A DNA stretch of 64,000 bases. Origin: Gammaproteobacteria bacterium. Lineage in GTDB: Bacteria; Pseudomonadota; Gammaproteobacteria; UBA4575. This document shows, in pieces, positions 1-64,000 of this stretch (the first letter of the stretch is position 1; each line of letters begins with the position of its first letter). The DNA lies in assembly GCA_965222615.1 (NCBI GenBank), contig CBDCUI010000007.1, positions 32,001 to 96,000 of the forward strand, given 5' to 3'. Both the position numbers and the translations under genes were made by a program. The notes below the pieces were generated by a model. That model did not search any database, was not told the origin of the DNA, and worked only from the letters and a program-made list of their open reading frames with translations.

Positions 1-798
1 ACCAACAACCGTATCACCAGCACCGGTTACATCATAAACTTCTTTGGCTTGAGTAGAAAAATGTCTAGGTTGCTCACCTTGCAAAAAAAGTGACATACCC
101 TTTTCGCTGCGTGTAATTAGCAAGGCATCAAGATTAAGAGCTTGACACATTTTTACGGCTTGCTCCTCTAGTTCATCTTCATTATCACATTCACCCGAAA
201 CCTGTATAAATTCAGCATAATTTGGCGTGATAGCCGTTGCATTTTTATATTTTTTAAAATCATCGCCCTTGGGATCAACAATTACCATTTTGTCCTTATC
301 GCGGGCAATTTTGATTATTTTCTCAACTTGATTTACTGCGCCTTTACCATAATCAGATATAACCACCACATCGTGACTCGATATTAGCTCTTTACATAGT
401 TTTATCAACTCAGAAATATCGACCTCGAAATCACTGCTCTCATAATCGAGCCTGAGTAATTGTTGGTTTCGACTTAACACTCGCAACTTGGCAGAAGTTT
501 TACAATTTTTATTCTGGATAATATTAGATTTGATATCGGTTTTACTAAGTAAACTTATTAACTTTGTCGCATATTCATCGTTTCCAACTGCTCCAATTAA
601 TGTGGCTGATGCACCAAGAGCACAAATATTCATTGCCACATTTGCCGCACCACCCAAACGCTCTTCTCTATTTTGAATATTAACAATAGGAACAGGTGCT
701 TCAGGTGAAATACGTGCAGTGTCGCCATGCCAATATTGATCTAACATGACATCGCCAATTATTAGAACCTTAGCACTACTGAGGTTACTTAAATTCAT
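1..798 (-). CDS. hldE: D-glycero-beta-D-manno-heptose-7-phosphate kinase (HldE/RfaE kinase domain), runs off the window start
   Basis: Hand translation from ATG at 798: MNLSNLSSAKVLIIGDVMLDQYWHGDTARISPEAPVP..., with the PfkB motif DVTGAGDTVVG at the window edge. Not in the ORF track because it is truncated. Confidence 0.9.
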   Translation of the reverse strand, partial: MNLSNLSSAKVLIIGDVMLDQYWHGDTARISPEAPVPIVNIQNREERLGGAANVAMNICALGASATLIGAVGNDEYATKLISLLSKTDIKSNIIQNKNCKTSAKLRVLSRNQQLLRLDYESSDFEVDISELIKLCKELISSHDVVVISDYGKGAVNQVEKIIKIARDKDKMVIVDPKGDDFKKYKNATAITPNYAEFIQVSGECDNEDELEEQAVKMCQALNLDALLITRSEKGMSLFLQGEQPRHFSTQAKEVYDVTGAGDTVVG

Positions 799-845
799 TT
801 AACCAAAAAATTAGCAACAGCAAGAGACATGTCAAAATATAGTGT

Positions 846-1778
846 TTATGCAATCAATGTTGTGTAAGTGAGCCACTCATTATCGTAGGTGCGACGACCA
901 TAGACAGCATCAAAATACATTTCTTGAAGTTTTGTTGTAATTGGCCCAGGTGTACCTTCGCCAATCATGCGATTGTCAAGTTCACGAATAGGTGTCACTT
1001 CGGCAGCCGTTCCAGTAAAAAATGCTTCGTCTGCCGTATATACTTCATCCCGTGTAATTCTCTTTTCTATAACTTCAACATTAACTAAATTTGCAAAAGT
1101 GACCAGCGTTTTACGCGTAATACCATCTAAGGCAGAAGTAAGTTCTGGAGTATAAATTTTTCCATCTTTAACAATAAATATGTTTTCCCCACTACCTTCA
1201 GCAACAAATCCATCCACATCTAACAATAAGGCTTCATCATATCCATCATGTAAGGCCTCATGTAAGGCAAGCATGGAATTTACGTAATTACCGTTAAGTT
1301 TTGCCTTACACATTGCAACATTTACATGGTGACGCGAAAAAGAAGAGGTCTTAACCCGAATTCCTTTCTTGATATTATCTTCGCCCAAATAGGAGCCCCA
1401 TTCCCAGGCAGCCACAATACAATGCACTTTTAAATTATCCGCTCTCAATCCCATTCCTTCCGAGCCATAAAAACACATTGGTCGCATGTAACCGTAGCTC
1501 AAATTATTTTTATTAATTACATCGACTTGCGCCTGATTAATCTCTGCTGGGCTATATGGGATCGACATACCAATAATTTTTGCCGAATTAAATAATCGAT
1601 TTGTATGATCATGTAGCCGAAATATTGCAGTACCTTGATCGGTTTTATATGCGCGCACACCTTCGAATACGCCTGCACCATAATGCAAAGTATGCGTGAG
1701 CACATGGGTATTGGCTTCGCGCCAAGGCACAAATTCACCATCGTACCAAATGAAGCCATCCTTATCCGACATTGACAT
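846..1778 (-). CDS. ilvE: Branched-chain amino acid aminotransferase
   Basis: HTLHYGAGVFEGVRAY, KAKLNGNYVNS and EGSGENIF class IV PLP motifs; usual glnE-ilvE order. Confidence 0.96.
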   Translation of the reverse strand: MSMSDKDGFIWYDGEFVPWREANTHVLTHTLHYGAGVFEGVRAYKTDQGTAIFRLHDHTNRLFNSAKIIGMSIPYSPAEINQAQVDVINKNNLSYGYMRPMCFYGSEGMGLRADNLKVHCIVAAWEWGSYLGEDNIKKGIRVKTSSFSRHHVNVAMCKAKLNGNYVNSMLALHEALHDGYDEALLLDVDGFVAEGSGENIFIVKDGKIYTPELTSALDGITRKTLVTFANLVNVEVIEKRITRDEVYTADEAFFTGTAAEVTPIRELDNRMIGEGTPGPITTKLQEMYFDAVYGRRTYDNEWLTYTTLIA

Positions 1779-1838
1779 CTTTATTAATCTCCATTTAGTT
1801 GCAATTCAAAGTGCATGTAGACATATATAAGCAACAAC

Positions 1839-4715
1839 TCAGTGTAACAGACTTGTCCAATAATTTTGTACGGCCAGGCGTTCATTTGCAAATACACTCA
1901 TTTCTACTGTCTCTGTATGCATTTGTAAACTCATTTGATGTAAGTGCTTGCGATATTGGAGATAAATTTTCTTAAGCTCTTCAGCCGTTTTCGCCTCGAT
2001 GAGCTTGACCTGGCTACAAGCATCTAAAATTCTAACATTGTCGGTGTACGTACAAATTTCATTATATTTATTAGCGTAACTTAATACGTAAAATTGTACG
2101 ATAAATTCAATATCTACAATTCCACCTTTATCTTTTTTAATATCGAACTTGGTTTTGTCTTTACTGCCATGCTCTAACGATATTTTTTCACGCATTTCCA
2201 CAATGGAATCTCGCACTTTACTTATCTCCCTTGATTGACAAAGCACATTCTGACGAATACGTCCAAATTCATTCAAAAGCTTTGGGCTATTGGTGACAGG
2301 TCGTGCACGTATTAATGCTTGATGCTCCCATAACCAGGCATCGTTTTTTAAATATTTCTCGTAGGAACCAACGGCACTGACAATAGGACCAGATTCGCCA
2401 TAGGGGCGAAGCCTGACATCCACATCAAATACTTTCCCAGTAGAAGTAACCGTAGATAAAATATGTATTGTGCGTTGCACTAATCGCGTAAAAAATATTT
2501 CATTGCTTAATTTTTTTTCGCCATTTGTCTCACAGCTGCTACCCACACTATCATGTAAAAATACTAGATCTAAATCGGAGCCATAGCCCAACTCCAACCC
2601 ACCCAACTTTCCATATTCGATTATCAGTATTTCGGGCTTAAAAATTTCTCCATCTTTTTCACAAGCTGGTTCTCCATGCTTATCAACCAAATCTTGATAA
2701 GCTTGTTTAACTGCACTTTCTATGCATACCTCAGCTAACCAAGACAAATGATCACTAACTCTCATTATTGGGAAAGCTTCAACAATATCTGCTGCCGCTA
2801 TTTGCAAAACTTGAGCATGCTTAAATTCACGTAAACTCTCCATGTATTTTTCCAAATCGTTACATGAGTTCTGAATTGCAATTTTAAGTTGCTGTCGCAT
2901 TTCTTCTAAACTTGGAGGTTCATAAGAACTTTCCATGCGCAAAAGCTCATCTAATAACAAAGGATGTGTTGCTATGTATTCTGCAATCCAAGGACTGGCT
3001 TCGATCAAATTGAATAACTTTGACAGCTTGGATTGATTCTCCGTCAATAAAGAAACATATGTGGAACGCTGTACAATTTTATTAAGAATTTTTAAAAACC
3101 GTCCTAAAACTAAAGCCGGGCTTTCTAAAACAGTTGCTTGTTGAAGCATGATCGGAATGAATTGATCAAGTCTTTGTCTTGCAACTGGAACAAGTTGTTT
3201 TACTATTCCATTTAGGGAAAATGAATGTAGCAACTGATAAATTTCCTCAAAATCACCTGTGAACTTTTTCTTTAAAATTTCCATGCTGTACTCTTGATCT
3301 TGAATCCGCTGCCACAAGTTCACAAAATCTTCACCATCTAAACTATCGTTCTCAGAATTGTCTTCTTGCAGAAGTGTTTGAAACTCTTTATTTACATTTA
3401 ACGCATGACATTGGTACTCAGCATAAAAATCATCCCATGTAGCAAACCCCATTAAGTGTGCATAGAGATTTTTTTCTTCTTCATCTTTTGGTAAGGCATG
3501 AGTTTGTTGATCTTGTCGAATTTGTAGTCCATTCTCTGCTTTTCTTAAAAATAAATATGCTTTTGTCAAAAGAGTAATAGTTTCACCTGATAATAAATTT
3601 GACTCACCTAAAACCTTGAGGGACCTTAAAGTACTTTTATTTTGCAAACGCGCATCTCTGCCCCCATAAATAAGTTGAAACATTTGTACAATAAATTCTA
3701 TTTCACGTATTCCACCAAATCCAATTTTTAAATTTTCTTCAGATAGGTTTTGGCCCGCCTTTTGATCAACAAGTACTTTCATCTCCCGCAAAGACTGTGT
3801 AGCGCCATAATCAAAGTAACGACGATAAACAAATGGGGTTACCTCTTTTAAGAATTGCTCGCCAATTTTTTTATTACCTGCGACAGAACTTGCTTTGATC
3901 CAAGCATAACGTTCCCAGTCACGCCCATGAGTTTGAAAATATTGGTCTATAGCTGACAAACTTGGCAATAAAGTGCCTGAATTACCAAACGGCCTCAGTC
4001 TAGTATCGACACGAAAAACAAATCCATCTTCAGTTTGTTCAGCGAGTACTTTTATCAACAATTGTACTAGTTTTAAATAAATACCAACTGCTTTGGTATT
4101 TTGGTCTTGTGAATAATTAGGATCATCGTGATAAGCAAATACTAAATCAACATCTGAAGAAAAATTGAGCTCACAACCACCGAGTTTACCCAATGCAAAG
4201 ACAACTACATTTTGCGGTAGTGATTGCTCAAACTCACTTAAACGTGGTTGTGACTTTAATCTTGCAAAACACCAACCCAGTGTTCGATCTATAGCGATTT
4301 CGGCAAAATTACTAAGCTCTTTTAATGTTTGCTCAACTGTTGAGTAGCCCTTTATCGCTCGCCATGCAATTCGCGCAAACTCCGCAACCCTTAGTCTTCT
4401 CAATATGCGCTGACAATCTTCAATGTTGTGTGCCTTAGCAATTTCTGCATCGATTTTCTGGCTATAGATCTCCGCTTGATAATCAACATACAGATCGTTG
4501 TTGAGTAACAGATTTTGTAACCATGTGGGTTGTGATACACACACACGTTTAACAAATGGACTGGCATACCAAATCTCGAAAATTTCGTCCCGATGTGCAA
4601 TCAAGCCTTGATCCTGGTTTAGGCAAGCAAGGATTTCCTCAAATTCTTGCCTAAATAGAGGTAGTACCTGCTCGGGTAACGCCATTTGCATAGAGTCAAA
4701 ATGCCTTAAAACCAA
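1839..4715 (-). CDS. glnE: Glutamine synthetase adenylyltransferase/adenylyl-removing enzyme
   Basis: Two nucleotidyltransferase domains (GKLGGCELNFSSDVDL and GKLGGLELGYGSDLDL), VDTRLRPFG, WEHQAL. Confidence 0.95.
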   Translation of the reverse strand: MVLRHFDSMQMALPEQVLPLFRQEFEEILACLNQDQGLIAHRDEIFEIWYASPFVKRVCVSQPTWLQNLLLNNDLYVDYQAEIYSQKIDAEIAKAHNIEDCQRILRRLRVAEFARIAWRAIKGYSTVEQTLKELSNFAEIAIDRTLGWCFARLKSQPRLSEFEQSLPQNVVVFALGKLGGCELNFSSDVDLVFAYHDDPNYSQDQNTKAVGIYLKLVQLLIKVLAEQTEDGFVFRVDTRLRPFGNSGTLLPSLSAIDQYFQTHGRDWERYAWIKASSVAGNKKIGEQFLKEVTPFVYRRYFDYGATQSLREMKVLVDQKAGQNLSEENLKIGFGGIREIEFIVQMFQLIYGGRDARLQNKSTLRSLKVLGESNLLSGETITLLTKAYLFLRKAENGLQIRQDQQTHALPKDEEEKNLYAHLMGFATWDDFYAEYQCHALNVNKEFQTLLQEDNSENDSLDGEDFVNLWQRIQDQEYSMEILKKKFTGDFEEIYQLLHSFSLNGIVKQLVPVARQRLDQFIPIMLQQATVLESPALVLGRFLKILNKIVQRSTYVSLLTENQSKLSKLFNLIEASPWIAEYIATHPLLLDELLRMESSYEPPSLEEMRQQLKIAIQNSCNDLEKYMESLREFKHAQVLQIAAADIVEAFPIMRVSDHLSWLAEVCIESAVKQAYQDLVDKHGEPACEKDGEIFKPEILIIEYGKLGGLELGYGSDLDLVFLHDSVGSSCETNGEKKLSNEIFFTRLVQRTIHILSTVTSTGKVFDVDVRLRPYGESGPIVSAVGSYEKYLKNDAWLWEHQALIRARPVTNSPKLLNEFGRIRQNVLCQSREISKVRDSIVEMREKISLEHGSKDKTKFDIKKDKGGIVDIEFIVQFYVLSYANKYNEICTYTDNVRILDACSQVKLIEAKTAEELKKIYLQYRKHLHQMSLQMHTETVEMSVFANERLAVQNYWTSLLH

Positions 4716-4768
4716 TTAGTTAATTCACCGATATTGTAACTGACCTAGGTCAACAAGATGCTATAAAT

Positions 4769-4787
4769 GCTAATGAGAATTGCTATC
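4769..4787 (+). promoter_or_regulatory. Fur box upstream of the iron ABC transporter
   Basis: GCTAATGAGAATTGCTATC matches GATAATGATAATCATTATC at 14/19 positions, ~50 bp upstream of the fbpA-like gene. Confidence 0.75.
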
Positions 4788-4838
4788 ATTTATATTATAA
4801 TCTAGCTTTATGATCTTTTAAGTCTGGAGGATAGACGT

Positions 4839-5867
4839 GTGAAACTTTACCCTAGTATTCCGTTACGCTGTGCATACATGGCCTTTTTATACTTGATATG
4901 TGCCATCGTCAGTGCCGCAGAAGTCAACGTCTACTCTGCTAGAAAAGAAGACTTAATAAAACCATTGTTGACGCAGTTTGAAACCAGCACAGGTATCAAA
5001 GTAAACCTAATTACTGGTAAAGCCGACGCCCTACTGCAACGCATTATCAGCGAAGGTAAAAATAGCCCTGCTGATATTTTAATCACTACGGATGCTGGCC
5101 GCTTGTATCGTGCCCAACAAGCAAATGTATTACAAGCCATTCAATCCGAAATTCTTGAAACTACAATTCCTAAACAATATCGTGAACCACAAGGCTATTG
5201 GTTTGGGTTGTCGCTCAGAGCACGCCCCATTGTGTATGCTATAGATCGAATTAAACCAGAGCAACTCTCAACCTATGAAGCACTCACCGATTCACAATGG
5301 AAAAATAAAATTTGTATTCGTTCCTCAGACAATATCTATAACCAATCTCTAGTTGCCTCATTACTTGCGCATCATGGCGAGGAAAAAGCTCTTAATTGGG
5401 CAACAACGTTCGTAACTAATTTTGCACGTCCTCCTCAAGGTGGAGACCGTGATCAAATTAAGGCCGTTGCGGCCGGTCAATGTGATATCGCAATTGTAAA
5501 CAATTACTATCTAGGAAAAATGCTCACATCAAGCGATGCGTCAGAACATGAAGCTGCTAAACAAGTAAAGCTCTTTTGGCCAAATCAAGATGATCGAGGA
5601 ACACATGTAAATATTAGCGGTGGTGCTGTTACAACTGCGGCAAAAAATAAAGATTCGGCAATTAAATTATTAGAATTTTTAGCCAGCGATTCTGCACAAC
5701 AGTGGTATGCAGATACTAATCTTGAATATCCAATTAAGCCTGGGATTCAACCCAGTGAAATTTTAAAATCATGGGGAGAATTTAAGGCCGATACCCTAAG
5801 CTTACATCGCTTAGGTGAACTCAATGCTGAAGCTGTGATGATAATGGATCATGCGGCATGGAAATGA
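4839..5867 (+). CDS. fbpA: Fe(3+) ABC transporter periplasmic binding protein (FutA/FbpA)
   Basis: Signal peptide, EVNVYSARKEDL, SPADILITTDAGRL, NNYYLG tyrosine ligands, RGTHVNISG. Confidence 0.9.
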   Translation: MKLYPSIPLRCAYMAFLYLICAIVSAAEVNVYSARKEDLIKPLLTQFETSTGIKVNLITGKADALLQRIISEGKNSPADILITTDAGRLYRAQQANVLQAIQSEILETTIPKQYREPQGYWFGLSLRARPIVYAIDRIKPEQLSTYEALTDSQWKNKICIRSSDNIYNQSLVASLLAHHGEEKALNWATTFVTNFARPPQGGDRDQIKAVAAGQCDIAIVNNYYLGKMLTSSDASEHEAAKQVKLFWPNQDDRGTHVNISGGAVTTAAKNKDSAIKLLEFLASDSAQQWYADTNLEYPIKPGIQPSEILKSWGEFKADTLSLHRLGELNAEAVMIMDHAAWK

Positions 5868-5885
5868 TATTGAGAACTGATAAAG

Positions 5886-7577
5886 ATGAGCAGCAAAAGC
5901 GCCACGCTTATTGAGTCGCCTAATAAATATTTTATTTGGTTACAAAAAACAGATACTGGTTGGCTAGTATGTACATTACTGCTAGCCCTTTTACTCAGTA
6001 TCCCCGTTATTTCAGTATTGTCTTCCATGTTGCTGCCGACTAGCGAGGTTTGGCAACATTTAAAATCAACGGTACTTTCAAATTATATTTTTAATTCACT
6101 ACTGTTAGTAGTTGGGGTAAGTATTGGTACACTGGTAATAGGAGTATCCACTGCATGGCTATGCAGTGTATTCGAGTTTACTGGACGTAAAATTTTAAGC
6201 TGGGCACTTTTGCTTCCATTAGCATTCCCACCTTACATCATTGCCTATACTTATACCGGCATGCTTGATTTTAGCGGACCGCTACAAACCTATCTTAGAA
6301 ATACATTTGCCTGGCAATATGGAGATTATTGGTTCCCCCAGGTACGTTCCTTAAGTGGCGCTATATTGATGTTATCTTTAGTGCTGTATCCCTATGTTTA
6401 CTTGCTGACACGTAACGCTTTTTCCGAACAATCTGCAAGTTTTCGCGAAGCTAGCCATTCACTTGGCGTAAGCCTAGGAAAAACTTTTTTATCCATTGCA
6501 ATTCCGTTGGCGCGCCCCACTATTGTTGCAGGACTAACACTTGTAACGATGGAAACCCTTGCGGACTACGGAACCGTACAATATTTTGGCATTCCTACAT
6601 TCACTACCGGTATATTTCGAACTTGGTTTGGGCTTGGCGATCGAATTGCAGCAACACAATTAGCTAGTATTTTATTATTATGCGTATTTGCAGTCATTCT
6701 GATTGAGCGTTATTCGCGTAAATCGGCCAAATACCAACATCTAAATCATTCAAATAAAACTTGGAGATATCCTTTATCTGGCACGAAATCATTGCTCGCT
6801 TTAGTATTTTGTAGCGCTCCAATCATATTTGGATTTATCATCCCTGCAATTCAGTTAAGTGTGTGGAGTATTCAAACAGCGCCAAATATCATTGATAGCT
6901 CTTTCTTCACACTAATTTTTAACACTATTCTATTGGCGATAATCGTTGCATTGATTGTAATTATGGCCGCTGCTTTTCTCGCATATGGGAAACGCGTAAG
7001 CACTCATTATTTAATACCTTATACTGTAAACATCAGCGCCATGGGTTATGCAGTACCTGGAATTATTATTGCAGTTGGCGTGTTACTACCCTTTGCTTGG
7101 TTAGATAATACAATCGATGCCTGGTTGCAAAATAATTTTGGGATTTCTAGTGGTTTACTTTTTACCGGAACATTAGCCGCATTAGTCTTTGCTCATGTAG
7201 TGCGTTTTTTGGCCATTGGACTTAACTCAGTAGAAGCTAGCCTGACTAAAATTCACCGCAACATTGATGATGCGGCCCAATTACTAGGCCAAGGGACGTT
7301 TGACCGATTTAGAAACATCCATTTGCCGCTAATTTATACTGGCATACTCACCGCTGGACTATTTGTTTTTGTTGAAGTGATAAAAGAATTACCTGCCACA
7401 CTTGTATTACGACCTTTTAATTTTAATACCCTCGCTGTGCGTACTTATGAACTCGCCTCTGATGAACGTTTAGCAGATTCTGCCTGTAGTGCGCTGTTTA
7501 TCGTAGCAGTAGGTATTCTTCCAATACTGATTTTAAATCGCTCTATCAGTAATCGTGGAGATCGATATGGCACTTAG
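5886..7577 (+). CDS. fbpB: Fe(3+) ABC transporter permease
   Basis: Duplicated permease with EAA-like loops (EASHSLG, DAAQLLG), VIKELPATLVLRPFNFNTLA. Confidence 0.9.
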   Translation: MSSKSATLIESPNKYFIWLQKTDTGWLVCTLLLALLLSIPVISVLSSMLLPTSEVWQHLKSTVLSNYIFNSLLLVVGVSIGTLVIGVSTAWLCSVFEFTGRKILSWALLLPLAFPPYIIAYTYTGMLDFSGPLQTYLRNTFAWQYGDYWFPQVRSLSGAILMLSLVLYPYVYLLTRNAFSEQSASFREASHSLGVSLGKTFLSIAIPLARPTIVAGLTLVTMETLADYGTVQYFGIPTFTTGIFRTWFGLGDRIAATQLASILLLCVFAVILIERYSRKSAKYQHLNHSNKTWRYPLSGTKSLLALVFCSAPIIFGFIIPAIQLSVWSIQTAPNIIDSSFFTLIFNTILLAIIVALIVIMAAAFLAYGKRVSTHYLIPYTVNISAMGYAVPGIIIAVGVLLPFAWLDNTIDAWLQNNFGISSGLLFTGTLAALVFAHVVRFLAIGLNSVEASLTKIHRNIDDAAQLLGQGTFDRFRNIHLPLIYTGILTAGLFVFVEVIKELPATLVLRPFNFNTLAVRTYELASDERLADSACSALFIVAVGILPILILNRSISNRGDRYGT

Positions 7578-8616
7578 GTTGGATGTGAGAAATGTAAGTG
7601 TGGCGCTACAAAACAAAGAAATTGTAAAAAACGTCTCCTTGCAGTTAGAACCTGGTCAAATTACCTCAATTTTAGGCCCTAGCGGGTGCGGCAAAACCAC
7701 CCTATTACGTGCTCTAGCTGGCTTTCAGTCAATATCTAATGGCGAAATCTTTGTACATGAAAAATTATTAAATAACAGCACATATAAACTAGTACCAGAA
7801 AAACGCAATATAGGAATGATGTTTCAAGACCTTGCGCTGTTTCCTCACTTAACTGTAGAACAAAATATTCGTTTTGGTCTTAAGTCTTTAACCAAGCAAG
7901 AACAAATTGCAAGAATTCAACACGTTATTGAACTCACAGATCTAAACAAACAAGAACATAAATACCCACATCAACTATCAGGCGGCCAACAACAACGTGT
8001 GGCTTTAGCACGTGCATTAGCTCCCAAACCTGAAATTCTGCTGCTTGATGAACCATTTTCTAGCTTAGACCCTGATTTGCGTGAACAGGTCGCTACCGAA
8101 GTACGCAAAATTCTTAAACATGAAAATGTCACTGCAATACTGGTTACACACGACCAACATGAGGCCTTTGCTTTGGCAGATGATATTGGAGTCATGGTAG
8201 ATGGGAAAATCGCGCAATGGGATAGTGCTTACAATATTTACCATAAACCAAAAACGAGATTCGTTGCAGATTTCGTTGGACTCGGGACGATGATACCTGC
8301 CAAAGTTATCGATGCATCAACTGTAGAAACCGAATTTGGTCAAGTGAATGGAGTCATAAATTCAGATTTTAAGACTGGGGAAGAAGTGGATTTATTAGTA
8401 CGACCCGATGATATTCCACATGATGACAGTAGCCCCATTACCGCATTGGTGGAAGAGAAGCGTTTTCGAGGAGCTGAGTTTCTCTATAAGTTGCGCTTGC
8501 GAAGTGGCAACTTTGTACAGTGTTATGCACCGAGCCACCATAACCACCAGTTAGGGGAACCGATTGGCATAAAGCTCGATTTAGAGCATTTGGTCATATT
8601 TCCCAAAAACAGATAG
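7567..8616 (+). CDS. fbpC: Fe(3+) ABC transporter ATP-binding protein
   Basis: Walker A GPSGCGKTT, LSGGQQQRVALAR, LLLDEPF. ATG at 7567 preferred over GTG at 7555. Confidence 0.9.
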   Translation: MALRLDVRNVSVALQNKEIVKNVSLQLEPGQITSILGPSGCGKTTLLRALAGFQSISNGEIFVHEKLLNNSTYKLVPEKRNIGMMFQDLALFPHLTVEQNIRFGLKSLTKQEQIARIQHVIELTDLNKQEHKYPHQLSGGQQQRVALARALAPKPEILLLDEPFSSLDPDLREQVATEVRKILKHENVTAILVTHDQHEAFALADDIGVMVDGKIAQWDSAYNIYHKPKTRFVADFVGLGTMIPAKVIDASTVETEFGQVNGVINSDFKTGEEVDLLVRPDDIPHDDSSPITALVEEKRFRGAEFLYKLRLRSGNFVQCYAPSHHNHQLGEPIGIKLDLEHLVIFPKNR

Positions 8617-8820
8617 ATATCAAAGATTAAATTTAGACCACTTGGCCAATTCCCTAAAAGCCAATCGAAAAAGCTGAATTGAGAAACAGAAAATAGCTTA
8701 ATTCGGGATAAGATCGTGGGGTATACCCAAAATCCCGCTACAGGGCTGCATAGCATGAGCTCAAAGCGAGAATCCAAAATTAGACTTGACCTTCATGACA
8801 TAAACCCCAACAATATTAAG

Positions 8821-8942
8821 GTAGGATATCGACAATCTTTGGTGATTCCAGGGATTGTGGTGATACATGGATGCATCACCCACACATATGAGTAAGTTCA
8901 TATGTGTAGTGAGAAAAAAGAAAATTCAATTTTCTTTTTTTT
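8821..8942 (+). ncRNA. Candidate structured sRNA or 5' leader: four back-to-back hairpins, one with a CsrA/RsmA-type GGA loop
   Basis: Stems at 8832-8858, 8859-8880 (loop ACATGGATG), 8882-8907 and 8914-8940, followed by T's; sigma70-like TTGACC(8786)-N17-AACAAT(8809) just upstream. Confidence 0.4.
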
Positions 8943-9001
8943 GTCTTTGAAAAAGTCAGGACGGCTTTTTTCAGGGTATTTCTAAACTAGAGGAGCCAAG
9001 C

Positions 9002-9373
9002 ATGAGAATTAGTAAAGCCTTAGTCTATGTATTAATGCTGTCTTTTACATTTATGCAAACCGCACCCGCCATTGCGGGGATCGTAGGCACAGACAGATTT
9101 TTATCCGAACAATCCATTCAACAAGATCGTGAAAATCTTCGTTCTTTGATGACACGGGATGAAGTGCGTTCACTATTACAACAAAACGGTCTTACTGTTG
9201 AACAAGCGCAGCAACGTGTTGATTCGTTAACCGATTCAGAAGTGCGACAACTGGCTCAGAAATTTGAAGAACTACCTGCAGCTGGCGATGCGGCAGTGGT
9301 TATTTTAGTTATTGCTTTAGTCGTAATAATTCTAGAGCTGGCAGGAATCACAGATATCTTTACTGGTATTTAA
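9002..9373 (+). CDS. PA2779-family secreted/membrane protein (copy 1)
   Basis: Signal peptide, AGIVGT, RVDSLTDSEVRQLA...PAAG, hydrophobic C-terminus ending GITDIF; AGGAG RBS. Confidence 0.8.
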   Translation: MRISKALVYVLMLSFTFMQTAPAIAGIVGTDRFLSEQSIQQDRENLRSLMTRDEVRSLLQQNGLTVEQAQQRVDSLTDSEVRQLAQKFEELPAAGDAAVVILVIALVVIILELAGITDIFTGI

Positions 9374-9374
9374 A

Positions 9375-9758
9375 GTGTCTTGTAAATTAATGCTGGGAAA
9401 ACATTTATTACTGTGTTTACTATCGGTTTCGCTTGCCTTTTTACAGATATCCCCTGCTTACGCGGGCATTGTCGGCACTGAAAAATCATTTGCCGAATAT
9501 TCAGCGCAACATGATCGTCAAGTTTTACGCGACCTTATGGCACGCGATGAGGCACGTGAATTACTAGCCACTAATGGCTTAACTGTCGAACAAGCTCAAC
9601 AAAGAGTAAATGCATTAACGGACAGTGAAGCACGTCAACTTGCAGAAAAATTCGATGAACAGCCAGCTGGTGGAATTTTGGTAGCCTTGCTGATTATTTT
9701 CCTCGTATTTATAATTCTAGAAATGGCAGGAGTAACCGACGTATTTACTGGAATTTGA
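9375..9758 (+). CDS. PA2779-family secreted/membrane protein (copy 2, tandem paralog)
   Basis: Same architecture: AGIVGT, RVNALTDSEARQLA...PAGG, GVTDVFTGI. Start may be the ATG at 9390. Confidence 0.8.
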   Translation: MSCKLMLGKHLLLCLLSVSLAFLQISPAYAGIVGTEKSFAEYSAQHDRQVLRDLMARDEARELLATNGLTVEQAQQRVNALTDSEARQLAEKFDEQPAGGILVALLIIFLVFIILEMAGVTDVFTGI

Positions 9759-10768
9759 TTTTAACTAAGAAACTTACTTGTTTAGCAAATGCCCGCACTT
9801 GTGCGGGCATTTTTTTCTTTTGGCTTATACTTTTTGCCTGTGCAACCCCGCAAACCAAGCAATTAATGCTACAAAAACCACAAGATCTACCTGATCAAGC
9901 ATTAATTTCCGAGGTTCCTTTTTACCCACAAGAACAATTTCATTGTGGACCCGCCACTTTAGCGATGGCAATGAATTTTTATGGCGACACCTTATCTGCT
10001 GAAGAAATTGCTAAAGACGTGTTTACTCCTAACTTGAAAGGCAGCCTTCAAGTTGAAATGAAAGCAGCAGTTCGCAAACGCGGTATGTTGGCTTATGAAC
10101 TAACACCAGAACTAGTGTATCTGCTCGCCGAAGTATCTGTAGGACATCCAGTTATAGTTTTGCAGAATCTGTCTATAAAATGGTATCCAATTTGGCATTA
10201 CGCTCTTGTAATTGGCTACAATTTAAAGCGAAATACTTTAATTTTACACACCGGGAAAAATTCTAACTATGAAGTTGCGATAGGTACATTCGAACTGACC
10301 TGGCAACGAGCAAACAATTGGGCATTAGTCATACTACCCAGTGATACTTTACCTAACGATCGCAATCTTATAAATGTATTACAAGCCGCTGTTGATCTGG
10401 AAGAAGTGGGACAAATTGAACATGCGAATCGTGCCTATCAAGCAATAATTAAACGATGGCCAGAAAGTTTCGTCGCCTTAATGGGTGTAGCGAATACCCA
10501 CCTACTCTTAAAACAACCAGAACAAGCAACGAAAAGTTACCTACGTGCAGCGGAGCTGAAACCTAATGAATCCGATATCTACAATAACCTTGCTTACAGT
10601 CTACTTGCGCAATCCTGTTACAACGCGGCACTCAACTCAGTGCGCTGTGCCATTGCTCTACAGCCGAGCAATCTCGAATACCAAAGTTCACTCAAAGAGA
10701 TCACCGCTTTCGATGACAAGAATGATGAAAAAAATTGCCCCATCTTCAAATGTTCAAAACAAAAGTAA
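9755..10768 (+). CDS. PA2778-family C39-like cysteine peptidase lipoprotein with C-terminal TPR repeats
   Basis: Lipobox LFAC, QFHCGPATLAM (catalytic Cys), WHYALVIGY (His), TPR-like C-terminus (YNNLAYSLL). Confidence 0.8.
   Translation: MILTKKLTCLANARTCAGIFFFWLILFACATPQTKQLMLQKPQDLPDQALISEVPFYPQEQFHCGPATLAMAMNFYGDTLSAEEIAKDVFTPNLKGSLQVEMKAAVRKRGMLAYELTPELVYLLAEVSVGHPVIVLQNLSIKWYPIWHYALVIGYNLKRNTLILHTGKNSNYEVAIGTFELTWQRANNWALVILPSDTLPNDRNLINVLQAAVDLEEVGQIEHANRAYQAIIKRWPESFVALMGVANTHLLLKQPEQATKSYLRAAELKPNESDIYNNLAYSLLAQSCYNAALNSVRCAIALQPSNLEYQSSLKEITAFDDKNDEKNCPIFKCSKQK
9787..9816 (+). terminator. Intrinsic terminator-like hairpin inside the 5' end of the peptidase gene
   Basis: AAATGCCCGCAC-TT-GTGCGGGCATTT followed by further T's. 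Confidence 0.7.
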
Positions 10769-10842
10769 TCACTTTAGGCTGACAGCATAATCAGAATCCA
10801 TCTAAACTAGGCAGTTTGGTAATAAGCAGTTATGGTGTAGAC

Positions 10843-12522
10843 GTGGCTAAGCAAACAAGAAAATTCTCATCTATGGTTGTCGATGGTATCGAACGAGCAC
10901 CTAGTCGAGCCATGTTGCGTGCGGTTGGCTTTAAAGACGATGACTTCAGCAAACCCCAAATTGGCATCGCATCAACCTGGAGCATGGTCACGCCATGCAA
11001 TATGCATATTGATACACTAGCCGATGAAGCCGCACTAGGTGTAAATCAAGCAGGCGGTAAAGCGGTAGTCTTTAATACCATCACCATTTCCGATGGTATC
11101 TCGATGGGTACCGAAGGTATGAAATACTCATTGGTTTCACGTGAGGTAATTGCCGATTCGATAGAAACCGTTGTCGGCTGCGAAGGTTTTGACGGCATTG
11201 TTGCCATTGGTGGATGCGATAAAAATATGCCTGGCTGTTTGATTGCCCTAGCAAGGCTGAATCGACCCGCGGTGTTTGTATATGGCGGTACCATCCTGCC
11301 GGGAAGCTATAAAAATAAAAAAGTCGATGTCATCTCCGTATTTGAAGCCGTTGGTCAACACGCGCAACAGTTGTTATCAGACGATGATTTAAAACGAGTG
11401 GAATCTACTGCCATACCCGGTCCTGGCTCTTGTGGTGGTATGTATACTGCGAATACGATGGCATCTGCAATTGAAGCACTGGGGATGAGTTTGCCAAATA
11501 GTTCGGCCCAAAATGCAATTTCAAAAGATAAAAAACAAGATTGCCTAGCTGCAGGACAAGCAGTGATAAAACTAATCGAAAAAGATATATGCCCTAAAGA
11601 CATCATGACGAAAAAGGCGTTCCAAAATGCTATTACAGTCGTGACGGCCTTAGGTGGATCTACTAATGCGGTTTTACACTTACTCGCCATGGCACATGCC
11701 ATCGGAATAAAACTTAATATAGATGAATTTACTCGAATAGGAAAAAAAGTACCGGTGCTGGCTGATTTACGCCCAAGTGGCAAATATATGATGTCAGAAC
11801 TGATCGAAATCGGTGGCATACAACCCTTGATGCGTATGTTATTGGATAGAGGTTTATTACATGGCGATTGTCTAACCGTTACTGGTAAATCATTAAAACA
11901 AAATTTGCGTGGGATTAAGCACTATCCGAAAACACAAAATATCGTTCACGATTTCAATGACCCAATTAAAAAAGATGGACACTTAGTTGTGTTATATGGA
12001 AACCTCGCCCCTGAAGGAGCAGTGGCCAAAATCTCTGGCAAAGAAGGTTTGCGTTTTACTGGTAAAGCACGTGTGTTTGCATCGGAAGAAAAAGCTTTAG
12101 AAAAAATTTTGGATGGCGGAATAAAAAAAGGCGATGTCATCGTCATTCGTTATGAAGGACCGAAAGGGGGACCAGGCATGCGCGAAATGTTATCGCCTAC
12201 CTCGGCCATTATGGGTAAAGGTTTAGGTAAAGATGTAGCATTAATCACGGATGGTCGCTTTTCGGGTGGCAGCCATGGATTTGTGGTAGGACATATCACC
12301 CCTGAGGCGGCAATTGGAGGACCCTTAGGTTTAATAAAAAATGGTGATCAAATAACCATCGATGCCGAAAAACGTGAGATTAACGTTAAGCTCACTAAAC
12401 AAGAACTCAAGCAACGCAAAAAGAAGTGGCGTCCACCAAAACCACGTTATAAGCATGGTGTTTTGGCAAAGTATGCACAACAAGTATCCTCAGCTTCTTT
12501 GGGCGCAGTAACTGACTTATAA
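10843..12522 (+). CDS. ilvD: Dihydroxy-acid dehydratase
   Basis: TPCNMH, SDGISMG, GGCDKNMPG, GSCGGMYTANTM, DGRFSGG. Start uncertain (10816 TTG, 10843 GTG or a later ATG). Confidence 0.96.
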   Translation: MAKQTRKFSSMVVDGIERAPSRAMLRAVGFKDDDFSKPQIGIASTWSMVTPCNMHIDTLADEAALGVNQAGGKAVVFNTITISDGISMGTEGMKYSLVSREVIADSIETVVGCEGFDGIVAIGGCDKNMPGCLIALARLNRPAVFVYGGTILPGSYKNKKVDVISVFEAVGQHAQQLLSDDDLKRVESTAIPGPGSCGGMYTANTMASAIEALGMSLPNSSAQNAISKDKKQDCLAAGQAVIKLIEKDICPKDIMTKKAFQNAITVVTALGGSTNAVLHLLAMAHAIGIKLNIDEFTRIGKKVPVLADLRPSGKYMMSELIEIGGIQPLMRMLLDRGLLHGDCLTVTGKSLKQNLRGIKHYPKTQNIVHDFNDPIKKDGHLVVLYGNLAPEGAVAKISGKEGLRFTGKARVFASEEKALEKILDGGIKKGDVIVIRYEGPKGGPGMREMLSPTSAIMGKGLGKDVALITDGRFSGGSHGFVVGHITPEAAIGGPLGLIKNGDQITIDAEKREINVKLTKQELKQRKKKWRPPKPRYKHGVLAKYAQQVSSASLGAVTDL

Positions 12523-12548
12523 ATAAACTATTAAAAGCATAAATTGTC

Positions 12549-12576
12549 GGCCTATCCTAAATAGTTTAGGATGGCC
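12549..12576 (+). terminator. Stem-loop downstream of ilvD
   Basis: GGCC(T)ATCCTAAA-TAG-TTTAGGATGGCC; weak U-tract. Confidence 0.45.
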
Positions 12577-12644
12577 TCGCTTGATAATTACTACTTAAGT
12601 ATTACCACTAAAAACAACGAAAAATTTCCCTGAAGGAGTTGTCG

Positions 12645-13283
12645 ATGGCGACATTACTATCCCCTGAAGAACTAGAAGCCATAATGGAACGTAAAAACAA
12701 GATGCGTCGTGAGGCCTATGACCGTCGTAATGCACAAGAAGATAAAGATGAGCTCAGTGCACGTGCTTGCGAGAAGTTTATGGCACTACCTGAATATCAA
12801 AATGCCAACGTAGCAATGTGGTATATCGATTGCAGATCCGAAACACGTACTAAACCCCACCTATTAGAAGAAGTCGCTAAAGGCGAGAAAAAAATTATCG
12901 TTCCTTATTGCACCGAAGACGAAAATGGTGAAAACAAGCTAGGTCTTTGGTGGATGGAAAGCTTAGAGGAAATGGTAGTAGGTAAATGGAATATTCTGGA
13001 GCCGCCAAAAGAACTGTGGGGCAACCCTGAAAAAGAGGTCGAGGCCGAAGAGCTCGACATCATCATGGTTCCTGGTGTCGGCTTTGATCGAAAAGGCGGA
13101 CGTATGGGCAACGGACAGGGTTACTATGATCGTTTACTTGAAAAGGCACGACCGGATTGTCCTTTAATAGCATTATGCTATGAATCACAGTTGTTTGATG
13201 AGATTCTAGTCGCACCACATGATGTCTACATGGATAAAGTTATCACTGAAGATGCAGTCTATGATGGCATAGGCCGAGGATAA
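12645..13283 (+). CDS. ygfA: 5-formyltetrahydrofolate cyclo-ligase
   Basis: ILEPP, DIIMVPGVGFDRKGGRMGNGQGYYDRLL, PHDVYMDKVITE; AAGGAG RBS before ATG at 12645. Confidence 0.92.
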   Translation: MATLLSPEELEAIMERKNKMRREAYDRRNAQEDKDELSARACEKFMALPEYQNANVAMWYIDCRSETRTKPHLLEEVAKGEKKIIVPYCTEDENGENKLGLWWMESLEEMVVGKWNILEPPKELWGNPEKEVEAEELDIIMVPGVGFDRKGGRMGNGQGYYDRLLEKARPDCPLIALCYESQLFDEILVAPHDVYMDKVITEDAVYDGIGRG

Positions 13284-13289
13284 TCGCTT

Positions 13290-14213
13290 ATGGCTGCAAA
13301 AATTGATGACACTTATGCAGAGGCGTTTAAAAGTTTATATACAGAATTTTTAATCACTGCACGCGATCGCAAATGGCTAGACCATGCTGTGAACGCAGCA
13401 ACTGGGAATGCCTCAAGTTCAATTTTATGTGACTGCGAAGCAGGCATGGATCGTTATGTAGGCCCTGGTGGAGATGAGAGTTTTACAACACCAGATGGTC
13501 GCCCTGGTGCAATTGTGCAGTTACATGTTCCTCGTTTTCGTAAAGATCGCGTAGAAGCCCTAGAACGTTCGGCATTAGTTCGTATTAGTCAAAATGTATT
13601 AACCTGCCCAACTGCTTCTTGCTTTAATTTGATCGATTCAGAAGAGTATTATCACATGGGCCGTAAAGTAGCTTACTTTGGCAACGGCTATCAAAAACGC
13701 ATTGAACGCTTTGGTCGCAAGATGTGGTGGATTCCGATTCTTGGTGGTGAATTTATTTTAGATCGTCGCTTGGGTTACGCAGACGGCCTCATGGGTGGCA
13801 ATTTATGGTTCTTTGGTGACAGTGTCGATTCCGCATTATTGGCTGCAGAAAAAGGGGTGGAAGCGATACTACCAATGCCGGGGGTCATAACCACCTTTCC
13901 AGGTGGCATTGCGGGCAGTGGTTCCAAGGCCGGCAGTAATTACGACTTCACGATTGCCAGCACTTACGAAAAATTTTGTCCTTTACTGCAAGATGATCCA
14001 ACGGTAGAAGCAGGACTGCCTGAAGGTGTTAACTGTGTAATGGAGATCATTATGAATGGTCAAGGTATGCAACCTATTGTCGATGCCACCCAAGCAGCAA
14101 TCAAAGCTTCTGTAGACACTCCGGGCTTAATTATGATCTCTGCGGGTAATTATGGTGGGCGTTTGGGGAAATCCTTTATCTACCTAGATCCCTCCAAACA
14201 ACCTACAGCTTAA
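13290..14213 (+). CDS. ftr: Formylmethanofuran--tetrahydromethanopterin N-formyltransferase (Ftr/FhcD family)
   Basis: IDDTYAEAF, CDCEAG, TPDGRPG, QNVLTCPT, FPGGIAGSGSKAGS, ISAGNYGGRLG. Confidence 0.9.
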   Translation: MAAKIDDTYAEAFKSLYTEFLITARDRKWLDHAVNAATGNASSSILCDCEAGMDRYVGPGGDESFTTPDGRPGAIVQLHVPRFRKDRVEALERSALVRISQNVLTCPTASCFNLIDSEEYYHMGRKVAYFGNGYQKRIERFGRKMWWIPILGGEFILDRRLGYADGLMGGNLWFFGDSVDSALLAAEKGVEAILPMPGVITTFPGGIAGSGSKAGSNYDFTIASTYEKFCPLLQDDPTVEAGLPEGVNCVMEIIMNGQGMQPIVDATQAAIKASVDTPGLIMISAGNYGGRLGKSFIYLDPSKQPTA

Positions 14214-14362
14214 GAAGCTCTGAGTTTATTCTTCTACTTCGTTAAAAAAGTATTTCGAAATGCTCATGTACTTAGTATGTACACTGCGCTTTCGAAATAT
14301 TTTTTGCCTCGTATAAGACGCTCATGTTATTGAGTAACATGAGCTAATAAATCAGAACTCCC
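14214..14362 (-). repeat. RPE-like palindromic miniature element, copy A
   Basis: Imperfect terminal inverted repeats GAAGCTCTGAGTTTATT...AATAAATCAGAACTCC; minus-strand core CGAGGC...GCGCAGTGTAC-N7-GTACATGAGCATT...AACGAAG shared with copies B and C. Confidence 0.75.
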
Positions 14363-14373
14363 TTTAATTTGTT

Positions 14374-15252
14374 ATGACTTCGGAATTTGAAAAAACATCT
14401 GGTGGGGCCATCTTGATGGATGGAAAAGCTGTCGCTGAAGTACTGCAAACTAGAGTAGCCAACAAATTAGCACAGTCTCCCAACTCCAAAGTAACTCTTG
14501 CAACAGTATTAATTGGTAACGACCCTGCTAGTAATCTTTATGTAGAAATGAAGCAACGTCGTGCAACTGCGGTCGGTATACAGTCTAAGCATATACAACT
14601 ATCTAGCGATGTATCCATGCCTCAAGCATCTGAAGAAGTCTTAACACTGGTTGAAAATCCCCATGTACATGGAATTCTGATTCAGTTACCACTTCCTCCT
14701 CAACTCGATACTCACAAGATTATTGATTTGCTCCCAGCTGAAAAAGATGTGGATGGCTTAAGTAACAACAATCTTGGCAAGTTATTACGTGGAGAACCTG
14801 GACTAGTACCCTGTACACCCTTAGGGGTAATGTGTTTATTGGAGCACTATAATATTCCTACTGCTGGCCAACGAGCGGTGGTAATTGGCCGCTCCACATT
14901 AGTAGGACTACCACAAGTATTATTATTGGCACGCAAAGGAATCGATGCGACCGTTACGCTAGCGCATTCACGCAGTGGTGATTTAGTGGAAATTACAAAA
15001 TCAGCAGACATCATTATTGCTGCAGCTGGCATGGCTCGTTTAGTTACCAAGAAACATGTCAAGCCTGGCGCCACCGTAATTGATGTTGGGGTAACACGTA
15101 CCGATGACGGTATTCAAGGTGATGTAGATTTTGATCAAGTACAATCCACTGCAGGCGCCATCACTCCCATGCCGGGCGGTACAGGACCGATGACCGTAGC
15201 ATGTTTATTGGAAAACACATTGCATGCAGCCAAGTTGCAAAATGCGCTCTAA
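14374..15252 (+). CDS. folD: Bifunctional methylene-THF dehydrogenase/methenyl-THF cyclohydrolase
   Basis: GILIQLPLP, EKDVDG, PCTPLG, VIGRSTLVGLP, ITPMPGGTGPMTVACLLEN. Confidence 0.95.
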   Translation: MTSEFEKTSGGAILMDGKAVAEVLQTRVANKLAQSPNSKVTLATVLIGNDPASNLYVEMKQRRATAVGIQSKHIQLSSDVSMPQASEEVLTLVENPHVHGILIQLPLPPQLDTHKIIDLLPAEKDVDGLSNNNLGKLLRGEPGLVPCTPLGVMCLLEHYNIPTAGQRAVVIGRSTLVGLPQVLLLARKGIDATVTLAHSRSGDLVEITKSADIIIAAAGMARLVTKKHVKPGATVIDVGVTRTDDGIQGDVDFDQVQSTAGAITPMPGGTGPMTVACLLENTLHAAKLQNAL

Positions 15253-15262
15253 GATAAGTGCA

Positions 15263-15297
15263 TTAACCCGGTTAAGTGCGATTTATTACCCTATAAT
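15263..15297 (+). promoter_or_regulatory. sga promoter region: palindromic LysR/CbbR(QscR)-type box plus TATAAT -10
   Basis: TTAAC-CCG-GTTAA (T-N11-A, TNA-N7-TNA) at 15263-15275; TATAAT at 15292-15297. Confidence 0.4.
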
Positions 15298-15483
15298 ATC
15301 CATCACGTAATATGCAAATTGCTTGAGCCGACTATAGGGCTTATGGCAAGATGCTGAACTTTTCGCGCAACTGTGTTGCTTGCGAATGTGGCAGCTCCGG
15401 CCGCTGATATAAAAACTGTGATAATAATCGGGGCTCATTCACTTTTTTAATTTTTAATAAAATTCAATAAAAGGGTTCACGTT

Positions 15484-16752
15484 ATGCCTGGAGAAAAATT
15501 ATCATTCCCTGGAAGAAATTATTTATTCGCGCCTGGTCCTACTCATATTCCTCAGGCAGTTCAAAACGCTATGATCTGCCCACAAGAAGATCACCGTGCT
15601 CCTGATTTTCCACAACTCGTTAAACCCTTACTCAAAGACGTTAAAAAAATATTTAAAACCACAAAAGGAACATGTTTTTTGTTCCCCGCAACGGGAACCG
15701 CTGGTTGGGAGGTTGCCTTAGCAAATACCATGTCTCCTGGCGACAAAATTCTGACTACACGTTTTGGACAATTTAGTCATTTATGGTACGACCTGTCTTG
15801 CCGCATCGGTTTAGATGTACAACTTGTGGAGACACCATGGGGCGAAGGTGTACCCATCGACAAATTTAAAAAGATTTTACAAGCCGACAAAAAACATCAA
15901 ATTAAAGCAGTAGTCGTTTGTCATAATGAAACGGCCACGGGTGTAACTAGCGATATCGCTGCATTAGGTAAAATGCTGAAACAAATTAAGCACCCTGCAC
16001 TACTCATGGTTGATGGCGTAAGCTCTATCGCTAGTATCGATTTTCGTATGGATCAGTGGGGAGTCGATGTGGCAGTGAGTGGTTCTCAAAAAGGATTCAT
16101 GCTTCCTGCGGGCATGGCCATACTTGCATTTAGCCCTCGCGCAATGAATGCTCGCAAAAAAGCGAAATGCGCGCGTTGTTTTCTCGATATTCAAGATCAT
16201 ATTAATGCCAATAAAGATGGCTACTTTCCTTACACACCTTCTGTACCCATGTTACGTGGACTGCGTGCAGCACTTGATTTGCTGATGGACGAAGGTCTGG
16301 AGAATGTATTTAAACGGCACCATCGCTTGGCCGAAGGTGTGCGTAAAGCAGTCAAGGCATGGGGTATGAAACCTTGTGCCAGAGCGCCTAAATGGTATTC
16401 CGATACGGTTACCGCAATTATGGTTCCATCTAGTGTCAATGCTGCGGAAGTTATCCATATTGCTTACCATCGCTACAATATTTCACTCGGCGCAGGTTTA
16501 TCCAAAGTTGCTGGCAAAGTGTTTCGCATTGGTCACTTAGGTGATAATAACGAAGCACGCATGATGGCAGTATTGGGCTCGGTTGAAATGGCGATGAACG
16601 ATGCCGGCATGAAAATTAAACCTGGTAGTGGAGTAGCAGCGGCAGAAGAATATTATCGTAAGACTGCCAAAAAGATTAAAAAGTTTGGAGCTACTCAAGC
16701 ACCGCGTGAAGCACGTACCGCTACTAAAAAGAAAAGAGCAAAAAGAAAATAA
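15484..16752 (+). CDS. sgaA: Serine--glyoxylate aminotransferase
   Basis: PGPTHIP, EDHRAPDF, HNETATGVTSD, DGVSSIAS, GSQKGFMLPAG (PLP lysine), FRIGHLG; serine-cycle context. Confidence 0.93.
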   Translation: MPGEKLSFPGRNYLFAPGPTHIPQAVQNAMICPQEDHRAPDFPQLVKPLLKDVKKIFKTTKGTCFLFPATGTAGWEVALANTMSPGDKILTTRFGQFSHLWYDLSCRIGLDVQLVETPWGEGVPIDKFKKILQADKKHQIKAVVVCHNETATGVTSDIAALGKMLKQIKHPALLMVDGVSSIASIDFRMDQWGVDVAVSGSQKGFMLPAGMAILAFSPRAMNARKKAKCARCFLDIQDHINANKDGYFPYTPSVPMLRGLRAALDLLMDEGLENVFKRHHRLAEGVRKAVKAWGMKPCARAPKWYSDTVTAIMVPSSVNAAEVIHIAYHRYNISLGAGLSKVAGKVFRIGHLGDNNEARMMAVLGSVEMAMNDAGMKIKPGSGVAAAEEYYRKTAKKIKKFGATQAPREARTATKKKRAKRK

Positions 16753-16770
16753 ATTGAATAACTAAAACAC

Positions 16771-16991
16771 GGGAGGCTATGATTTATTAGCCATGTAAAC
16801 ATGGCGACTTAGACGAGGCAAAAAATGTTGAGACAAATCTGCTGGGAGCAGATTTGGGAAGCTCTGCTAGCCGCAGGCCGAGTACCAGGAAGGTACGAGT
16901 CAAAGCGGAGTTTACACGCTAGTTTGCGGCTTTGCCGCCCCGCATTTTGAAACATTTTTTAACGAAGTATAAGAATAAATCAGAGCTTCCA
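16771..16991 (+). repeat. RPE-like palindromic element, copy B, with nested insert(s)
   Basis: Termini GGAGGCTATGATTTATT...AATAAATCAGAGCTTCC and core CGAGGCAAAAAATGTT...GCGGAGTTTACAC...AACATTTTTTAACGAAG as in copy A; extra ~70 bp CAAATCTGCTGGGAGCAGATTTG...GTACCAGGAAGGTAC inside. Confidence 0.75.
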
Positions 16992-17023
16992 TATAACATT
17001 CACTAAAATTTAGGTAGAAGCTT

Positions 17024-17965
17024 ATGAGTTTTACTCAATACAAACCCGCACAACTCCGCGTACAACGTTGCGAATTGGCTGTTCCCGGATCGAATCCTAA
17101 AATGATGGAAAAAGCAGTCACATGTGCTGCGGATTATGTTTTTCTAGATTTGGAAGACGCCGTCGCACCGGACGATAAAGTCCAAGCACGAAAAAATGTA
17201 ATTGCTGCGCTAAAAGAACATGACTGGAAAGGTAACGGCAAAACTGTATCCGTGCGTATCAATGGATTAGATACCCATTATATGTACCGCGATGTGGTAG
17301 ACGTGGTCGAACAAGCCGGCGATAAACTAGATACCATCTTGATTCCAAAAGTAGGTACAACCGGGGATGTGTATATGGTAGATGCCATGGTGACCCAGAT
17401 TGAAGAAGCCATGGGACTCAACAATAAAATTGGCTTGGAGGCGTTGATTGAAACGGCATTAGGCATGGCTAATGTGGAAGCCATTGCCACTTCAAGTCCA
17501 CGTATGGAGGCCATGCATTTTGGTGTGGCGGATTATGCTGCAAGTAATCGTGCCCGTACGGTGAATATCGGTGGTCTAAATCCCGATTACCCAGGCGATC
17601 AATGGCATGCGGCGATTTCGCGCATGACTGTGGCTTGCCGTGCCTATGGATTACGCCCTATTGATGGCCCGTTTGGCGATTTCAATGACCCTGATGGTTA
17701 TTTACTAGCCGCTCGACGTGCTGCCGCCCTTGGCTGTGAAGGTAAATGGGCCATTCACCCAAAACAAATCGAACTGGCTAACGAGGTATTCTCACCTCCT
17801 GAAGCAGAAGTAACCAAGGCAAAAAGAATCCTTGAGGAGCTAGAAAAGGCAGCCAAAGAAGGTAAAGGTGCTGCCTCTTTAGATGGAAAAATGATCGATG
17901 CGGCTTCGGCCCGAATGGCTGAAAATGTGGTTCGAGCTGCCGATGCGATTGCCGCAAAATCTTAA
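17024..17965 (+). CDS. mcl: Malyl-CoA lyase
   Basis: RVQRCELAVPGSNP, FLDLEDAVAP, VRINGLDTHYMYRDVV, HFGVADYAAS, DGPFGDF, GKWAIHP. Confidence 0.93.
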   Translation: MSFTQYKPAQLRVQRCELAVPGSNPKMMEKAVTCAADYVFLDLEDAVAPDDKVQARKNVIAALKEHDWKGNGKTVSVRINGLDTHYMYRDVVDVVEQAGDKLDTILIPKVGTTGDVYMVDAMVTQIEEAMGLNNKIGLEALIETALGMANVEAIATSSPRMEAMHFGVADYAASNRARTVNIGGLNPDYPGDQWHAAISRMTVACRAYGLRPIDGPFGDFNDPDGYLLAARRAAALGCEGKWAIHPKQIELANEVFSPPEAEVTKAKRILEELEKAAKEGKGAASLDGKMIDAASARMAENVVRAADAIAAKS

Positions 17966-18147
17966 GTTATAGCGCTAATGCTGAGCTAGAACAGATAACG
18001 CAGTTAATATTGCTTATTTTTTAAGCAATTATCCAACAAGAGGGTTTGTCGAGAGGCGACCGAATAGGCTATAAAAGGCCCTCGGTCCGACACATAAACT
18101 TCGACCGACGCTGATAAGAATAAATCATTTTCTCGGGAGGGAATTAA

Positions 18148-19323
18148 GTGGATATCCATGAGTATCAAGCGAAAGAGCTATTGTCTGAATTTGGAGTGGG
18201 CATTGCGCCAGGGGGGCTAGCTTACAGCCCTGAACAAGCCGTTTACCGTGCTAAAGAAATTGGTGGCAATAAATGGGCAGTGAAGGCCCAAATTCATTCT
18301 GGTGCACGCGGCAAAGCCGGCGGTATTAAACTTTGCACCAATGATGAAGAAATTTGGCAAGCTGCAGATGAACTACTGGGCAAACGTCTGGTCACTCATC
18401 AGACCGGCCCTACAGGAAAAGTGGTTTATCGTCTATACGTTGAACAAGCAACCGATATAGAGAATGAAATTTATTTAGCACTTGTCCTTGACCGTAATAA
18501 ACAACGGGTTGTGATTGTTACATCTTCTGAAGGTGGCATGGATATTGAAGAAGTTGCCGCAACCAAGCCTGATTCCATTCACCGGCTAGAAGTTGAGCCA
18601 GCAGTGGGCTTACGCGATTTTCAAGCACGCGAACTCGCTTTCGCGCTTGGTATTAAACCTGAATTAATTAGCCAAGCCGTGCATTGTATTAAAGGTGCGT
18701 ATCGCGCATTTCGTGATTTAGACGCCACCATGGTTGAGATTAATCCTTTAGTCATTACTAAAGACAATCATGTCTTAGCTTTAGATGCAAAAATGGGTTT
18801 TGATGATAATGCCTTATTCCGTCGCCCTAATATCTCTGAATTACGTGATAAATCTCAAGAAGATCCGCGCGAAACGGCTGCATCCGATCGTGGCTTAAGT
18901 TACGTGGGCTTGGATGGCGACATCGGCTGCATGATTAATGGTGCCGGCTTGGCGATGGCTACCATGGATATGATCAAACACAAAGGTGGTGAGCCCGCAA
19001 ACTTTTTAGATATTGGTGGTGGTGCATCTCCAGATCGAGTTACCAAGGCATTTAAATTAGTGCTCGATGATGAAAACGTTAAAGCCATGCTAGTAAATAT
19101 CTTCGCAGGTATTAATCGTTGTGATTGGATTGCTGAAGGCGTAATACAAGCCTTCGGTAAACTAGATGTGAAGGTTCCGGTGGTAGTGCGCCTTTCTGGA
19201 ACCAATGTCGAAAAAGGCATGCAAATGCTAAAAGACAGTGGTTACCCCATTATTACGGCTGATACGTTAGCAGAAGCGGCAGAAAAAGTAGTCGGTGAAC
19301 GTAACCGCGTTGTCGGCTCATAA
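18148..19323 (+). CDS. mtkA: Malate--CoA ligase (malate thiokinase) beta subunit
   Basis: [50 protein letters not shown] (MtkA-type rather than SucC GGIVRCD); lies next to mcl. Confidence 0.9.
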
Positions 19324-19396
19324 AGTTTAGAAGAACTGTCGCAGATAAAGTAAAAGTAAGAAAATTGCGCGCGTAAATTTCTAGGAGAATTCACAC

Positions 19397-20287
19397 ATGA
19401 CAATAATGATTGATGAAAATACTAAAGTTTTAGTACAAGGTTTTACAGGGAAAATCGGAACCTTCCATGCCGAAGAAATGCTTGAGTATGGTACTAAAGT
19501 TGTTGGTGGGGTAACGCCAGGCAAGGGTGGACAAACGCATATGGATTTACCTGTATTCAATACTATGAAAGAGGCCGTTGCGGAAACCGGAGCGGATGCC
19601 AGTATTGTATTTGTACCTGCGGCATTTGCTGCAGATGGTGTTATGGAAGCTGCGGATGCGGGAATTAAGACCTGTGTATGCATCACTGATGGTATCCCTG
19701 CACAAGACATGATGCGTGTGAAACGTTATATGTTCCGTTATAAAAGAGAAGATCGTATGCGCCTTACCGGACCCAACTGCGCCGGATCAATTAGTCCAGG
19801 AAAATGTTTACTCGGAATCATGCCCGGTCATATTTATATGCAAGGAAATGTGGGTGTCGTTGCCCGCTCCGGGACACTCGGTTATGAAGGGGCTTCGCAG
19901 ATGAAAGCCGCAGGAATTGGTATCACTACCAGCATTGGTATTGGTGGCGACCCGATTAATGGCTCGTCACATCGCGACATACTGGAGTTATTTGAAGCCG
20001 ATCCTGAAACTAAAGCCGTTTTAATGATTGGTGAAATCGGCGGCCCTCAAGAAGCGGAAGCTGCTGAATACTTTAAGCATCACATGAGCAAACCGTTAGT
20101 TGCTTACATTGCTGGCCTCACAGCACCGAAAGGTCGCCGTATGGGGCATGCGGGTGCAATTGTTTCTGGTAAAGGTGAAAGTGCAGCAGAAAAAGTGGAA
20201 ATGTTAAAAGAGGCCGGCGTGACCGTTGCCCCTAATCCATCTGAATTAGGCTCAACCATGGAACGAGTAATGAAAGAAGTTGCTTAG
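19397..20287 (+). CDS. mtkB: Malate--CoA ligase alpha subunit
   Basis: QGFTGKIGTFH, TDGIPAQDMMRVKRYM, GPNCAG, RRMGHAGAI phospho-His motif. Confidence 0.9.
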   Translation: MTIMIDENTKVLVQGFTGKIGTFHAEEMLEYGTKVVGGVTPGKGGQTHMDLPVFNTMKEAVAETGADASIVFVPAAFAADGVMEAADAGIKTCVCITDGIPAQDMMRVKRYMFRYKREDRMRLTGPNCAGSISPGKCLLGIMPGHIYMQGNVGVVARSGTLGYEGASQMKAAGIGITTSIGIGGDPINGSSHRDILELFEADPETKAVLMIGEIGGPQEAEAAEYFKHHMSKPLVAYIAGLTAPKGRRMGHAGAIVSGKGESAAEKVEMLKEAGVTVAPNPSELGSTMERVMKEVA

Positions 20288-20316
20288 GCGATAATTAGAT
20301 CTAGGAGATAACAAAA

Positions 20317-21288
20317 ATGAGCAAGCTAAAAGTCATCGTCTCACGAGCCTGGCCTAAGGAGGTTGAAGCAACATTAAAAGAAAAGTATGACGTGCAACTT
20401 AATGAAAATGACGTTGCTATGACTAAAGATGAAATGAAAAATGCTTTAGGAAATTGTGATGCTTTTCTACCGACTGTAACTGATCCAGTGGATGCAGAAG
20501 TATTAAGTGCGGAACCCTTACGTGCAAAATTTATCGGTAATTTTGGAGTTGGTTTTAACCACATCGATTTAGATGCTGCGAAAGCACGAGGTCTTACTGT
20601 TACCAACACACCAGAAGTACTAACTGACTGCACTGCAGATATTGCAATGACCTTATTGCTAACTGCTGCACGCCGTACTAGCGAAGGTGAACGTCATTTA
20701 CGTTCAAATTCATGGACGGGTTGGCGACCTACCCATATGTTAGCAACTAAAGTCACCGGTAAGACATTAGGACTTATTGGAATGGGGCGTATTGCTCAGG
20801 CCATGGCGCAACGCGCGCATTTTGGATTTGGAATGAAAATAATTTTTTCGGATCCATACCCTCCTCCCGCCGAAGTAATTAAAAAGTTTAATGCGCAACA
20901 ATGTGATTCCATTGATGAAGTACTGGCTAACTCAGATTTTGTTTCCATTCATTGCCCTGGCGGCAAGGACACCTACCACTTATTAAGTGAAGAAAATCTT
21001 GCCAAAATGAAATCTACTGCTTTTTTAATAAATTCAGCTCGCGGCGATGTCGTTGACAACGAGGCCTTAATTGACGCACTTAAGAACGGGGTAATCGCCG
21101 GTGCAGGTTTAGATGTATTTGAAGGTGAGCCAAACTTGGATGAACGCTTTATTGAGCTTGAAAATGCTGTGTTACTGCCGCATCTTGGAAGTGCCTCAAC
21201 TGAAACTCGTGTGGCCATGGGAAATCGAGTGTTGGAGAACCTAGCAGCATTTGAAGCAGGCGAAACCCCAAGAGACAAACTCGTTTAA
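20317..21288 (+). CDS. hprA: D-glycerate dehydrogenase / hydroxypyruvate reductase (D-2-hydroxyacid dehydrogenase family)
   Basis: NFGVGFNHID, GLIGMGRIA, INSARG, GLDVFEGEP, LPHLGSAS; substrate inferred from the serine-cycle context. Confidence 0.75.
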   Translation: MSKLKVIVSRAWPKEVEATLKEKYDVQLNENDVAMTKDEMKNALGNCDAFLPTVTDPVDAEVLSAEPLRAKFIGNFGVGFNHIDLDAAKARGLTVTNTPEVLTDCTADIAMTLLLTAARRTSEGERHLRSNSWTGWRPTHMLATKVTGKTLGLIGMGRIAQAMAQRAHFGFGMKIIFSDPYPPPAEVIKKFNAQQCDSIDEVLANSDFVSIHCPGGKDTYHLLSEENLAKMKSTAFLINSARGDVVDNEALIDALKNGVIAGAGLDVFEGEPNLDERFIELENAVLLPHLGSASTETRVAMGNRVLENLAAFEAGETPRDKLV

Positions 21289-21417
21289 GCCCAGAAATGG
21301 GCTAAATATGCTCGTTTCGGGCATTCCAAAACTGCCTTACTCCCCCTATGATGGAAGGGGTCCAGTTATGGGCTCCTTCACACTACTCGACTAAAATTTA
21401 ATTAGACTATCGATAAT

Positions 21418-24192
21418 ATGAATGACTCTTCTCCACTTTCTTGGACACAACTGACTAGAGTTGCTACGGGTCGCACAATCATCGATCCGTCTGCTAGTTA
21501 TGAAGACGGCCTCGTAGAGCTTCTTTATCAGCAATTTTTAAGTGTTATCCGCACTCGTCAACCGGATATCGAGGCGTACTTGGAAGATGAGAAAGATATT
21601 CGTGACGTTACTGAATCACAAGCTTTATATGTACTTGAAGCTTATGGAATCTGGTATCAGCTTCTTAGCATTGCCGAACAAAACGCAATGGTGCAGCAAC
21701 GACGCCAAATTGAAAAAGAATACAGTCGCGATCGTGTACCAGGTACATTTGCTTATACTTTTTCTACGGCGGCACAACGTGGCACTCAAGCACAAGAAAT
21801 TCAAAAAATTCTGAACTATAGCTTCATTTGTCCAGTAATCACTGCACATCCAACCGAAGCCAAGCGTGTAACCGTTTTAGAAATTCACCGCCGCATTTAT
21901 GTTTTACTCAAACAACTAGAGCTTGAGCGTTGGACACCACGAGAACGTGACGACTTAGCACATGAATTGCGTAACGAAATCGACCTGCTTTGGTTAACCG
22001 GTGAAATCCGTCTGGAAAAACCCACGGTTGCACAAGAAGTAGCCTGGGGATTACATTTCTTTACCGAATCACTATTTGATGGCGTAATGCAACTCTATGC
22101 GAGATTTGACCGAGCCTTAGAACAAGCTTATCCACATTTCGACTTTGAAGTACCACCACTATTTCGCTTTGGCACATGGATTGGTGGTGACCGTGACGGG
22201 AACCCAAACGTCACAGCCAAAGTTACTGCCTCTGCTATCCATGCTAACGCGAAGGCTTGCATAAAACGCTATCGGCAAAATATTTATGAGCTTGGTGCAA
22301 AATTAAGCATTGCCAGTCACTCAGTTACTATTCCTGAAAATTTTATGCAGGCATTGCAAAAGAAATTAGAATTCCATAGCAAAGCAGAAACATTTTCAAA
22401 ACGTAATCCAGGAGAAGTGTTTCGCCAGTACTTACGGTGCATATTATTAAGTATTGATGCTACATTAAATAATCTAGATAACCCTAACAAATCCACTATT
22501 GCTTATAAGCGCGCAGCAGACCTAGTAGCAGACCTGAAAACACTTGAGCAAGGTTTAGTTGAAGCCAAATGTGAACACTTAGCAGCAAAGGATGTACGTC
22601 CTTTACGTCACATGGTGGATACCTTTGGTTTTCGTACAGCAAGCTTAGATCTACGTGAAAATACTACCGTTACAAATAGTGTACTTGCAGAAATTTGGCA
22701 AGTATTACATCAAAAAACTCACTTAGATCTTCCAGACTTTAAGTCCAACGAATGGAAAGAATGGATTTTACGCGAGCTAATGCAACCACTACGGGTAGTG
22801 CCACGAATTGACTATTTATCAGAACAAGCCCAATCCACATTAGCGATGCTTGAACAAGTTAAACATTATCAACGCAAGTTAGATCCAAAAACCTTCGGTG
22901 TTATTGTATTAAGCATGACCCAGACTTCGGCAGATGTGCTCGGTGTCTATTTGTTAGCAAAATATGTAGGTCTATTCACAGATGCAGATGGATTAGAAGC
23001 GTGTCGAATTTTAGTGGTGCCCTTATTAGAAACGATTGAAGATCTGGAGAATGGACCTAATATCTTGCAAGAATTACTAGATCACGCTTTTGTTCGACGT
23101 ACGATTCGAAAACATGGTGGCTGCCAGGAAATTATGGTCGGCTATTCTGATTCAAATAAAGACGGTGGGTTTCTTACTTCAAATTGGATCATTAGCAAAG
23201 CGCAATCTCAAATTCATGAAGCTGGCAAAAAATTAAATACACCTGTTTCTTTTTTCCATGGCCGTGGCGGTTCTGTTAGTCGTGGTGGTGCACCCAGCGG
23301 TCGTGCAATTGCTGCCCAACCTGTAGGTACCATCGATGGGCGTATGCGGGTCACAGAACAAGGTGAAGTGGTTTCTTATAAATACGCTAACCGTGGCTTT
23401 GCCGAAGAGCAAATGGAAATCATTGCCGCAAGCGTTTTGACTCATACACTGATGTCAGGGAATGATCCTGCTTATCAAGTGAATGCGGAATTAGATGAAG
23501 CAATGGAAGCGCTCTCTGGTACTGCCTATGTTACCTATAGAAAATTTATCGAATCTCCAGGCTTAGTCGAGTTCTATCAGCAAGCTAGTCCGGTAGAAGA
23601 ATTAGCGTTAATGAAAATTGGCTCCCGCCCGGCACGTAGATTTGGCGCAGCAACATTAGAAGATTTGCGAGCAATACCTTGGGTATTTGCATGGACACAG
23701 AATCGCATTTTAGTACCAGGTTGGTATGGTGTTGGCAGCAGCTTTGAACAGCTTATTAGTATACGTGGGGAATTTGGTAAAGATCTTTTACAACAGTTAT
23801 ATGAAAAACATTCACTGTTTAAATTAATTTTAGACGGTGTCGAAAAAACACTTTTGCTTGTTGATATGGAAGTTGCAGAAAAATACTCAGCGCTCGTTAC
23901 TAACACAGATTTTAGAGAAAACATTTTCTCTAGCATAAAAAATGAATACGAACTAACGACAAAAATGGTTTTGCAAATAACTGGAGAAGATCAGCTATGC
24001 GATCGATTTCCTAACTTTAAGCGACACTTTTACAGACGAAGTGATTCGTTAAACCAAGTAGGCATTGAGCAAGTTGAACTAATAAAAAAGTTTCGTGACG
24101 ATGAACCAAATGAAAAAAATATACAAGACGTATTGATTCCTCTGCTTTTATCCATCAACTGTGTAGCGGCAGGAATTGGAAGCACAGGTTAA
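21418..24192 (+). CDS. ppc: Phosphoenolpyruvate carboxylase
   Basis: TAHPTE, WIGGDRDGNP, MVGYSDSNKDGG, FHGRGGSVSRGG, RAIPWVFAWTQ. Confidence 0.96.
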   Translation: MNDSSPLSWTQLTRVATGRTIIDPSASYEDGLVELLYQQFLSVIRTRQPDIEAYLEDEKDIRDVTESQALYVLEAYGIWYQLLSIAEQNAMVQQRRQIEKEYSRDRVPGTFAYTFSTAAQRGTQAQEIQKILNYSFICPVITAHPTEAKRVTVLEIHRRIYVLLKQLELERWTPRERDDLAHELRNEIDLLWLTGEIRLEKPTVAQEVAWGLHFFTESLFDGVMQLYARFDRALEQAYPHFDFEVPPLFRFGTWIGGDRDGNPNVTAKVTASAIHANAKACIKRYRQNIYELGAKLSIASHSVTIPENFMQALQKKLEFHSKAETFSKRNPGEVFRQYLRCILLSIDATLNNLDNPNKSTIAYKRAADLVADLKTLEQGLVEAKCEHLAAKDVRPLRHMVDTFGFRTASLDLRENTTVTNSVLAEIWQVLHQKTHLDLPDFKSNEWKEWILRELMQPLRVVPRIDYLSEQAQSTLAMLEQVKHYQRKLDPKTFGVIVLSMTQTSADVLGVYLLAKYVGLFTDADGLEACRILVVPLLETIEDLENGPNILQELLDHAFVRRTIRKHGGCQEIMVGYSDSNKDGGFLTSNWIISKAQSQIHEAGKKLNTPVSFFHGRGGSVSRGGAPSGRAIAAQPVGTIDGRMRVTEQGEVVSYKYANRGFAEEQMEIIAASVLTHTLMSGNDPAYQVNAELDEAMEALSGTAYVTYRKFIESPGLVEFYQQASPVEELALMKIGSRPARRFGAATLEDLRAIPWVFAWTQNRILVPGWYGVGSSFEQLISIRGEFGKDLLQQLYEKHSLFKLILDGVEKTLLLVDMEVAEKYSALVTNTDFRENIFSSIKNEYELTTKMVLQITGEDQLCDRFPNFKRHFYRRSDSLNQVGIEQVELIKKFRDDEPNEKNIQDVLIPLLLSINCVAAGIGSTG

Positions 24193-24212
24193 ATTTTACA
24201 AAAAAAATATTT

Positions 24213-25070
24213 ATGAAAAAACTTTTATACCATTTTGATACGGATCCAATCCCAAGTGTATTTGACTCCGTGGTAGCTTACGATGGTGGCGCAGATCACG
24301 TCACTCAACTTAGTGGTGTAAATGCAGAAAATTGCAGCGGCTTAGTTGAAGGAGCAATTTATACACGCGCACCTAAAGACAAGAAAAACACTGCTATTTT
24401 CATCGGCGGCAGTGATTTAATCGCAGGACAAAACCTTTTTAAAGTAGTGCAAAGTCAGTTTTTTCAAAAATTCAGTGTATCGGTAATGCTAGATAGTAAT
24501 GGTTGTAATACCACTGCAGCTGCTGGTGTAGCACTGTTAAATAATGCATCATCATTAGCAGGAAAAATTGCCGTGGTCCTTGCTGGAACCGGACCCGTTG
24601 GTCAACGAGCAGCTGTTTTGCTTGCTAAAAGTGGCGCTGAAGTACGCTTGACTTCACGAAAACAATCTCGGTCCGTTGAGGCATGTGACGAAATGAAAGA
24701 TAGATTTGGAGTTGACATGATTCCAATGCATGCAAGCGATACAGACTCAACAAACCAAGCACTGGATGGGGCTCATGTTGTATTTGCTGCCGCTAAAGCA
24801 GGCATTCAGTTACTTAATGCAGAACAATGGCAAAAGCACTCATCGCTTGAACTCATGGCAGATGTTGGCACCGCACAAACATTAGGCTTTGAAGGCATTG
24901 ATATGATGGACAAGGATACGATTCGACACGGCAAGAGAATATTTGGCGGCATTGGCATTGGTGCCTTAAAACTTAAATTACATCGTGCATGTATTGCTAA
25001 GCTATTTGAATCCAATGACCAGGTTCTCGATGCCGAGACAATTTACAGTATTGCTCAAAAAATGGTGTAG
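24213..25070 (+). CDS. mtdA: NADP-dependent methylene-H4MPT/methylene-H4F dehydrogenase
   Basis: MKKLLYHFDTDPIPSVFDSVVAYDGGADH, TAIFIGG, VMLDSNGCNTTAAAGV, GTGPVGQRAA, KLKLHRACIAKLF. Confidence 0.92.
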   Translation: MKKLLYHFDTDPIPSVFDSVVAYDGGADHVTQLSGVNAENCSGLVEGAIYTRAPKDKKNTAIFIGGSDLIAGQNLFKVVQSQFFQKFSVSVMLDSNGCNTTAAAGVALLNNASSLAGKIAVVLAGTGPVGQRAAVLLAKSGAEVRLTSRKQSRSVEACDEMKDRFGVDMIPMHASDTDSTNQALDGAHVVFAAAKAGIQLLNAEQWQKHSSLELMADVGTAQTLGFEGIDMMDKDTIRHGKRIFGGIGIGALKLKLHRACIAKLFESNDQVLDAETIYSIAQKMV

Positions 25071-25081
25071 TTAGTTTTTTA

Positions 25082-26239
25082 ATGAAAGCTTCACCAAAAC
25101 TGCTTGAAATGATTGAGCAGCTAATTTCAATTCCATCGGTAAGCAGCACTCAAGCAGAATTTGACACCAGCAATCAAGCAATAATCGATTGCCTAGCAAA
25201 CTGGTTAAATGACCTAGGCTTTCAAACCGAAATCATTCCAAGTTCTAAAGACAAAAGCAACTTAATTGCATGGATTGGCCCAGAAGATACTAAGGGAGAC
25301 GATGGGCTTGTACTATCAGGGCATACAGATACCGTTAACTATGACCAAATAGGCTGGCATAGCGATCCCTTTAAGGCCACTCATACCGATGACAAGTTAT
25401 ATGGGCTTGGCGCTGCCGATATGAAGTCATTTTTAGCAATAGCGATTGAAGCTGCGAAGGAATTTATCAATCAAGATCTCAAACAGCGCCTAACCATTGT
25501 TGCTACAGCTGACGAGGAATGCACCATGCAAGGTGCCCGCACCCTCTTTGAACGAGGCAAAAAACTCGGACGCTATTGCATCATTGGTGAACCTACTGAG
25601 CTAACTCCAGTAAATCAACACAAAGGCGTATTCATGGAATCCATTCATCTGCATGGACAAGCAGGACATTCGAGCAATCCAAGTCTAGGCGTTAATGCCT
25701 TAGATGGCATGCGCGCTGTGTTAAATGAGCTGGAACTATTTAAACAAGGGCTTGCAAATAAATACACCAATCATGATTTTATCGTGCCCGTTCCAACACT
25801 AAATCTTGGACATATACATGGTGGGGATAATCCAAATCGAATTTGTGCTGAATGTGAGCTACATATTGATGTACGTCCTTTACCCGGCATGCAAATCGCC
25901 ACCATTCGCAACGAGATCCATGAACGAGTAAGTAAGATTGCTAGTGAACTTGAATTGCGTTGCGAATTCACGTCTTTATTTGAAGGGGTCCCGTCTTTTA
26001 AAACACCGAGTAATTCAAAAATTGTAGAACTAGCTAAACAACTAACAGGAAAACCGGAACAAGCCGTAGCATTTGGAACTGAAGGCCCTTTTTTTAATGC
26101 CATGGGAATGGAAACCGTAATACTAGGACCTGGTTCGATTAATCAAGCTCATCAACCCAATGAATACCTGTCATTATCCATGCTCGATCCTACGATTAAA
26201 TTATTACGCAATGTGATTCGTTCAGTTTGCATAGAATAA
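25082..26239 (+). CDS. argE: Acetylornithine deacetylase
   Basis: LSGHTDTV, GAADMKSF, ADEEC, IIGEPT, GGDNPNRIC, AHQPNE. Confidence 0.93.
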   Translation: MKASPKLLEMIEQLISIPSVSSTQAEFDTSNQAIIDCLANWLNDLGFQTEIIPSSKDKSNLIAWIGPEDTKGDDGLVLSGHTDTVNYDQIGWHSDPFKATHTDDKLYGLGAADMKSFLAIAIEAAKEFINQDLKQRLTIVATADEECTMQGARTLFERGKKLGRYCIIGEPTELTPVNQHKGVFMESIHLHGQAGHSSNPSLGVNALDGMRAVLNELELFKQGLANKYTNHDFIVPVPTLNLGHIHGGDNPNRICAECELHIDVRPLPGMQIATIRNEIHERVSKIASELELRCEFTSLFEGVPSFKTPSNSKIVELAKQLTGKPEQAVAFGTEGPFFNAMGMETVILGPGSINQAHQPNEYLSLSMLDPTIKLLRNVIRSVCIE

Positions 26240-26450
26240 TTTTATACTAGAGCGTTTACCCGCTTATCTTCTTTGCATCTCTTTTAATCTAGTTTTTGAT
26301 ACCAATAAAGTATTACTTTTCATATATTTGGGCTTGATTGAACACAATCTTTTTCACAAGGATAATGAACTAATAGCAAAGGAATTGGGCATTTCTGCTC
26401 ATTTAGAAAACGTGTCATTATTAACGGTTGAAAATAGTTGAGGAGGATTG

Positions 26451-27026
26451 ATGGAAAGCCTAATCGATGAACTTCATAACGACCATATCAAGTGTAATAA
26501 CGTCTTAGATTTGCTTGCTGAACAGCTCAATAAAATTCATAACGGAAAATCTGCAGATTATCGCTTAATGTTAGACGCGGTAAGTTATTTAGAAACCAAT
26601 CTAGAATACGCGCTTATTCCCAAAGAAGATGTGATTTTTAAAGAATCAACTGAAAATTATGATATCGAAGAATTAAATGACACTATCCAGCAATTTCGCT
26701 CAGAAAATCACGAAATCATGGTTTTAATTCATAATTTACGCAACTATATTGATGCCGCTTTAGAAGACAGTATTTTTGAAAAAAAACCTTTCGAACGACA
26801 ACTAGAAAAATGTATCCAACGACAGCGGGAACATATGAATACGGAGGAAAATATTATCTTTCCACTTTTGAGAAAAATAATGTCAGAGGAACAACTTAAA
26901 AAAATCAGTACAGATTTTGAATCCCAAACAAATATCATGAGTTCTGATAATACATCATACAAGTATACCGAATTTTATCATCGCATTACCGACAACTCAG
27001 ATCCAAACATACATAAGGCACATTGA
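26451..27026 (+). CDS. Hemerythrin-like (HHE) domain protein with degenerate metal ligands
   Basis: LHNDH, PKEDVIF, EHMNTEENIIFP; GAGGAGG RBS. Confidence 0.7.
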   Translation: MESLIDELHNDHIKCNNVLDLLAEQLNKIHNGKSADYRLMLDAVSYLETNLEYALIPKEDVIFKESTENYDIEELNDTIQQFRSENHEIMVLIHNLRNYIDAALEDSIFEKKPFERQLEKCIQRQREHMNTEENIIFPLLRKIMSEEQLKKISTDFESQTNIMSSDNTSYKYTEFYHRITDNSDPNIHKAH

Positions 27027-27130
27027 TATTATACTTTTTGAAAACTGCTCAAGGATATGGGCTTATTGAGTAGATACAAAGCCTCATGCAAAAATTACTA
27101 AAGCCAGTTTGCACACCATAAACTGGACAA

Positions 27131-27157
27131 AAAAAGCGGCATTAAATGCCGCTTTTT
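27131..27157. terminator. Bidirectional intrinsic terminator
   Basis: AAAAAGCGGCAT-TAA-ATGCCGCTTTTT between convergent genes. Confidence 0.85.
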
Positions 27158-27173
27158 ACTTAACAAAACATCT

Positions 27174-27563
27174 TTATTTTTTTTTCTTTTTAAATCGCTC
27201 AAAGCGCAATTTATAAATATTGCCTTGTGGCACCGCATCTTCTTCCACAATCAAGTCGTGTGACTTTTTCTTGTCTTCACGTGTAGATAATATGCGCGCT
27301 TCCTCCTCGTCTTGACATGCTATCGGGTCATAATCCTGGTTGCGATAGTCTTCAGGTTCACATTTTCTAAATCCAGGAAATACTTTCGACTCATAGATGG
27401 TAATAGTCTCCATTTCAGTAGCTTGCTGTTTACTGGTTTCCCTATTTGCAGCTGGTGCATCTAAAACAATTTCTGGAGGCTCTTGTACATCACTGACTTC
27501 TTCAGCAAATACACAGCCAGGCCAATATATAATAACTAACAGTACACTAACAAATCTCTTCAT
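27174..27563 (-). CDS. Hypothetical exported protein
   Basis: Signal peptide (MKRFVSVLL...VFA), AAGGAG RBS, acidic body with two Cys, poly-Lys end. Confidence 0.6.
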   Translation of the reverse strand: MKRFVSVLLVIIYWPGCVFAEEVSDVQEPPEIVLDAPAANRETSKQQATEMETITIYESKVFPGFRKCEPEDYRNQDYDPIACQDEEEARILSTREDKKKSHDLIVEEDAVPQGNIYKLRFERFKKKKK

Positions 27564-27627
27564 ACCCAACTCCTTTACTTTCTACAAGATTAAGCATATA
27601 TGTATAACCTTAATACAAGCTTAGTCT

Positions 27628-28323
27628 CTATAACTCTGCATGTTTTCGCTTAGAAATTTCTTTATCAATTAATGCAATGGCTTTTTCTAGCTCATCAGCC
27701 GAATAAATATTTTGTATCAGATATTTATCATGTTCGACTTTTGCATACGATTCATCTAATTCTTCACGATATCGGCCCATGACGGTATTTGGATCTTTCA
27801 AGTCAGCAAGTATACGCTTATGAAATTCAGGGTTTTCATTAAATTTAAACATCATAGACATATAGACCGCTGAAAATCGAAAATCATACGATTTATAGTC
27901 ATCTAATGAACTCACATTTTTACGTGCATTGCGTATATCTACATCAAATGTATTACTATAACCAAGTAACTGATCGCGAAATTCGCCTTGAATTTGATAA
28001 TTCTCAACTAATTTGGGAATTACATGCACAATATTCAATCGCTTATCATCGTGTGCAAGAATAGTTTCAAGAAGCTTTTGTTTGGCTACCTCAGGATCAT
28101 CATTTGCTTCTCGAATACGTTTCAAATCACGCTCGCGTTGTGCTTTCTCCACTTGTAATTGCTCCAAACTCAATGTATCCATATTTTCCGGAGGCTTATA
28201 AAGCACCTCAACACGGTCCAGAATTGGTGATTTGATGGTTTCACCACCAGCCCAACATAGTGAACCCACAGCGACCACCACAACGACTACTAAGCCCTTG
28301 AAAATAAGCTGATTTCTTCGCAT
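27628..28323 (-). CDS. Hypothetical exported helical/coiled-coil protein
   Basis: Long ORF with hydrophobic N-terminus; ATG at 28323 follows AAGGA (ORF track start 28359). Confidence 0.65.
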   Translation of the reverse strand: MRRNQLIFKGLVVVVVVAVGSLCWAGGETIKSPILDRVEVLYKPPENMDTLSLEQLQVEKAQRERDLKRIREANDDPEVAKQKLLETILAHDDKRLNIVHVIPKLVENYQIQGEFRDQLLGYSNTFDVDIRNARKNVSSLDDYKSYDFRFSAVYMSMMFKFNENPEFHKRILADLKDPNTVMGRYREELDESYAKVEHDKYLIQNIYSADELEKAIALIDKEISKRKHAEL

Positions 28324-28503
28324 TCCTTGTTCCTTATGTATAAAATTCCACCAGTTCATTCATTGGTACTATCTAATGGTTTAAATCAAATTCATATTAT
28401 ATGGCTCTGATGACCACTAAGATAGCAAAGATTAAATAAAATAATTTATTAATTTTTCATTAACTTATCTCATAAAAACCGAACCAAACCAAATTTACCA
28501 CTA

Positions 28504-29829
28504 TTGAATCCGATCGCTGTGTCAGAAAATTATACATTTCAACTTGAGAGCTTTCGCCAAGCCACCCCCTATATATATGCGCATCGTGGCAAGACTTTTG
28601 TCGTGTATTTAAGTGATGCTGTACTCAACAGCAAAAACCTGCCTTCACTTATACATGATTTAGCTCTGGTTCATACACTTGGAGTAAAACTAGTTTTGGT
28701 TTTAGGCTTACGTAGACTTATCGATAAAAAACTAGGCAAAATCAAAAATACTTTCCACGGTGACTTACGCATCACAGATTTAAATTCTATACAACAAATA
28801 AAAGAAGTTGCTGGCAGCGTGCGCTCAAACATTGAAGCACTGTTTTCTATTGGCCTGATCAACACACCCATGTCTGGGATGAAATTAAGTGTTGTGTCTG
28901 GAAATTTTATTCGCGCCAAACCAGTAGGTGTGCGAGATGGTATCGATCATCAATTTACTGGTGAAATACGAAGTATTGCTTCTAAAGAAATACAGCAGCA
29001 GCTGGATGCAGATAATATTGTTCTACTAACACCGTTAGGATATTCAAAAACTGGAGATATTTTCAATTTACCAAGTGCGGATGTTGCTATGCATACTGCG
29101 TGTGCACTGCAAAGTGAAAAATTGATTTTTATGCTTGATAAATTTAAAGCACCAGAAAATAAAAAACAAAGCAGTAACCATTTCAATATTAGCGAGGCGC
29201 GCGAGCTGGTTAAGAAACTGACCAAAAATAAACAATATATTAAACGTTTTCTTAATTTAGCAATTCAAGCTTGCTTAGCAAATGTAAAACGCGTGCATTT
29301 GATCGACACCTCTAAGCCCGGAGCGCTATTAGAAGAGCTCTATACACTTGATGGTGTTGCCACTTTAATTACGGCCGAGACCTATGATGAAATACGCCCA
29401 GCAACCTTAGATGACGTAGGCGGCATTTTAGAACTCATCCAACCATTAATCGATAAGGGTGCACTTGTATCTCGTACAAAGGAACAATTAGAGCTACAAA
29501 TTGATAGCTTTAATGTAATCAAGCGTGATGGCATGGTATTAGCATGCGGCGCCTTACAAATTTTCTCAGACGAGAATGCCGCAGAAATAGCTTGCCTAGC
29601 CGTACACCCTGAGTATCAATCTAGTGGCCGCGGCAAAAAAATGCTGGAACATTTAGAAAAAGATGCATATGAAGCTGGTCTAAATAAGCTCTTTGTGTTG
29701 ACTACACAGACTGCCCACTGGTTTAGAGAACATGGGTTTAAACCAACTAAAATCGAGTCTCTACCTATGAAAAGGCAGGCTCTATATAACTACCAGCGCA
29801 ATTCAAAGGTTTACAGTAAAACTGTTTAA
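28504..29829 (+). CDS. argA: Amino-acid N-acetyltransferase (N-acetylglutamate synthase)
   Basis: FRQATPYIYAHRGKTFV, AAK domain plus C-terminal GNAT (LTTQTAHWF, YNYQRNSK). Confidence 0.95.
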   Translation: MNPIAVSENYTFQLESFRQATPYIYAHRGKTFVVYLSDAVLNSKNLPSLIHDLALVHTLGVKLVLVLGLRRLIDKKLGKIKNTFHGDLRITDLNSIQQIKEVAGSVRSNIEALFSIGLINTPMSGMKLSVVSGNFIRAKPVGVRDGIDHQFTGEIRSIASKEIQQQLDADNIVLLTPLGYSKTGDIFNLPSADVAMHTACALQSEKLIFMLDKFKAPENKKQSSNHFNISEARELVKKLTKNKQYIKRFLNLAIQACLANVKRVHLIDTSKPGALLEELYTLDGVATLITAETYDEIRPATLDDVGGILELIQPLIDKGALVSRTKEQLELQIDSFNVIKRDGMVLACGALQIFSDENAAEIACLAVHPEYQSSGRGKKMLEHLEKDAYEAGLNKLFVLTTQTAHWFREHGFKPTKIESLPMKRQALYNYQRNSKVYSKTV

Positions 29830-29925
29830 TATATAACCTGAACGGTAGATATTATTAGCCAACATTGTAGAACTATAATTAAAGGTAGATTTAAATATAT
29901 TACGATCAAGGAGAAAACAAGAGCT

Positions 29926-30327
29926 ATGAAGATCGATTCACCTGTACTAATCAGCTTGGGTATTTTAATTGGTGTAATTCTAGCCATGTACATCCAACCC
30001 GTTAACACGGCATTAATGATTGCTGCAGGCTTATTAATTGCAGCATTTCTGCTTAGTCTCATTAGAACCCTAGTTAGCAGGGCTTCTGGAAAAACCGGAC
30101 ACCGTAAAAAAGTCAGTTCCACAAAACAAACAAATGGTACGGTAAAATGGTTTAATAACAAAAAAGGGTTTGGCTTTATTGAACATGAAAATGGCGGAGA
30201 TGTATTCGTTCACCATCGATCTATTCTTGGTAGCGGGCGAAAATATCTTAGAGAAGGTCAAAAAGTAACCATGGATATTGTGCAGAGTGCAAAAGGCCCA
30301 CAAGCTGAAAATGTGAGCCCACATTAG
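29926..30327 (+). CDS. Membrane-anchored cold-shock domain protein
   Basis: Two N-terminal TM helices, then [15 protein letters not shown] and DVFVHH (RNP1/RNP2); AAGGAG RBS. Confidence 0.85.
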
Positions 30328-30331
30328 CCCT

Positions 30332-30481
30332 ACTAGAACCTATCTCAAAATTGAAGATTTTTATGTTTAGGCGAGGCCCGAGTTTTTCGAAAAGCACAGT
30401 GTACACGCCAGTACATGAGCATTTGAGAAAAACGAGAACAAAGCATAAGCGGAAAAGATTAATTTTGAGATAGGTTCTAGT
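30332..30481 (+). mobile_element. 150-bp MITE / RPE-like element, copy C, with perfect 21-bp terminal inverted repeats
   Basis: ACTAGAACCTATCTCAAAATT ... AATTTTGAGATAGGTTCTAGT; core GCGAGGC...GCACAGTGTAC-N6-GTACATGAGCATT. Confidence 0.8.
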
Positions 30482-30569
30482 TAATATTAATCCAGGCTAA
30501 ATCATCTCGGTTCATAGTAAGAAAATATCGAAGATAAATATTATTTTCCTGCTTTGATTTATTTTAAAA

Positions 30570-31631
30570 TTGAAAATCTTAATTGTCGGCGCAGGACCAA
30601 CTGGTTTAACCGCTGCGGTTGAACTCGCACGGCATGGAATAATTGCGGAAGTTATCGACTGTAAAGACGAAGCTTCTACCCTATCTCGCGCAGTTGGAAT
30701 TATACCCAGAAGCTTAAACTTATTAGACCCATCGGGCGTAAGCAAAAGATTGTTGAATGAAGGGATCAAAATTCGTCAAGCAAAAGGTTATCTGGACAAT
30801 AAACTCACATTAACTTTACATATACAAGATGCCCATCCAGTCCATGATTACATACTCGCCTTGGCACAAGATCGCACAGAAGTAGCACTGCAAGATACAT
30901 TTATTAAATATGGTGGAACGGTACGATACAAAACAGCACTCAAAGAACTACAGCAAAATGATGCTTATGTTATTGCGCAAACAAAAGATGGCAACAAAGT
31001 AAAATACGATTATGTCATTGGTGCTGATGGAGTTCGCAGTACCACAAGAAAATCACTTGGTCTTGAATATTCAGGTTTTGAGTTACCTGAAACCTGGTCA
31101 ATTGCGGATGTAAATGCTAAGGACTGGCCCAATCCCGAGACTTTTACATTCTGTTTACTTTCAAATGGTCGTGTCGTTGTCGTTGTACCACTAGAACCTG
31201 ACCGCTATCGAATAATCTCAAATACCGAAAATGCCTTAGCCACTTTACCACTTGACCTTAATATAATTAACATTAAACGAGAGGGACAATTTAAGATTTC
31301 TATTCGCCAGGTTAACCAATATGGACTGGGGCATGTGTATTTAGCCGGTGATGCGGCCCATTGTCATTCTCCTGTTGGAGGTCGCGGTATGAATCTAGGC
31401 ATTGCAGATGCAGCAGAGCTTGCTCAGAGGATGGTAGATGGAACACTTTCTGGCTATAGTGAATCCAGACATGCTGAAGGCGCTAAAATAATTGCTGGGA
31501 GCGAACACGCCCGCAAATTTCTCACTTCAAAAAATTTTATTACACGGCTCATTACCAAATCAGGTTTTAGATTAATCAATGTATCGAGCACCTTACAAAG
31601 GCTTATCGCTAAAACATTACTTGGTAGTTAG
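30570..31631 (+). CDS. FAD-dependent monooxygenase (aromatic-ring hydroxylase family)
   Basis: GAGPTG, IGADGVRS, AGDAAHCHSPVGGRGMNLGIADA. Confidence 0.88.
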   Translation: MKILIVGAGPTGLTAAVELARHGIIAEVIDCKDEASTLSRAVGIIPRSLNLLDPSGVSKRLLNEGIKIRQAKGYLDNKLTLTLHIQDAHPVHDYILALAQDRTEVALQDTFIKYGGTVRYKTALKELQQNDAYVIAQTKDGNKVKYDYVIGADGVRSTTRKSLGLEYSGFELPETWSIADVNAKDWPNPETFTFCLLSNGRVVVVVPLEPDRYRIISNTENALATLPLDLNIINIKREGQFKISIRQVNQYGLGHVYLAGDAAHCHSPVGGRGMNLGIADAAELAQRMVDGTLSGYSESRHAEGAKIIAGSEHARKFLTSKNFITRLITKSGFRLINVSSTLQRLIAKTLLGS

Positions 31632-31711
31632 CTGTTTTTACTCCTAGCAAAGCAATAATGTAATAAATTTAAGATATAATTTTCGCTTAAATCTGCAACT
31701 GGAGAAAAAAT

Positions 31712-32140
31712 ATGTCTGATGTACGTGAAGCAAGCGGTACTTGCCTTTGTGGCAAAGTGCAAATATCTGTTAAATCCATGAGCACTCATGCTGGAGCATG
31801 TCACTGCGGCATGTGTAGAAAATGGACAGGTGGGCCATTAATGGCTGTTGAATGTGGCACTGATGTTACGTTTACCGGTGAAGAATACATAAAAGTTTAT
31901 AATTCTTCAGATTGGGCAGAACGTGGATTTTGTAGTGTTTGTGGAAGTCATCTTTTCTACAGACTAAAAGAAAATCATCTACATATTATGCCCGTTGGAA
32001 TTTTCGACCATGGCGATGATATTAAATTTGATCATCAAGTTTTTATTGATGACAAACCGGATTATTATGAATTCGCCAATAAAACTAAAAACATGACAGG
32101 AGCAGAAGTTTTTGCTCAATTTTCACCTACATCTGACTGA
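31712..32140 (+). CDS. GFA/CENP-V family zinc protein
   Basis: CLCG, CHCGMCRK, FCSVCGSHLFY. Confidence 0.88.
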   Translation: MSDVREASGTCLCGKVQISVKSMSTHAGACHCGMCRKWTGGPLMAVECGTDVTFTGEEYIKVYNSSDWAERGFCSVCGSHLFYRLKENHLHIMPVGIFDHGDDIKFDHQVFIDDKPDYYEFANKTKNMTGAEVFAQFSPTSD

Positions 32141-32177
32141 ATAATTATTTATAAATATTAGAAACATAAAGTTATAC

Positions 32178-32426
32178 GTGAAAAGCAAACAAAACATTAT
32201 TCAATCCCCTCTCATCTGGTTGGTGCTCAGCTTGACACTAGGATTAGCACCTTTCTTACCTGAACCTCATGTCTGGGAAAAACTTAAGTGGATTCTAGCA
32301 GGTGCTAAAGGGATGCGGCCAATTGATTGGTTTGATTTCGTTTTACATGGAACACCGTGGTTGCTATTGATAATTTCTGTACTCAGTAAATTTAAATCGA
32401 CTAAAACAGATTTGACTAAGGATTAA
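32178..32426 (+). CDS. Small conserved membrane protein
   Basis: LGLAPFLPEPHVWEKL...PIDWFDFVLHG pattern; two TM segments. Confidence 0.7.
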   Translation: MKSKQNIIQSPLIWLVLSLTLGLAPFLPEPHVWEKLKWILAGAKGMRPIDWFDFVLHGTPWLLLIISVLSKFKSTKTDLTKD

Positions 32427-32868
32427 GCCAATCTTTGTATGTTGTATGAATTTCCTCGATTAAATCAGGCAAAGATTGATTAATTTGCAAGTCAAAGGGT
32501 TCGCCAAAATATTGCTTTAACCGACTGACAATAAGATCTTCTTCAAGATCAAAGCACTCAGTGAGGCTTTCACTGATCCGTTTAGTACTAGGCTGAAATT
32601 TAGGATCTGGTTGCACGATATTGAATAACAATTGGATCTCTCTTTGGTAAGAATTTGAGCGTTGTTTACGATTTTCTTTATCAATTTCCCTCTGCATTGG
32701 ATCATCACTAGAAAAAAATTTAACCGCTATTCTTCCAGCGATTACAGTAGCAACTACAGCCACAAAAAGTAATAAATATCCCGAGCCAAGTGAATAATTC
32801 TCAAACAAAAACAACAGACCAATTGTTATACCAATAAATGAGAATCCATATATAAGTACTGGATGCAT
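32416..32868 (-). CDS. Hypothetical membrane protein
   Basis: 150-aa ORF with two N-terminal TM helices. Confidence 0.55.
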   Translation of the reverse strand: MHPVLIYGFSFIGITIGLLFLFENYSLGSGYLLLFVAVVATVIAGRIAVKFFSSDDPMQREIDKENRKQRSNSYQREIQLLFNIVQPDPKFQPSTKRISESLTECFDLEEDLIVSRLKQYFGEPFDLQINQSLPDLIEEIHTTYKDWLNP

Positions 32869-32945
32869 AGTCGTTAGAATCTATTTCACGTTTTTTTATA
32901 AAATGAGTATAATCAAATCAGTTCATCTAAAAAAAGGCATAAATA

Positions 32946-33353
32946 ATGCTTAAGCAATTAGTTTACCTCAGTATGGCATTATTAATTTTGTTTCAACCTG
33001 TGTTTTCAGCATCGATTAATGACTATATAGAAGCTTGTACATCAAACCAGAAAAATAATATGGGCCCCGAATTATGCGAATGCATGGCTAACAAGGGCAA
33101 GGATTTATCCGAAGAAGAATTTGACTTTTTTTACGCTATCGCAGCAAAAGATCAGGATAAAGTAAATAAAGGTCATGTTACTCTTGATGCAAATCAGAAA
33201 ATGAATGTAATGCAATTATCCATGATGGGACCATCAAAATGCACAAATGAGTTAGCGCAGAAAAAAAATAACAGCGAAACTCAAGATTCACCATCAAATT
33301 CATCTTCTTCTGCGACGTCTACAACTGAAGCAGATAGTACTCTATCACAGTGA
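32946..33353 (+). CDS. Hypothetical exported protein with four Cys and Ser/Thr-rich tail
   Basis: Signal peptide ending VFSA; C..CEC..C pattern. Confidence 0.6.
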   Translation: MLKQLVYLSMALLILFQPVFSASINDYIEACTSNQKNNMGPELCECMANKGKDLSEEEFDFFYAIAAKDQDKVNKGHVTLDANQKMNVMQLSMMGPSKCTNELAQKKNNSETQDSPSNSSSSATSTTEADSTLSQ

Positions 33354-33398
33354 CGCATTATATTTTTTTTAATAGTTATTATATGCCCTCTAAATAAT

Positions 33399-34124
33399 GT
33401 GCTAACTTTATATCAGTTTCCAATCTCACACTATTGCGAAAAAGCTCGTTGGACACTTGAATACAAAAAATTAGAATATAAAAAAGTTAATTTACTACCT
33501 GGACCACACATAAAAAAAGCAAAAAAGCTAGCAAATAAGCCTTCCCTGCCAATACTCGTGCATAATGGCAAAGTTATCAATGAATCACGGAAAATAATAA
33601 CTTACCTAGATCATATATTCCCTAATAATAAACTAACACCCGAGAATGAAGATTTAAAAAAATCTGCAATGGATTGGGAGCATTTTGCTGATAAAGAAAT
33701 TGGACCTGATGTGCGTAGTTTATGCTATCACACCTTGCTTGATCATCCAGATATTACGATTCCATTTTTCACAGTAGATGGACCTTGGTATGGAAACTTA
33801 TTTATGAAATATAACTATCCAAGACTAAGTAAAAATATGCGCACATTAATGCAACTCAATGATAAAACCGTTGGACTTATTCAACAACGACTAACAAAAG
33901 CAATCAATAAGTTATATGCACATATTAAGACAAGAGAATTTTTTGTAGGCAACACCTTCACGCGTGCAGATCTTGCAATAGCATCCTTATTAGCACCCTT
34001 ATGCAAACCTGCTAAATATGGCTTAGATTGGCCCAAGCAATATCCTGAACCACTACACAGCACCATAAAAGAATATAAAGATAAACTGAACTGGGTAACG
34101 AATATGTATAACCAGTTCAGATAA
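33399..34124 (+). CDS. Glutathione S-transferase family protein
   Basis: LYQFPISHYCEKARW, LPIL...ESRKIITYLD, FTRADLAIASLLAP. Confidence 0.88.
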   Translation: MLTLYQFPISHYCEKARWTLEYKKLEYKKVNLLPGPHIKKAKKLANKPSLPILVHNGKVINESRKIITYLDHIFPNNKLTPENEDLKKSAMDWEHFADKEIGPDVRSLCYHTLLDHPDITIPFFTVDGPWYGNLFMKYNYPRLSKNMRTLMQLNDKTVGLIQQRLTKAINKLYAHIKTREFFVGNTFTRADLAIASLLAPLCKPAKYGLDWPKQYPEPLHSTIKEYKDKLNWVTNMYNQFR

Positions 34125-34159
34125 ATTTTTACACATAAGCAGATATACAGCTCATTAAT

Positions 34160-34489
34160 ATGAGTCATACCATGTCACTTACGAATACATTAAGAATAAT
34201 AGCAATACTTTTGATATTAGCATCGGTATATCAATATATAACATTGGATCTGCTACCTATAAAAACCATCGTAGTTGCTCATATCCTTTTTATATTAAGT
34301 TTCTTTAGTGATGGTCATGCACAACGTGTTTCAGTGGTATCACTTGGACTTGCACTAGTAGTTCCAATCGGTGCATGGCGTATGTATAAAACAGGAGATG
34401 TTGCACTTGGTTTTTTTATATTTAATCTGGTAGTTTTTACATATCTTGCTTACATTGCATACAAAACACTCATTAGCAAATCTGCATGA
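34160..34489 (+). CDS. Hypothetical membrane protein (4 TM)
   Basis: Hydrophobic 109-aa ORF co-oriented with its neighbours. Confidence 0.55.
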   Translation: MSHTMSLTNTLRIIAILLILASVYQYITLDLLPIKTIVVAHILFILSFFSDGHAQRVSVVSLGLALVVPIGAWRMYKTGDVALGFFIFNLVVFTYLAYIAYKTLISKSA

Positions 34490-34527
34490 ATAATAGTGAT
34501 GGCAGTTAACAGCCATATTTAACCAAT

Positions 34528-35505
34528 ATGAATTCAGACCCACGACTGACTCAGTTACATGAGTGGATAAGAGATATTTTAGGAAAAGTTGATTATTCAC
34601 TTATACCAGTGTCTGGTGATGCAAGCTTTCGTCGCTATTTTCGCTTTACCTCAAAACAACAGCAATTTATAGCTGTAGATGCTCCACCTGATAAAGAAAA
34701 CAATGCATCTTTTATAAATATTACACATTTATTAGAAGCTGAAGGTTTACCAGTACCTCATATTTATTTTAGTACACTAGATTTTGGCTTCTTTTTGTTA
34801 AGCGATCTTGGCGACACAATATTTCTAGACATCTTGGAAAACAACAACGCAGATTCTTTATATAGCAAAGCACTCAATGCACTAGCAGTTATTCAACAAA
34901 CATCAGCGAATAGTTTGCCAGATTATGATCAATCACTATTATTGACTGAAATGGAGCTTTTTAGAAATTGGTTTTTAAATTCGCATTTGAAAATCGAGTT
35001 ATCGAATCAGGAAAATAAATTTTTTGACCAAGTTTTTACTTTTCTCATTAAAAATGCATTACAACAACCTCAGGTTTTCGTACATCGTGATTATCACTCA
35101 CGCAACCTGATGAAAATAGATAATATGTATCCTGGTATTATTGACTACCAAGATGCTGTTCGCGGACCAGTAACATATGATTTAGTTTCTTTATTACGAG
35201 ACTGTTATATTGATTGGCCGATTTCTGATGTAGAAAAATGGGCACTTTCTTATAGAAAAAATATTATTAACAAAGACATTATTAAAAATGTAGACGAAGA
35301 AACTTTTTTACGTTGGTTTGATTTAATGGGAATTCAACGACACCTAAAAGCTATCGGTATATTCTCACGTTTAAATATTCGCGATAAAAAGTCAAACTAC
35401 TTAGAGGATATCCCACGAGCCTTAAATTACATTAAGACTATTGCCCCAAAATACCCTGAAACATGCTCTTTAGCAGAATTTGTTCATAATAAGGTATCTA
35501 TTTGA
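34528..35505 (+). CDS. amgK: N-acetylmuramate/N-acetylglucosamine kinase
   Basis: SGDASFRRYFR, HRDYHSRNLM, IDYQDA, QRHLKAIGIFSRL; paired with murU. Confidence 0.9.
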   Translation: MNSDPRLTQLHEWIRDILGKVDYSLIPVSGDASFRRYFRFTSKQQQFIAVDAPPDKENNASFINITHLLEAEGLPVPHIYFSTLDFGFFLLSDLGDTIFLDILENNNADSLYSKALNALAVIQQTSANSLPDYDQSLLLTEMELFRNWFLNSHLKIELSNQENKFFDQVFTFLIKNALQQPQVFVHRDYHSRNLMKIDNMYPGIIDYQDAVRGPVTYDLVSLLRDCYIDWPISDVEKWALSYRKNIINKDIIKNVDEETFLRWFDLMGIQRHLKAIGIFSRLNIRDKKSNYLEDIPRALNYIKTIAPKYPETCSLAEFVHNKVSI

Positions 35506-35507
35506 AA

Positions 35508-36179
35508 ATGATGAAATGTATGCTACTCGCAGCAGGTTTAGGTGAACGATTGCGACCCCTTACTAACGAAGTACCTAAACCACTTATCAAAATTGCTGGC
35601 AAGCCTTTAATTGATCACCATTTAGATAGACTGAAGTCTGCAGGTTATCGCGAAATTGTCATAAACCTCTCGTATCTAGGAGATCAGATTCGAGAATATC
35701 TCAAAGACGGGCATCGATTTGGTCTTGATATTAAATATTCAGACGAAGGCCAAGAACCACTTGAAACAGCTGGTGGAATTATTCGAGCCTTGCCTTTACT
35801 TGGTGATCAACCTTTTTTAGTAATAAATGCAGATATTTGGTGTGATCATACACTTTCATTTCCAAAGTTAACCCAAAATAAACATGCACATATCGTTCTT
35901 GTTAACAACCCTTCTCACAATCCTGGTGGTGATTTTGTGTATGAATTTGGAAAGATCTATAACACAGGAAATCACTTTCTAACCTACAGTGGTATCGGCA
36001 TCTATAGTCCGAAACTATTCCAACAACACAAACCAGGCAAACTTGCACTTGCACCCATTTTGCGCGATGCAATAGATAAAGAGACTGTTAGTGGCGAGTA
36101 CCACGCTGGCACATGGTTTGATGTTGGAACAAAAGAGCGTTTAGATGAAGTTGAGAAGTATATTTCTAAAATCAGTTAA
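35508..36179 (+). CDS. murU: MurNAc alpha-1-phosphate uridylyltransferase
   Basis: LAAGLGERLRPLT..PKPL, ETAGGI, NPSHNPGGDF, WFDVGT. Confidence 0.9.
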   Translation: MMKCMLLAAGLGERLRPLTNEVPKPLIKIAGKPLIDHHLDRLKSAGYREIVINLSYLGDQIREYLKDGHRFGLDIKYSDEGQEPLETAGGIIRALPLLGDQPFLVINADIWCDHTLSFPKLTQNKHAHIVLVNNPSHNPGGDFVYEFGKIYNTGNHFLTYSGIGIYSPKLFQQHKPGKLALAPILRDAIDKETVSGEYHAGTWFDVGTKERLDEVEKYISKIS

Positions 36180-36194
36180 TTCTAGAATAGCATT

Positions 36195-36959
36195 TTAAAT
36201 CACAAAATATTTATACCAAAGTTTCCCAAAATATTCATGCAAAGCAATTTTTGTATGCCTTAGAGCGGATACTTTAGGTAAGTAATCTTGATAGTTGGGA
36301 GTATGGGTATTGCGTTTATAAAAAACGGTAGGTGCTGGTGTAGGCTCAAGCCCAACTTTTTCAAAACACCAAACTGCTCTTGGCATATGGTAAGCATGCG
36401 TTACAAGTAAAAAACTTGAAATCGAATTATCGTCGAGAATTGATTTCGAAAACTTCGCATTTTCAAAAGTATTTTTGCTTTTGTGTTCCATCCAAGTTAC
36501 TTGAACACCAAAATAAATTTCAAAAATATGCTTCATTAAAGTGGCTTCAGAACGCCTTTCATCGTTCACTGTGCCACCTACTGCCAAAATAGGAAGTTCA
36601 GTAGCTTTGGCTAATTTGGCAGCATAACGTAAACGCTGTAATGTGGTTGCATTAACCGTATCCAAACTATCATACTCACGTGCAATCGGAAGTCGGCCAC
36701 CTGAAAGTACTACAATTGCTTGGATATCGGATGGAATCTCTTTTAAGACTTCATGCTCATATTGCAGTGGATCTAAAAGCTGGCGTGCAAAATATGGAAT
36801 GCTAGCTAAATACAACAGTACAGCACCAAGCAATATACAAAATGCAGCAAATTTAGGCATTCGAAATAACCACACCAATAACCCAAGGGTGATTAAAATC
36901 AAAGGTCCCATGGGTGGTAGTAATAAATCTAGAATCGTTCTAAAGACTTCAGAACTCAT
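36195..36959 (-). CDS. YdcF/ElyC (DUF218) family protein
   Basis: IVVLSGG, SKNTFENA, LVTHAYHMPRA, ALHEYFG. Confidence 0.88.
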   Translation of the reverse strand: MSSEVFRTILDLLLPPMGPLILITLGLLVWLFRMPKFAAFCILLGAVLLYLASIPYFARQLLDPLQYEHEVLKEIPSDIQAIVVLSGGRLPIAREYDSLDTVNATTLQRLRYAAKLAKATELPILAVGGTVNDERRSEATLMKHIFEIYFGVQVTWMEHKSKNTFENAKFSKSILDDNSISSFLLVTHAYHMPRAVWCFEKVGLEPTPAPTVFYKRNTHTPNYQDYLPKVSALRHTKIALHEYFGKLWYKYFVI

Positions 36960-36962
36960 TTA

Positions 36963-37925
36963 CTAAGAATAACTCAGTGCTTGTTGTGCTTGAAGATCTG
37001 CATGATAAGAAGAACGTACCAGTGGACCGCTGGCGACATGATCAAAGCCCAAATCTTTTCCAGCTGCATGCAATTCATCAAATTCACTTGGAGAGAGATA
37101 TCGTTGTACAGAAAGATGATGTGGACTAGGTTGCAAATACTGTCCCAATGTGAGCATATTTACATCATGGTCACGCAGATCTTGCATTACGCTTAACACT
37201 TCATCGATCTCCTCACCCAATCCTAACATCAATCCAGATTTAGTTGGCACATGCGGAAGATGCATTTTATGAAGTTGCAAAAGATTTAGTGAGTGCAGGT
37301 AATCCGCTCCAGGTCGAACAAATGGATATAAACGCGGCACAGTTTCCAGATTGTGGTTAAACACATCCGCAGGGCTTTTAGACATAATTTCCACTGCATG
37401 TTCTAACCGCCCACGGAAATCAGGAACCAATACTTCAATCTTAATTCCTGCACATCGATTACGTACCTGTTGAATGCAAGCAATAAAATGCTTTGCTCCG
37501 CCATCATGCAAATCATCACGGTCCACTGAGGTAATCACTACATATTTTAAGCCCAAACGTTTAATGGTTTCAGCTAAATGCTTGGGTTCCTGTTTATCCA
37601 AAGGTAATGGCCGGCCATGTGCGACATCACAAAATGAGCACCGCCTGGTGCAAACATCGCCCATGATCATAAAGGTTGCTGTGCCACTATTAAAACACTC
37701 TGTCAAATTAGGGCAAGACGCCTCTTCACAAACAGTATGCAATTTTTGCTCTCTTAGTAATTTCTTCAGCTCTTTTACTTCTGCTGTAAGCGGCACTTTC
37801 ACACGAATCCAACTTGGTTTCAGTAAACGTGATGTAGAACTTTTAATTGCCACCGGAATTTTAGTGACTTTTTCACTGCCACGCTGTTTAACTCCAAGCT
37901 TATTAAGATGTGATTTATTAGCCAA
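36963..37925 (-). CDS. lipA: Lipoyl synthase
   Basis: [20 protein letters not shown] radical SAM motif, RSSYHA. Confidence 0.97.
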
Positions 37926-38556
37926 AGGTTTTTACTTCTGTAGGTTTATATTGAAGATGAGTACATAATTGTAAAAACAAGTCTTTTTGGATCTGTTCAA
38001 AATCTAGTTCTACTTCATAATTTTTTAACTGGGTGACTTCTAAGTCTGAAAACCCACATGGATTGATATAGGTAAATGGTGTTAGATCCATATCTACATT
38101 TAGTGCCACACCATGATAACTACAACCTTTGTAGACACGCAAACCCAACGATGCAATTTTAGCACTATTAACATATACACCATGTGCTTCTGCACGAGCT
38201 TCAGATTCAATACTATAACTATCCAATAATGCCACAACAGCTTGTTCTATGCCCTGCACAAATTGTTTTACACCGAAATTTTTACGACGCAGATCTACAA
38301 GTAGATACACAATGATTTGTCCTGGACCATGATAAGTAACTTGCCCACCTCGATCTGACTGTACAATTGGAATATTTGAATGCCTGAGGATGTGTTTTTC
38401 GTCAGCATTTGCGCCAAGAGTAAAGACTGCTGGATGCTGCAAACACCAAAACTCATCTGTAGTTTCTACATCACGCTTATTGGTAAACTCACGCATTCTT
38501 GCAAGCGTCAAAGAATATTCCTGCGTGCCTAATTCACGTATCAATAACTTAGACAT
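37918..38556 (-). CDS. lipB: Lipoyl(octanoyl) transferase
   Basis: [29 protein letters not shown]. Confidence 0.96.
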
Positions 38557-38565
38557 GAATAAGCT

Positions 38566-38829
38566 TTAAAGTGCCATAATTACCCAATCACTAGCAGTTA
38601 AATCGATATAAATACCGTCTAGGTGTTTTTGACTAACTGCATTCACATGCACAGTAATACTGCAATAGTTTTTTTGCCTACTTTCTACTTCTCTTATTTT
38701 TGTTGTTTCAAAATCATCCAAATGTTTTCTTAGTATCTCGATTACTGCTTGGTGAAATCCATGATGGTTTTTCCCCATTACCTTGATTGGAAACTCACAT
38801 GGAAAAGAAAGCAGGGACTCATCTGACAT
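38566..38829 (-). CDS. ybeD: YbeD/DUF493 family protein
   Basis: LLSFPCEFPIKVMG; conserved position between dacA/dat and lipB. Confidence 0.9.
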   Translation of the reverse strand: MSDESLLSFPCEFPIKVMGKNHHGFHQAVIEILRKHLDDFETTKIREVESRQKNYCSITVHVNAVSQKHLDGIYIDLTASDWVIMAL

Positions 38830-38868
38830 AGCTAAGAATCGTTGTTAATGGAGCTCTGATTATCAGGT

Positions 38869-39711
38869 CTAGACTTTACGTTGTTGATATAGAGTATAAA
38901 CCTTACGCCATAGTTCCCCTGGAACACCCGCTCCAACGGTTTTTCCATCTATTTGAGTGGCCGCTAACACCTCTTTAGTAGAGCTAGTAATCCACAATTC
39001 ATCTGATGAATACAACCATTGTTTTGGAATAGATTGCTCTGTGTATCCTATACCCAATTCGCTGAGCAGCTCTAATACAAAATCACGTGTTATGCCAGGC
39101 AGAATTAAATTATCTTTTGGATGGGTAAACACTTCGCCATCCCGTATTACAAATAAATTACTGGCCGCTCCTTCTAGCACAAATTCATCTCTCACCATAA
39201 TTGCTTCGACTGCAGATGCCTGTAGAGCATCTTGCTTTGACAAAATATTCGCTAATAAACTAATAACTTTAATATCACACCTTTGCCAACGCATATCTTC
39301 CGAAGTAATCAACGCCACACCTCTTTGCAGCTGCTCTTGTGGTATTGGGGCTAGCGGATTAGCCATGGCAAAAATGGTAGGACCCACATCTTGTGGAAAA
39401 ACATGGTCGCGAGGTGCAACACCTCTAGTGACTTGAATGTAGATCGCTAGATTTTCCTCGCTGGACTGTTCAATCAATGTTTCAACAATAATTTCCCATT
39501 CAGCACGAGAATAAGGATTTTCAATGCGAATTTCATTAATGCTGCGCTCCAACCGAGTTAAATGTTGTGCTAAATAAAAAGGCTTGCTTTTGTAGACTGG
39601 TATTAATTCATAAATACCGTCGCCAAAAATAAAACCTCGATCCAAAGGCGAAACCTTGCACTCCTGAAGAGACATATATTCACCGTTAAGAAAAGCTTGG
39701 GTTTGTGTCAC
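38869..39711 (-). CDS. dat: D-amino acid aminotransferase
   Basis: DRGFIFGDGIYE, QVTRGVAPRDH, RCDIKVISLLAN, ILPGITR. Confidence 0.88.
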   Translation of the reverse strand: MTQTQAFLNGEYMSLQECKVSPLDRGFIFGDGIYELIPVYKSKPFYLAQHLTRLERSINEIRIENPYSRAEWEIIVETLIEQSSEENLAIYIQVTRGVAPRDHVFPQDVGPTIFAMANPLAPIPQEQLQRGVALITSEDMRWQRCDIKVISLLANILSKQDALQASAVEAIMVRDEFVLEGAASNLFVIRDGEVFTHPKDNLILPGITRDFVLELLSELGIGYTEQSIPKQWLYSSDELWITSSTKEVLAATQIDGKTVGAGVPGELWRKVYTLYQQRKV

Positions 39712-39726
39712 GAAATGCAGCGCATG

Positions 39727-40866
39727 CTAATAAAATAATTTCACAAAGAAATCCACTATACGTCGCCACAATCCTCCTGATGGATTATCCTGCAAAGTTA
39801 CGAGGGGCTTCTCAAGATAATCTTTACCACCCAAAGTAACTTTAACTGTACCAACCTGATGACCTTGCTCCACCGGCGCCATAATATCGGAATTAATATC
39901 CATAGATGCTTTTAGCAAATCGTATTGACCACGAGGTATTGTGACATTTAAATCTTCATCTACACCCAGCGGAATTAATTTCGACTCACCATTCCACATG
40001 CGCTGTTCAACTAAAGTCTCGCCTGCTTTATATAAACTATGCGATTCATAATATCTAAATCCGTAATTAAGCAATGCCTGAGTATTTACCGTACGAGACT
40101 TATCACTATCTGTACCCATCACAGCAGAAATTAGTCGCATATCATTACGTATAGCAGACGCAGCTAGACAATAACCCGCGGCTTCGGTATGCCCTGTTTT
40201 TAAGCCATCAACCGCACTATCTCTCCATAACAATCGATTTCGATTATGTTGTTTGATGTCATTAAATGTAAATTCTTTTTGAGCATAGCGTTTATATTCT
40301 TCCGGAAATTCAGCGATTACGGCTCGCGATAGCAACGCAATGTCATATGCGGTTGTATAATGATCTACATCGGGCAATCCGGTTGCATTTATAAAGTGTG
40401 TATCTTTAAGCCCTAAACGTTGAGCATGTGCATTCATGACATCAGCAAAGGCTTCTTCAGTACCGGCAACATGTTCTGCTAGCGCAACACTGGCATCATT
40501 ACCAGACTGAATAATTAAACCAAGCAATAAATCTTCAAGTAGAATTCTATTGCCGACCTCAACAAACATTCTTGAACCAATACTACGCCAGGCCTTTTCA
40601 CTAATGAGCACTTGATCAGTCAGAGAAGCATCATTGGCCGCTAAGGCATGGTAAACCACATAAGCTGTCATAATTTTGGTAATACTTGCAGGATCAACAC
40701 GCTCATGAGCATTGTATTCAGCAAGTATTGCGCCACTTGCGTAGTCCATTAATACATAACTTGAGGCATCAAACTTTGGCGGTGCAGGAATAGGTTGTGA
40801 CTCTGCGAATAGGCTTGTGTAGCCAAACATCAATGCAAAAATAAGTACAATTGTTTTAATGTTCAT
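39727..40866 (-). CDS. dacA: D-alanyl-D-alanine carboxypeptidase (PBP5/6)
   Basis: SITK, SGN and KTG motifs. Confidence 0.93.
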   Translation of the reverse strand: MNIKTIVLIFALMFGYTSLFAESQPIPAPPKFDASSYVLMDYASGAILAEYNAHERVDPASITKIMTAYVVYHALAANDASLTDQVLISEKAWRSIGSRMFVEVGNRILLEDLLLGLIIQSGNDASVALAEHVAGTEEAFADVMNAHAQRLGLKDTHFINATGLPDVDHYTTAYDIALLSRAVIAEFPEEYKRYAQKEFTFNDIKQHNRNRLLWRDSAVDGLKTGHTEAAGYCLAASAIRNDMRLISAVMGTDSDKSRTVNTQALLNYGFRYYESHSLYKAGETLVEQRMWNGESKLIPLGVDEDLNVTIPRGQYDLLKASMDINSDIMAPVEQGHQVGTVKVTLGGKDYLEKPLVTLQDNPSGGLWRRIVDFFVKLFY

Positions 40867-40902
40867 CTAACACTAACCTCATCAATAATTTAACTACAGT
40901 GA

Positions 40903-41817
40903 CTATTCAATCACTACACGATGTTCCTTCATGCCCATATCGCTGAGTCTGGCTACTGTGTCATCAGCTAACTGAACAGTAGACAATGGCCCAATGCGTA
41001 CCCGGTGCAATTCCTTCGCGTCTTTTACAATAGAAGATATGGAAACTATTCCTATATTTAAAGGTTTTAACTGATTGAGTAATTGATCTGCATTGGCACG
41101 ATCTCCAAATGCCCCGACCTGTACAAAAACTTGTGGACTCGCCTCAGTAGAAACAATTGTTGACTCTAGTGAATCATCAGTTTGAGAATTGATCTCTTCA
41201 GTAACAGGAATCTTTTCTTTGGCTGTAGAAACTTGCGAATCCTGTTTAGAGTTTTTAGTGACTTGGTAGCTGACTGGATCAATGGCTTGAATCTCAACCA
41301 AACCTGTGCCTTCGCTTATTATGCCAAGTTTTCTTGCCGCTGAGTAAGATAGATCGATAACACGATTTTGATGAAATGGCCCGCGATCATTGACGCGCAC
41401 GACAATTTGTCTGCCATTTTTCAAATTGGTAACTTGAACATAGGTTGGTAACGGTAATCGCGTGTGGGCTGCCGTCATCGCATACATATCATAAGTCTCC
41501 CCACTAGAAGTTCGACGTCCATGAAACTTTTTACCATACCAAGAAGCAATGCCTCTTTCAGAAAACCCATCGCTACTCGCCAGAGTGTAATAACGTTTCC
41601 CAAACACAACATAAGAACTAGGATTACCATAGCGACTACGTGGCTCAACACGTGGGGTAGCATCAGGAGGTAACTCGCGAGGAATATGTTTTGTTTCTGG
41701 CGGAGCATCCTCTACGGTTGGCTTGAACAAGGAACAAGCACCTTGCCCAATTAATAAAATGGCAAATACCCAAACACTAAATCTACGGGTAGTTTTGGTT
41801 AGATTAATTTTGCGCAA
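40903..41817 (-). CDS. rlpA: Septal ring lytic transglycosylase RlpA lipoprotein
   Basis: GIASWYG, TAAHTRLPLP, VNDRGPF, C-terminal SPOR domain (VQVGAF). Confidence 0.93.
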   Translation of the reverse strand: MRKINLTKTTRRFSVWVFAILLIGQGACSLFKPTVEDAPPETKHIPRELPPDATPRVEPRSRYGNPSSYVVFGKRYYTLASSDGFSERGIASWYGKKFHGRRTSSGETYDMYAMTAAHTRLPLPTYVQVTNLKNGRQIVVRVNDRGPFHQNRVIDLSYSAARKLGIISEGTGLVEIQAIDPVSYQVTKNSKQDSQVSTAKEKIPVTEEINSQTDDSLESTIVSTEASPQVFVQVGAFGDRANADQLLNQLKPLNIGIVSISSIVKDAKELHRVRIGPLSTVQLADDTVARLSDMGMKEHRVVIE

Positions 41818-42805
41818 CGTAGTCTTTGATATCTTGTTTAATCTTTTGACTTAATTGATGAACGGCCATCGCATACATATGACTATGGTTATAACGCGTA
41901 ATGACATAAAAATTATTAAATCCAGCCCAATATTCGTTTGAATTGTCATTATTTAGTTCAAGTAATGCAACTTTTTCTTGCGAAAAAGAATCCGCTTCAA
42001 CATCTATATCATATTTTGCTAAATCTGAAACAACTATTGATGGCTTTATGCCTTTATCTAGTAATTTCATATAAGCTGAGCCATTAATATTAACAGGCAA
42101 AGTAACAGGTTTATTTTCACGCCATCCGTGCCGTTTAAAATAATTTGCCACACTACCTATAACATCCTCATTACTACCCCATAAATCACGCTTGCCATTA
42201 TCATCAAAATCCACGGCATATCGTCGATAGCTACTTGAAATAAACTGACTTTTCCCCATCGCTCCAGCATATGAACCTTTAAGTTCTACCGGATCCAAAT
42301 TTTCCTCATTTGCCAATAATAAAAATTGTTCAAGCTCACTACGGAAAAACTTTTGTCGTGGCGGATAATCAAAACCCAAAGTCACTAAAGAATCCAGTAC
42401 TGGATATTTGCCCTCATATCTTCCATAAAAAGTTTCTACACCAAGAATCGCGACAATAATTTCCGGCGGCACACCAAATTCACGCTCTGCCGCAGCCAAC
42501 GTCTGAGCATTCTCTGACCAAAACTGCAATCCTTCTTTAATACGTTTGGGCGTAATAAAAATTTTTCGATATTCTTGCCAATTCTTCTTTTTTTCTGCTG
42601 GTCGCTGAATAGCCTCTAAAACTTCAGTTTGAGTTTTAACCTTATCAAATAACTTTGTTAATGTTTCTTTAGGATATTGATGTTGCTCAGAAAACTCATC
42701 AATAAAACTCTTCACATCTTTTCGATTGAGATAATTTTCGCTTGCATAAGTATTGCTAACAAACACAAATACTAAAACAAGTTTTATTAACCAAACTTTT
42801 AACAT
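41804..42805 (-). CDS. mltB: Lytic murein transglycosylase B
   Basis: ILGVETFYG, GSYAGAMG.SQF, ITRYNHS.MYAMAV. Confidence 0.93.
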   Translation of the reverse strand: MLKVWLIKLVLVFVFVSNTYASENYLNRKDVKSFIDEFSEQHQYPKETLTKLFDKVKTQTEVLEAIQRPAEKKKNWQEYRKIFITPKRIKEGLQFWSENAQTLAAAEREFGVPPEIIVAILGVETFYGRYEGKYPVLDSLVTLGFDYPPRQKFFRSELEQFLLLANEENLDPVELKGSYAGAMGKSQFISSSYRRYAVDFDDNGKRDLWGSNEDVIGSVANYFKRHGWRENKPVTLPVNINGSAYMKLLDKGIKPSIVVSDLAKYDIDVEADSFSQEKVALLELNNDNSNEYWAGFNNFYVITRYNHSHMYAMAVHQLSQKIKQDIKDYVAQN

Positions 42806-42809
42806 AGCT

Positions 42810-43940
42810 CTATGGTGATAATAACGACCGATGCGAATTGATAGACATTAATATTCCAAATGCCGCCATGATGGTTACAGCCGAGGTCCCACCATAACTA
42901 ATCAAAGGCAGTGGTACACCAACAACAGGAAGCAAACCACTAACCATACCGATGTTAACCAAAAAATAAGCAAAAAAAGATAAACTTAAACTACCTGCCA
43001 ACAACCTAGAGTAAGTATCTTTTGCACTGACAGCAATACTCAACCCTCGCATTACAACAAAACTATACAAAAATAATAAAAATACCACCCCTAAAAATCC
43101 AAATTCCTCGCTGAATACTGCAAAAATAAAGTCAGTTGTACGTTCTGGAATGAAATCAAGTTGAGATTGTGTGCCATTTAACCAACCTTTCCCGTAAACA
43201 CCGCCTGAACCTATAGCAATTTTCGACTGGATTATATGATATCCCGTGCCTAAAGGATCACTTTCTGGATTTAACAAAGTGAGTATCCGTTGCCGTTGAT
43301 AATCATGCAGATAGAACCAAAATAATGGCATACACGCCAATGCCAACCCACCAAAAACAGCCAATAAGCGCCAAGTAATCCCAGCTAAAAAAATAACAAA
43401 AACACCAGATAGAATAATTAAAATTGCTGTGCCCAAATCTGGCTGTAAAACGACGAGCCCAGCGGGTATCGCAATAATAAGTATCGCCACGATGATCTGA
43501 GTTAACGAGGGTGGCATATGTTTATCACGAAAATACCAAGCAATCATCATTGGCAGAAATATTTTCATTACTTCTGACGGTTGAAATCGAAAAATACCAA
43601 GATCCAACCAGCGCTGCGCACCTTTACCACTATACCCTATCGCCATCACTACAAATAACAATACCAAACCTAGCAGAAATAACCATGGTGACCAATTCGA
43701 TAATTGCTTACTTGGAATTTGCGCTAAAAAAACTAACGCAACAAATCCCAACGCGAAACGAATAGACTGGCGAGTTACAGCCGCCATTTCACCGCTAGTA
43801 GCGCTATACAATACAGTTAGTCCAATACCACAAAGCAAAATTAACGCACCCATTAATGCTGGATCAATATTTAATAAATGCCTTTCATTTTTAATAGGCG
43901 AAGACATTATTATGCCTTTGGAAGAAAATACGGTGCTCAT
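42810..43940 (-). CDS. rodA: Rod shape-determining protein RodA (SEDS glycosyltransferase)
   Basis: GAQRWL, QPSE, QPDLGT, IPERTTDFIF, PLISYGGT. Confidence 0.95.
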   Translation of the reverse strand: MSTVFSSKGIIMSSPIKNERHLLNIDPALMGALILLCGIGLTVLYSATSGEMAAVTRQSIRFALGFVALVFLAQIPSKQLSNWSPWLFLLGLVLLFVVMAIGYSGKGAQRWLDLGIFRFQPSEVMKIFLPMMIAWYFRDKHMPPSLTQIIVAILIIAIPAGLVVLQPDLGTAILIILSGVFVIFLAGITWRLLAVFGGLALACMPLFWFYLHDYQRQRILTLLNPESDPLGTGYHIIQSKIAIGSGGVYGKGWLNGTQSQLDFIPERTTDFIFAVFSEEFGFLGVVFLLFLYSFVVMRGLSIAVSAKDTYSRLLAGSLSLSFFAYFLVNIGMVSGLLPVVGVPLPLISYGGTSAVTIMAAFGILMSINSHRSLLSP

Positions 43941-45805
43941 GGTTTATTTGCAGCCAATAGTTCTTCTTTACTCAATAAGTAATTATCCATTACTGCTTTT
44001 GCCACAGGTGCAGCAGCACGACTACCACTACCACCATTTTCAACAATTACCGCGATTGCAATTTTGGGATCATTCGCAGGTGCAAAGGCAATAAATAAAC
44101 CGTGGTCACGCAATTTTTCTTCAATATTTTCCTCTTCATATTCTTCGTCTTCTGCCAATCCAAATACCTGCGCGGTACCAGTTTTACCAGCAATTTTATA
44201 TTTAGCGTCCTTACCTATTCTAAATGCCGTTCCATTAGGCTTATGCACAGCATCTATCATCGCAGAAATAATCTGGTCCCAATAATATTCATTGGTTACT
44301 TCAATATAGGGCATTGCGGTTGCATGCGCCATTTCTTCTACGTTACCTTGTGTGCGTATAGCGCGTAAAAATCTTGGCTGCACGCCCTGACCTCGCATCG
44401 CTAATGCACTCGCTGCTGTTGCCAGTTGCAAGGGTGTGGTTAACATATATCCTTGACCAATTCCGGTAATAATCGTTTCACCTGGATACCAGGGCTGTCC
44501 ATACATACCCTTTTTCCACTCCTGTGACGGCATAATCCCTTTGGCTTCTCCCCATGTATCTAAAGCAGTTTTTTGACCCAGATTAAATTTAGAAAGAAAC
44601 TCCGACATTCGATCAATACCGAGATCATTTGCTAGAGTGTAAAAATAAACATCGCATGACTGAGTGATTGCTTTAAACATATCAACTCGGCCATGTCCGC
44701 CTTTTTTCCAATCTCGGTATTTACGCTTATGTCCTGGCAATTGATAGTATGGCCCTGCATACATGGTTTTTTCTGCCCAAGTCACACCATAGTGCAAACC
44801 CGCTAGTGCCAACATTGGCTTTATAGTTGAACCTGGTGGATATTGACCAGTCAATGCTCGATTAAATAATGGTCGCTTTGGATTGTTGCGTAATAAAGAA
44901 TACTGTTTGCGACTGATGCCATTTACAAAAAGGTTCGGATCAAAAGTTGGAGTACTAACGAAAACTAAAACTTCACCTGTAACAGGATCCATTGCAACCA
45001 CAGAGCCATTGCGTTCCCCTAGACTATCTTGAGCAATTTTTTGTAAGCGTGCATCTAAAGTTAATACCAAGTCCGAACCTGGCGTAGGAGGTACAGTCTC
45101 TAATACACGTAATTTACGACCCTGGGCATTAATTTCAATGTGCTGATATCCTACTTCACCATGCAAAACATCTTCATAGTGCTTTTCAACTCCTAGTTTA
45201 CCGATATGCGAAGTTCCACTGTAATTTTGTTTATCTAACTTTTTTACTTCTTGAGCATTGATACGGCCAACATAGCCCAAAGCATGCGAACTAACACCAG
45301 ATAAAGGATAGTATCGATTTGCACGTGCGGTAACTTCTACACCAGGATAACGGTGACGATTTACAGAAAAACGTGCTACTTCATCTTCAGTTAAGTTTAT
45401 TTTTAAAGGAATCGATTCAAAAGCTTGTTTACGTTTAATATCGTCATAAAATTTTTTGAGATGATGTTCTTCCAGCTCCACATACTGACTGATTTCAGAA
45501 ATAGTCTGTTCAATATCATCAACTTGTACTGGAGTAATTTCGATTTGATAGCTAGGTTTATTATCAGCAAGTAATTTCAAATTTCGGTCATAAATTAAAC
45601 CCCGTATAGGTGGTGTTGGGACAACCCTAACTCTATTCTCTTGAGATAAGGTTGTGTAATGCTCATTACTAGTAATCTGCAAATAAAATAAACGTAGACC
45701 AAGCATCACTACGCATAACATCACAAACAGCGCCGCAAAATATACGCGCACTTTAAAATAACGTATTTCTACTTTTGGATTTTTTAAAAAGTCGCGCGCT
45801 GCCAC
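43937..45805 (-). CDS. mrdA: Penicillin-binding protein 2
   Basis: YPPGSTIK, SCDVYFY, AGKTGTAQV. Confidence 0.95.
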   Translation of the reverse strand: MAARDFLKNPKVEIRYFKVRVYFAALFVMLCVVMLGLRLFYLQITSNEHYTTLSQENRVRVVPTPPIRGLIYDRNLKLLADNKPSYQIEITPVQVDDIEQTISEISQYVELEEHHLKKFYDDIKRKQAFESIPLKINLTEDEVARFSVNRHRYPGVEVTARANRYYPLSGVSSHALGYVGRINAQEVKKLDKQNYSGTSHIGKLGVEKHYEDVLHGEVGYQHIEINAQGRKLRVLETVPPTPGSDLVLTLDARLQKIAQDSLGERNGSVVAMDPVTGEVLVFVSTPTFDPNLFVNGISRKQYSLLRNNPKRPLFNRALTGQYPPGSTIKPMLALAGLHYGVTWAEKTMYAGPYYQLPGHKRKYRDWKKGGHGRVDMFKAITQSCDVYFYTLANDLGIDRMSEFLSKFNLGQKTALDTWGEAKGIMPSQEWKKGMYGQPWYPGETIITGIGQGYMLTTPLQLATAASALAMRGQGVQPRFLRAIRTQGNVEEMAHATAMPYIEVTNEYYWDQIISAMIDAVHKPNGTAFRIGKDAKYKIAGKTGTAQVFGLAEDEEYEEENIEEKLRDHGLFIAFAPANDPKIAIAVIVENGGSGSRAAAPVAKAVMDNYLLSKEELLAANKP

Positions 45806-45939
45806 AATGAATCGTATTGCTAATCTGATGAATTATTATACAAAATAACCATTTGAAAATTCCTGTTATAGTGTATATTACCTGATTGCTATTGCTACTA
45901 ACATTGAGATTGTTCACTACGAAATAGGCAGAAAGCCTA

Positions 45940-46005
45940 TATAATTGCCGCCGGTGCTGTCTGGGCTAAATATATATTTGGGTGAAGCATCAGTAACAGT
46001 CGATC
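45940..46005 (+). ncRNA. -10 box followed by candidate cation (Na+)-responsive riboswitch-like leader of hppA
   Basis: TATAAT at 45940; then CCGGTGCT...GGGTGAAGCATC-AGTAACAGTCGAT with stem GGTGCT/AGCATC enclosing a CTAAATA/TATTTGG hairpin. Resemblance to the DUF1646 (Na+-I) motif is from memory only. Confidence 0.35.
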
Positions 46006-46067
46006 AACATACAAGCTACATAAAAGCATAAAAACAACCACATTTGTGATCTTTTAGGAGAAGATTC

Positions 46068-48071
46068 ATGACAATTCATCACTTACCCATCGCTCTTGGT
46101 GTGCTGGGTCTTATTGCTGCATTCGTTATTTATCAATTTGTACTACGCTATTCGCAAGGTACTGGTAAAGTTGTCGAAATATCTGATGCGATACACACCG
46201 GCGCAATGACTTTTATGCGCCGTGAATACACTATTTTATTTATATTTGCAGCTTTCGTTGTCATTGCAATCTGGTTCTCAGATCTGGGTCAAAATACCGC
46301 GATCGCATTTATCGTTGGGGCACTATGTTCATCGGCTGCCGGTTATATCGGTATGTATACCGCTACACGTGCCAATGTCCGCACCACGGTTGCAGCGCAT
46401 GAAAAAGGTGCCGATGCAGCACTTGGTGTTGCATTTTTTGGCGGCTCGATTATGGGTCTTACCGTTGCTGCAATGGGCCTACTCGGCCTTGGCAGCTTGT
46501 ATCTATTTTTTGGCCGTGATCCAGCTACTGCAAATGTCATTCATGGATTTGGCATGGGGGCTTCCACCGTTGCGCTATTCTCACGTGTCGGAGGTGGTAT
46601 CTATACAAAGAGCGCAGATGTGGGCGCCGATTTGGTGGGTAAAGTCGAAGCCGGTATTCCAGAAGACGATCCTCGTAATCCCGGAGTGATTGCAGATAAT
46701 GTAGGTGACAATGTAGGGGATGTGGCTGGTATGGGCTCAGACATCTTTGAATCATATTGTGGTTCCATCATCGCTACGATCGCAATTGCTGCAACCCTTG
46801 CCCCGGCTATTGTAGAAAAACTCGGTGAAAAACAAACACTGATGTTTTTACCATTGGGATTAGCATCAGTCGGAATCGTATGTTCATTACTCGGCATTCT
46901 TTTAGTAAAACTTACATCTGGAAAATCTCCAGCAACGGCATTACGCATAGGTACATTTTCTGCAGCAGTATTATTTATAATTGCTGCATACTTTGTAATT
47001 AAATCACTTGGCTTAAGCACTGGTATATGGGTGTCCGTACTTGCTGGAGCCGTGGGCGGAATCATAATAGGTTTAGTTACGGAGTATTACACCGGTGGCA
47101 GTCCGGTAAGAAAGATTGCCAAAGGTGGTGAAACCGGTCCCGCTACGGTAATGATCTCCGGCTTGGCCATTGGTATGCAATCAGTAGTAGTGCCGGTATT
47201 AAGTCTTGCTGCGATTATTTTCTTTGCGAATTATTTTGCCAGTTTATATGGCGTTGGTATTGCTGCAGTTGGCATGTTAGCCACGGTTGGTATCACTATG
47301 GCAATCGATGCCTATGGTCCGGTTGCGGATAACGCCGGCGGGATTGCGGAAATGGCTGAACTCGGTGAAGATGTGCGTAAAATTACTGATGAATTAGATG
47401 AAGTCGGTAACACTACAGCCGCAATTGGTAAAGGCTTTGCAATTGGTGCCGCGGCATTGGCTGCATTAGCGATCATCACAGCCTTTCTTGCCGAAGTAAG
47501 CCATGGCAAAGAATCTATTGTTTTAGACTTAAGTGATCCTAAGGTGTTAATTGGATTATTTATTGGAGGCGTGTTTCCTTTCATTGTGGCCTCCTTGACC
47601 ATGACGGCTGTAGGAGATGCCGCATTCGATATGATTAAAGAGATTCGTAGGCAGTTCAAAGAAATACCTGGGCTTTTAGAAGGCAAGGCCAAGCCGGATA
47701 CGGTTCGCTGTGTCGATATCGCAACTACTGCAGCTTTAAAGCGTATGGTACCTCCAGGTTTATTGGCCGTGATTGCACCAGTAGTAGTCGGCTTTGGATT
47801 CGGGGCCGAAACCTTAGGTGGAATGCTAGGTGGCGCACTATTAGGCTGTGTGTTGCTAGCCTTGATGATGGCAAATGCCGGTGGTGCATGGGATAACGCA
47901 AAAAAGTATGTTGAAAAAGGCAATTTAGGTGGCAAAGGCTCCGATGTTCACAAAGCCGCGGTTGTAGGTGACACCGTGGGAGACCCATTTAAAGACACGT
48001 CAGGCCCTTCGATGAACATACTTATCAATGTAATGGCAATCGTGAGTTTGGTAATAGCGCCACTTTTATAA
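46068..48071 (+). CDS. hppA: Membrane-bound K+-dependent, probably Na+-translocating pyrophosphatase
   Basis: [30 protein letters not shown] (Ala = K+-dependent), GSDIFESY (gate Glu at the Na+-PPase position), [14 protein letters not shown]. Confidence 0.93.
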
Positions 48072-48179
48072 ATATACCTAAGTATTAAAAAATTTCTTCA
48101 TTCTACTAATGCTTAACTCTCTAGGTTTAGCCCAGAACGAATTGTTATTTATTTAATTCTAATCTATTTCGTCTAAAAT

Positions 48180-49928
48180 TTAATTTGGTATTACTGGAAC
48201 CTGTATGTGAGTAGGGGTATCTACTCCAAAACAAATTTTCTGCATTGCACTAATTGGTCTAGTTTCGTAAGGAATGGGATTGCCAGTATTTGGATTTCGA
48301 TCAAATCTCGGAAAGCTGCTGCTTGTGATATGAACCCTTATCTGATGCCCTTTCTTGAAAACATAGCTTGTAGGCCATAGTTTTATTTCAATCTTATTCG
48401 CTCCTGTACAACTTTGATTTCCTAACTTATACCCTGCTCTTTTAGTACCATCAGTAACATTGTAGGAATCACCATTTTCAAAAACATCTGTAATTCTCAC
48501 AACAAAGTCTGTGTTAGTTACATTTGTTTGAACAAAAAGAATTGCTGTTATTGGGCCCGTAAGCTCTATATCTGAATCAAGAAATTCGCTTGTATAAACT
48601 AAAACATCATCTCTTATCTCAATTTCATTTTGTAGAGCGATACCAGCACGCGGACCCAGAACTACTCCACCCTTTGATGGTACTGGATCATTCGGATCAT
48701 ACAAATATTGATCAAAACCAATAATTTCAGGCTTATTCCAATTTAGTTTGCCTGAAGAGATTGATGAGTTTGCCGTTCCATTGCTAGAAATATATAAATT
48801 CCTAAATTTAGTCCTTGCTAATGGCCATTCATTTTCGTATCTCCATTTATTAATACCTAAAACAAATAATTTAATTTTTCCTGCATTACTATTTTGATTG
48901 TTTTTAGGCTTTAAAAGTTGTTTATCAAACCAATTTAGTCCTTCCTTAATACTTGTTTTTCTATATGTTGGTACTTTACTTGTACCTGGTATTTTTACTT
49001 CTCTTGCATGTGACCAAGGACCAATAATTATTTCTGATTGAGTAGAAACAGTTTTAGATTCTGATTGTTTTAATTGCATAAAATCATCAAGTTGAGAGGG
49101 TAAAAAAGGGTCAAACCAACCAGCAAGCATTTGTACAGGTGCATTAATGGATTTGGCCCTGTCTATACCATCAATATTTATCCAGTACTTATTGTTAGTA
49201 TTGTTCAGCACCCAATCGTTAAAAAACTGAATATCTTTACCAGCACGTTCATCTGCGCTTATTAAAGGGAATCCCCAAAATCCTTTTTCCATATCCTTTA
49301 TTTTAGGTTCGAAGTCTTCCTTGCCACTGCTTTGCAGTGACCATCTAAGTGCACTTTCAAGGGAAAAAGCCCCGCCAGGGTAAAACATGTCATAGAAGCT
49401 AGTACTAACGATATGTAGATGGTAAGCGCTGATATTCGGATTAGTTTGATCAGAGATTGCTAGTTGTGTGTATCCAAAGGCAGACCCTCCCCACATGCCA
49501 AGTTGTCCACTGAACCATGGTTGTTTGTTCAGCCATTGTAATGTTTCGATTCCATCTCCTCTTTCATTTATTAAAGGATAGTATTCACCCTGAGATTTAT
49601 AGCGTCCACGTGTTCCTTGGATAACAACATTGTACCCACGAGATGCCCAATATCTTGCAACTGCATCTGATTTCAAACGATTTGGAAATGTATTTGTAAA
49701 CGGAATTCTTATTAGAATTGTAGGTACCGGTTTATTGGCGACAGGTCTGTAAACATCGGAGACAAGAGTAATATTATCTGAAGTAATTAAACTATAATCT
49801 TCATGTTTAACTACTTTATATTCTCTGGATCGGACACCCTCATTCGGGAGAAAGAACTCCTGTGTAATAGTTTGACAACCACATAAGAGAAGAATTAACA
49901 AAAACGAAAGATTTTTGATAAGTTTCAT
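48180..49928 (-). CDS. CocE/NonD family serine hydrolase, predicted lipoprotein
   Basis: Lipobox LLCGC, GTRGRYKSQG, GMWGGSAFG nucleophile elbow, GWFDPF, IGPWSH, PepX-like C-terminal domain (SSSFPRFDRNPNTG). Confidence 0.88.
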   Translation of the reverse strand: MKLIKNLSFLLILLLCGCQTITQEFFLPNEGVRSREYKVVKHEDYSLITSDNITLVSDVYRPVANKPVPTILIRIPFTNTFPNRLKSDAVARYWASRGYNVVIQGTRGRYKSQGEYYPLINERGDGIETLQWLNKQPWFSGQLGMWGGSAFGYTQLAISDQTNPNISAYHLHIVSTSFYDMFYPGGAFSLESALRWSLQSSGKEDFEPKIKDMEKGFWGFPLISADERAGKDIQFFNDWVLNNTNNKYWINIDGIDRAKSINAPVQMLAGWFDPFLPSQLDDFMQLKQSESKTVSTQSEIIIGPWSHAREVKIPGTSKVPTYRKTSIKEGLNWFDKQLLKPKNNQNSNAGKIKLFVLGINKWRYENEWPLARTKFRNLYISSNGTANSSISSGKLNWNKPEIIGFDQYLYDPNDPVPSKGGVVLGPRAGIALQNEIEIRDDVLVYTSEFLDSDIELTGPITAILFVQTNVTNTDFVVRITDVFENGDSYNVTDGTKRAGYKLGNQSCTGANKIEIKLWPTSYVFKKGHQIRVHITSSSFPRFDRNPNTGNPIPYETRPISAMQKICFGVDTPTHIQVPVIPN

Positions 49929-50665
49929 CTTGGTTTTTTTCTCTTAACACCTAGCAATCTTGCAAACCCCCATTTCCTAAAACCCAACATCATTGCAACC
50001 CCATTACGCTTGTTTGCAGGAATTTTTAAGTCATCGCTAATTAATTGGTCAAAATATCTTGCAACTTCGTCTAATTTCTCATGCATTTTATGAATCGCTC
50101 CATCAGTAAGCATTCCACCAACAAAGTGAAGTTTCTCGTCAGGATCAGAAAATTTTGTTTCTAAAAATTCAGTTAAAATTTCTTGATTGAAAAACTTTTG
50201 TACCGGACCATCATCGGACCATTTAAAGTTTCGAGCTGTTAATAAACGAATACGATTAAATGGTAATAATTCAATTAGACCAATTTTTTCAAGCTTTATA
50301 AAATGCTTGTTGAGTTCGGCTTCTGAGAAATCAAACGTATCCTTAATTTCATGCTCCTTCCAATGATTAAGAATAAGGTAGGTAACTAATAACAACCTAT
50401 GATCATTCACAAATTCTTTTTCTTGTTGCAATGTAAGTTGTGTAACTAAAGGTTGCTGTTGTTCTGATTCCAATACAACTTCTTTGATGTCTATCCCAAG
50501 CCAATTGCACAAAGTCTCTAGTCGCTTTAATGATAAGTCAGCCTTTGAGAATAAGCGCTTTACACTTGCTTCACTCAAATCAAGAATTTCGGCAGCTTCA
50601 GCATAGGACTTTCCCTTCTTACGCATGATTTTCTTCAGTGCTATATGTATTGATTTACTCTGCAT
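49925..50665 (-). CDS. XRE-like helix-turn-helix transcriptional regulator with C-terminal domain
   Basis: LKKIMRKKGKSYAEAAEILDLSEASVKRLFS HTH; LIELLPFNRIRLL...GPVQKFF; overlaps the hydrolase start by 4 bp. Confidence 0.85.
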   Translation of the reverse strand: MQSKSIHIALKKIMRKKGKSYAEAAEILDLSEASVKRLFSKADLSLKRLETLCNWLGIDIKEVVLESEQQQPLVTQLTLQQEKEFVNDHRLLLVTYLILNHWKEHEIKDTFDFSEAELNKHFIKLEKIGLIELLPFNRIRLLTARNFKWSDDGPVQKFFNQEILTEFLETKFSDPDEKLHFVGGMLTDGAIHKMHEKLDEVARYFDQLISDDLKIPANKRNGVAMMLGFRKWGFARLLGVKRKKPR

Positions 50666-50684
50666 AAACTTGAAGGTATCAATT

Positions 50685-50745
50685 TATAATACTTAAGTAT
50701 TAAATATTACTAATATTTTTATATTTATTGCATTATATAATACTT
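50685..50745. promoter_or_regulatory. Divergent promoter/operator of the island
   Basis: Perfect 16-bp palindrome TAATACTTAAGTATTA (50687-50702); TATAATACTT repeated at 50685 and 50736. Confidence 0.5.
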
Positions 50746-50901
50746 TTAGAGATTCTTACACTAATTCGTAGCAATTATTGGCTATCAATCAATATCAAGG
50801 GGAGGATTATTTTGAGCCAAACACAGCTGTTCATAACTTTATTTTTGATCATTTGTCTTTCTCTACTTTGATTGAAATTTCTGAAGAGGAGTATTGGATT
50901 T

Positions 50902-51369
50902 ATGAACTCAGTGAAAGAAATAAATACTTACCAGGGAACTTACGGAGCAATTCTTTGGAGCCTACTGGGTCTATTTTGCTTCCGAGTTGTAGCGCAATTA
51001 ATTCAATCTAATTTCTCAATAGATTTCTTACCTGCATTTGAAGCTTGGCATAGTGGAGCGCTGCCATATCACTACTTAGTCATCACTCAGATTTTCATTA
51101 TCTTTTTATATAGCTACATATGCATTCGTTTTACAAGTAGGAAAGTAGTTCCCAATAGAAAACTGGGAAATATATTTTTATATTCAGGGTTAATTTATGC
51201 AGTAGCTATGTTAGCGCGATTATTAATTGGAGTATTTGGAATTTCTTCAGCATGGTTCCATGCATATTTGCCAATATTTTTTCATTTCGTACTTGCTGCT
51301 TTTTTAATTGTAGTTGGTCTGTTTCATCTGAAATTTTATAAACACTATGAAAAATTACTTCACTCATAG
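50902..51369 (+). CDS. Hypothetical integral membrane protein (4 TM)
   Basis: GAGGAG RBS before ATG at 50902; FRVVAQL, WHSGALPY, PIFFHFVLAAFL; overlaps the next gene. Confidence 0.75.
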   Translation: MNSVKEINTYQGTYGAILWSLLGLFCFRVVAQLIQSNFSIDFLPAFEAWHSGALPYHYLVITQIFIIFLYSYICIRFTSRKVVPNRKLGNIFLYSGLIYAVAMLARLLIGVFGISSAWFHAYLPIFFHFVLAAFLIVVGLFHLKFYKHYEKLLHS

Positions 51370-53935
51370 TTTATTACCATGGGTTGCATACCCGATTGGT
51401 ATTGGGATAGGAATCTACTTGCATATAGTAATGCTTTCATGGGGCATTGATCTTCAAATTAGCACATACGTTCCTATATTTTTTGCAGCCGGGATGATCA
51501 CGTTGTTTGAGCTTTATTTTCCACATTTACATCAATGGAAACCCAATATTAAAGATGTAAAAAATGATGCAATGTACATGCTTATTGTACAAACGATTTT
51601 GCCAAAAGTATTGGCATTTTTTACTGCATTAGTACTGTTACGCTATTCAAACGAAAGTAGTTTATTTAATTTAAACCTTTGGCCACATTACTTACCTGTA
51701 TGGATTCAGGCAATGATAATGATTTTAGTGGCTGATTTTTTTCGTTATTGGCTTCATGTTGCTTCTCATAAAAATAGTTTCTTATGGAGATTTCATGCAG
51801 TTCACCATTCCCCTAAAAAATTGTATTGGATAAATACAGGAAGATTTCATCCTATTGAAGAAGTCGCTCAGTTTTTATTCGATGCATTACCTTTCATTCT
51901 ACTAGGTGTCAGTGAATATGTTCTGGCATTTTATTTTGTTTTCTACGCCATAAATGGTTTTTTTCAGCATTCCAATATAAAACTGAAGTTTGGTGTATTG
52001 AATTATTTAATTAGTACTGCAGAACTACATCGTTGGCATCATTCACGTATTGAGAATGAATCAAATTCAAATTATGGAAATAATACAATTATTTGGGATC
52101 TAATCTTTGGTACTAGATACTTACCAAATAATAGAAGCATCGAAAATATAGGGCTTATCAATTCCAAATATCCGACTACATTTATCGATCAACTTAAAAC
52201 TCCATTTGTTGGAGGATTAGATAAAAAGAATTTGCCTTTACCTAGCATTAAACAGCTAATTGTGAATGGCCTAATCAAACTTCAAATGAAAATTACCAAA
52301 TATACTATTTGGAAACCCATGATGAAGGCTGCTAAAGACCCTATGCATGCGCAATTTAGTTTCCTCAAACAACTCATGGAAGAAAATGCAAAGACAAAAT
52401 TTGGAAAAGAACATCAATTTAATAACATAAATTCTTATGAAGATTATTGTAGGCTTGTGCCTATTCAAACATATGAGACGTTAAGCCCATATTTTACAAA
52501 ACAAGATAAATCAAAAGAATCTTTGATAAACAATGAGCAACCGTTTATGTATGCAGTTACAAGCGGGACTACAGGAGCATCAAAATTTATACCGATTTTA
52601 GATAAGACAATAAAACAAAATAAAAAGCACCAGAAGCTTTTTACCTATATTCAATATAGAGATAATCCTGGAACATTTAGCGGCAAAATGCTAGGAATAG
52701 TTAGCCCAGCAATTGAAGGATATACAGAGCCGGGCACTCCATTCGGCTCTGTATCTGGTGTTCTATATAAAAATATGCCTTCGATTATGAGATCGAAATA
52801 TGTACTTCCATTTGAAATATTTTCAATTGAAAACTATGAGCTTAAATATCAACTAATTCTAAGAATCGCCCTTACCTATAAAGATATTACCTATTTTGTT
52901 ACAGCAAATCCGTCAACTTTACTAATGCTTAACAAAATACTAAATGAGGATATTTCTGTATTAGCAAATGAAATTGAGCATGGAGGATTTAGAGAATACG
53001 AAGTCTTACCAAAGAGTATCCAAACATTTATTACAAAAAATTTGAAGCCAAATCCAAAACGTGCAGATGAACTACGTCAGCTAATATTTAATAAACAAGA
53101 AATTACTTTTGCAGATGTATGGCCACAGTTACAAACCGTTGTTACATGGACTGGCGGTAGTTGTGGAATCGTATTAGACACAGTTAAGCAAAAATTACCA
53201 GCCACGACAAAAATTATTGAACTAGGGTATATGGCTACTGAAGTGAGAGGAACAATAACAATTGATGCAGAAAATAATCTTGGTCTTCCTACTATTGAGG
53301 ATAATTTTTTTGAATTTGTAGAAAGAGATGATTGGGAAAATGATAAACATAATTTTCTAACAATCGATCAGCTATCTAAAAACAAAGAGTACTATATATT
53401 CATCACAACAAATTCTGGCCTTTATAGATATTTCATTAATGACATAGTTAGAGTAACTGGAAAAGTAGAAAATACTCCTACTCTTCAATTTATACAAAAG
53501 GGAAAAGGTGTTACTAGTATTACAGGTGAAAAATTATATGAATCTCAAGTTATTGAAGCGATGAAATTAACTGAGAAAGAGTTTAATTTTACAAATATCT
53601 TCTTCATTATGCTAGCAAATAAAAAATTCTCAAACTATGAATTATTTATTGAGAATTTCGATAATTTTGAACCCCCATTAGAACTAATAAGAGACTATGT
53701 TGAGTCTTGTCTTTGTAGATTAAATATTGAATATGAAAACAAACTTGCAAGTGGGAGGATTAAACCACTATCTTTACATCTTATTCAAAGTGGAACAAGA
53801 GAAATATTTAAAAAGTATTTCATCGAAAAAGGACAAAAAGAAAGTCAATTTAAAATTGTGGCTCTTCAATATAAAGATGAATTGGACTTTGATTTTGAAA
53901 ATCACGTTCTAAGATTTTTTGAAAAAGCGAGTTAA
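51347..53935 (+). CDS. Fusion: sterol desaturase/fatty-acid hydroxylase domain + GH3-family acyl-acid amido synthetase domain
   Basis: N-terminal TM domain with His boxes HVASH, HAVHH, QHSN, HRWHH; C-terminal GH3 motifs TSGTTGASKFIP, GYMATE, GLYRYFINDIV, TGEKL. Confidence 0.85.
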   Translation: MKNYFTHSLLPWVAYPIGIGIGIYLHIVMLSWGIDLQISTYVPIFFAAGMITLFELYFPHLHQWKPNIKDVKNDAMYMLIVQTILPKVLAFFTALVLLRYSNESSLFNLNLWPHYLPVWIQAMIMILVADFFRYWLHVASHKNSFLWRFHAVHHSPKKLYWINTGRFHPIEEVAQFLFDALPFILLGVSEYVLAFYFVFYAINGFFQHSNIKLKFGVLNYLISTAELHRWHHSRIENESNSNYGNNTIIWDLIFGTRYLPNNRSIENIGLINSKYPTTFIDQLKTPFVGGLDKKNLPLPSIKQLIVNGLIKLQMKITKYTIWKPMMKAAKDPMHAQFSFLKQLMEENAKTKFGKEHQFNNINSYEDYCRLVPIQTYETLSPYFTKQDKSKESLINNEQPFMYAVTSGTTGASKFIPILDKTIKQNKKHQKLFTYIQYRDNPGTFSGKMLGIVSPAIEGYTEPGTPFGSVSGVLYKNMPSIMRSKYVLPFEIFSIENYELKYQLILRIALTYKDITYFVTANPSTLLMLNKILNEDISVLANEIEHGGFREYEVLPKSIQTFITKNLKPNPKRADELRQLIFNKQEITFADVWPQLQTVVTWTGGSCGIVLDTVKQKLPATTKIIELGYMATEVRGTITIDAENNLGLPTIEDNFFEFVERDDWENDKHNFLTIDQLSKNKEYYIFITTNSGLYRYFINDIVRVTGKVENTPTLQFIQKGKGVTSITGEKLYESQVIEAMKLTEKEFNFTNIFFIMLANKKFSNYELFIENFDNFEPPLELIRDYVESCLCRLNIEYENKLASGRIKPLSLHLIQSGTREIFKKYFIEKGQKESQFKIVALQYKDELDFDFENHVLRFFEKAS

Positions 53936-53943
53936 CTATAATC

Positions 53944-55068
53944 GTGCGGGTTAAAAATACTATATTAAAAAAAATAGATATTCCTTTTACAGTGTCCTTC
54001 AAACACTCCTCTGCTAAACGATCACAAACTGAGAGTGTTCTTGTAGAGATGACATCTAATAGAGGAATAACAGGTTATGGAGAATCATGTCCAAGAGATT
54101 ACGTAACTTCCGAAAACATTAATAGTGTAAAAGCATTTTTCAATGAAAATATTTTCTCCTTTAAAAATGAAGTGATCAACTTATTTAGTCTAAATAATTG
54201 GATGGACAAAAATGCTAAAAAAATTGATGCAAATCCAGCTGCTATGTGTGCAATCGAAATGGCATTTCTAGATTTGCTTTCAAGAAACAATAGTGTGTCA
54301 ATAGAAAACCTAATCGGGCTACCTGAATTACACGGTCATTTTAAATATACAGCCGTAATTGGAGATAGTAGTGCAGAAATATTTCATAGCATTCTTAAAA
54401 AATATTTAGAAATGGGCTTTGATGACTACAAGGTTAAACTCTCTGGCGACATTGAAAAGGATCAAGAAAAATGTCAAATAATAAATCGTAACGTCAATTC
54501 TCCTATACGATTGCGATTTGACGCTAACAACCTATGGGATAACTATAAAATTGCGATTAACTATTTATCTAAATTAAATATAGATTATTTTGCAGTTGAA
54601 GAACCGCTTGCCCCAAATGACTTTGTAGATTTATCCAAAATCTCAAATGAGCTAAACAAACAAATCATTTTAGATGAAAGTTTTTTGAGAGTTAGTCAAT
54701 TTGAAAATCTCATTGATCATCCTGAAATGTGGATAATAAATCTTCGCATATCAAAGATGGGTGGTTTATTAAGGTCAAAGAAAATTGTCGATGAAGCAAA
54801 AGCCCACGGAGTTAAGATAATCATAGGTGCTCAGGTTGGTGAAACTAGCCTTCTCTCTAGAGCTGCTTTAGTTATCGCTAATTCTGCAAGAGACATACTT
54901 ATTGCTCAAGAAGGTGCATATGGAAATTTACTACTAAAAACAGACCTTTGTGAGCCACCAATTATGTTTAGCAAATCAGGTGTTCTCAATTCTTCCAATC
55001 TACCAATATCCTCAAATGGATTTGGATTTGAATTAAAAAATCATGATAATTTCGAGATAATTAACTAG
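53944..55068 (+). CDS. Enolase superfamily (muconate-lactonizing/epimerase subgroup) enzyme
   Basis: GYGESCPR, YKVKL (KxK), RFDAN, VEEPL, ILDES, NLRISKMGG. Confidence 0.85.
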   Translation: MRVKNTILKKIDIPFTVSFKHSSAKRSQTESVLVEMTSNRGITGYGESCPRDYVTSENINSVKAFFNENIFSFKNEVINLFSLNNWMDKNAKKIDANPAAMCAIEMAFLDLLSRNNSVSIENLIGLPELHGHFKYTAVIGDSSAEIFHSILKKYLEMGFDDYKVKLSGDIEKDQEKCQIINRNVNSPIRLRFDANNLWDNYKIAINYLSKLNIDYFAVEEPLAPNDFVDLSKISNELNKQIILDESFLRVSQFENLIDHPEMWIINLRISKMGGLLRSKKIVDEAKAHGVKIIIGAQVGETSLLSRAALVIANSARDILIAQEGAYGNLLLKTDLCEPPIMFSKSGVLNSSNLPISSNGFGFELKNHDNFEIIN

Positions 55069-55114
55069 GAAAATTTATTGACCATTATTGAGATTTAACC
55101 TGTTTGTTATTTCG

Positions 55115-55136
55115 TTCGGTTGAAATAGCAACCGAA
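55115..55136. terminator. Hairpin between the convergent island gene and RND gene
   Basis: TTCGGTTG-AAATAG-CAACCGAA. Confidence 0.5.
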
Positions 55137-55155
55137 AGTGGTTCTCCAGATGTTC

Positions 55156-58100
55156 TTATACAGTACTTGCGCGCATTTCTCTAAATCTTGAAAAAGTATA
55201 ATTACGCAAATCATCTGCAATCATGTAAAAACATGGCAATACCACTAAAATAAGCACAGTGGCAAAGATTAAACCGAATCCAAGGCTCACTGCCATGGGT
55301 GATAAAAATGCAGTTTGGCCACTGGCAAAAAAGATTAATGGCGAAATTCCTAAAAATGTCGTTACCGTAGTAAGTAAAATTGGGCGAATACGTACTCTTC
55401 CCGCATCCACTAATGCATCAAAACAAGTTGCCCCTTGTGCGCGTCGTTTTTTAGCAAAATCTATAAGAATCAAAGAATCATTTACGACTATTCCCGTCAA
55501 TGCAAGAAAACCTATCATGGATAAAAATTGTAAATTGTAGCCAAAGATTAAATGCCCAACGATCACACCTACAATTGCAAAAGGTATCGCAAACATGATT
55601 ACAAGTGGGTCCAATATAGACTTAAACAATGCTGCAAGAATAAAGAAAATAATTGCCAGTGCAATAATCAGCATGTTGCCAATATCATTGAATGAATCTT
55701 GTGATTCTTTTTTCTCGCCCAAATGTAGTAAAGAATAACCTGGATGATCCTCACTTAAATGAATGAACTCTTGATCTATAAGCTCATTTACCTCTAGTGG
55801 CGTGATTACATCTGCATCCACTTCAGCAGTCACTAAAGACAGACGTTGTGAATTACGTCGTTGTACTGCCCCAAGACCACGCCCTAACTCAATATCCGCT
55901 ACTTCGCCTAAGTAGACGGTTCCACCATTTGCAAGTGTGATCGGCAAACGTTGCAAGCCTGCACCGTCTTTACGTATCGAATTAGGATAAATTACACGAA
56001 CTGGATATCGATCCGTTTGCCAATTAACTTGCATTACCTCCAGTCCCAAATATCCAGTGCGCACTGCATCGGCAATTTGCGCTTGGGTTAAACCTAATTC
56101 TCTGCCGCGCGCATTGAGGGTGTATTGGTACTCGAGTTTGCCGGGCTCAAGATCTTGACGCACATCTCGAACACCTGGGATGCGTCGCAAAAAAGTAACC
56201 ACCTCTCCCGAAATATCAAGTAATTTATCGGTCTCATTACCAGTAATTCCTACTTCAATATCAGATCCAGCGGGCCCTCCTTGTGGCCGTAATATTGAAA
56301 AACGTTGTATACCTGGAACACTCGCAACACTAGCTCGAATTTCATCTATTATTGCTTCTGTATTGCGCTCACGTTTGCCACGCTCCTCAAAGCGTAAATT
56401 AACCAAGGGGCTTATAAAGGTTTCGATAAATCCTTCTGGCTTGGGTTTATTTAAATCTATAACAAACTGAATATAGTTACTTCCAAGTTTAAAGCGGTTA
56501 AAGTCAATTAAGGTGACTCCGACATTCGTTAGTAAGGTATCCAGTTCATCCTCTTGAAAAACTTTATTCATGCGATTCTCAATTTCAATTGCAAGCGCTG
56601 TAGTATCATCAATGCTATAAGTATTTGGAGCTTCAACATTTACAAGAAACTGACCAATTTCTACATCTCCAAACTGGTTATATGGCATTCTTGTATAAGA
56701 AAAAGCAAGTACCACACTCAACGCACCTATGGTTGCAGCTGAAATGAAATAACGATTGCGCAAGGCATACTGAATAATCGTGATATATTTCTTTAAAAAC
56801 TTACTTGAATTACTCTGCACAAAAGTGCGCCACCAACTGTTTTTATCTTTTTTGCTAACTTTTAACATTTCTGCCGAATGAGACGGCAGTACAATAAAGG
56901 CTTCTAATAAAGATCCTATTAAAGATGCAGTAACCACTACTGGAATGACTTGTATAAACAAACCTAAGGTTCCCGACACACCAAACATAGGCAAAAAAGC
57001 TGCAATAGTAGTGGAAGTGGAAGCCACTACAGGCCAAAACACTTCGCTTGCACCTCGTTTAGCAGCGGCATCTGCCACCATGCCATCTTCCATGTGACGA
57101 TAAACGTTTTCAGTAACAATAATTGCATCATCGACAATCATGCCTAGTGCAATTAAAAATGCGAACATTGACACCATGTTTATGGTGTATCCAAGATAGT
57201 GAATAATAATTACAGCCACTAAAAATGAAACAGGAATACCCAAGGCCGTAATAAATGCAACACGAAAGTTTAAAAACAAATAAAGAGATAATAAAACCAA
57301 GAAGAGCCCTACTGCACCAGATGACTTTAAAGTCTCTAAACGCGTCTTTACATATTTTGACAGATCGCTAAATAAACCAAGTTTGATGCCGCGCGGTAGA
57401 TTTTTTTGTATCTCGGCAGCGAGTTCACGCGTAGCTTGAGAAACATCAATGGTTGAAGCCTTTGCGGTTTTTGTAATGGTGAGATTTACAGACGGCTTAC
57501 TATTAAAACGCCCTAGGGTTTTAGTTTCTTCTAAGCGCAATTTAACGTTTGCCACTGCACCAAGAACAAGCTGCCCGCCATTGGCATTACTACGCAAAAC
57601 AATCTTTTTAGTTGCATCAATATCGGGAGCCGCACCTTTACCACGCAATAATATGTCTCCTTCAGAAGCTTTGAGAGATCCGCCAGGTAAATCTCTAAGA
57701 TTATTTCTTAACGCAGAAATGACGGTTCCCAAAGACACATTTCGAGCGGACATTATGTAAGGGTCTACTTCAACCCATAATTCCCAATCCCGCTCACCTG
57801 CAATACTTACACTGGCGACACCATCGATTTGTTGTAAGCGAGATTTGACGTCCTTTGCCGTTTCAATCAAGGTACCCATCGACACATCGCCATACACACT
57901 TAAACTAATAACTGGAAAACGTGTTTTTAAGCGAGTTATTTCCGACCTTTCCGATTCTTCCGGCAAATCTGTTATGGCATCAACCGTAGAACGTAAATCT
58001 CTAACAAATTCGTCAACGTCTGTATCTGGTTTCAACTTTATGACAATCTTCGATAAACCTTCATTGCTCTCAGAAGTCACTACATCGATATCTGCAAGGG

Positions 58101-58317
58101 TGTCTAACTCTTCTTCGATTGGTATGGTTATTTGAGATTCCACTTCTTCGGGTGGAGCACCTTCAAACTCGGTATTGATACGAACTTTATCAATTTCCAC
58201 GACGGGGAACATTTCCTGTGGCATACTGCGCCAAGAAATAACACCCGTGACAATTACCAGTACCAAAAATAGGTTAACGACTAGTGGGTTTTTAATAGAA
58301 AAATTAATAATACCCAT
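55156..58317 (-). CDS. RND efflux transporter permease subunit (AcrB family)
   Basis: LGMIVDDAIIVTENV, GIVVNDS, RIRPILLTTVTT; 1053 aa. Confidence 0.93.
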   Translation of the reverse strand: MGIINFSIKNPLVVNLFLVLVIVTGVISWRSMPQEMFPVVEIDKVRINTEFEGAPPEEVESQITIPIEEELDTLADIDVVTSESNEGLSKIVIKLKPDTDVDEFVRDLRSTVDAITDLPEESERSEITRLKTRFPVISLSVYGDVSMGTLIETAKDVKSRLQQIDGVASVSIAGERDWELWVEVDPYIMSARNVSLGTVISALRNNLRDLPGGSLKASEGDILLRGKGAAPDIDATKKIVLRSNANGGQLVLGAVANVKLRLEETKTLGRFNSKPSVNLTITKTAKASTIDVSQATRELAAEIQKNLPRGIKLGLFSDLSKYVKTRLETLKSSGAVGLFLVLLSLYLFLNFRVAFITALGIPVSFLVAVIIIHYLGYTINMVSMFAFLIALGMIVDDAIIVTENVYRHMEDGMVADAAAKRGASEVFWPVVASTSTTIAAFLPMFGVSGTLGLFIQVIPVVVTASLIGSLLEAFIVLPSHSAEMLKVSKKDKNSWWRTFVQSNSSKFLKKYITIIQYALRNRYFISAATIGALSVVLAFSYTRMPYNQFGDVEIGQFLVNVEAPNTYSIDDTTALAIEIENRMNKVFQEDELDTLLTNVGVTLIDFNRFKLGSNYIQFVIDLNKPKPEGFIETFISPLVNLRFEERGKRERNTEAIIDEIRASVASVPGIQRFSILRPQGGPAGSDIEVGITGNETDKLLDISGEVVTFLRRIPGVRDVRQDLEPGKLEYQYTLNARGRELGLTQAQIADAVRTGYLGLEVMQVNWQTDRYPVRVIYPNSIRKDGAGLQRLPITLANGGTVYLGEVADIELGRGLGAVQRRNSQRLSLVTAEVDADVITPLEVNELIDQEFIHLSEDHPGYSLLHLGEKKESQDSFNDIGNMLIIALAIIFFILAALFKSILDPLVIMFAIPFAIVGVIVGHLIFGYNLQFLSMIGFLALTGIVVNDSLILIDFAKKRRAQGATCFDALVDAGRVRIRPILLTTVTTFLGISPLIFFASGQTAFLSPMAVSLGFGLIFATVLILVVLPCFYMIADDLRNYTFSRFREMRASTV

Positions 58318-58397
58318 AGCTTAAATTTTTACTAAATAGATTCCTTATCTTGCTGCGACGCTTGTTACAACAGCCTTTTTCAAATCCAGGTAATGAA

Positions 58398-58430
58398 AGC
58401 CACTTATTCTATAGTATAGTAAAAGTGGCT
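58398..58430. other. Imperfect 33-bp palindrome upstream of the RND gene (terminator or operator)
   Basis: AGCCACTT-ATT-CTATA-G-TATAG-TAA-AAGTGGCT. Confidence 0.45.
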
Positions 58431-58615
58431 GCGATTAGACTAATTCTTGAATAGATCAAATTTAGAGATCAGCGCTACAATATAGTTCAAATGTAACTGA
58501 TAAAAATGATATCCGTGTTGAGATTCACGCAATGAATACTAGTCTACACAGCCACGTAGACAAGTTGCGGGTATTTTCAAACTAAAAAATTGTTATAAAA
58601 CCTTGCTTAAAGGTT

Positions 58616-58843
58616 TCACCAGTGTTCCCAAACCTCGAAAATTGTATATTCCCCTTTTCGATAACGTCGCAAACCCGTTTCACGCTTGATAGATTTAGCC
58701 TTTTGCAAAGCGAGATTATAAGCACGCGCACTATCACTACCCTCTCTCGATTGATAGTAAGTAACTAGAAACCAACCTTGCCTGTTTAGTATCGCACTAT
58801 CACGTTCTTTTAAATTTGTAATTTCATTTTTATCCCCAGCCAT
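58616..58843 (-). CDS. Small hypothetical protein
   Basis: 75 aa, GGAG 10 nt upstream of the ATG, co-oriented with the MarR gene. Confidence 0.45.
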   Translation of the reverse strand: MAGDKNEITNLKERDSAILNRQGWFLVTYYQSREGSDSARAYNLALQKAKSIKRETGLRRYRKGEYTIFEVWEHW

Positions 58844-58954
58844 ATTTCATAATCTCCGTGTTTAATTTTAGTCGCTCTTATCATTTAAATTAGTTGTACT
58901 GGACGCAATATAGCGATGCTCAATGAAAATTATATTGTTAATAACTTATTGTGG

Positions 58955-59287
58955 TTACATCCCCATATTTTTAATCGACTGTACAAGCTGACCATATAGG
59001 CGCTTGCCTTTATTTGTTATCTGTATTGCTCTGGCACGACGATCGTATTCTACTAAGTCATATTCCATTAAATTCAATTCTTCTAAGTACCGCATTGAAC
59101 GTGTGATTTGCGGTTTGTTCAAAAATGCTTCATTAGCAATTTGTCCAGGTTGAGTGAATCCTTGATGTAAGTAATGCAATACTTCAAAATCTATATGAGA
59201 GAGCCGATACAGTTTTAAACTATCCTTAATCTGTCGCTGATACTGTCGCAACTCTCTCGAACTCGCCAAGTATTGTTCCAATCGCAT
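58955..59287 (-). CDS. MarR family transcriptional regulator
   Basis: Winged HTH, DRRARAIQITNKG; GGGGA RBS. Confidence 0.85.
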   Translation of the reverse strand: MRLEQYLASSRELRQYQRQIKDSLKLYRLSHIDFEVLHYLHQGFTQPGQIANEAFLNKPQITRSMRYLEELNLMEYDLVEYDRRARAIQITNKGKRLYGQLVQSIKNMGM

Positions 59288-59448
59288 TGAATTCCCCTAA
59301 ATACTTAATCAAGGAATGTTGCCAATTGTTGATGGCAGAATCGAATGTTGTTTTCGATACAGTTTTATTTGTAATACTTACACTTGTAACTTTTTATCGC
59401 GCTGGTATTGCGGTCAAAGTCACAATAGTCACCTTCATGCATTTCTAC

Positions 59449-59477
59449 TTGCCTATATAGTACCATTATGGTACCAT
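59449..59477 (+). promoter_or_regulatory. hicAB promoter with overlapping palindromic operator
   Basis: TTGCCT(59449)-N17-TACCAT(59472) with extended -10 TG; palindrome GTACCAT-T-ATGGTAC (59460-59474). Confidence 0.65.
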
Positions 59478-59483
59478 ATTTTC

Positions 59484-59687
59484 ATGTTGCCTAAACTACG
59501 TGAATTGCTTCGAGATATAGAATCTGCGGGCTTTATAAACCGAGGCACTAGAGACGACTTCTACATTCTTCGACATCCAGATGGGGTCAACATAACTCTT
59601 GGTGGCAACCCGAATCAGGACGCAAAACAATATCAAGTCCAAGACGTTAAGCGTGCAATTGAATTAGTTACTAACAAAGATGAATAA
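59484..59687 (+). CDS. hicA: HicA-family toxin-like protein (catalytic motif degenerate)
   Basis: PKLRELLRDIESAGF..RHPDG..ITLGG...DAKQYQVQDVKRAI; real start probably ATG 59484, not 59316. Confidence 0.75.
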   Translation: MLPKLRELLRDIESAGFINRGTRDDFYILRHPDGVNITLGGNPNQDAKQYQVQDVKRAIELVTNKDE

Positions 59688-60021
59688 ACGCAAACGATAT
59701 ATGAAAGTCGTTGAGTGGTCAGAGAAAGATCAATGTTATATTGGACGAGTTCCAGGTCTAACTTTAGGGGGTGTGCACGGAAAAACCGAAATAAAAGTAT
59801 ATGAAAATCTGGCATCCTTGATAGACGAATGGATTAGAGTTTATGAAAAGGATGGAGCCCCTTTACCATCTTCTACAATAGGGAAAAAGTATTCAGGGCG
59901 TTTTAATATTCGACTAGGTGAGGGCCTGCATGAACGTCTCGCTATCGAGTCACTAAAAGTTAGTGAAAGCCTAAATACCTATTGTGTAAAAGCTCTTAAA
60001 AAGGAAGTTGACTTGGATTAA
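59680..60021 (+). CDS. hicB: HicB-family antitoxin with C-terminal RHH domain
   Basis: VEWSEKDQCYIGRVPGL..GVHG, PLP, KYSGRFNIRLGEGLHERLA...SLNTY. Confidence 0.88.
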   Translation: MNKRKRYMKVVEWSEKDQCYIGRVPGLTLGGVHGKTEIKVYENLASLIDEWIRVYEKDGAPLPSSTIGKKYSGRFNIRLGEGLHERLAIESLKVSESLNTYCVKALKKEVDLD

Positions 60022-60042
60022 CGGCTTTATCAAGCTGTACGG

Positions 60043-61236
60043 CTAAAGATCTACTGCAACCTTTTGTCCATCTTGAAGTCCTGCAACATCTCGCGCAACA
60101 ATCATTTCGCCTGATTGTAGGCCCGATGAAATAATATATTCACTACCTACGCGTTGACTAAGTTCTACAGTTACATGGTTTATCTTGCCATCTTTATATA
60201 CATAAACATGGCTTTCACCTGCATTGGTGGCGACAGAAGATACCGGTACAGTAATTGCGTCAAACTGTTTAACAAGTGGTAAATCTGCACTTGCAAGCAT
60301 ACCCGACTGAATAGCCTCACTAGGCAAACGAATTCTAAGGGCATGTGTATTCGTAGTCGGATCTGGATCAGGCTGTAAAGCAATGAGCTTACCTTGTATA
60401 GATTTACTTCCAACTCGAACATCAATATCTTGATTCAGAGATAAAGCAGCTGCTACTCCCCCTCGCACGTCAAGCTGTAAATCTAATGAGCTGGTATCCA
60501 CAATGGTCGCAACGACTTCAGTAGCGGTAACGAAATCACCAACTTGTACACTCACTTCATTTACATAACTAGCAAATGGAGCAATTAAAGTTGCACGTTT
60601 TAAATTTCGTTGAGCAACATCACGATCGGATTTCTTTAATGCCAATCTGGCCTTGGAGGTCTCAACTTTATATTTCAAATCTGACACTTGAGAATCGAGT
60701 GTTAACATTTGTTGACGTGCAGCGTCTAATTGCGATGCAGATATCAAAGAATCACTGTTTAGCTGTTCATAGCGTCGCACTTCGGCCTGTTGTAATGCCA
60801 AATTATCTTGAGCTAATTTGAGCATCCTTTGATCTCGTTGAATCCCTGCTTTCTCAATAAGATATTGTGATTCGGCCTGAGTGAATTGATCTTGTAGATC
60901 CTCGTCATCGAGGATTAACAAGGGTTGTCCTAAATCAACATATACGCCGGGCTCTACTAATCGCTGTTTAATACGACCCGGAACCTCAAATTCAAGTTGT
61001 GCAGTTTTGACAGGCTGTAAACGACCAGTTAGTGACTCTTGAGGTATCAGGTCTTGTCGCTTGACTTCGACAAGTACTACCTTCAGCGGTGGCAATTCTT
61101 CCAATTTTGCCTCAGGTCCTTTTTTTGTCCAAAATAGCGCTGCCACAAGGACCACGGCTGTAATAATGGCAATTACGCTACCTGCCAGTTGCTTTGGGGC
61201 TAACTCCCGAGTATTGCTGTTAGTAGATTCAGTCAA
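60043..61236 (-). CDS. RND efflux periplasmic adaptor (MFP) subunit
   Basis: N-terminal TM, FEVPGRI lipoyl-like motif, coiled-coil hairpin, LIAPFASYV. Confidence 0.9.
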   Translation of the reverse strand: MTESTNSNTRELAPKQLAGSVIAIITAVVLVAALFWTKKGPEAKLEELPPLKVVLVEVKRQDLIPQESLTGRLQPVKTAQLEFEVPGRIKQRLVEPGVYVDLGQPLLILDDEDLQDQFTQAESQYLIEKAGIQRDQRMLKLAQDNLALQQAEVRRYEQLNSDSLISASQLDAARQQMLTLDSQVSDLKYKVETSKARLALKKSDRDVAQRNLKRATLIAPFASYVNEVSVQVGDFVTATEVVATIVDTSSLDLQLDVRGGVAAALSLNQDIDVRVGSKSIQGKLIALQPDPDPTTNTHALRIRLPSEAIQSGMLASADLPLVKQFDAITVPVSSVATNAGESHVYVYKDGKINHVTVELSQRVGSEYIISSGLQSGEMIVARDVAGLQDGQKVAVDL

Positions 61237-61330
61237 TTGTCTTTCCGTAAACTGTTAAACTGTAAATATCGAATAAATATAATAAAAACCTTCGAATAAT
61301 AATTCACCAACCATACTCTATCCATACTCT

Positions 61331-63577
61331 GTGTTGATAAAACCCCTAAGTAAACTGTGTGTGCCTATTTTCGGGTTAATGTGTCTATCTGCTTTAGCAG
61401 ATAATGAGCCCTATTCCCAATGTGAAAGTGGGCCTATATCAACTACTCAACAAGACACTACAACAATAGACCCCAATACGCCCGCAGAGTTTACTGCCGA
61501 TCGCGCCAAACGTGATGAGAAAGGCGTCTCTACTTTGGAAGGTACCGTACAAATGAGACGTGGACCTCAGACAATTGATGCCGATGTACTACGTTATGAT
61601 GAAAATAGTAAAAAAGTGTATGCAACTGGCAATGTAATTGCCGAAGACGACGCACTCTTCATCGAAAGCCAAGAAGCAGAATTACATCTTGATACCGACT
61701 ACGCTAAAACTGACGCAGCCTCATATCAGTATAAACCATTACATGCACGTGGCGACGCAAAAACAATCGAAAGGACTTCTTCTGAATTTGTTCGTTTTAA
61801 AGATGCAACCTATACCACTTGTGACAAAGGCGATGACTCTTGGCAATTATCCGCTGACGAAGTAGAGCTTGATAAAACCACGGGTGATGGTATTGGTAAA
61901 GATGTGGTTGTAAAGTTTAAAGGTTTGCCAATTTTTTATACACCTTGGATACGATTCCCAATTGATGATCGTCGTAAATCCGGTTTCTTAACGCCTACTA
62001 TTGGCAACTCTAGTGACTCTGGTTTTGAACTTGAAACCCCTTGGTACTGGAATATAGCACCTAATCGCGATGCAATACTTGCCCCACGCGTATTAGCCGA
62101 TCGCGGCCTACAGTTAAAATCAAATTTTCGATATTTGAATAAAAAAAGTTTTGGCCAGTTTGGACTTGAATATTTAGACGATCACGAATTTGATGATGAC
62201 CGCTATCTAGTATCCTTTGAACATGTAGGCTCCATTATCCCAAAGCTGAATGTTAATCTTTTATATAATAAAGTGTCTGACGATAATTATTTTGAAGATT
62301 TAGGTGATTCGCTTGGTATAACTAGTACCCAACACATCGAACGCCGTGGTGACATTACTTATAATACTAAACATTGGAGTTTATTAGCACGTGCACAAAG
62401 TTTCCAAATCGTGGATGAAAGTTTACCCAACACGAGTAGACCTTATAAACGAACACCACAAATTAAGCTTGACGGAAATTATTATAATTTACCTGGTGGG
62501 TTTGATTTCGGCACTGACACTGAGTGGGTTAGTTTTCAGCATGACGATATTATAGATGGTGATCGTTTTCATTTAGGAATCGAACTTGAACGTCCTTTTG
62601 AAAGCACAGGATATTTTTTTCGACCAGGCATACGACTCACTCATACTGAATATGATCTTAACCGTAGAGATGGTCTTGATGATAAACCAAGCCGTAGTAT
62701 GCCAAGTGCACATATAGATGCAGGGCTAATCTTTGAAAGGGATATGCAGAATGCAAAAACCATCCAAACTCTAGAACCACGCCTCTATTATTTACATACA
62801 CCATTTCGTGATCAAGACGACATTCCTATCTTTGATACTGGCGAATACGAATTTGGTTTTGATCAATTATTCCGTGACGATCGTTTCAGCAGTATAGACC
62901 GAATTGGTGATGCCGACCGCTTAAGTGTTGCCGTTACAACACGAGTACTAGATTTAGATGATGGAGATGAAAAGTTAAGAGCCAGTATTGGACGCATTAT
63001 CTACTTTCGAGATCGAAAAGTTAGGCTTCCTGGAGAAATGGTTGAACGTGATGATTCATCCGAAATCGCAGGTGAACTTAAGATTTCATTAAATGATCGC
63101 TGGGACGCAATCGCCTCAGCATTATGGGATTCTCATGATGATCATACTGAAAAAAATTCAATGCGTTTCCAATATCGATCTGAGAATGATTTTCTTCTAA
63201 ACCTGTCTTATCGTTATCGACGCAGAGATATTGAACCGATTGATCCATTAACCAATCGACGTAGAAAATTAGAACAAGCTGATATTTCTATGGTGCTACC
63301 TATTAATGACAATTGGCGAACTGTGGCCCGCTGGAACTATGATTTACGGGAAAAACGCAACTTAGAATTACTTGCTGGGGTCGAATACGATACCTGCTGC
63401 TGGAAATTACGTCTAGCTGGGCGTCGCTATAATCAAAATACAGAAGAGGACTATAATAACAGTATAGAAGTGCAGCTTGTCTTAAAGGGCCTTGGACAAA
63501 TTGGTTCGCCAATTGGAGAACTATTGGAACGTGGTATTCGTGGATATGATGATCGAGATGATGAGTACTTATTTTAA
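61331..63577 (+). CDS. lptD: LPS-assembly protein LptD
   Basis: YTTC, PIDDRRKSGFL, PWYWNIAPN, QTLEPRLYYL, YDTCCW, LKGLG. Confidence 0.95.
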   Translation: MLIKPLSKLCVPIFGLMCLSALADNEPYSQCESGPISTTQQDTTTIDPNTPAEFTADRAKRDEKGVSTLEGTVQMRRGPQTIDADVLRYDENSKKVYATGNVIAEDDALFIESQEAELHLDTDYAKTDAASYQYKPLHARGDAKTIERTSSEFVRFKDATYTTCDKGDDSWQLSADEVELDKTTGDGIGKDVVVKFKGLPIFYTPWIRFPIDDRRKSGFLTPTIGNSSDSGFELETPWYWNIAPNRDAILAPRVLADRGLQLKSNFRYLNKKSFGQFGLEYLDDHEFDDDRYLVSFEHVGSIIPKLNVNLLYNKVSDDNYFEDLGDSLGITSTQHIERRGDITYNTKHWSLLARAQSFQIVDESLPNTSRPYKRTPQIKLDGNYYNLPGGFDFGTDTEWVSFQHDDIIDGDRFHLGIELERPFESTGYFFRPGIRLTHTEYDLNRRDGLDDKPSRSMPSAHIDAGLIFERDMQNAKTIQTLEPRLYYLHTPFRDQDDIPIFDTGEYEFGFDQLFRDDRFSSIDRIGDADRLSVAVTTRVLDLDDGDEKLRASIGRIIYFRDRKVRLPGEMVERDDSSEIAGELKISLNDRWDAIASALWDSHDDHTEKNSMRFQYRSENDFLLNLSYRYRRRDIEPIDPLTNRRRKLEQADISMVLPINDNWRTVARWNYDLREKRNLELLAGVEYDTCCWKLRLAGRRYNQNTEEDYNNSIEVQLVLKGLGQIGSPIGELLERGIRGYDDRDDEYLF

Positions 63578-64000
63578 AAAATTACCTAGAATTACATTTG
63601 CTTTCATTTTTTCTATGAGCTGCATGCTGACAATGCTCAGCTATCCAACTTTTGTTAGCTCAAAAACGCTCGATAAGATTGTTGCGGTTGTTGAACAAGA
63701 TGTCATTATGCAAAGCGAACTGCAACAACGTGTACAAGTTCTTGTACAGCAATTTAACAAAAATCCAGATGCCCTACCCCCTCAAGATGTGCTTATTGAA
63801 CAAGTACTGCAAAGATTAATTGTTGAACGATTGCAGTTACAACTTGCCGAGCGACGTGGCATCAAAATTGACGAATTAAGTCTTGATCAAGCCATGCGAA
63901 ATTTAGCCAAACGTAATAATTTTACACTTGAGCAATTTCGAACAGCTTTACTTAAACAAGGACTTGATTACGTATCATTCAGAGAACAAGTACGCAATGA
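63558..64000 (+). CDS. surA: Chaperone SurA (N-terminal part, runs off the window end)
   Basis: Hand translation: MMSTYFKK...LDKIVAVVEQDVIMQSEL...QVLQRLIVERLQLQLA...; lptD-surA synteny. Confidence 0.9.
   Translation, partial: MMSTYFKKLPRITFAFIFSMSCMLTMLSYPTFVSSKTLDKIVAVVEQDVIMQSELQQRVQVLVQQFNKNPDALPPQDVLIEQVLQRLIVERLQLQLAERRGIKIDELSLDQAMRNLAKRNNFTLEQFRTALLKQGLDYVSFREQVRN

Follow-up and report, generated by a model that had tools for sequence, protein, structure and literature searches.

The window, a stretch of 64,000 nucleotides of gammaproteobacterial DNA, carries on its forward strand a gene for an MTHFS-like protein (a homolog of 5-formyl-THF cyclo-ligase), a gene for a divergent Ftr/FhcD paralog and folD, followed by sga-mcl-mtkAB-hpr-ppc-mtdA (Table 1). 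The MTHFS gene, which likely starts at an ATG with AGGAG in front, ends in a TAA codon at 13281–13283, and six bases separate it from the ATG of ftr. Open reading frames and family matches agree with a preliminary description of this DNA, which had placed a lone ftr 6 bp 3′ of a cyclo-ligase gene, with folD next and the serine-cycle genes beyond. As it had also stated, fhcA, fhcB and fhcC are absent from the genes adjoining the window ftr, and no FTHFS or FTCD_C/Fch domain occurs in any window ORF scanned. An Rfam scan of positions 10500–25000 with E-values up to 1 returned zero riboswitch matches, and a promoter and terminator scan was uninformative because it found fewer sites than in shuffled sequence.

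Table 1. Genes of the MTHFS-ftr locus and the family matches on which their assignments are based.
Feature	Position	Strand	Evidence
MTHFS-like (5-formyl-THF cyclo-ligase homolog), pair-type	12645..13283 (ORF 12639/12645-13283)	+	PF01812 129.8 bits; TIGR02727 130.4, cut-off 84.9
Divergent Ftr/FhcD paralog, proposed THF-directed formyltransferase	13290..14213	+	PF01913 + PF02741; NF002554 312.9, cut-off 297
FolD-type methylene-THF dehydrogenase / methenyl-THF cyclohydrolase	14374..15252	+	PF00763 + PF02882
sga, serine-glyoxylate aminotransferase-like	15484..16752	+	PF00266; NF045640 598 bits
mcl, malyl-CoA lyase-like	17024..17965	+	PF03328
mtkA, malate-CoA ligase beta subunit	18148..19323	+	NF010647 703 bits, cut-off 604
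mtkB, malate/succinate-CoA ligase alpha subunit	19397..20287	+	NF004230 437.8 bits
hpr, hydroxypyruvate/glyoxylate reductase	20317..21288	+	PF02826 + PF00389
ppc, PEP carboxylase	21418..24192	+	PF00311 792.7 bits
MtdA ortholog, NADP-dependent methylene-H4MPT / methylene-THF dehydrogenase	24213..25070	+	PF09176; MtdA structures 1LU9, 6TGE

The Ftr paralog matches both lobes of the family over its full length (PF01913, 142.6 bits; PF02741, 156.7 bits) and lies only just over the cut-offs of NF002554 (Table 1) and TIGR03119 (295.8 vs 292.6), while the two canonical Ftr copies of the same genome score 449 and 427 on the former model and 427 and 416 on the latter. Outside its clade, no full-length Ftr exceeds 48% identity to it. 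Among Gammaproteobacteria, paralog sequences are 72–100% identical to one another and at most 43% identical to canonical Ftr, with no intermediates, and clustering at 50% leaves a single full-length representative of the clade. A phylogeny, one of the checks proposed in the preliminary description, was run as a quick tree and places the window Ftr in a separate clade, whose branch splits it from all 39 other rows with 100% SH-aLRT support. Judged from these comparisons, the paralog constitutes a tight, isolated clade of the Ftr family. It is closer to stand-alone archaeal Ftr (233 bits) than to FhcD (170 bits), and fhcABC or fwd genes never adjoin it across 80 loci.

When 24 paralog rows were compared with 32 canonical rows, 23 core positions, the catalytic glutamate included, were found to be common to both. 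This glutamate is kept as E252 in every one of 23 paralog sequences; in the available text of PMC6926001, Glu252 of M. extorquens FhcD is the catalytic glutamate, equivalent to Glu245 of M. kandleri. Four residues that are near-invariant in canonical enzymes (81–94% conserved) are changed in the paralog (R to E19, D to N132, M to L151, and N to Y226), which also has clade-specific inserts at 61–65, 82–83, and 240.

The window MTHFS is the sole MTHFS of its genome, and none of 10 genomes tested encodes a second MTHFS besides the pair-type one, which rules out an extra, specialised copy; as the sole copy, it may simply be a housekeeping salvage enzyme. Its motifs are invariant or nearly so (N-terminal K..R, E68, P89, E121-P122, D195, E204, and the block VPG...R-x-G-x-G-x-G-Y-Y-D-R) and are common to 1YDM, 1SOU, and 2JCB. 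With the catalytic glutamate of the paralog invariant and all MTHFS motifs kept, both enzymes look active. Pair-type MTHFS proteins are 65–100% identical among paralog holders and 26–36% identical to ordinary MTHFS, and the gammaproteobacterial sequences are 47–67% identical to the Planctomycete members, a pattern indicating a separate, slowly evolving clade that tracks the Ftr clade. That this clade has diverged so far from ordinary MTHFS might just as well reflect a change of substrate, for example to 5-formyl-H4MPT. In 14 control genomes, PF01812 had no match in two H4MPT-only methanogens and was present in 11 others.

The window FolD scores well above the cut-offs of both PF00763 and PF02882. 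It is matched by 30 of 30 NCBIfam FolD models, all below cut-off among the 25 listed (best 301 vs 465), while a second FolD of the genome, encoded beside ftfL, passes two NCBIfam FolD models. At 61 of 77 loci a FolD gene lies no more than 1.2 kb downstream of the pair, and the cluster FolD is the sole FolD in G006, G001, and G002. The window MtdA matches the M. extorquens MtdA structures 1LU9 and 6TGE over its full length (E 1e-90) and could reduce methenyl-THF produced by MTHFS; a second Mtd gene, 32% identical, is situated near mch and fae on contig 9.

The co-occurrence of ftr and ygfA, another check put forward in the preliminary description, proved consistent throughout. Wherever sequence ahead of the paralog was available, in 77 of 77 related loci, its immediate upstream neighbour is an MTHFS gene in the same orientation, an arrangement far from chance. 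Pair-type MTHFS was present in 10 of 10 gammaproteobacterial paralog holders and in 86 of 86 holders of a Planctomycete-class sample (genomes of at least 85% completeness), where the two genes adjoin in 41 genomes, share a contig but lie far apart in 8, and are split between contigs in 37. In 37 paralog-free genomes, MTHFS was absent or 26–36% identical, with one intermediate at 53%; this relative, in G385, adjoins two MtdA/MtdB-type genes. At most loci the pair's neighbours are FolD and serine-cycle genes. In G003 the pair adjoins genes for H4MPT and methylofuran biosynthesis, and on one Planctomycete contig it stands alone among unrelated genes. Since mtkA is absent from both Planctomycete holders tested and unrelated neighbours occur, we reject a serine-cycle assignment for the pair. 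We attribute two MTHFS-Ftr fusion candidates (P0292 and P0293) to errors of assembly or gene calling, as they are singletons whose alignments break into frame-shifted stretches, and a search for longer proteins from the Ftr side returned one unrelated 723-aa protein and no fusion.

The premise that the genome is devoid of ftfL had to be abandoned: the source genome has a single FTHFS (ftfL) gene on a different contig, beside the second folD and a soxB-like gene. Nevertheless, the proposed comparison of the pair with ftfL absence showed ftfL to be rare among holders. In the window's order, 55 of 56 genomes carry the paralog and 7 of 56 have ftfL over the cut-off; ftfL was not found in G006, a closed genome of the same genus, and it is present in 1 of 35 other paralog holders. 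Ftr-bearing Gammaproteobacteria with mtkA over the cut-off have ftfL in 20 of 20 cases without the paralog and in 3 of 9 with it, and in these three holders ftfL is unlinked to the serine-cycle operon. In paralog-free relatives, ftfL adjoins an equivalent sga-mcl-mtkAB-hpr-ppc operon, and in 7 of the 20 paralog-free genomes it lies no more than 10 kb from mtkA. Among Planctomycetes, whose kinship in the sample is unstated, ftfL occurs in 6 of the 86 holders and, among 165 non-holders, in 70 (it is also missing from the other 95), these and the preceding contrasts being raw counts uncorrected for shared ancestry. The pair and ftfL are distributed complementarily.

The source genome encodes three Ftr proteins, the other two inside fhcBADC and fwdDBADC clusters, and the window Ftr is therefore not the genome's only one, a possibility that the preliminary description had raised. 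The presence of ftfL and of two complete formyl-MFR complexes means that growth can be explained there without the pair. More broadly, mch and fae were detected in 5 of 5 paralog holders tested, and FhcA in 34 of 35. FhcA and canonical Ftr are absent, with the paralog and MTHFS kept, from G003 (a closed gammaproteobacterial chromosome) and from G690 and G730 (Planctomycete drafts for which completeness is stated as the sample's threshold of at least 85%). In these three genomes the H4MPT pathway has no visible outlet other than the paralog, which suggests that formyl groups would leave 5-formyl-H4MPT via the paralog itself. G003 retains MfnB- and MfnE-like genes, below cut-offs, and through these methylofuran may still have a role there. 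According to the available text of PMC6926001, 97% of M. extorquens methylofuran is bound to Fhc, which makes a free formyl-methylofuran donor doubtful. The donor named in the preliminary description, formyl-MFR, may thus need amending, as the Fhc-free genomes point to 5-formyl-H4MPT.

On balance, we lean towards reading the Ftr paralog and MTHFS as a two-enzyme unit that would pass formyl groups from H4MPT or methylofuran to the THF pool without free formate. Ftr formylates N5 of a pterin, and the paralog would be an Ftr whose pterin site came to accept THF. It would move the formyl group of N5-formyl-H4MPT or formyl-methylofuran, placed there by Mch and Ftr chemistry, onto N5 of THF, giving a form of the cofactor that, to our knowledge, only MTHFS consumes. 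MTHFS would then convert 5-formyl-THF to 5,10-methenyl-THF at the expense of one ATP, and this ATP-dependent cyclisation would pull the formyl transfer forward; ATP is needed because transfer from formyl-H4MPT to N10-formyl- or methenyl-THF is uphill. Methenyl-THF would be reduced by MtdA or FolD to methylene-THF, feeding the serine cycle, or alternatively opened by FolD to 10-formyl-THF for biosynthesis. In this way the pair would stand in for FhcA hydrolysis and FtfL (with Fch) at the equal cost of one ATP. Gene anatomy, clade structure, co-occurrence, the distribution relative to ftfL, and retention without Fhc are observed; which two substrates the paralog uses, what this MTHFS clade acts on, and which way the formyl groups flow are inferred. 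The formate-independent, ATP-driven bridge of the preliminary description thus survives in part, favoured by the co-occurrence, the complementarity with ftfL, the equivalent position of ftfL, and retention in Fhc-free genomes; two of its premises fail for this genome, which has ftfL and three Ftr genes. In the literature searched we found neither this pairing nor a folate-dependent Ftr described. We are evenly divided on the wider proposition that the pair is the first direct C1 hand-over from H4MPT/methylofuran to THF by an N5-formylating Ftr and an ATP-dependent cyclo-ligase, formate-free and FtfL-independent, which apparently arose in Planctomycetes, spread to marine and sponge-associated Gammaproteobacteria, and in some genomes replaced the formate-producing Fhc complex altogether.

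It is also conceivable, if unlikely, that both proteins have ordinary functions and are co-selected, the paralog being a free-standing formyl-methylofuran:H4MPT formyltransferase isozyme and MTHFS recycling 5-formyl-THF, a by-product of serine hydroxymethyltransferase, with both serving a high C1 flux. Both do pass their family models, the paralog is nearer stand-alone archaeal Ftr than FhcD, MTHFS is the sole copy wherever tested, and the three genomes with the cluster FolD as their sole FolD make these look like normal folate genes. However, such functions leave unexplained why one particular MTHFS clade accompanies one particular Ftr clade in all 10 and all 86 holders even when the genes are unlinked, why the pair occurs in solitary form in Planctomycetes (two tested lacking mtkA), why ftfL is depleted among holders, and why genomes without FhcA and canonical Ftr, in which formyl-methylofuran would be useless, retain the pair. 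A scheme confined to H4MPT strikes us as quite improbable. Here the MTHFS-like protein would be an ATP-dependent 5-formyl-H4MPT cyclo-ligase that, with the paralog, drives formyl-methylofuran irreversibly to methenyl-H4MPT in the reductive direction. Mch already interconverts 5-formyl-H4MPT and methenyl-H4MPT without ATP, and all 5 holders examined carry mch; in Fhc-free genomes a futile loop with Mch would be expected. The constant presence of H4MPT genes with the pair, the low identity to ordinary MTHFS, and the location of the G385 relative beside two MtdA/MtdB-type genes would fit this scheme, but it accounts neither for the distribution of ftfL nor for the proximity of FolD to the pair, and two H4MPT-only methanogens among the 14 controls have no PF01812 match.

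Two further readings seem to us very improbable. The pair could act outside C1 flux, for example in formylation and cyclisation during pterin or furan cofactor synthesis or on another substrate pair, as would suit its location in G003, where the neighbouring genes serve H4MPT and methylofuran synthesis; non-folate roles have also been proposed for MTHFS-family paralogs. Against this, most loci are flanked by FolD and serine-cycle genes rather than biosynthesis genes, the MTHFS passes the MTHFS equivalog model, and the ftfL pattern is left unexplained. Least probable of all is a reverse or disposal function, whereby the paralog would take formyl off a folate, 5-formyl-THF or some other form, and hand it to H4MPT or methylofuran for oxidation or ATP-free salvage. 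Ftr reactions are near equilibrium, and Fhc, able to dispose of formyl, is present in most holders, but MTHFS runs irreversibly away from 5-formyl-THF and would be redundant with its obligate partner, and the formyl group would be without a destination in genomes lacking FhcA.

We know of no connection between the H4MPT and folate pools in textbook methylotrophy other than free formate and FtfL. If the proposed formyl bridge is correct, a direct, ATP-pulled formyl hand-over would constitute a new junction in C1 metabolism and would account for the ability of many serine-cycle Gammaproteobacteria, and of one third of the Planctomycetes sampled, to do without ftfL. The long-puzzling H4MPT genes of Planctomycetes would gain a biosynthetic purpose, and MTHFS would become a main-line rather than a repair enzyme. 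The affinity of FtfL for formate is poor, and the pair would also offer a compact two-gene module for engineered formaldehyde or methanol assimilation that bypasses a leaky formate pool.

Compared with known Ftr/FhcD proteins (1FTR, 2FHJ, 1M5H, 1M5S, and chain D of 6S6Y), the paralog has the same two-lobe architecture over its full length, with full-length matches to archaeal Ftr at E 1e-66 to 1e-68, but differs in forming its own clade, in the four changed canonical residues, and in always having an MTHFS partner. Encoding together with fhcA, fhcB, and fhcC, expected of a bacterial FhcD, is not seen: the paralog is lone in the window, and its clade has MTHFS rather than fhc genes beside it at all 77 loci. 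Divergent second Ftr copies (Ftr2) of unknown function are described in ANME-1, ANME-2a/b, Archaeoglobales, and some methanogens (PMC9012536); the available text of that paper reports no MTHFS partner for these archaeal paralogs, whereas the window paralog is bacterial and MTHFS-partnered.

The proposed pair shares with the FtfL-Fch-MtdA route of Methylorubrum extorquens its input (C1 oxidised via H4MPT), its methenyl/methylene-THF output, the cost of one ATP, genes located beside the serine-cycle operon, and the presence of MtdA. Unlike that route, it would need no free formate, FtfL, or Fch, and its entry point would be N5-formyl-THF rather than N10-formyl-THF. An M. extorquens ftfL mutant cannot grow on C1. 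Linkage of ftfL to serine-cycle genes, taken here as a mark of C1 entry by FtfL, is not seen in the source genome, where ftfL is on another contig. Pair-type MTHFS resembles the salvage enzyme MTHFS/YgfA in passing TIGR02727 (130 vs 84.9) and in its family motifs; YgfA is a repair enzyme, while the pair-type protein would carry main flux. Finally, MtdA is a dehydrogenase and, unlike the role proposed for the paralog, moves no C1 unit between carriers, but it provides a precedent within the same organisms for a single active site that takes both H4MPT- and THF-bound C1 units.

The preliminary description placed a MTHFS homolog, an Ftr homolog and a FolD-type gene in a row ahead of the serine-cycle genes, and the ORFs, family matches and a 6-base gap confirm this layout: the MTHFS ATG at 12645 has AGGAG ahead of it, and 6 bases separate its stop codon from the ftr ATG, with GAGGA within the 3' end of the MTHFS gene. 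A domain scan of the window ORFs detected no FTHFS or Fch domain in any of them, in agreement with the reported lack of ftfL (formate-THF ligase) and fch from the window. The PA2779/PA2778 genes, an ABC ATPase and ilvD are kept upstream of the pair in its closest relatives. By their domains, the GFA-domain and glutathione S-transferase-like genes may have a glutathione-linked formaldehyde function.

Positions of features in the window and in related stretches
Feature	Position	Strand	Remarks
Two tandem PA2779-family (DUF6627) genes and PA2778-family C39 peptidase with TPR repeats	9002-10768	+	
MTHFS homolog	12645-13283	+	PF01812 129.8 bits; TIGR02727 130.4 vs cut-off 84.9
Ftr homolog	13290-14213	+	both lobes present
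FolD-type gene	14374-15252	+	
sga, mcl, mtkA, mtkB, hpr, ppc	downstream of FolD-type gene		mtkA 703 bits vs cut-off 604
MtdA ortholog	24213-25070		full-length match to M. extorquens MtdA 1LU9, 6TGE, E 1e-90
GFA-domain protein	31712-32140	+	weakly matches S-(hydroxymethyl)glutathione synthase
Glutathione S-transferase-like gene	33399-34124	+	near GFA-domain gene
862-aa ORF	51347-53935	+	fatty-acid hydroxylase domain and all three GH3 (acyl-amido synthetase) domains; within lowest-GC stretch of window (0.31-0.35)
Small HicB-family antitoxin-like ORF	59680-60021	+	adjoins an unassigned 123-aa ORF
Second formyl-MFR cluster, Fwd-like	G000 contig 9, 583-590 kb (L006:5113-12425)		
ftfL locus	G000 contig 9, 209-214 kb (L007)		with second folD and sarcosine-oxidase-beta-like gene
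G385 MTHFS and Mtd-type genes	L099:6605-9482		divergent orientation beside two tandem MtdA/MtdB-type genes

The window's genome (G000; 3.10 Mb, 9 contigs, 99.8% complete) encodes three Ftr genes by genome-wide search, of which the window copy is a lone third paralog. The two canonical copies sit in complete contig 9 clusters, fhcBADC and fwdDBADC-ferredoxin, and score 449 and 427 bits against NF002554, compared with 313 for the paralog (cut-off 297). The genome also has a XoxF/MxaF-type dehydrogenase and an H4MPT island in which mch and fae are joined by a further Mtd gene, 32% identical. The proposal of a formate-independent link had supposed that ftfL might be missing; ftfL lies on contig 9, adjoining a second, better-scoring folD and a soxB-like gene, and that premise therefore fails for G000. 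By gene content, this ftfL-folD group resembles an accessory module for folate-linked methyl oxidation more than a serine-cycle gene. In pair-holder G024, ftfL (contig 26) is in two pieces with an internal TGA, which may reflect decay. In the Fwd-like cluster, a FwdD homolog (82 bits; cut-off 175, not reached) is accompanied by a full-length FwdB, part of which resembles formate dehydrogenase alpha, and by FwdA, Ftr, FwdC, ferredoxin and a GltD-like oxidoreductase. The cluster could encode a genuine formyl-methanofuran dehydrogenase, here in a gammaproteobacterium; PMC5020050 states that fwdD homologs are absent from Proteobacteria.

The window Ftr falls into a separate clade. Word-indexed searching with the paralog returned at least 120 clusters at 79-94% identity, while an exhaustive HMMER search of cluster representatives recovered one full-length clade member, P0125 (67%), and some fragments; no other full-length protein exceeded 48% identity. 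In a tree made by a quick method from 52 rows (41 of 150 listed representatives, restricted to 280-330 aa, with 9 paralogs and the 2 canonical G000 copies), the clade is split off by a branch with 100% SH-aLRT and has very short internal branches. The paralog matches archaeal Ftr structures at 226-233 bits and M. extorquens FhcD at 170 bits. When 24 paralog and 32 canonical rows are compared (the latter being 30 near-whole-length representatives outside the clade and the 2 G000 copies, with fragments and long-branch rows excluded), 23 positions are common to both, four canonical positions (81-94% conserved) are changed in the paralog (R to E19, D to N132, M to L151, N to Y226), and the paralog carries inserts at 61-65, 82-83 and 240. 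The catalytic glutamate, E252, is invariant in paralogs; its role is taken from PMC6926001. All holders seen are uncultured MAGs, and the clade members whose names were seen carry only the generic Ftr name in databases.

Pair-type MTHFS is an obligate partner of this paralog, and the expected co-occurrence held in 10/10 gammaproteobacterial and 86/86 Planctomycete holders. With one genome per species, 393 stretches encode a relative; among the best 80 of these, MTHFS lies immediately upstream on the same strand in all 77 loci where 700 bp or more of upstream sequence is available (the remaining 3 are truncated), and FolD follows within 1.2 kb in 61/77. Where all nine genes are present (22 loci), conservation is highest for the Ftr paralog (median 94.7% identity vs 73-90% for the other genes). 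On one Planctomycete contig, recognised as such by a DUF1559 gene and the like, the pair is isolated amid unrelated genes. The MTHFS is the sole PF01812 match in 10/10 holders tested (an extra match in G000, 17 bits, is under cut-off), yet it forms a clade apart from ordinary MTHFS. The pair-type MTHFS always adjoins the paralog in the 10 gammaproteobacterial holders, where it is 65-100% identical, and ordinary MTHFS of 37 paralog-free genomes is 26-36% identical to it or gives no match, with the exception of G385 (53%), an intermediate form whose arrangement may be intermediate or ancestral. Two metagenome proteins, P0292 and P0293, were rejected as MTHFS-Ftr fusions; frame-shifted stretches interrupt their alignments, and each is probably an artefact of read-through between two in-frame genes separated by 9 bases.

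The paralog occurs in 55/56 sampled genomes of the window's order, all of one family, and ftfL exceeds the cut-off in 7/56; it was not found in G006, a closed genome of the window's genus. A further 35 holders gave FhcA in 34 and ftfL in 1. In a gammaproteobacterial class sample (400 genomes scored, one not scored), 51 encode Ftr; the paralog is present in 11 (72-100%), and the other 40 have canonical Ftr alone (at most 43%); removal of four unpublished-flagged genomes (1 holder, 3 canonical-only) left 10 and 37. Counted over genomes of shared ancestry, as are all our ftfL comparisons, ftfL is present in 3/10 holders (3/9 of those with mtkA over cut-off), 20/20 paralog-free genomes with mtkA and 10/17 without it. 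All six genomes with Ftr and mtkA that lack ftfL carry the paralog. Three paralog-free relatives share the sga-mcl-mtkAB-hpr-ppc operon and have ftfL immediately next to ppc, and by coordinates 7/20 paralog-free mtkA genomes have ftfL no more than 10 kb from mtkA; in the three ftfL-positive holders it is unlinked. The anticipated association with ftfL absence stands as rarity of ftfL among holders, yet not as its absence, G000 itself having the gene.

A Planctomycete-class sample around a holder (251 genomes, each at least 85% complete) repeats this pattern. Of these, 242 have an Ftr and 86 have the paralog type (55-79%, the next values being 46% or lower); pair-type MTHFS (47-67%, gap down to 40%) is present in 90, four of them having that MTHFS alone, and ftfL in 76: 6/86 holders vs 70/165 non-holders (naive Fisher 1e-9, which ignores kinship and so is not a true probability). 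Among holders, 41 have paralog and MTHFS within 2 kb of each other, 8 have them widely separated on a single contig, and in 37 the two are on separate contigs. Because the clade is more diverse in Planctomycetes and Planctomycete-labelled members are basal in a tree whose root is not fixed, these data suggest that it may have originated there and later been transferred to Gammaproteobacteria.

Ftr places formyl on N5 of a pterin. To our knowledge, the only reaction joining both enzymes in series is N5-formylation of THF followed by ATP-dependent cyclisation; we know of no consumer of N5-formyl-THF other than MTHFS. We lean modestly towards such a direct transfer as the function of the pair, the best-favoured of the readings considered. 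The paralog would formylate N5 of THF, MTHFS would cyclise the product with ATP to methenyl-THF, and the operon's MtdA and FolD would carry this onward, with Fch not needed. The energy of THF entry otherwise comes from FtfL; here the ATP step of MTHFS would replace it. The free formyl-methylofuran donor first proposed fits the Fhc-less genomes less well. G003, a closed 2.6 Mb gammaproteobacterial chromosome, has mch, fae and a PQQ dehydrogenase, its single Ftr is the paralog, and FhcA was not found (best match 37 bits vs cut-off 393); the Planctomycete drafts G690 and G730 likewise have one Ftr match each, the paralog, and profile scores did not reveal FhcA. In these three genomes the paralog is the only visible outlet for 5-formyl-H4MPT. 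G510 has FhcA, and canonical Ftr was not found in its very fragmented assembly. The Fhc-less holders, together with the 97% of methylofuran bound to Fhc in M. extorquens (PMC6926001), suggest 5-formyl-H4MPT as donor, the paralog either acting on methylofuran itself or dispensing with it.

Other, less likely readings compete with this bridge. Both proteins may keep ordinary functions and be co-selected. The MTHFS could be an H4MPT-only cyclo-ligase. The paralog might instead transfer formyl in reverse, or the pair might serve cofactor biosynthesis; in G003 it is adjoined by hpr, RFAP synthase and MfnB-like and MfnE-like genes, the latter two under cut-offs.

A full-text literature search, with subscription journals and supplements outside its scope, returned no Ftr-MTHFS pairing or folate-acting Ftr, and the accessible part of PMC5020050 does not mention the clade. 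PMC9012536 notes only archaeal Ftr2 proteins, which are likewise extra, uncharacterised Ftr paralogs.

Follow-up and report, generated by a model that had tools for sequence, protein, structure and literature searches.

The nearest characterised system to the locus described here is the GH3 enzyme OlsH together with the ornithine-lipid hydroxylase OlsE. OlsH, a GH3 enzyme of the planctomycete Singulisphaera acidiphila described in 2025, forms N-acyl ornithine from free fatty acid in the presence of ATP and Mg2+, without CoA or ACP; that report (PMC12493201) also notes thousands of widespread bacterial GH3 homologues that may form other N-acyl amino acids. OlsE hydroxylates C4 of ornithine, according to a title in the reference list of PMC12971839. 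In addition, N-acyl dehydrotyrosines occur naturally and are made by unrelated enzymes (PMC12479983).

We analysed a stretch of 64,000 nucleotides from a methylotroph-like gammaproteobacterium, hereafter the window, in which a divergent gene group occupies positions 48180-55068. The rightward operon (50902-55068, plus strand) encodes a small membrane protein termed TM4 (from an ATG at 50902 or a TTG at 50872 to 51369; about 155 residues from the ATG), a hydroxylase-GH3 fusion of 862 residues (51347-53935) and a divergent enolase-superfamily protein of the MLE subgroup with 374 residues (53944-55068). The fusion gene overlaps the TM4 gene by 23 nt and ends 8 nt upstream of the enolase-superfamily gene. 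The minus strand carries the genes of an HTH protein (49925-50665, 246 residues) and of a CocE-type hydrolase (48180-49928, 582 residues), with a 4-nt overlap between the HTH stop and the hydrolase start. An earlier note, made from the letters alone, had listed these five genes, the translational coupling of the leftward pair and a DNA richer in AT than its flanks. Domain matches and coordinates agree with its gene calls, and the overlap bears out the coupling. The base composition also agrees, with a G+C content of 0.330 in 48180-55068 and 0.400 in the remainder of the window, which makes this stretch the G+C minimum among all 6.9-kb segments (mean 0.393, sd 0.029). No mobile-element marks were seen flanking 48180-55068. 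The intergenic region between the two divergent units (50666-50901) has a G+C content of 25% and contains a perfect 14-nt palindrome, AATACTTAAGTATT, at 50688-50701. If up to two mismatches are allowed, the window has four matches to this sequence where 0.88 would be expected, a count reached by one shuffle in 100; the sequence is not kept in the intergenic region of the related locus L001. The palindrome is a candidate operator only.

Searching species-representative genomes yielded 645 pattern-matching stretches, 605 of which encode a relative of the fusion, and 63 loci spanning at least 11 phyla were retained. The enolase gene lies directly 3' of the GH3 gene in 59 of the 63 (same strand, -60 to +200 nt from the GH3 end), and the TM4 gene was found in 47. 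A GH3 ORF is present in 61 loci. In 17 of these it also encodes the hydroxylase, and in 39 the two are adjacent separate ORFs, often with overlapping stop and start, which gives 56 loci with the GH3 domain joined to the hydroxylase or beside it. In L044 and L054, two Bdellovibrionota loci, GH3 and the enolase homologue are paired without a hydroxylase next to them. Natural fusions connect all four parts: TM4 with hydroxylase and GH3 (P0074, P0098), TM4 with hydroxylase, GH3 with enolase (P0391, P0393), and hydroxylase with GH3 and enolase (P0392, P0394). TM4 also occurs joined to the CocE hydrolase. The remaining immediate neighbours are heterogeneous. A full-length CocE relative stands beside the module in 8 of the 63 loci and the HTH regulator in one (L001). 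Chance juxtaposition of unrelated genes within an AT-rich patch would suit the rare linkage of the leftward pair and the flanks without mobile-element marks, but the rightward genes repeat in order at all these loci and in fusions. As they recur jointly in unrelated genomes, the arrangement is non-random; the probability of a chance assembly is negligible, and for the rightward operon it is refuted.

The rightward operon represents one instance of a widespread module with four parts, namely TM4, the OlsE-like hydroxylase, the GH3 ligase and the enolase-superfamily enzyme. This operon alone is the conserved unit. The CocE hydrolase and the HTH regulator are lineage accessories. The self-contained five-gene island of the earlier note thus holds for the rightward genes, which co-occur in unrelated genomes when cluster conservation is checked, and fails for the seldom-linked leftward pair. 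Its statement that no characterised cluster has this composition stands insofar as we found no publication describing the four-part module, although OlsH is now a known nearest relative. Carriers include methylotroph-like gammaproteobacteria, Nitrospira, Nitrospinaceae, Acidobacteriota, Methylomirabilia, Dehalococcoidia and Acidimicrobiia, with several records of the last two named for sponge symbionts.

TM4 has four hydrophobic helices by hydropathy scan, as claimed before, and when 26 members were scanned, none credibly matched a family of Pfam or NCBIfam. This unnamed family has 1143 cluster representatives at E<=1e-3 in a profile search, with F25, R28, V29, L59, R106, W118, F119, F127 and H128 invariant. 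The N-terminal domain of the fusion (residues ~1-300; 51347-52250) belongs to the membrane di-iron FA_hydroxylase superfamily, as revealed by a PF04116 match of 109.3 bits (cut-off 31) and three His boxes, H137xxxH141, H150xxHH154 and H228xxHH232, whose histidines are invariant across 16 fused homologues (alignment A1). It contains five hydrophobic segments. The NCBIfam OlsE model NF052566 matches it over model positions 29-284 of 293 with an E-value of 3.4e-52; the score of 177.6 bits lies below the equivalog cut-off of 475, placing the domain as OlsE-like.

The C-terminal domain (residues ~326-862; 52251-53935) matches the N-terminal, middle (GH3_M) and C-terminal (GH3_C) GH3 domains, with 198.8 bits for PF03321, 70.5 for PF23571 and 49.6 for PF23572 (cut-off 23.6 each), confirming the predicted desaturase/hydroxylase-GH3 fusion. 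The three nucleotide-binding motifs are recognisable as TSGTTGASK (405-413), YMATE (628-632) and GLYRYFIND (691-699), corresponding to SSGTSxGxxK, YGSSE and GLYRYRLGD given for AtGH3.11 in PMC12493201. Their key residues are invariant in the 16 homologues of alignment A1. The OlsH model NF052613 matches in two stretches (E-value 1.5e-33, 116.1 bits against an equivalog cut-off of 620).

The substrate of this domain was considered in the light of its partners. Plant GH3 structures, its only solved homologues, match residues 336-837 with an E-value of about 5e-22, and motif III (GLYRY) is nearer to the plant motif than that of OlsH. Both features would be consistent with conjugation of a soluble aromatic or hormone-like acid, as in the plant conjugation of IAA or jasmonate. 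However, in 56 of 61 loci the domain is joined to an integral-membrane hydroxylase of the lipid type or encoded next to one, in some proteins it is also fused to the four-helix protein, and the only characterised bacterial GH3 enzyme works on fatty acids. Because it is tied to two membrane proteins, we argue for a lipid substrate and consider a soluble acid highly improbable. The hormone-conjugate idea of the earlier note finds no support, since nothing points to such a compound. A plain ornithine-lipid pathway, with the GH3 domain as an OlsH orthologue forming lyso-ornithine lipid, the hydroxylase as an OlsE orthologue and the enolase gene as incidental, is improbable too, if slightly less so. 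The two domains match no NCBIfam families other than OlsE and OlsH, and the OlsH report itself allows for bacterial GH3 homologues with other N-acyl amino acid products. Nevertheless, both scores fall far under the equivalog cut-offs, and no O-acyltransferase, whether of the OlsI or OlsA type or otherwise, is conserved near the module loci, which gives no indication of a membrane lipid with two chains. The enolase gene is moreover the tightest-linked partner, and its linkage at 59 of 63 loci together with its GH3 fusions indicates that it is not incidental.

The enolase homologue matches MR_MLE_C (PF13378, 96.4 bits) and MR_MLE_N (PF02746, 33.9 bits), and its putative metal ligands D193, E219 and D244 align with D191, E219 and D244 of the dipeptide epimerase BsDE, placing it in the MLE subgroup. 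The strand-2 KxK motif is retained as K163 and K165. These two lysines, D193 and E219 are kept in all 58 homologues, and D244 in 57 of the 58. On strand 6, two independent gap-free alignments pair the catalytic lysine of BsDE (K268) with Arg268. Arginine occupies this position in 56 of 57 homologues and Lys271 is kept in 56 of 57, while the homologue of locus L006 has lysine at both positions. The alpha/beta-hydrolase-fused sister P0429, the only such sequence read, keeps the canonical Lys...Arg order, so the swap may be confined to the GH3-linked family. Among solved structures, the best matches are the dipeptide epimerases 3jva (1.6e-46) and 1jpm (6.3e-42) together with NSAR entries, all of which act at the C-alpha of amino acids that are N-acylated and have their carboxylate free. 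The protein falls outside the NSAR/OSBS subfamily (TIGR01928, 120 bits against a cut-off of 200.65). The DxD motif after strand 8 of dipeptide epimerases, which binds the N-terminal ammonium group, is also lacking; Q322 and Y326 stand opposite BsDE D321 and D323, and in the family the Q322 column is variable and the Y326 column is Phe in 54 of 57 homologues.

These features bear on the role that the earlier note had tentatively given this protein, an N-acyl amino acid racemase leading to an oxidised N-acyl-D-amino acid. According to a preprint (10.1101/2022.03.03.481873), the MLE subgroup is defined by the strand-2 and strand-6 lysines, racemisation requires both, and a positive residue three positions past the strand-6 site is tied to racemase activity. 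Lys271, which stands at that position in 56 of 57 homologues, might extend into the active site and restore two-base chemistry; L006 carries the strand-6 lysine, and the best solved relatives are two-base epimerases or racemases of N-acylated amino acids. In contrast, the arginine at the strand-6 site of nearly the whole family, the canonical order in P0429 and the low score against the NSAR/OSBS model speak against racemisation, which we regard as unlikely. Assignment to the MLE subgroup is supported by the fold, by the KxK motif and by the metal ligands; the strand-6 arginine weakens the case for a racemase step and favours one-base chemistry such as dehydration.

The leftward hydrolase consists of Peptidase_S15 and PepX_C domains. 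It scores 333.3 bits against the CocE/NonD model TIGR00976 (cut-off 66.3) and aligns over its full length with the Rhodococcus cocaine esterase (280 bits), with Ser149, Asp273 and His307 aligned to S117, D259 and H287 of CocE. This Ser-Asp-His triad is kept in 8 of 8 module-linked copies. Tyr44 of CocE is an oxyanion-hole residue; its column holds Phe in this hydrolase and F, L or Y among the eight copies. The N-terminus, MKLIKNLSFLLILLLCGC, reads by eye as a signal peptide ending in a lipobox cysteine, in line with the CocE-type lipoprotein of the earlier note. Five of the module-linked copies are free and carry lipoboxes, and three (loci L002, L004 and L030) are fused to TM4 via a fifth helix. 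The hydrolase is thus a predicted lipoprotein of extracytoplasmic location, also as suggested before. The divergently encoded regulator is of the XRE type (HTH_26, 28.9 bits) and belongs to a family of 1285 members at E<=1e-3; its C-terminal domain of about 170 residues has no known family. Contigs carrying its close homologues match in length those with close homologues of the fusion.

Based on these comparisons, we propose a pathway in which GH3-dependent synthesis of a lipoamino acid is combined with OlsE-like oxidation and with reworking of the amino-acid end by the enolase homologue, a scheme to which we give an even chance. The GH3 domain would adenylate a free fatty acid on the cytoplasmic side of the inner membrane and couple it to an amino acid at the alpha-amino group, giving an N-acyl amino acid; this step is modelled on OlsH and on the retained nucleotide motifs. 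The fused di-iron domain, with TM4, may then hydroxylate or desaturate the conjugate in an O2-dependent reaction. Upon binding of the free alpha-carboxylate to Mg2+ in the enolase homologue, a strand-2 lysine would abstract the alpha-proton. As the strand-6 lysine is an arginine, the enolate would most likely collapse by one-base chemistry rather than racemise, for example by beta-elimination of a hydroxyl group to give an N-acyl-2,3-dehydroamino acid. The product is most likely an oxidised N-acyl amino acid and possibly a dehydroamino-acid lipid. A hydroxyl at C4, the OlsE regiochemistry, could not be eliminated following alpha-proton removal, which counts against dehydration. The enolase step may not need hydroxylation, because L044 and L054 lack an adjacent hydroxylase. 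In this lineage, the periplasmic CocE-type lipoprotein might act on the exported product, where it would cleave an ester or amide bond or transfer it, and the XRE regulator is a second attached accessory. That GH3, His-box oxidase and enolase-superfamily enzyme act on one acyl-amide, as the earlier note supposed, finds support in how strongly their genes are linked and in the natural fusions. It also weighs against the proposed pathway that both domains fall far short of the equivalog thresholds, with 177.6 bits where OlsE requires 475 and 116 where OlsH requires 620.

A further-reaching and rather doubtful proposal is that the module, present in at least 11 phyla, represents a fourth, non-homologous route by which bacteria form amino-acid lipids. 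In this scheme GH3 would acylate an amino acid, the OlsE-like domain would hydroxylate the beta-carbon, and the enolase homologue with swapped Arg and Lys would dehydrate the conjugate to an N-acyl-2,3-dehydroamino acid. Where CocE is present, a bolder variant would run through acylation, conversion, flipping by TM4 and periplasmic deacylation, with the fatty acid as a membrane carrier delivering the modified amino acid outside the cytoplasm. The function of a bacterial GH3 enzyme was assigned only in 2025, through OlsH, and the module offers a concrete and testable GH3 subgroup with fixed partners, whose chemistry can be predicted step by step and which many environmentally important groups carry. 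If it makes a new class of lipoamino acids, these should be included in lipidomic surveys, and its CoA-independent amide-forming and tailoring enzymes would be useful for biosurfactant synthesis. The enolase superfamily, a textbook case of enzyme evolution, would gain a reaction type or at least an active-site layout; if the dehydration route is true, the homologue would be the first member known to act upon a lipid.

[quoted passage not shown] It differs in its distant GH3 domain (116 bits, cut-off 620), which is joined to a hydroxylase or lies beside one and has an enolase-superfamily partner in 59 of 63 loci, in the lack of an OlsI-type acyltransferase and an OlsG methyltransferase, and in its periplasmic hydrolase, which is of the CocE type and present at 8 of 63 loci only. 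The hydroxylase domain resembles OlsE in its near-full model coverage (E-value 3.4e-52), the same His boxes and a membrane-embedded form, but is fused to GH3 and scores 177.6 bits against 475. With the MLE-subgroup enzymes, namely dipeptide epimerases, NSAR/OSBS and cis-3-hydroxy-L-proline dehydratase, the enolase homologue shares the fold, the strand-2 KxK motif, the three metal ligands and a predicted substrate in which a carboxylate neighbours a carbon bearing an N-acyl group. It departs from them in the swapped pair, with arginine for the strand-6 lysine and a lysine three residues on, and in a substrate that is likely a lipid; from dipeptide epimerases it differs in having Q322...Y326 in place of D321...D323 of BsDE. 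Compared with CocE/NonD enzymes such as the Rhodococcus cocaine esterase (280 bits, aligned triad) and the alpha-amino acid ester hydrolases, the hydrolase is lipoprotein-anchored, or TM4-fused in relatives, and has Phe for Tyr44. Finally, the NasY/TyzC/TyzB pathways to N-acyl dehydrotyrosines and tyrazolones (PMC12479983) would share with the proposed route N-acylation followed by O2-dependent oxidation of the amino-acid moiety, and N-acyl 2,3-dehydroamino acids as the product class, whereas they employ an unrelated GNAT-like synthase, a nitroreductase-family desaturase and a ThiF-like cyclase.

All five genes claimed by the earlier note were recovered by ORF listing together with Pfam and NCBIfam scans. 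The minus strand carries a CocE/NonD hydrolase gene (48180-49928; TIGR00976, 333 bits) and the gene of an XRE-type HTH protein (49925-50665), whose stop shares 4 nt with the hydrolase start. On the plus strand lie a small membrane protein without family match, here named TM4 (50902-51369), an 862-aa fusion whose FA_hydroxylase domain is linked to a full GH3 set of N-terminal, middle and C-terminal domains (51347-53935), and an MR_MLE enolase-superfamily protein detected by Pfam (53944-55068). The AT-richness noted before was also borne out, the G+C content of the locus being 33.0% versus 40.0% for the remaining window, the minimum among all 6.9-kb windows. Ordinary chromosomal genes flank the locus, those for Na+-pyrophosphatase, PBP2 and RodA at one end and that for an RND efflux permease at the opposite end. 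No convincing direct repeats were found around it, which leaves the low G+C as the only mark of a mobile island; across the whole 64 kb there is no tRNA gene, and no Rfam family reaches its gathering score. Plasmid carriage was rejected, as 0 of 193 matching PLSDB records span at least 80% of the fusion, and among the matches listed all 15 cover the hydroxylase part only. Scanning for promoters and terminators gave no useful signal, with 19 promoter-like sites found where 35.6 were expected.

Two further features of the window were recorded. A C1/serine-cycle-type gene run at 13290-24192 encodes FhcD (formylmethanofuran-H4MPT formyltransferase), FolD, an aspartate/serine-glyoxylate-type aminotransferase, a CitE/malyl-CoA-lyase-like protein, malate-CoA ligase alpha and beta, glyoxylate/hydroxypyruvate reductase and PEP carboxylase. 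This serine-cycle and H4MPT gene set suggests a methylotroph-like gammaproteobacterium as host, either a methylotroph or a methanotroph. A PA2778-family C39-like cysteine peptidase (NF033920, 320 bits) at 9755-10768 stands apart from its neighbours.

The conserved unit of the locus is the rightward operon, 50902-55068. A word-indexed protein search returned 2663 relatives of the fusion, and the best 120 of them (44-100% identity) all contain the same four Pfam domains, with source names including Cytophagaceae, Gammaproteobacteria, Gemmatimonadetes, Latescibacteria, Myxococcota, Gracilimonas and Kaarinaea. Among 645 pattern matches in species-representative genomes, 605 were confirmed as fusion relatives. 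Of the 63 loci that were retained and searched by tblastn with the proteins of the window, 59 have the enolase gene in the orientation of GH3 and between -60 and +200 nt from the GH3 end; it is placed elsewhere in three (L006, L046 and L057) and absent from one (L041). The TM4 gene was found in 47 of the 63. Of the five-gene island described earlier, the rightward genes recur together, unlike the CocE hydrolase (8/63) and the regulator (1/63). Other immediate same-strand neighbours, scanned in 36 cases, are heterogeneous and include PhyH dioxygenases, methyltransferases and one alpha/beta hydrolase. A PhyH-type (phytanoyl-CoA dioxygenase family) gene sits directly upstream of the module in L004 (7951-8853) and L030 (7969-8835), two loci that also bear TM4-CocE fusions, and it may provide an extra oxidative tailoring step. 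In the window, the RND permease gene (55156-58317) is convergent with the enolase gene at a distance of 88 nt, and a periplasmic adaptor gene follows at 60043-61236. No RND relative was found by tblastn among the 63 loci, so a link between the efflux system and the module is not supported.

The arrangement of hydroxylase and GH3 was compared over the 61 loci with a GH3 ORF, which entered the junction analysis and ORF clustering. Both domains share a single ORF of >800 aa in 17 loci and form separate adjoining ORFs in 39. The two split ORFs are in different frames at 32 junctions, often with ATGA-type overlaps, and in the same frame at 7; read-through of an in-frame stop was rejected, since 7 of 39 is no more than chance. 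The remaining five loci lack an adjacent hydroxylase ORF and include L037 at a contig edge, L044 and L054 from Bdellovibrionota, and L010, which has a shorter fused ORF of 712 aa. A quick IQ-TREE phylogeny of the GH3 domain (61 rows) places the window with L001 first and L010 next; both of these loci come from Gammaproteobacteria MAGs. On this tree the fused or split state switches at least 7 times, and phylum labels are clustered yet mixed, Pseudomonadota requiring 11 changes. The closest related locus, L001 (5479-12701), has a fusion 89% identical to that of the window. It lacks the CocE gene and carries four additional genes between the regulator and TM4, encoding a second stand-alone FA_hydroxylase, a 162-aa protein, a weak DoxX-like protein and a DCC1-like thiol-disulfide oxidoreductase.

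Natural fusions tie all parts of the module together. A TM4 profile built from the family alignment (A2) retrieved 1143 cluster representatives at E<=1e-3, mostly of about 150 aa. Pfam scans of 14 longer relatives revealed FA_hydroxylase after the TM4 part in five, a CocE-type S15 domain in two, a MurB-like domain in one and no other family in six. The proteins P0074 (1009 aa) and P0098 (1005 aa) combine TM4, hydroxylase and GH3, and L002, L004 and L030 encode TM4-CocE fusions joined via a fifth hydrophobic helix. [quoted passage not shown] TM4 as a cytochrome-b-like electron donor to the hydroxylase was considered and rejected, H128 being its only invariant histidine.

The only NCBIfam matches for the two domains of the fusion are the ornithine-lipid hydroxylase OlsE and the GH3-family N-acyl ornithine synthetase OlsH. 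Both scores fall far below the cut-offs, with 177.6 bits against 475 for the hydroxylase domain (E 3.4e-52) and 116 bits against 620 for the GH3 domain (E 1.5e-33). The hydroxylase part shows five hydrophobic segments and three His boxes. The GH3 part carries the nucleotide motifs TSGTTGASK, YMATE and GLYRYFIND, which are invariant in 16 homologues and correspond to the three motifs quoted in PMC12493201. The same paper describes OlsH as the first characterised bacterial GH3 enzyme, which in extracts forms N-acyl ornithine from free fatty acid with ATP and Mg2+, without a need for CoA or ACP, and favours non-hydroxylated fatty acids; the second acyl chain is added by OlsI, an alpha/beta hydrolase. 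The site of OlsE is C4 of ornithine, according to a title cited in PMC12971839.

For the enolase homologue, the best solved relatives by family profile are the dipeptide epimerases 3jva (1.6e-46), 2p88 (2.2e-46) and 1jpm (6.3e-42), followed by NSAR entries, all of which act on an N-acylated amino acid with a free carboxylate by removing its alpha-proton. Residues were placed by alignment to the dipeptide epimerase BsDE and to the homologue set. The strand-2 KxK residues K163 and K165 (BsDE K160 and K162) and the metal ligands D193 and E219 (BsDE D191 and E219) are retained in 58/58 homologues, and the metal ligand D244 (BsDE D244) in 57/58. The strand-6 catalytic base of BsDE, K268, is replaced by R268, with Arg in 56 of 57 homologues and Lys in L006 only, and the second-shell K271 (BsDE K271) is Lys in 56/57. 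According to preprint 10.1101/2022.03.03.481873, members of the MLE subgroup have catalytic lysines on strands 2 and 6 as their defining feature, and racemisation requires two bases. If the strand-6 Lys-to-Arg exchange means that the second base has been lost, a one-base reaction such as OSBS-type dehydration or cycloisomerisation becomes more likely than racemisation, which weakens the racemase step put forward in the earlier note. Alternatively, Lys271 could take over the role of the second base. The 56 hydrolase-fused enolase proteins (P0395-P0450, about 676 aa) carry the alpha/beta hydrolase at the C-terminus of a close enolase relative (34-42% identity), with source names including Syntrophales, Desulfoluna and Thermodesulfobacteriota. 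One of them, P0429, has the canonical order N-I-K-I-S-R, strand-6 Lys then Arg, whereas the GH3-fused enolase proteins read N-x-R-x-S-K; judged by this comparison alone, the Arg/Lys swap seems characteristic of the GH3-linked family. A MenH-MenC identity of the hydrolase fusions was rejected, as no MenH model matched and OSBS scores were below cut-off.

Full-length CocE relatives of at least 40% identity occur in L002, L004, L015, L027, L029, L030, L033 and L035; fragments were found in L019 and L025, and a 26%-identical paralogue lies 7 kb off in L014. The alignment of the window's hydrolase to Rhodococcus cocaine esterase spans the full length (280 bits), and the Ser-Asp-His triad is retained in all eight module-linked copies. 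Free copies carry lipoboxes (window, L015, L027, L029 and L033), which together with the fifth helix of the TM4 fusions puts the predicted location of the hydrolase domain in the periplasm, in agreement with the extracytoplasmic enzyme suggested before. Residue 77 (codon 49698-49700) is Phe at the position of cocaine esterase Tyr44, as in the Y44F entry 1l7r, and the position varies among F, L and Y in the eight copies. Tyr44 has an oxyanion-hole role in cocaine esterase.

The single related locus in which a regulator adjoins the module is L001, where it is shorter (167 aa) and again divergent, and the operon opposite ends TM4-fusion-enolase. Close homologues of the regulator and of the fusion lie on contigs of matching size (1,299,313, 11,425, 8,372 and 668,600 nt). 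Both observations lend indirect support to control of the locus by the XRE regulator in this lineage. The divergent intergenic region contains a perfect 14-nt palindrome, AATACTTAAGTATT, at 50688-50701, and immediately beyond the 3' end of the CocE gene, at 48073-48086, there is a second copy that differs at 2 positions. The palindrome is a candidate operator on weak statistics (4 matches in the window vs 0.88 expected), and it was not seen in the intergenic region of L001.

We propose a pathway whose observed basis is domain identities and gene linkage, and we infer every other step. The GH3 part, working on the inner side of the membrane, would join a fatty acid to an amino acid, and the resulting N-acyl amino acid would be oxidised by the hydroxylase together with TM4. 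The enolase homologue would then form a Mg2+-stabilised enolate at C-alpha, most likely leading to elimination of a beta-substituent and a dehydroamino-acid lipid, otherwise to epimerisation. Where present, the periplasmic CocE enzyme might act on the exported product by cleaving or transferring an ester or amide bond, with expression in this lineage under XRE control. Several points stand against this model. Neither fusion domain comes near the cut-off of its OlsE or OlsH model; a hydroxyl at C4, the OlsE site, would not be open to elimination after alpha-proton removal; and in L044 and L054 GH3 is paired with the enolase homologue but no hydroxylase lies next to them. The proposed product class has precedent, since N-acyl 2,3-dehydrotyrosines are known natural products; the enzymes named for them in PMC12479983 (NasY, a nitroreductase-type desaturase and a ThiF-like protein) are unrelated to those of the module.

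No paper on a GH3-hydroxylase-enolase module was found in a search that left most subscription journals outside, and in the 2026 review PMC12971839 the words 'fusion', 'enolase' and 'racemase' each occur 0 times. We rate the module as probable GH3/OlsH-type lipoamino-acid synthesis with OlsE-type tailoring, both already known, and as new in it the enolase-superfamily enzyme, whose active-site pair is swapped, and the unnamed 4-TM family.
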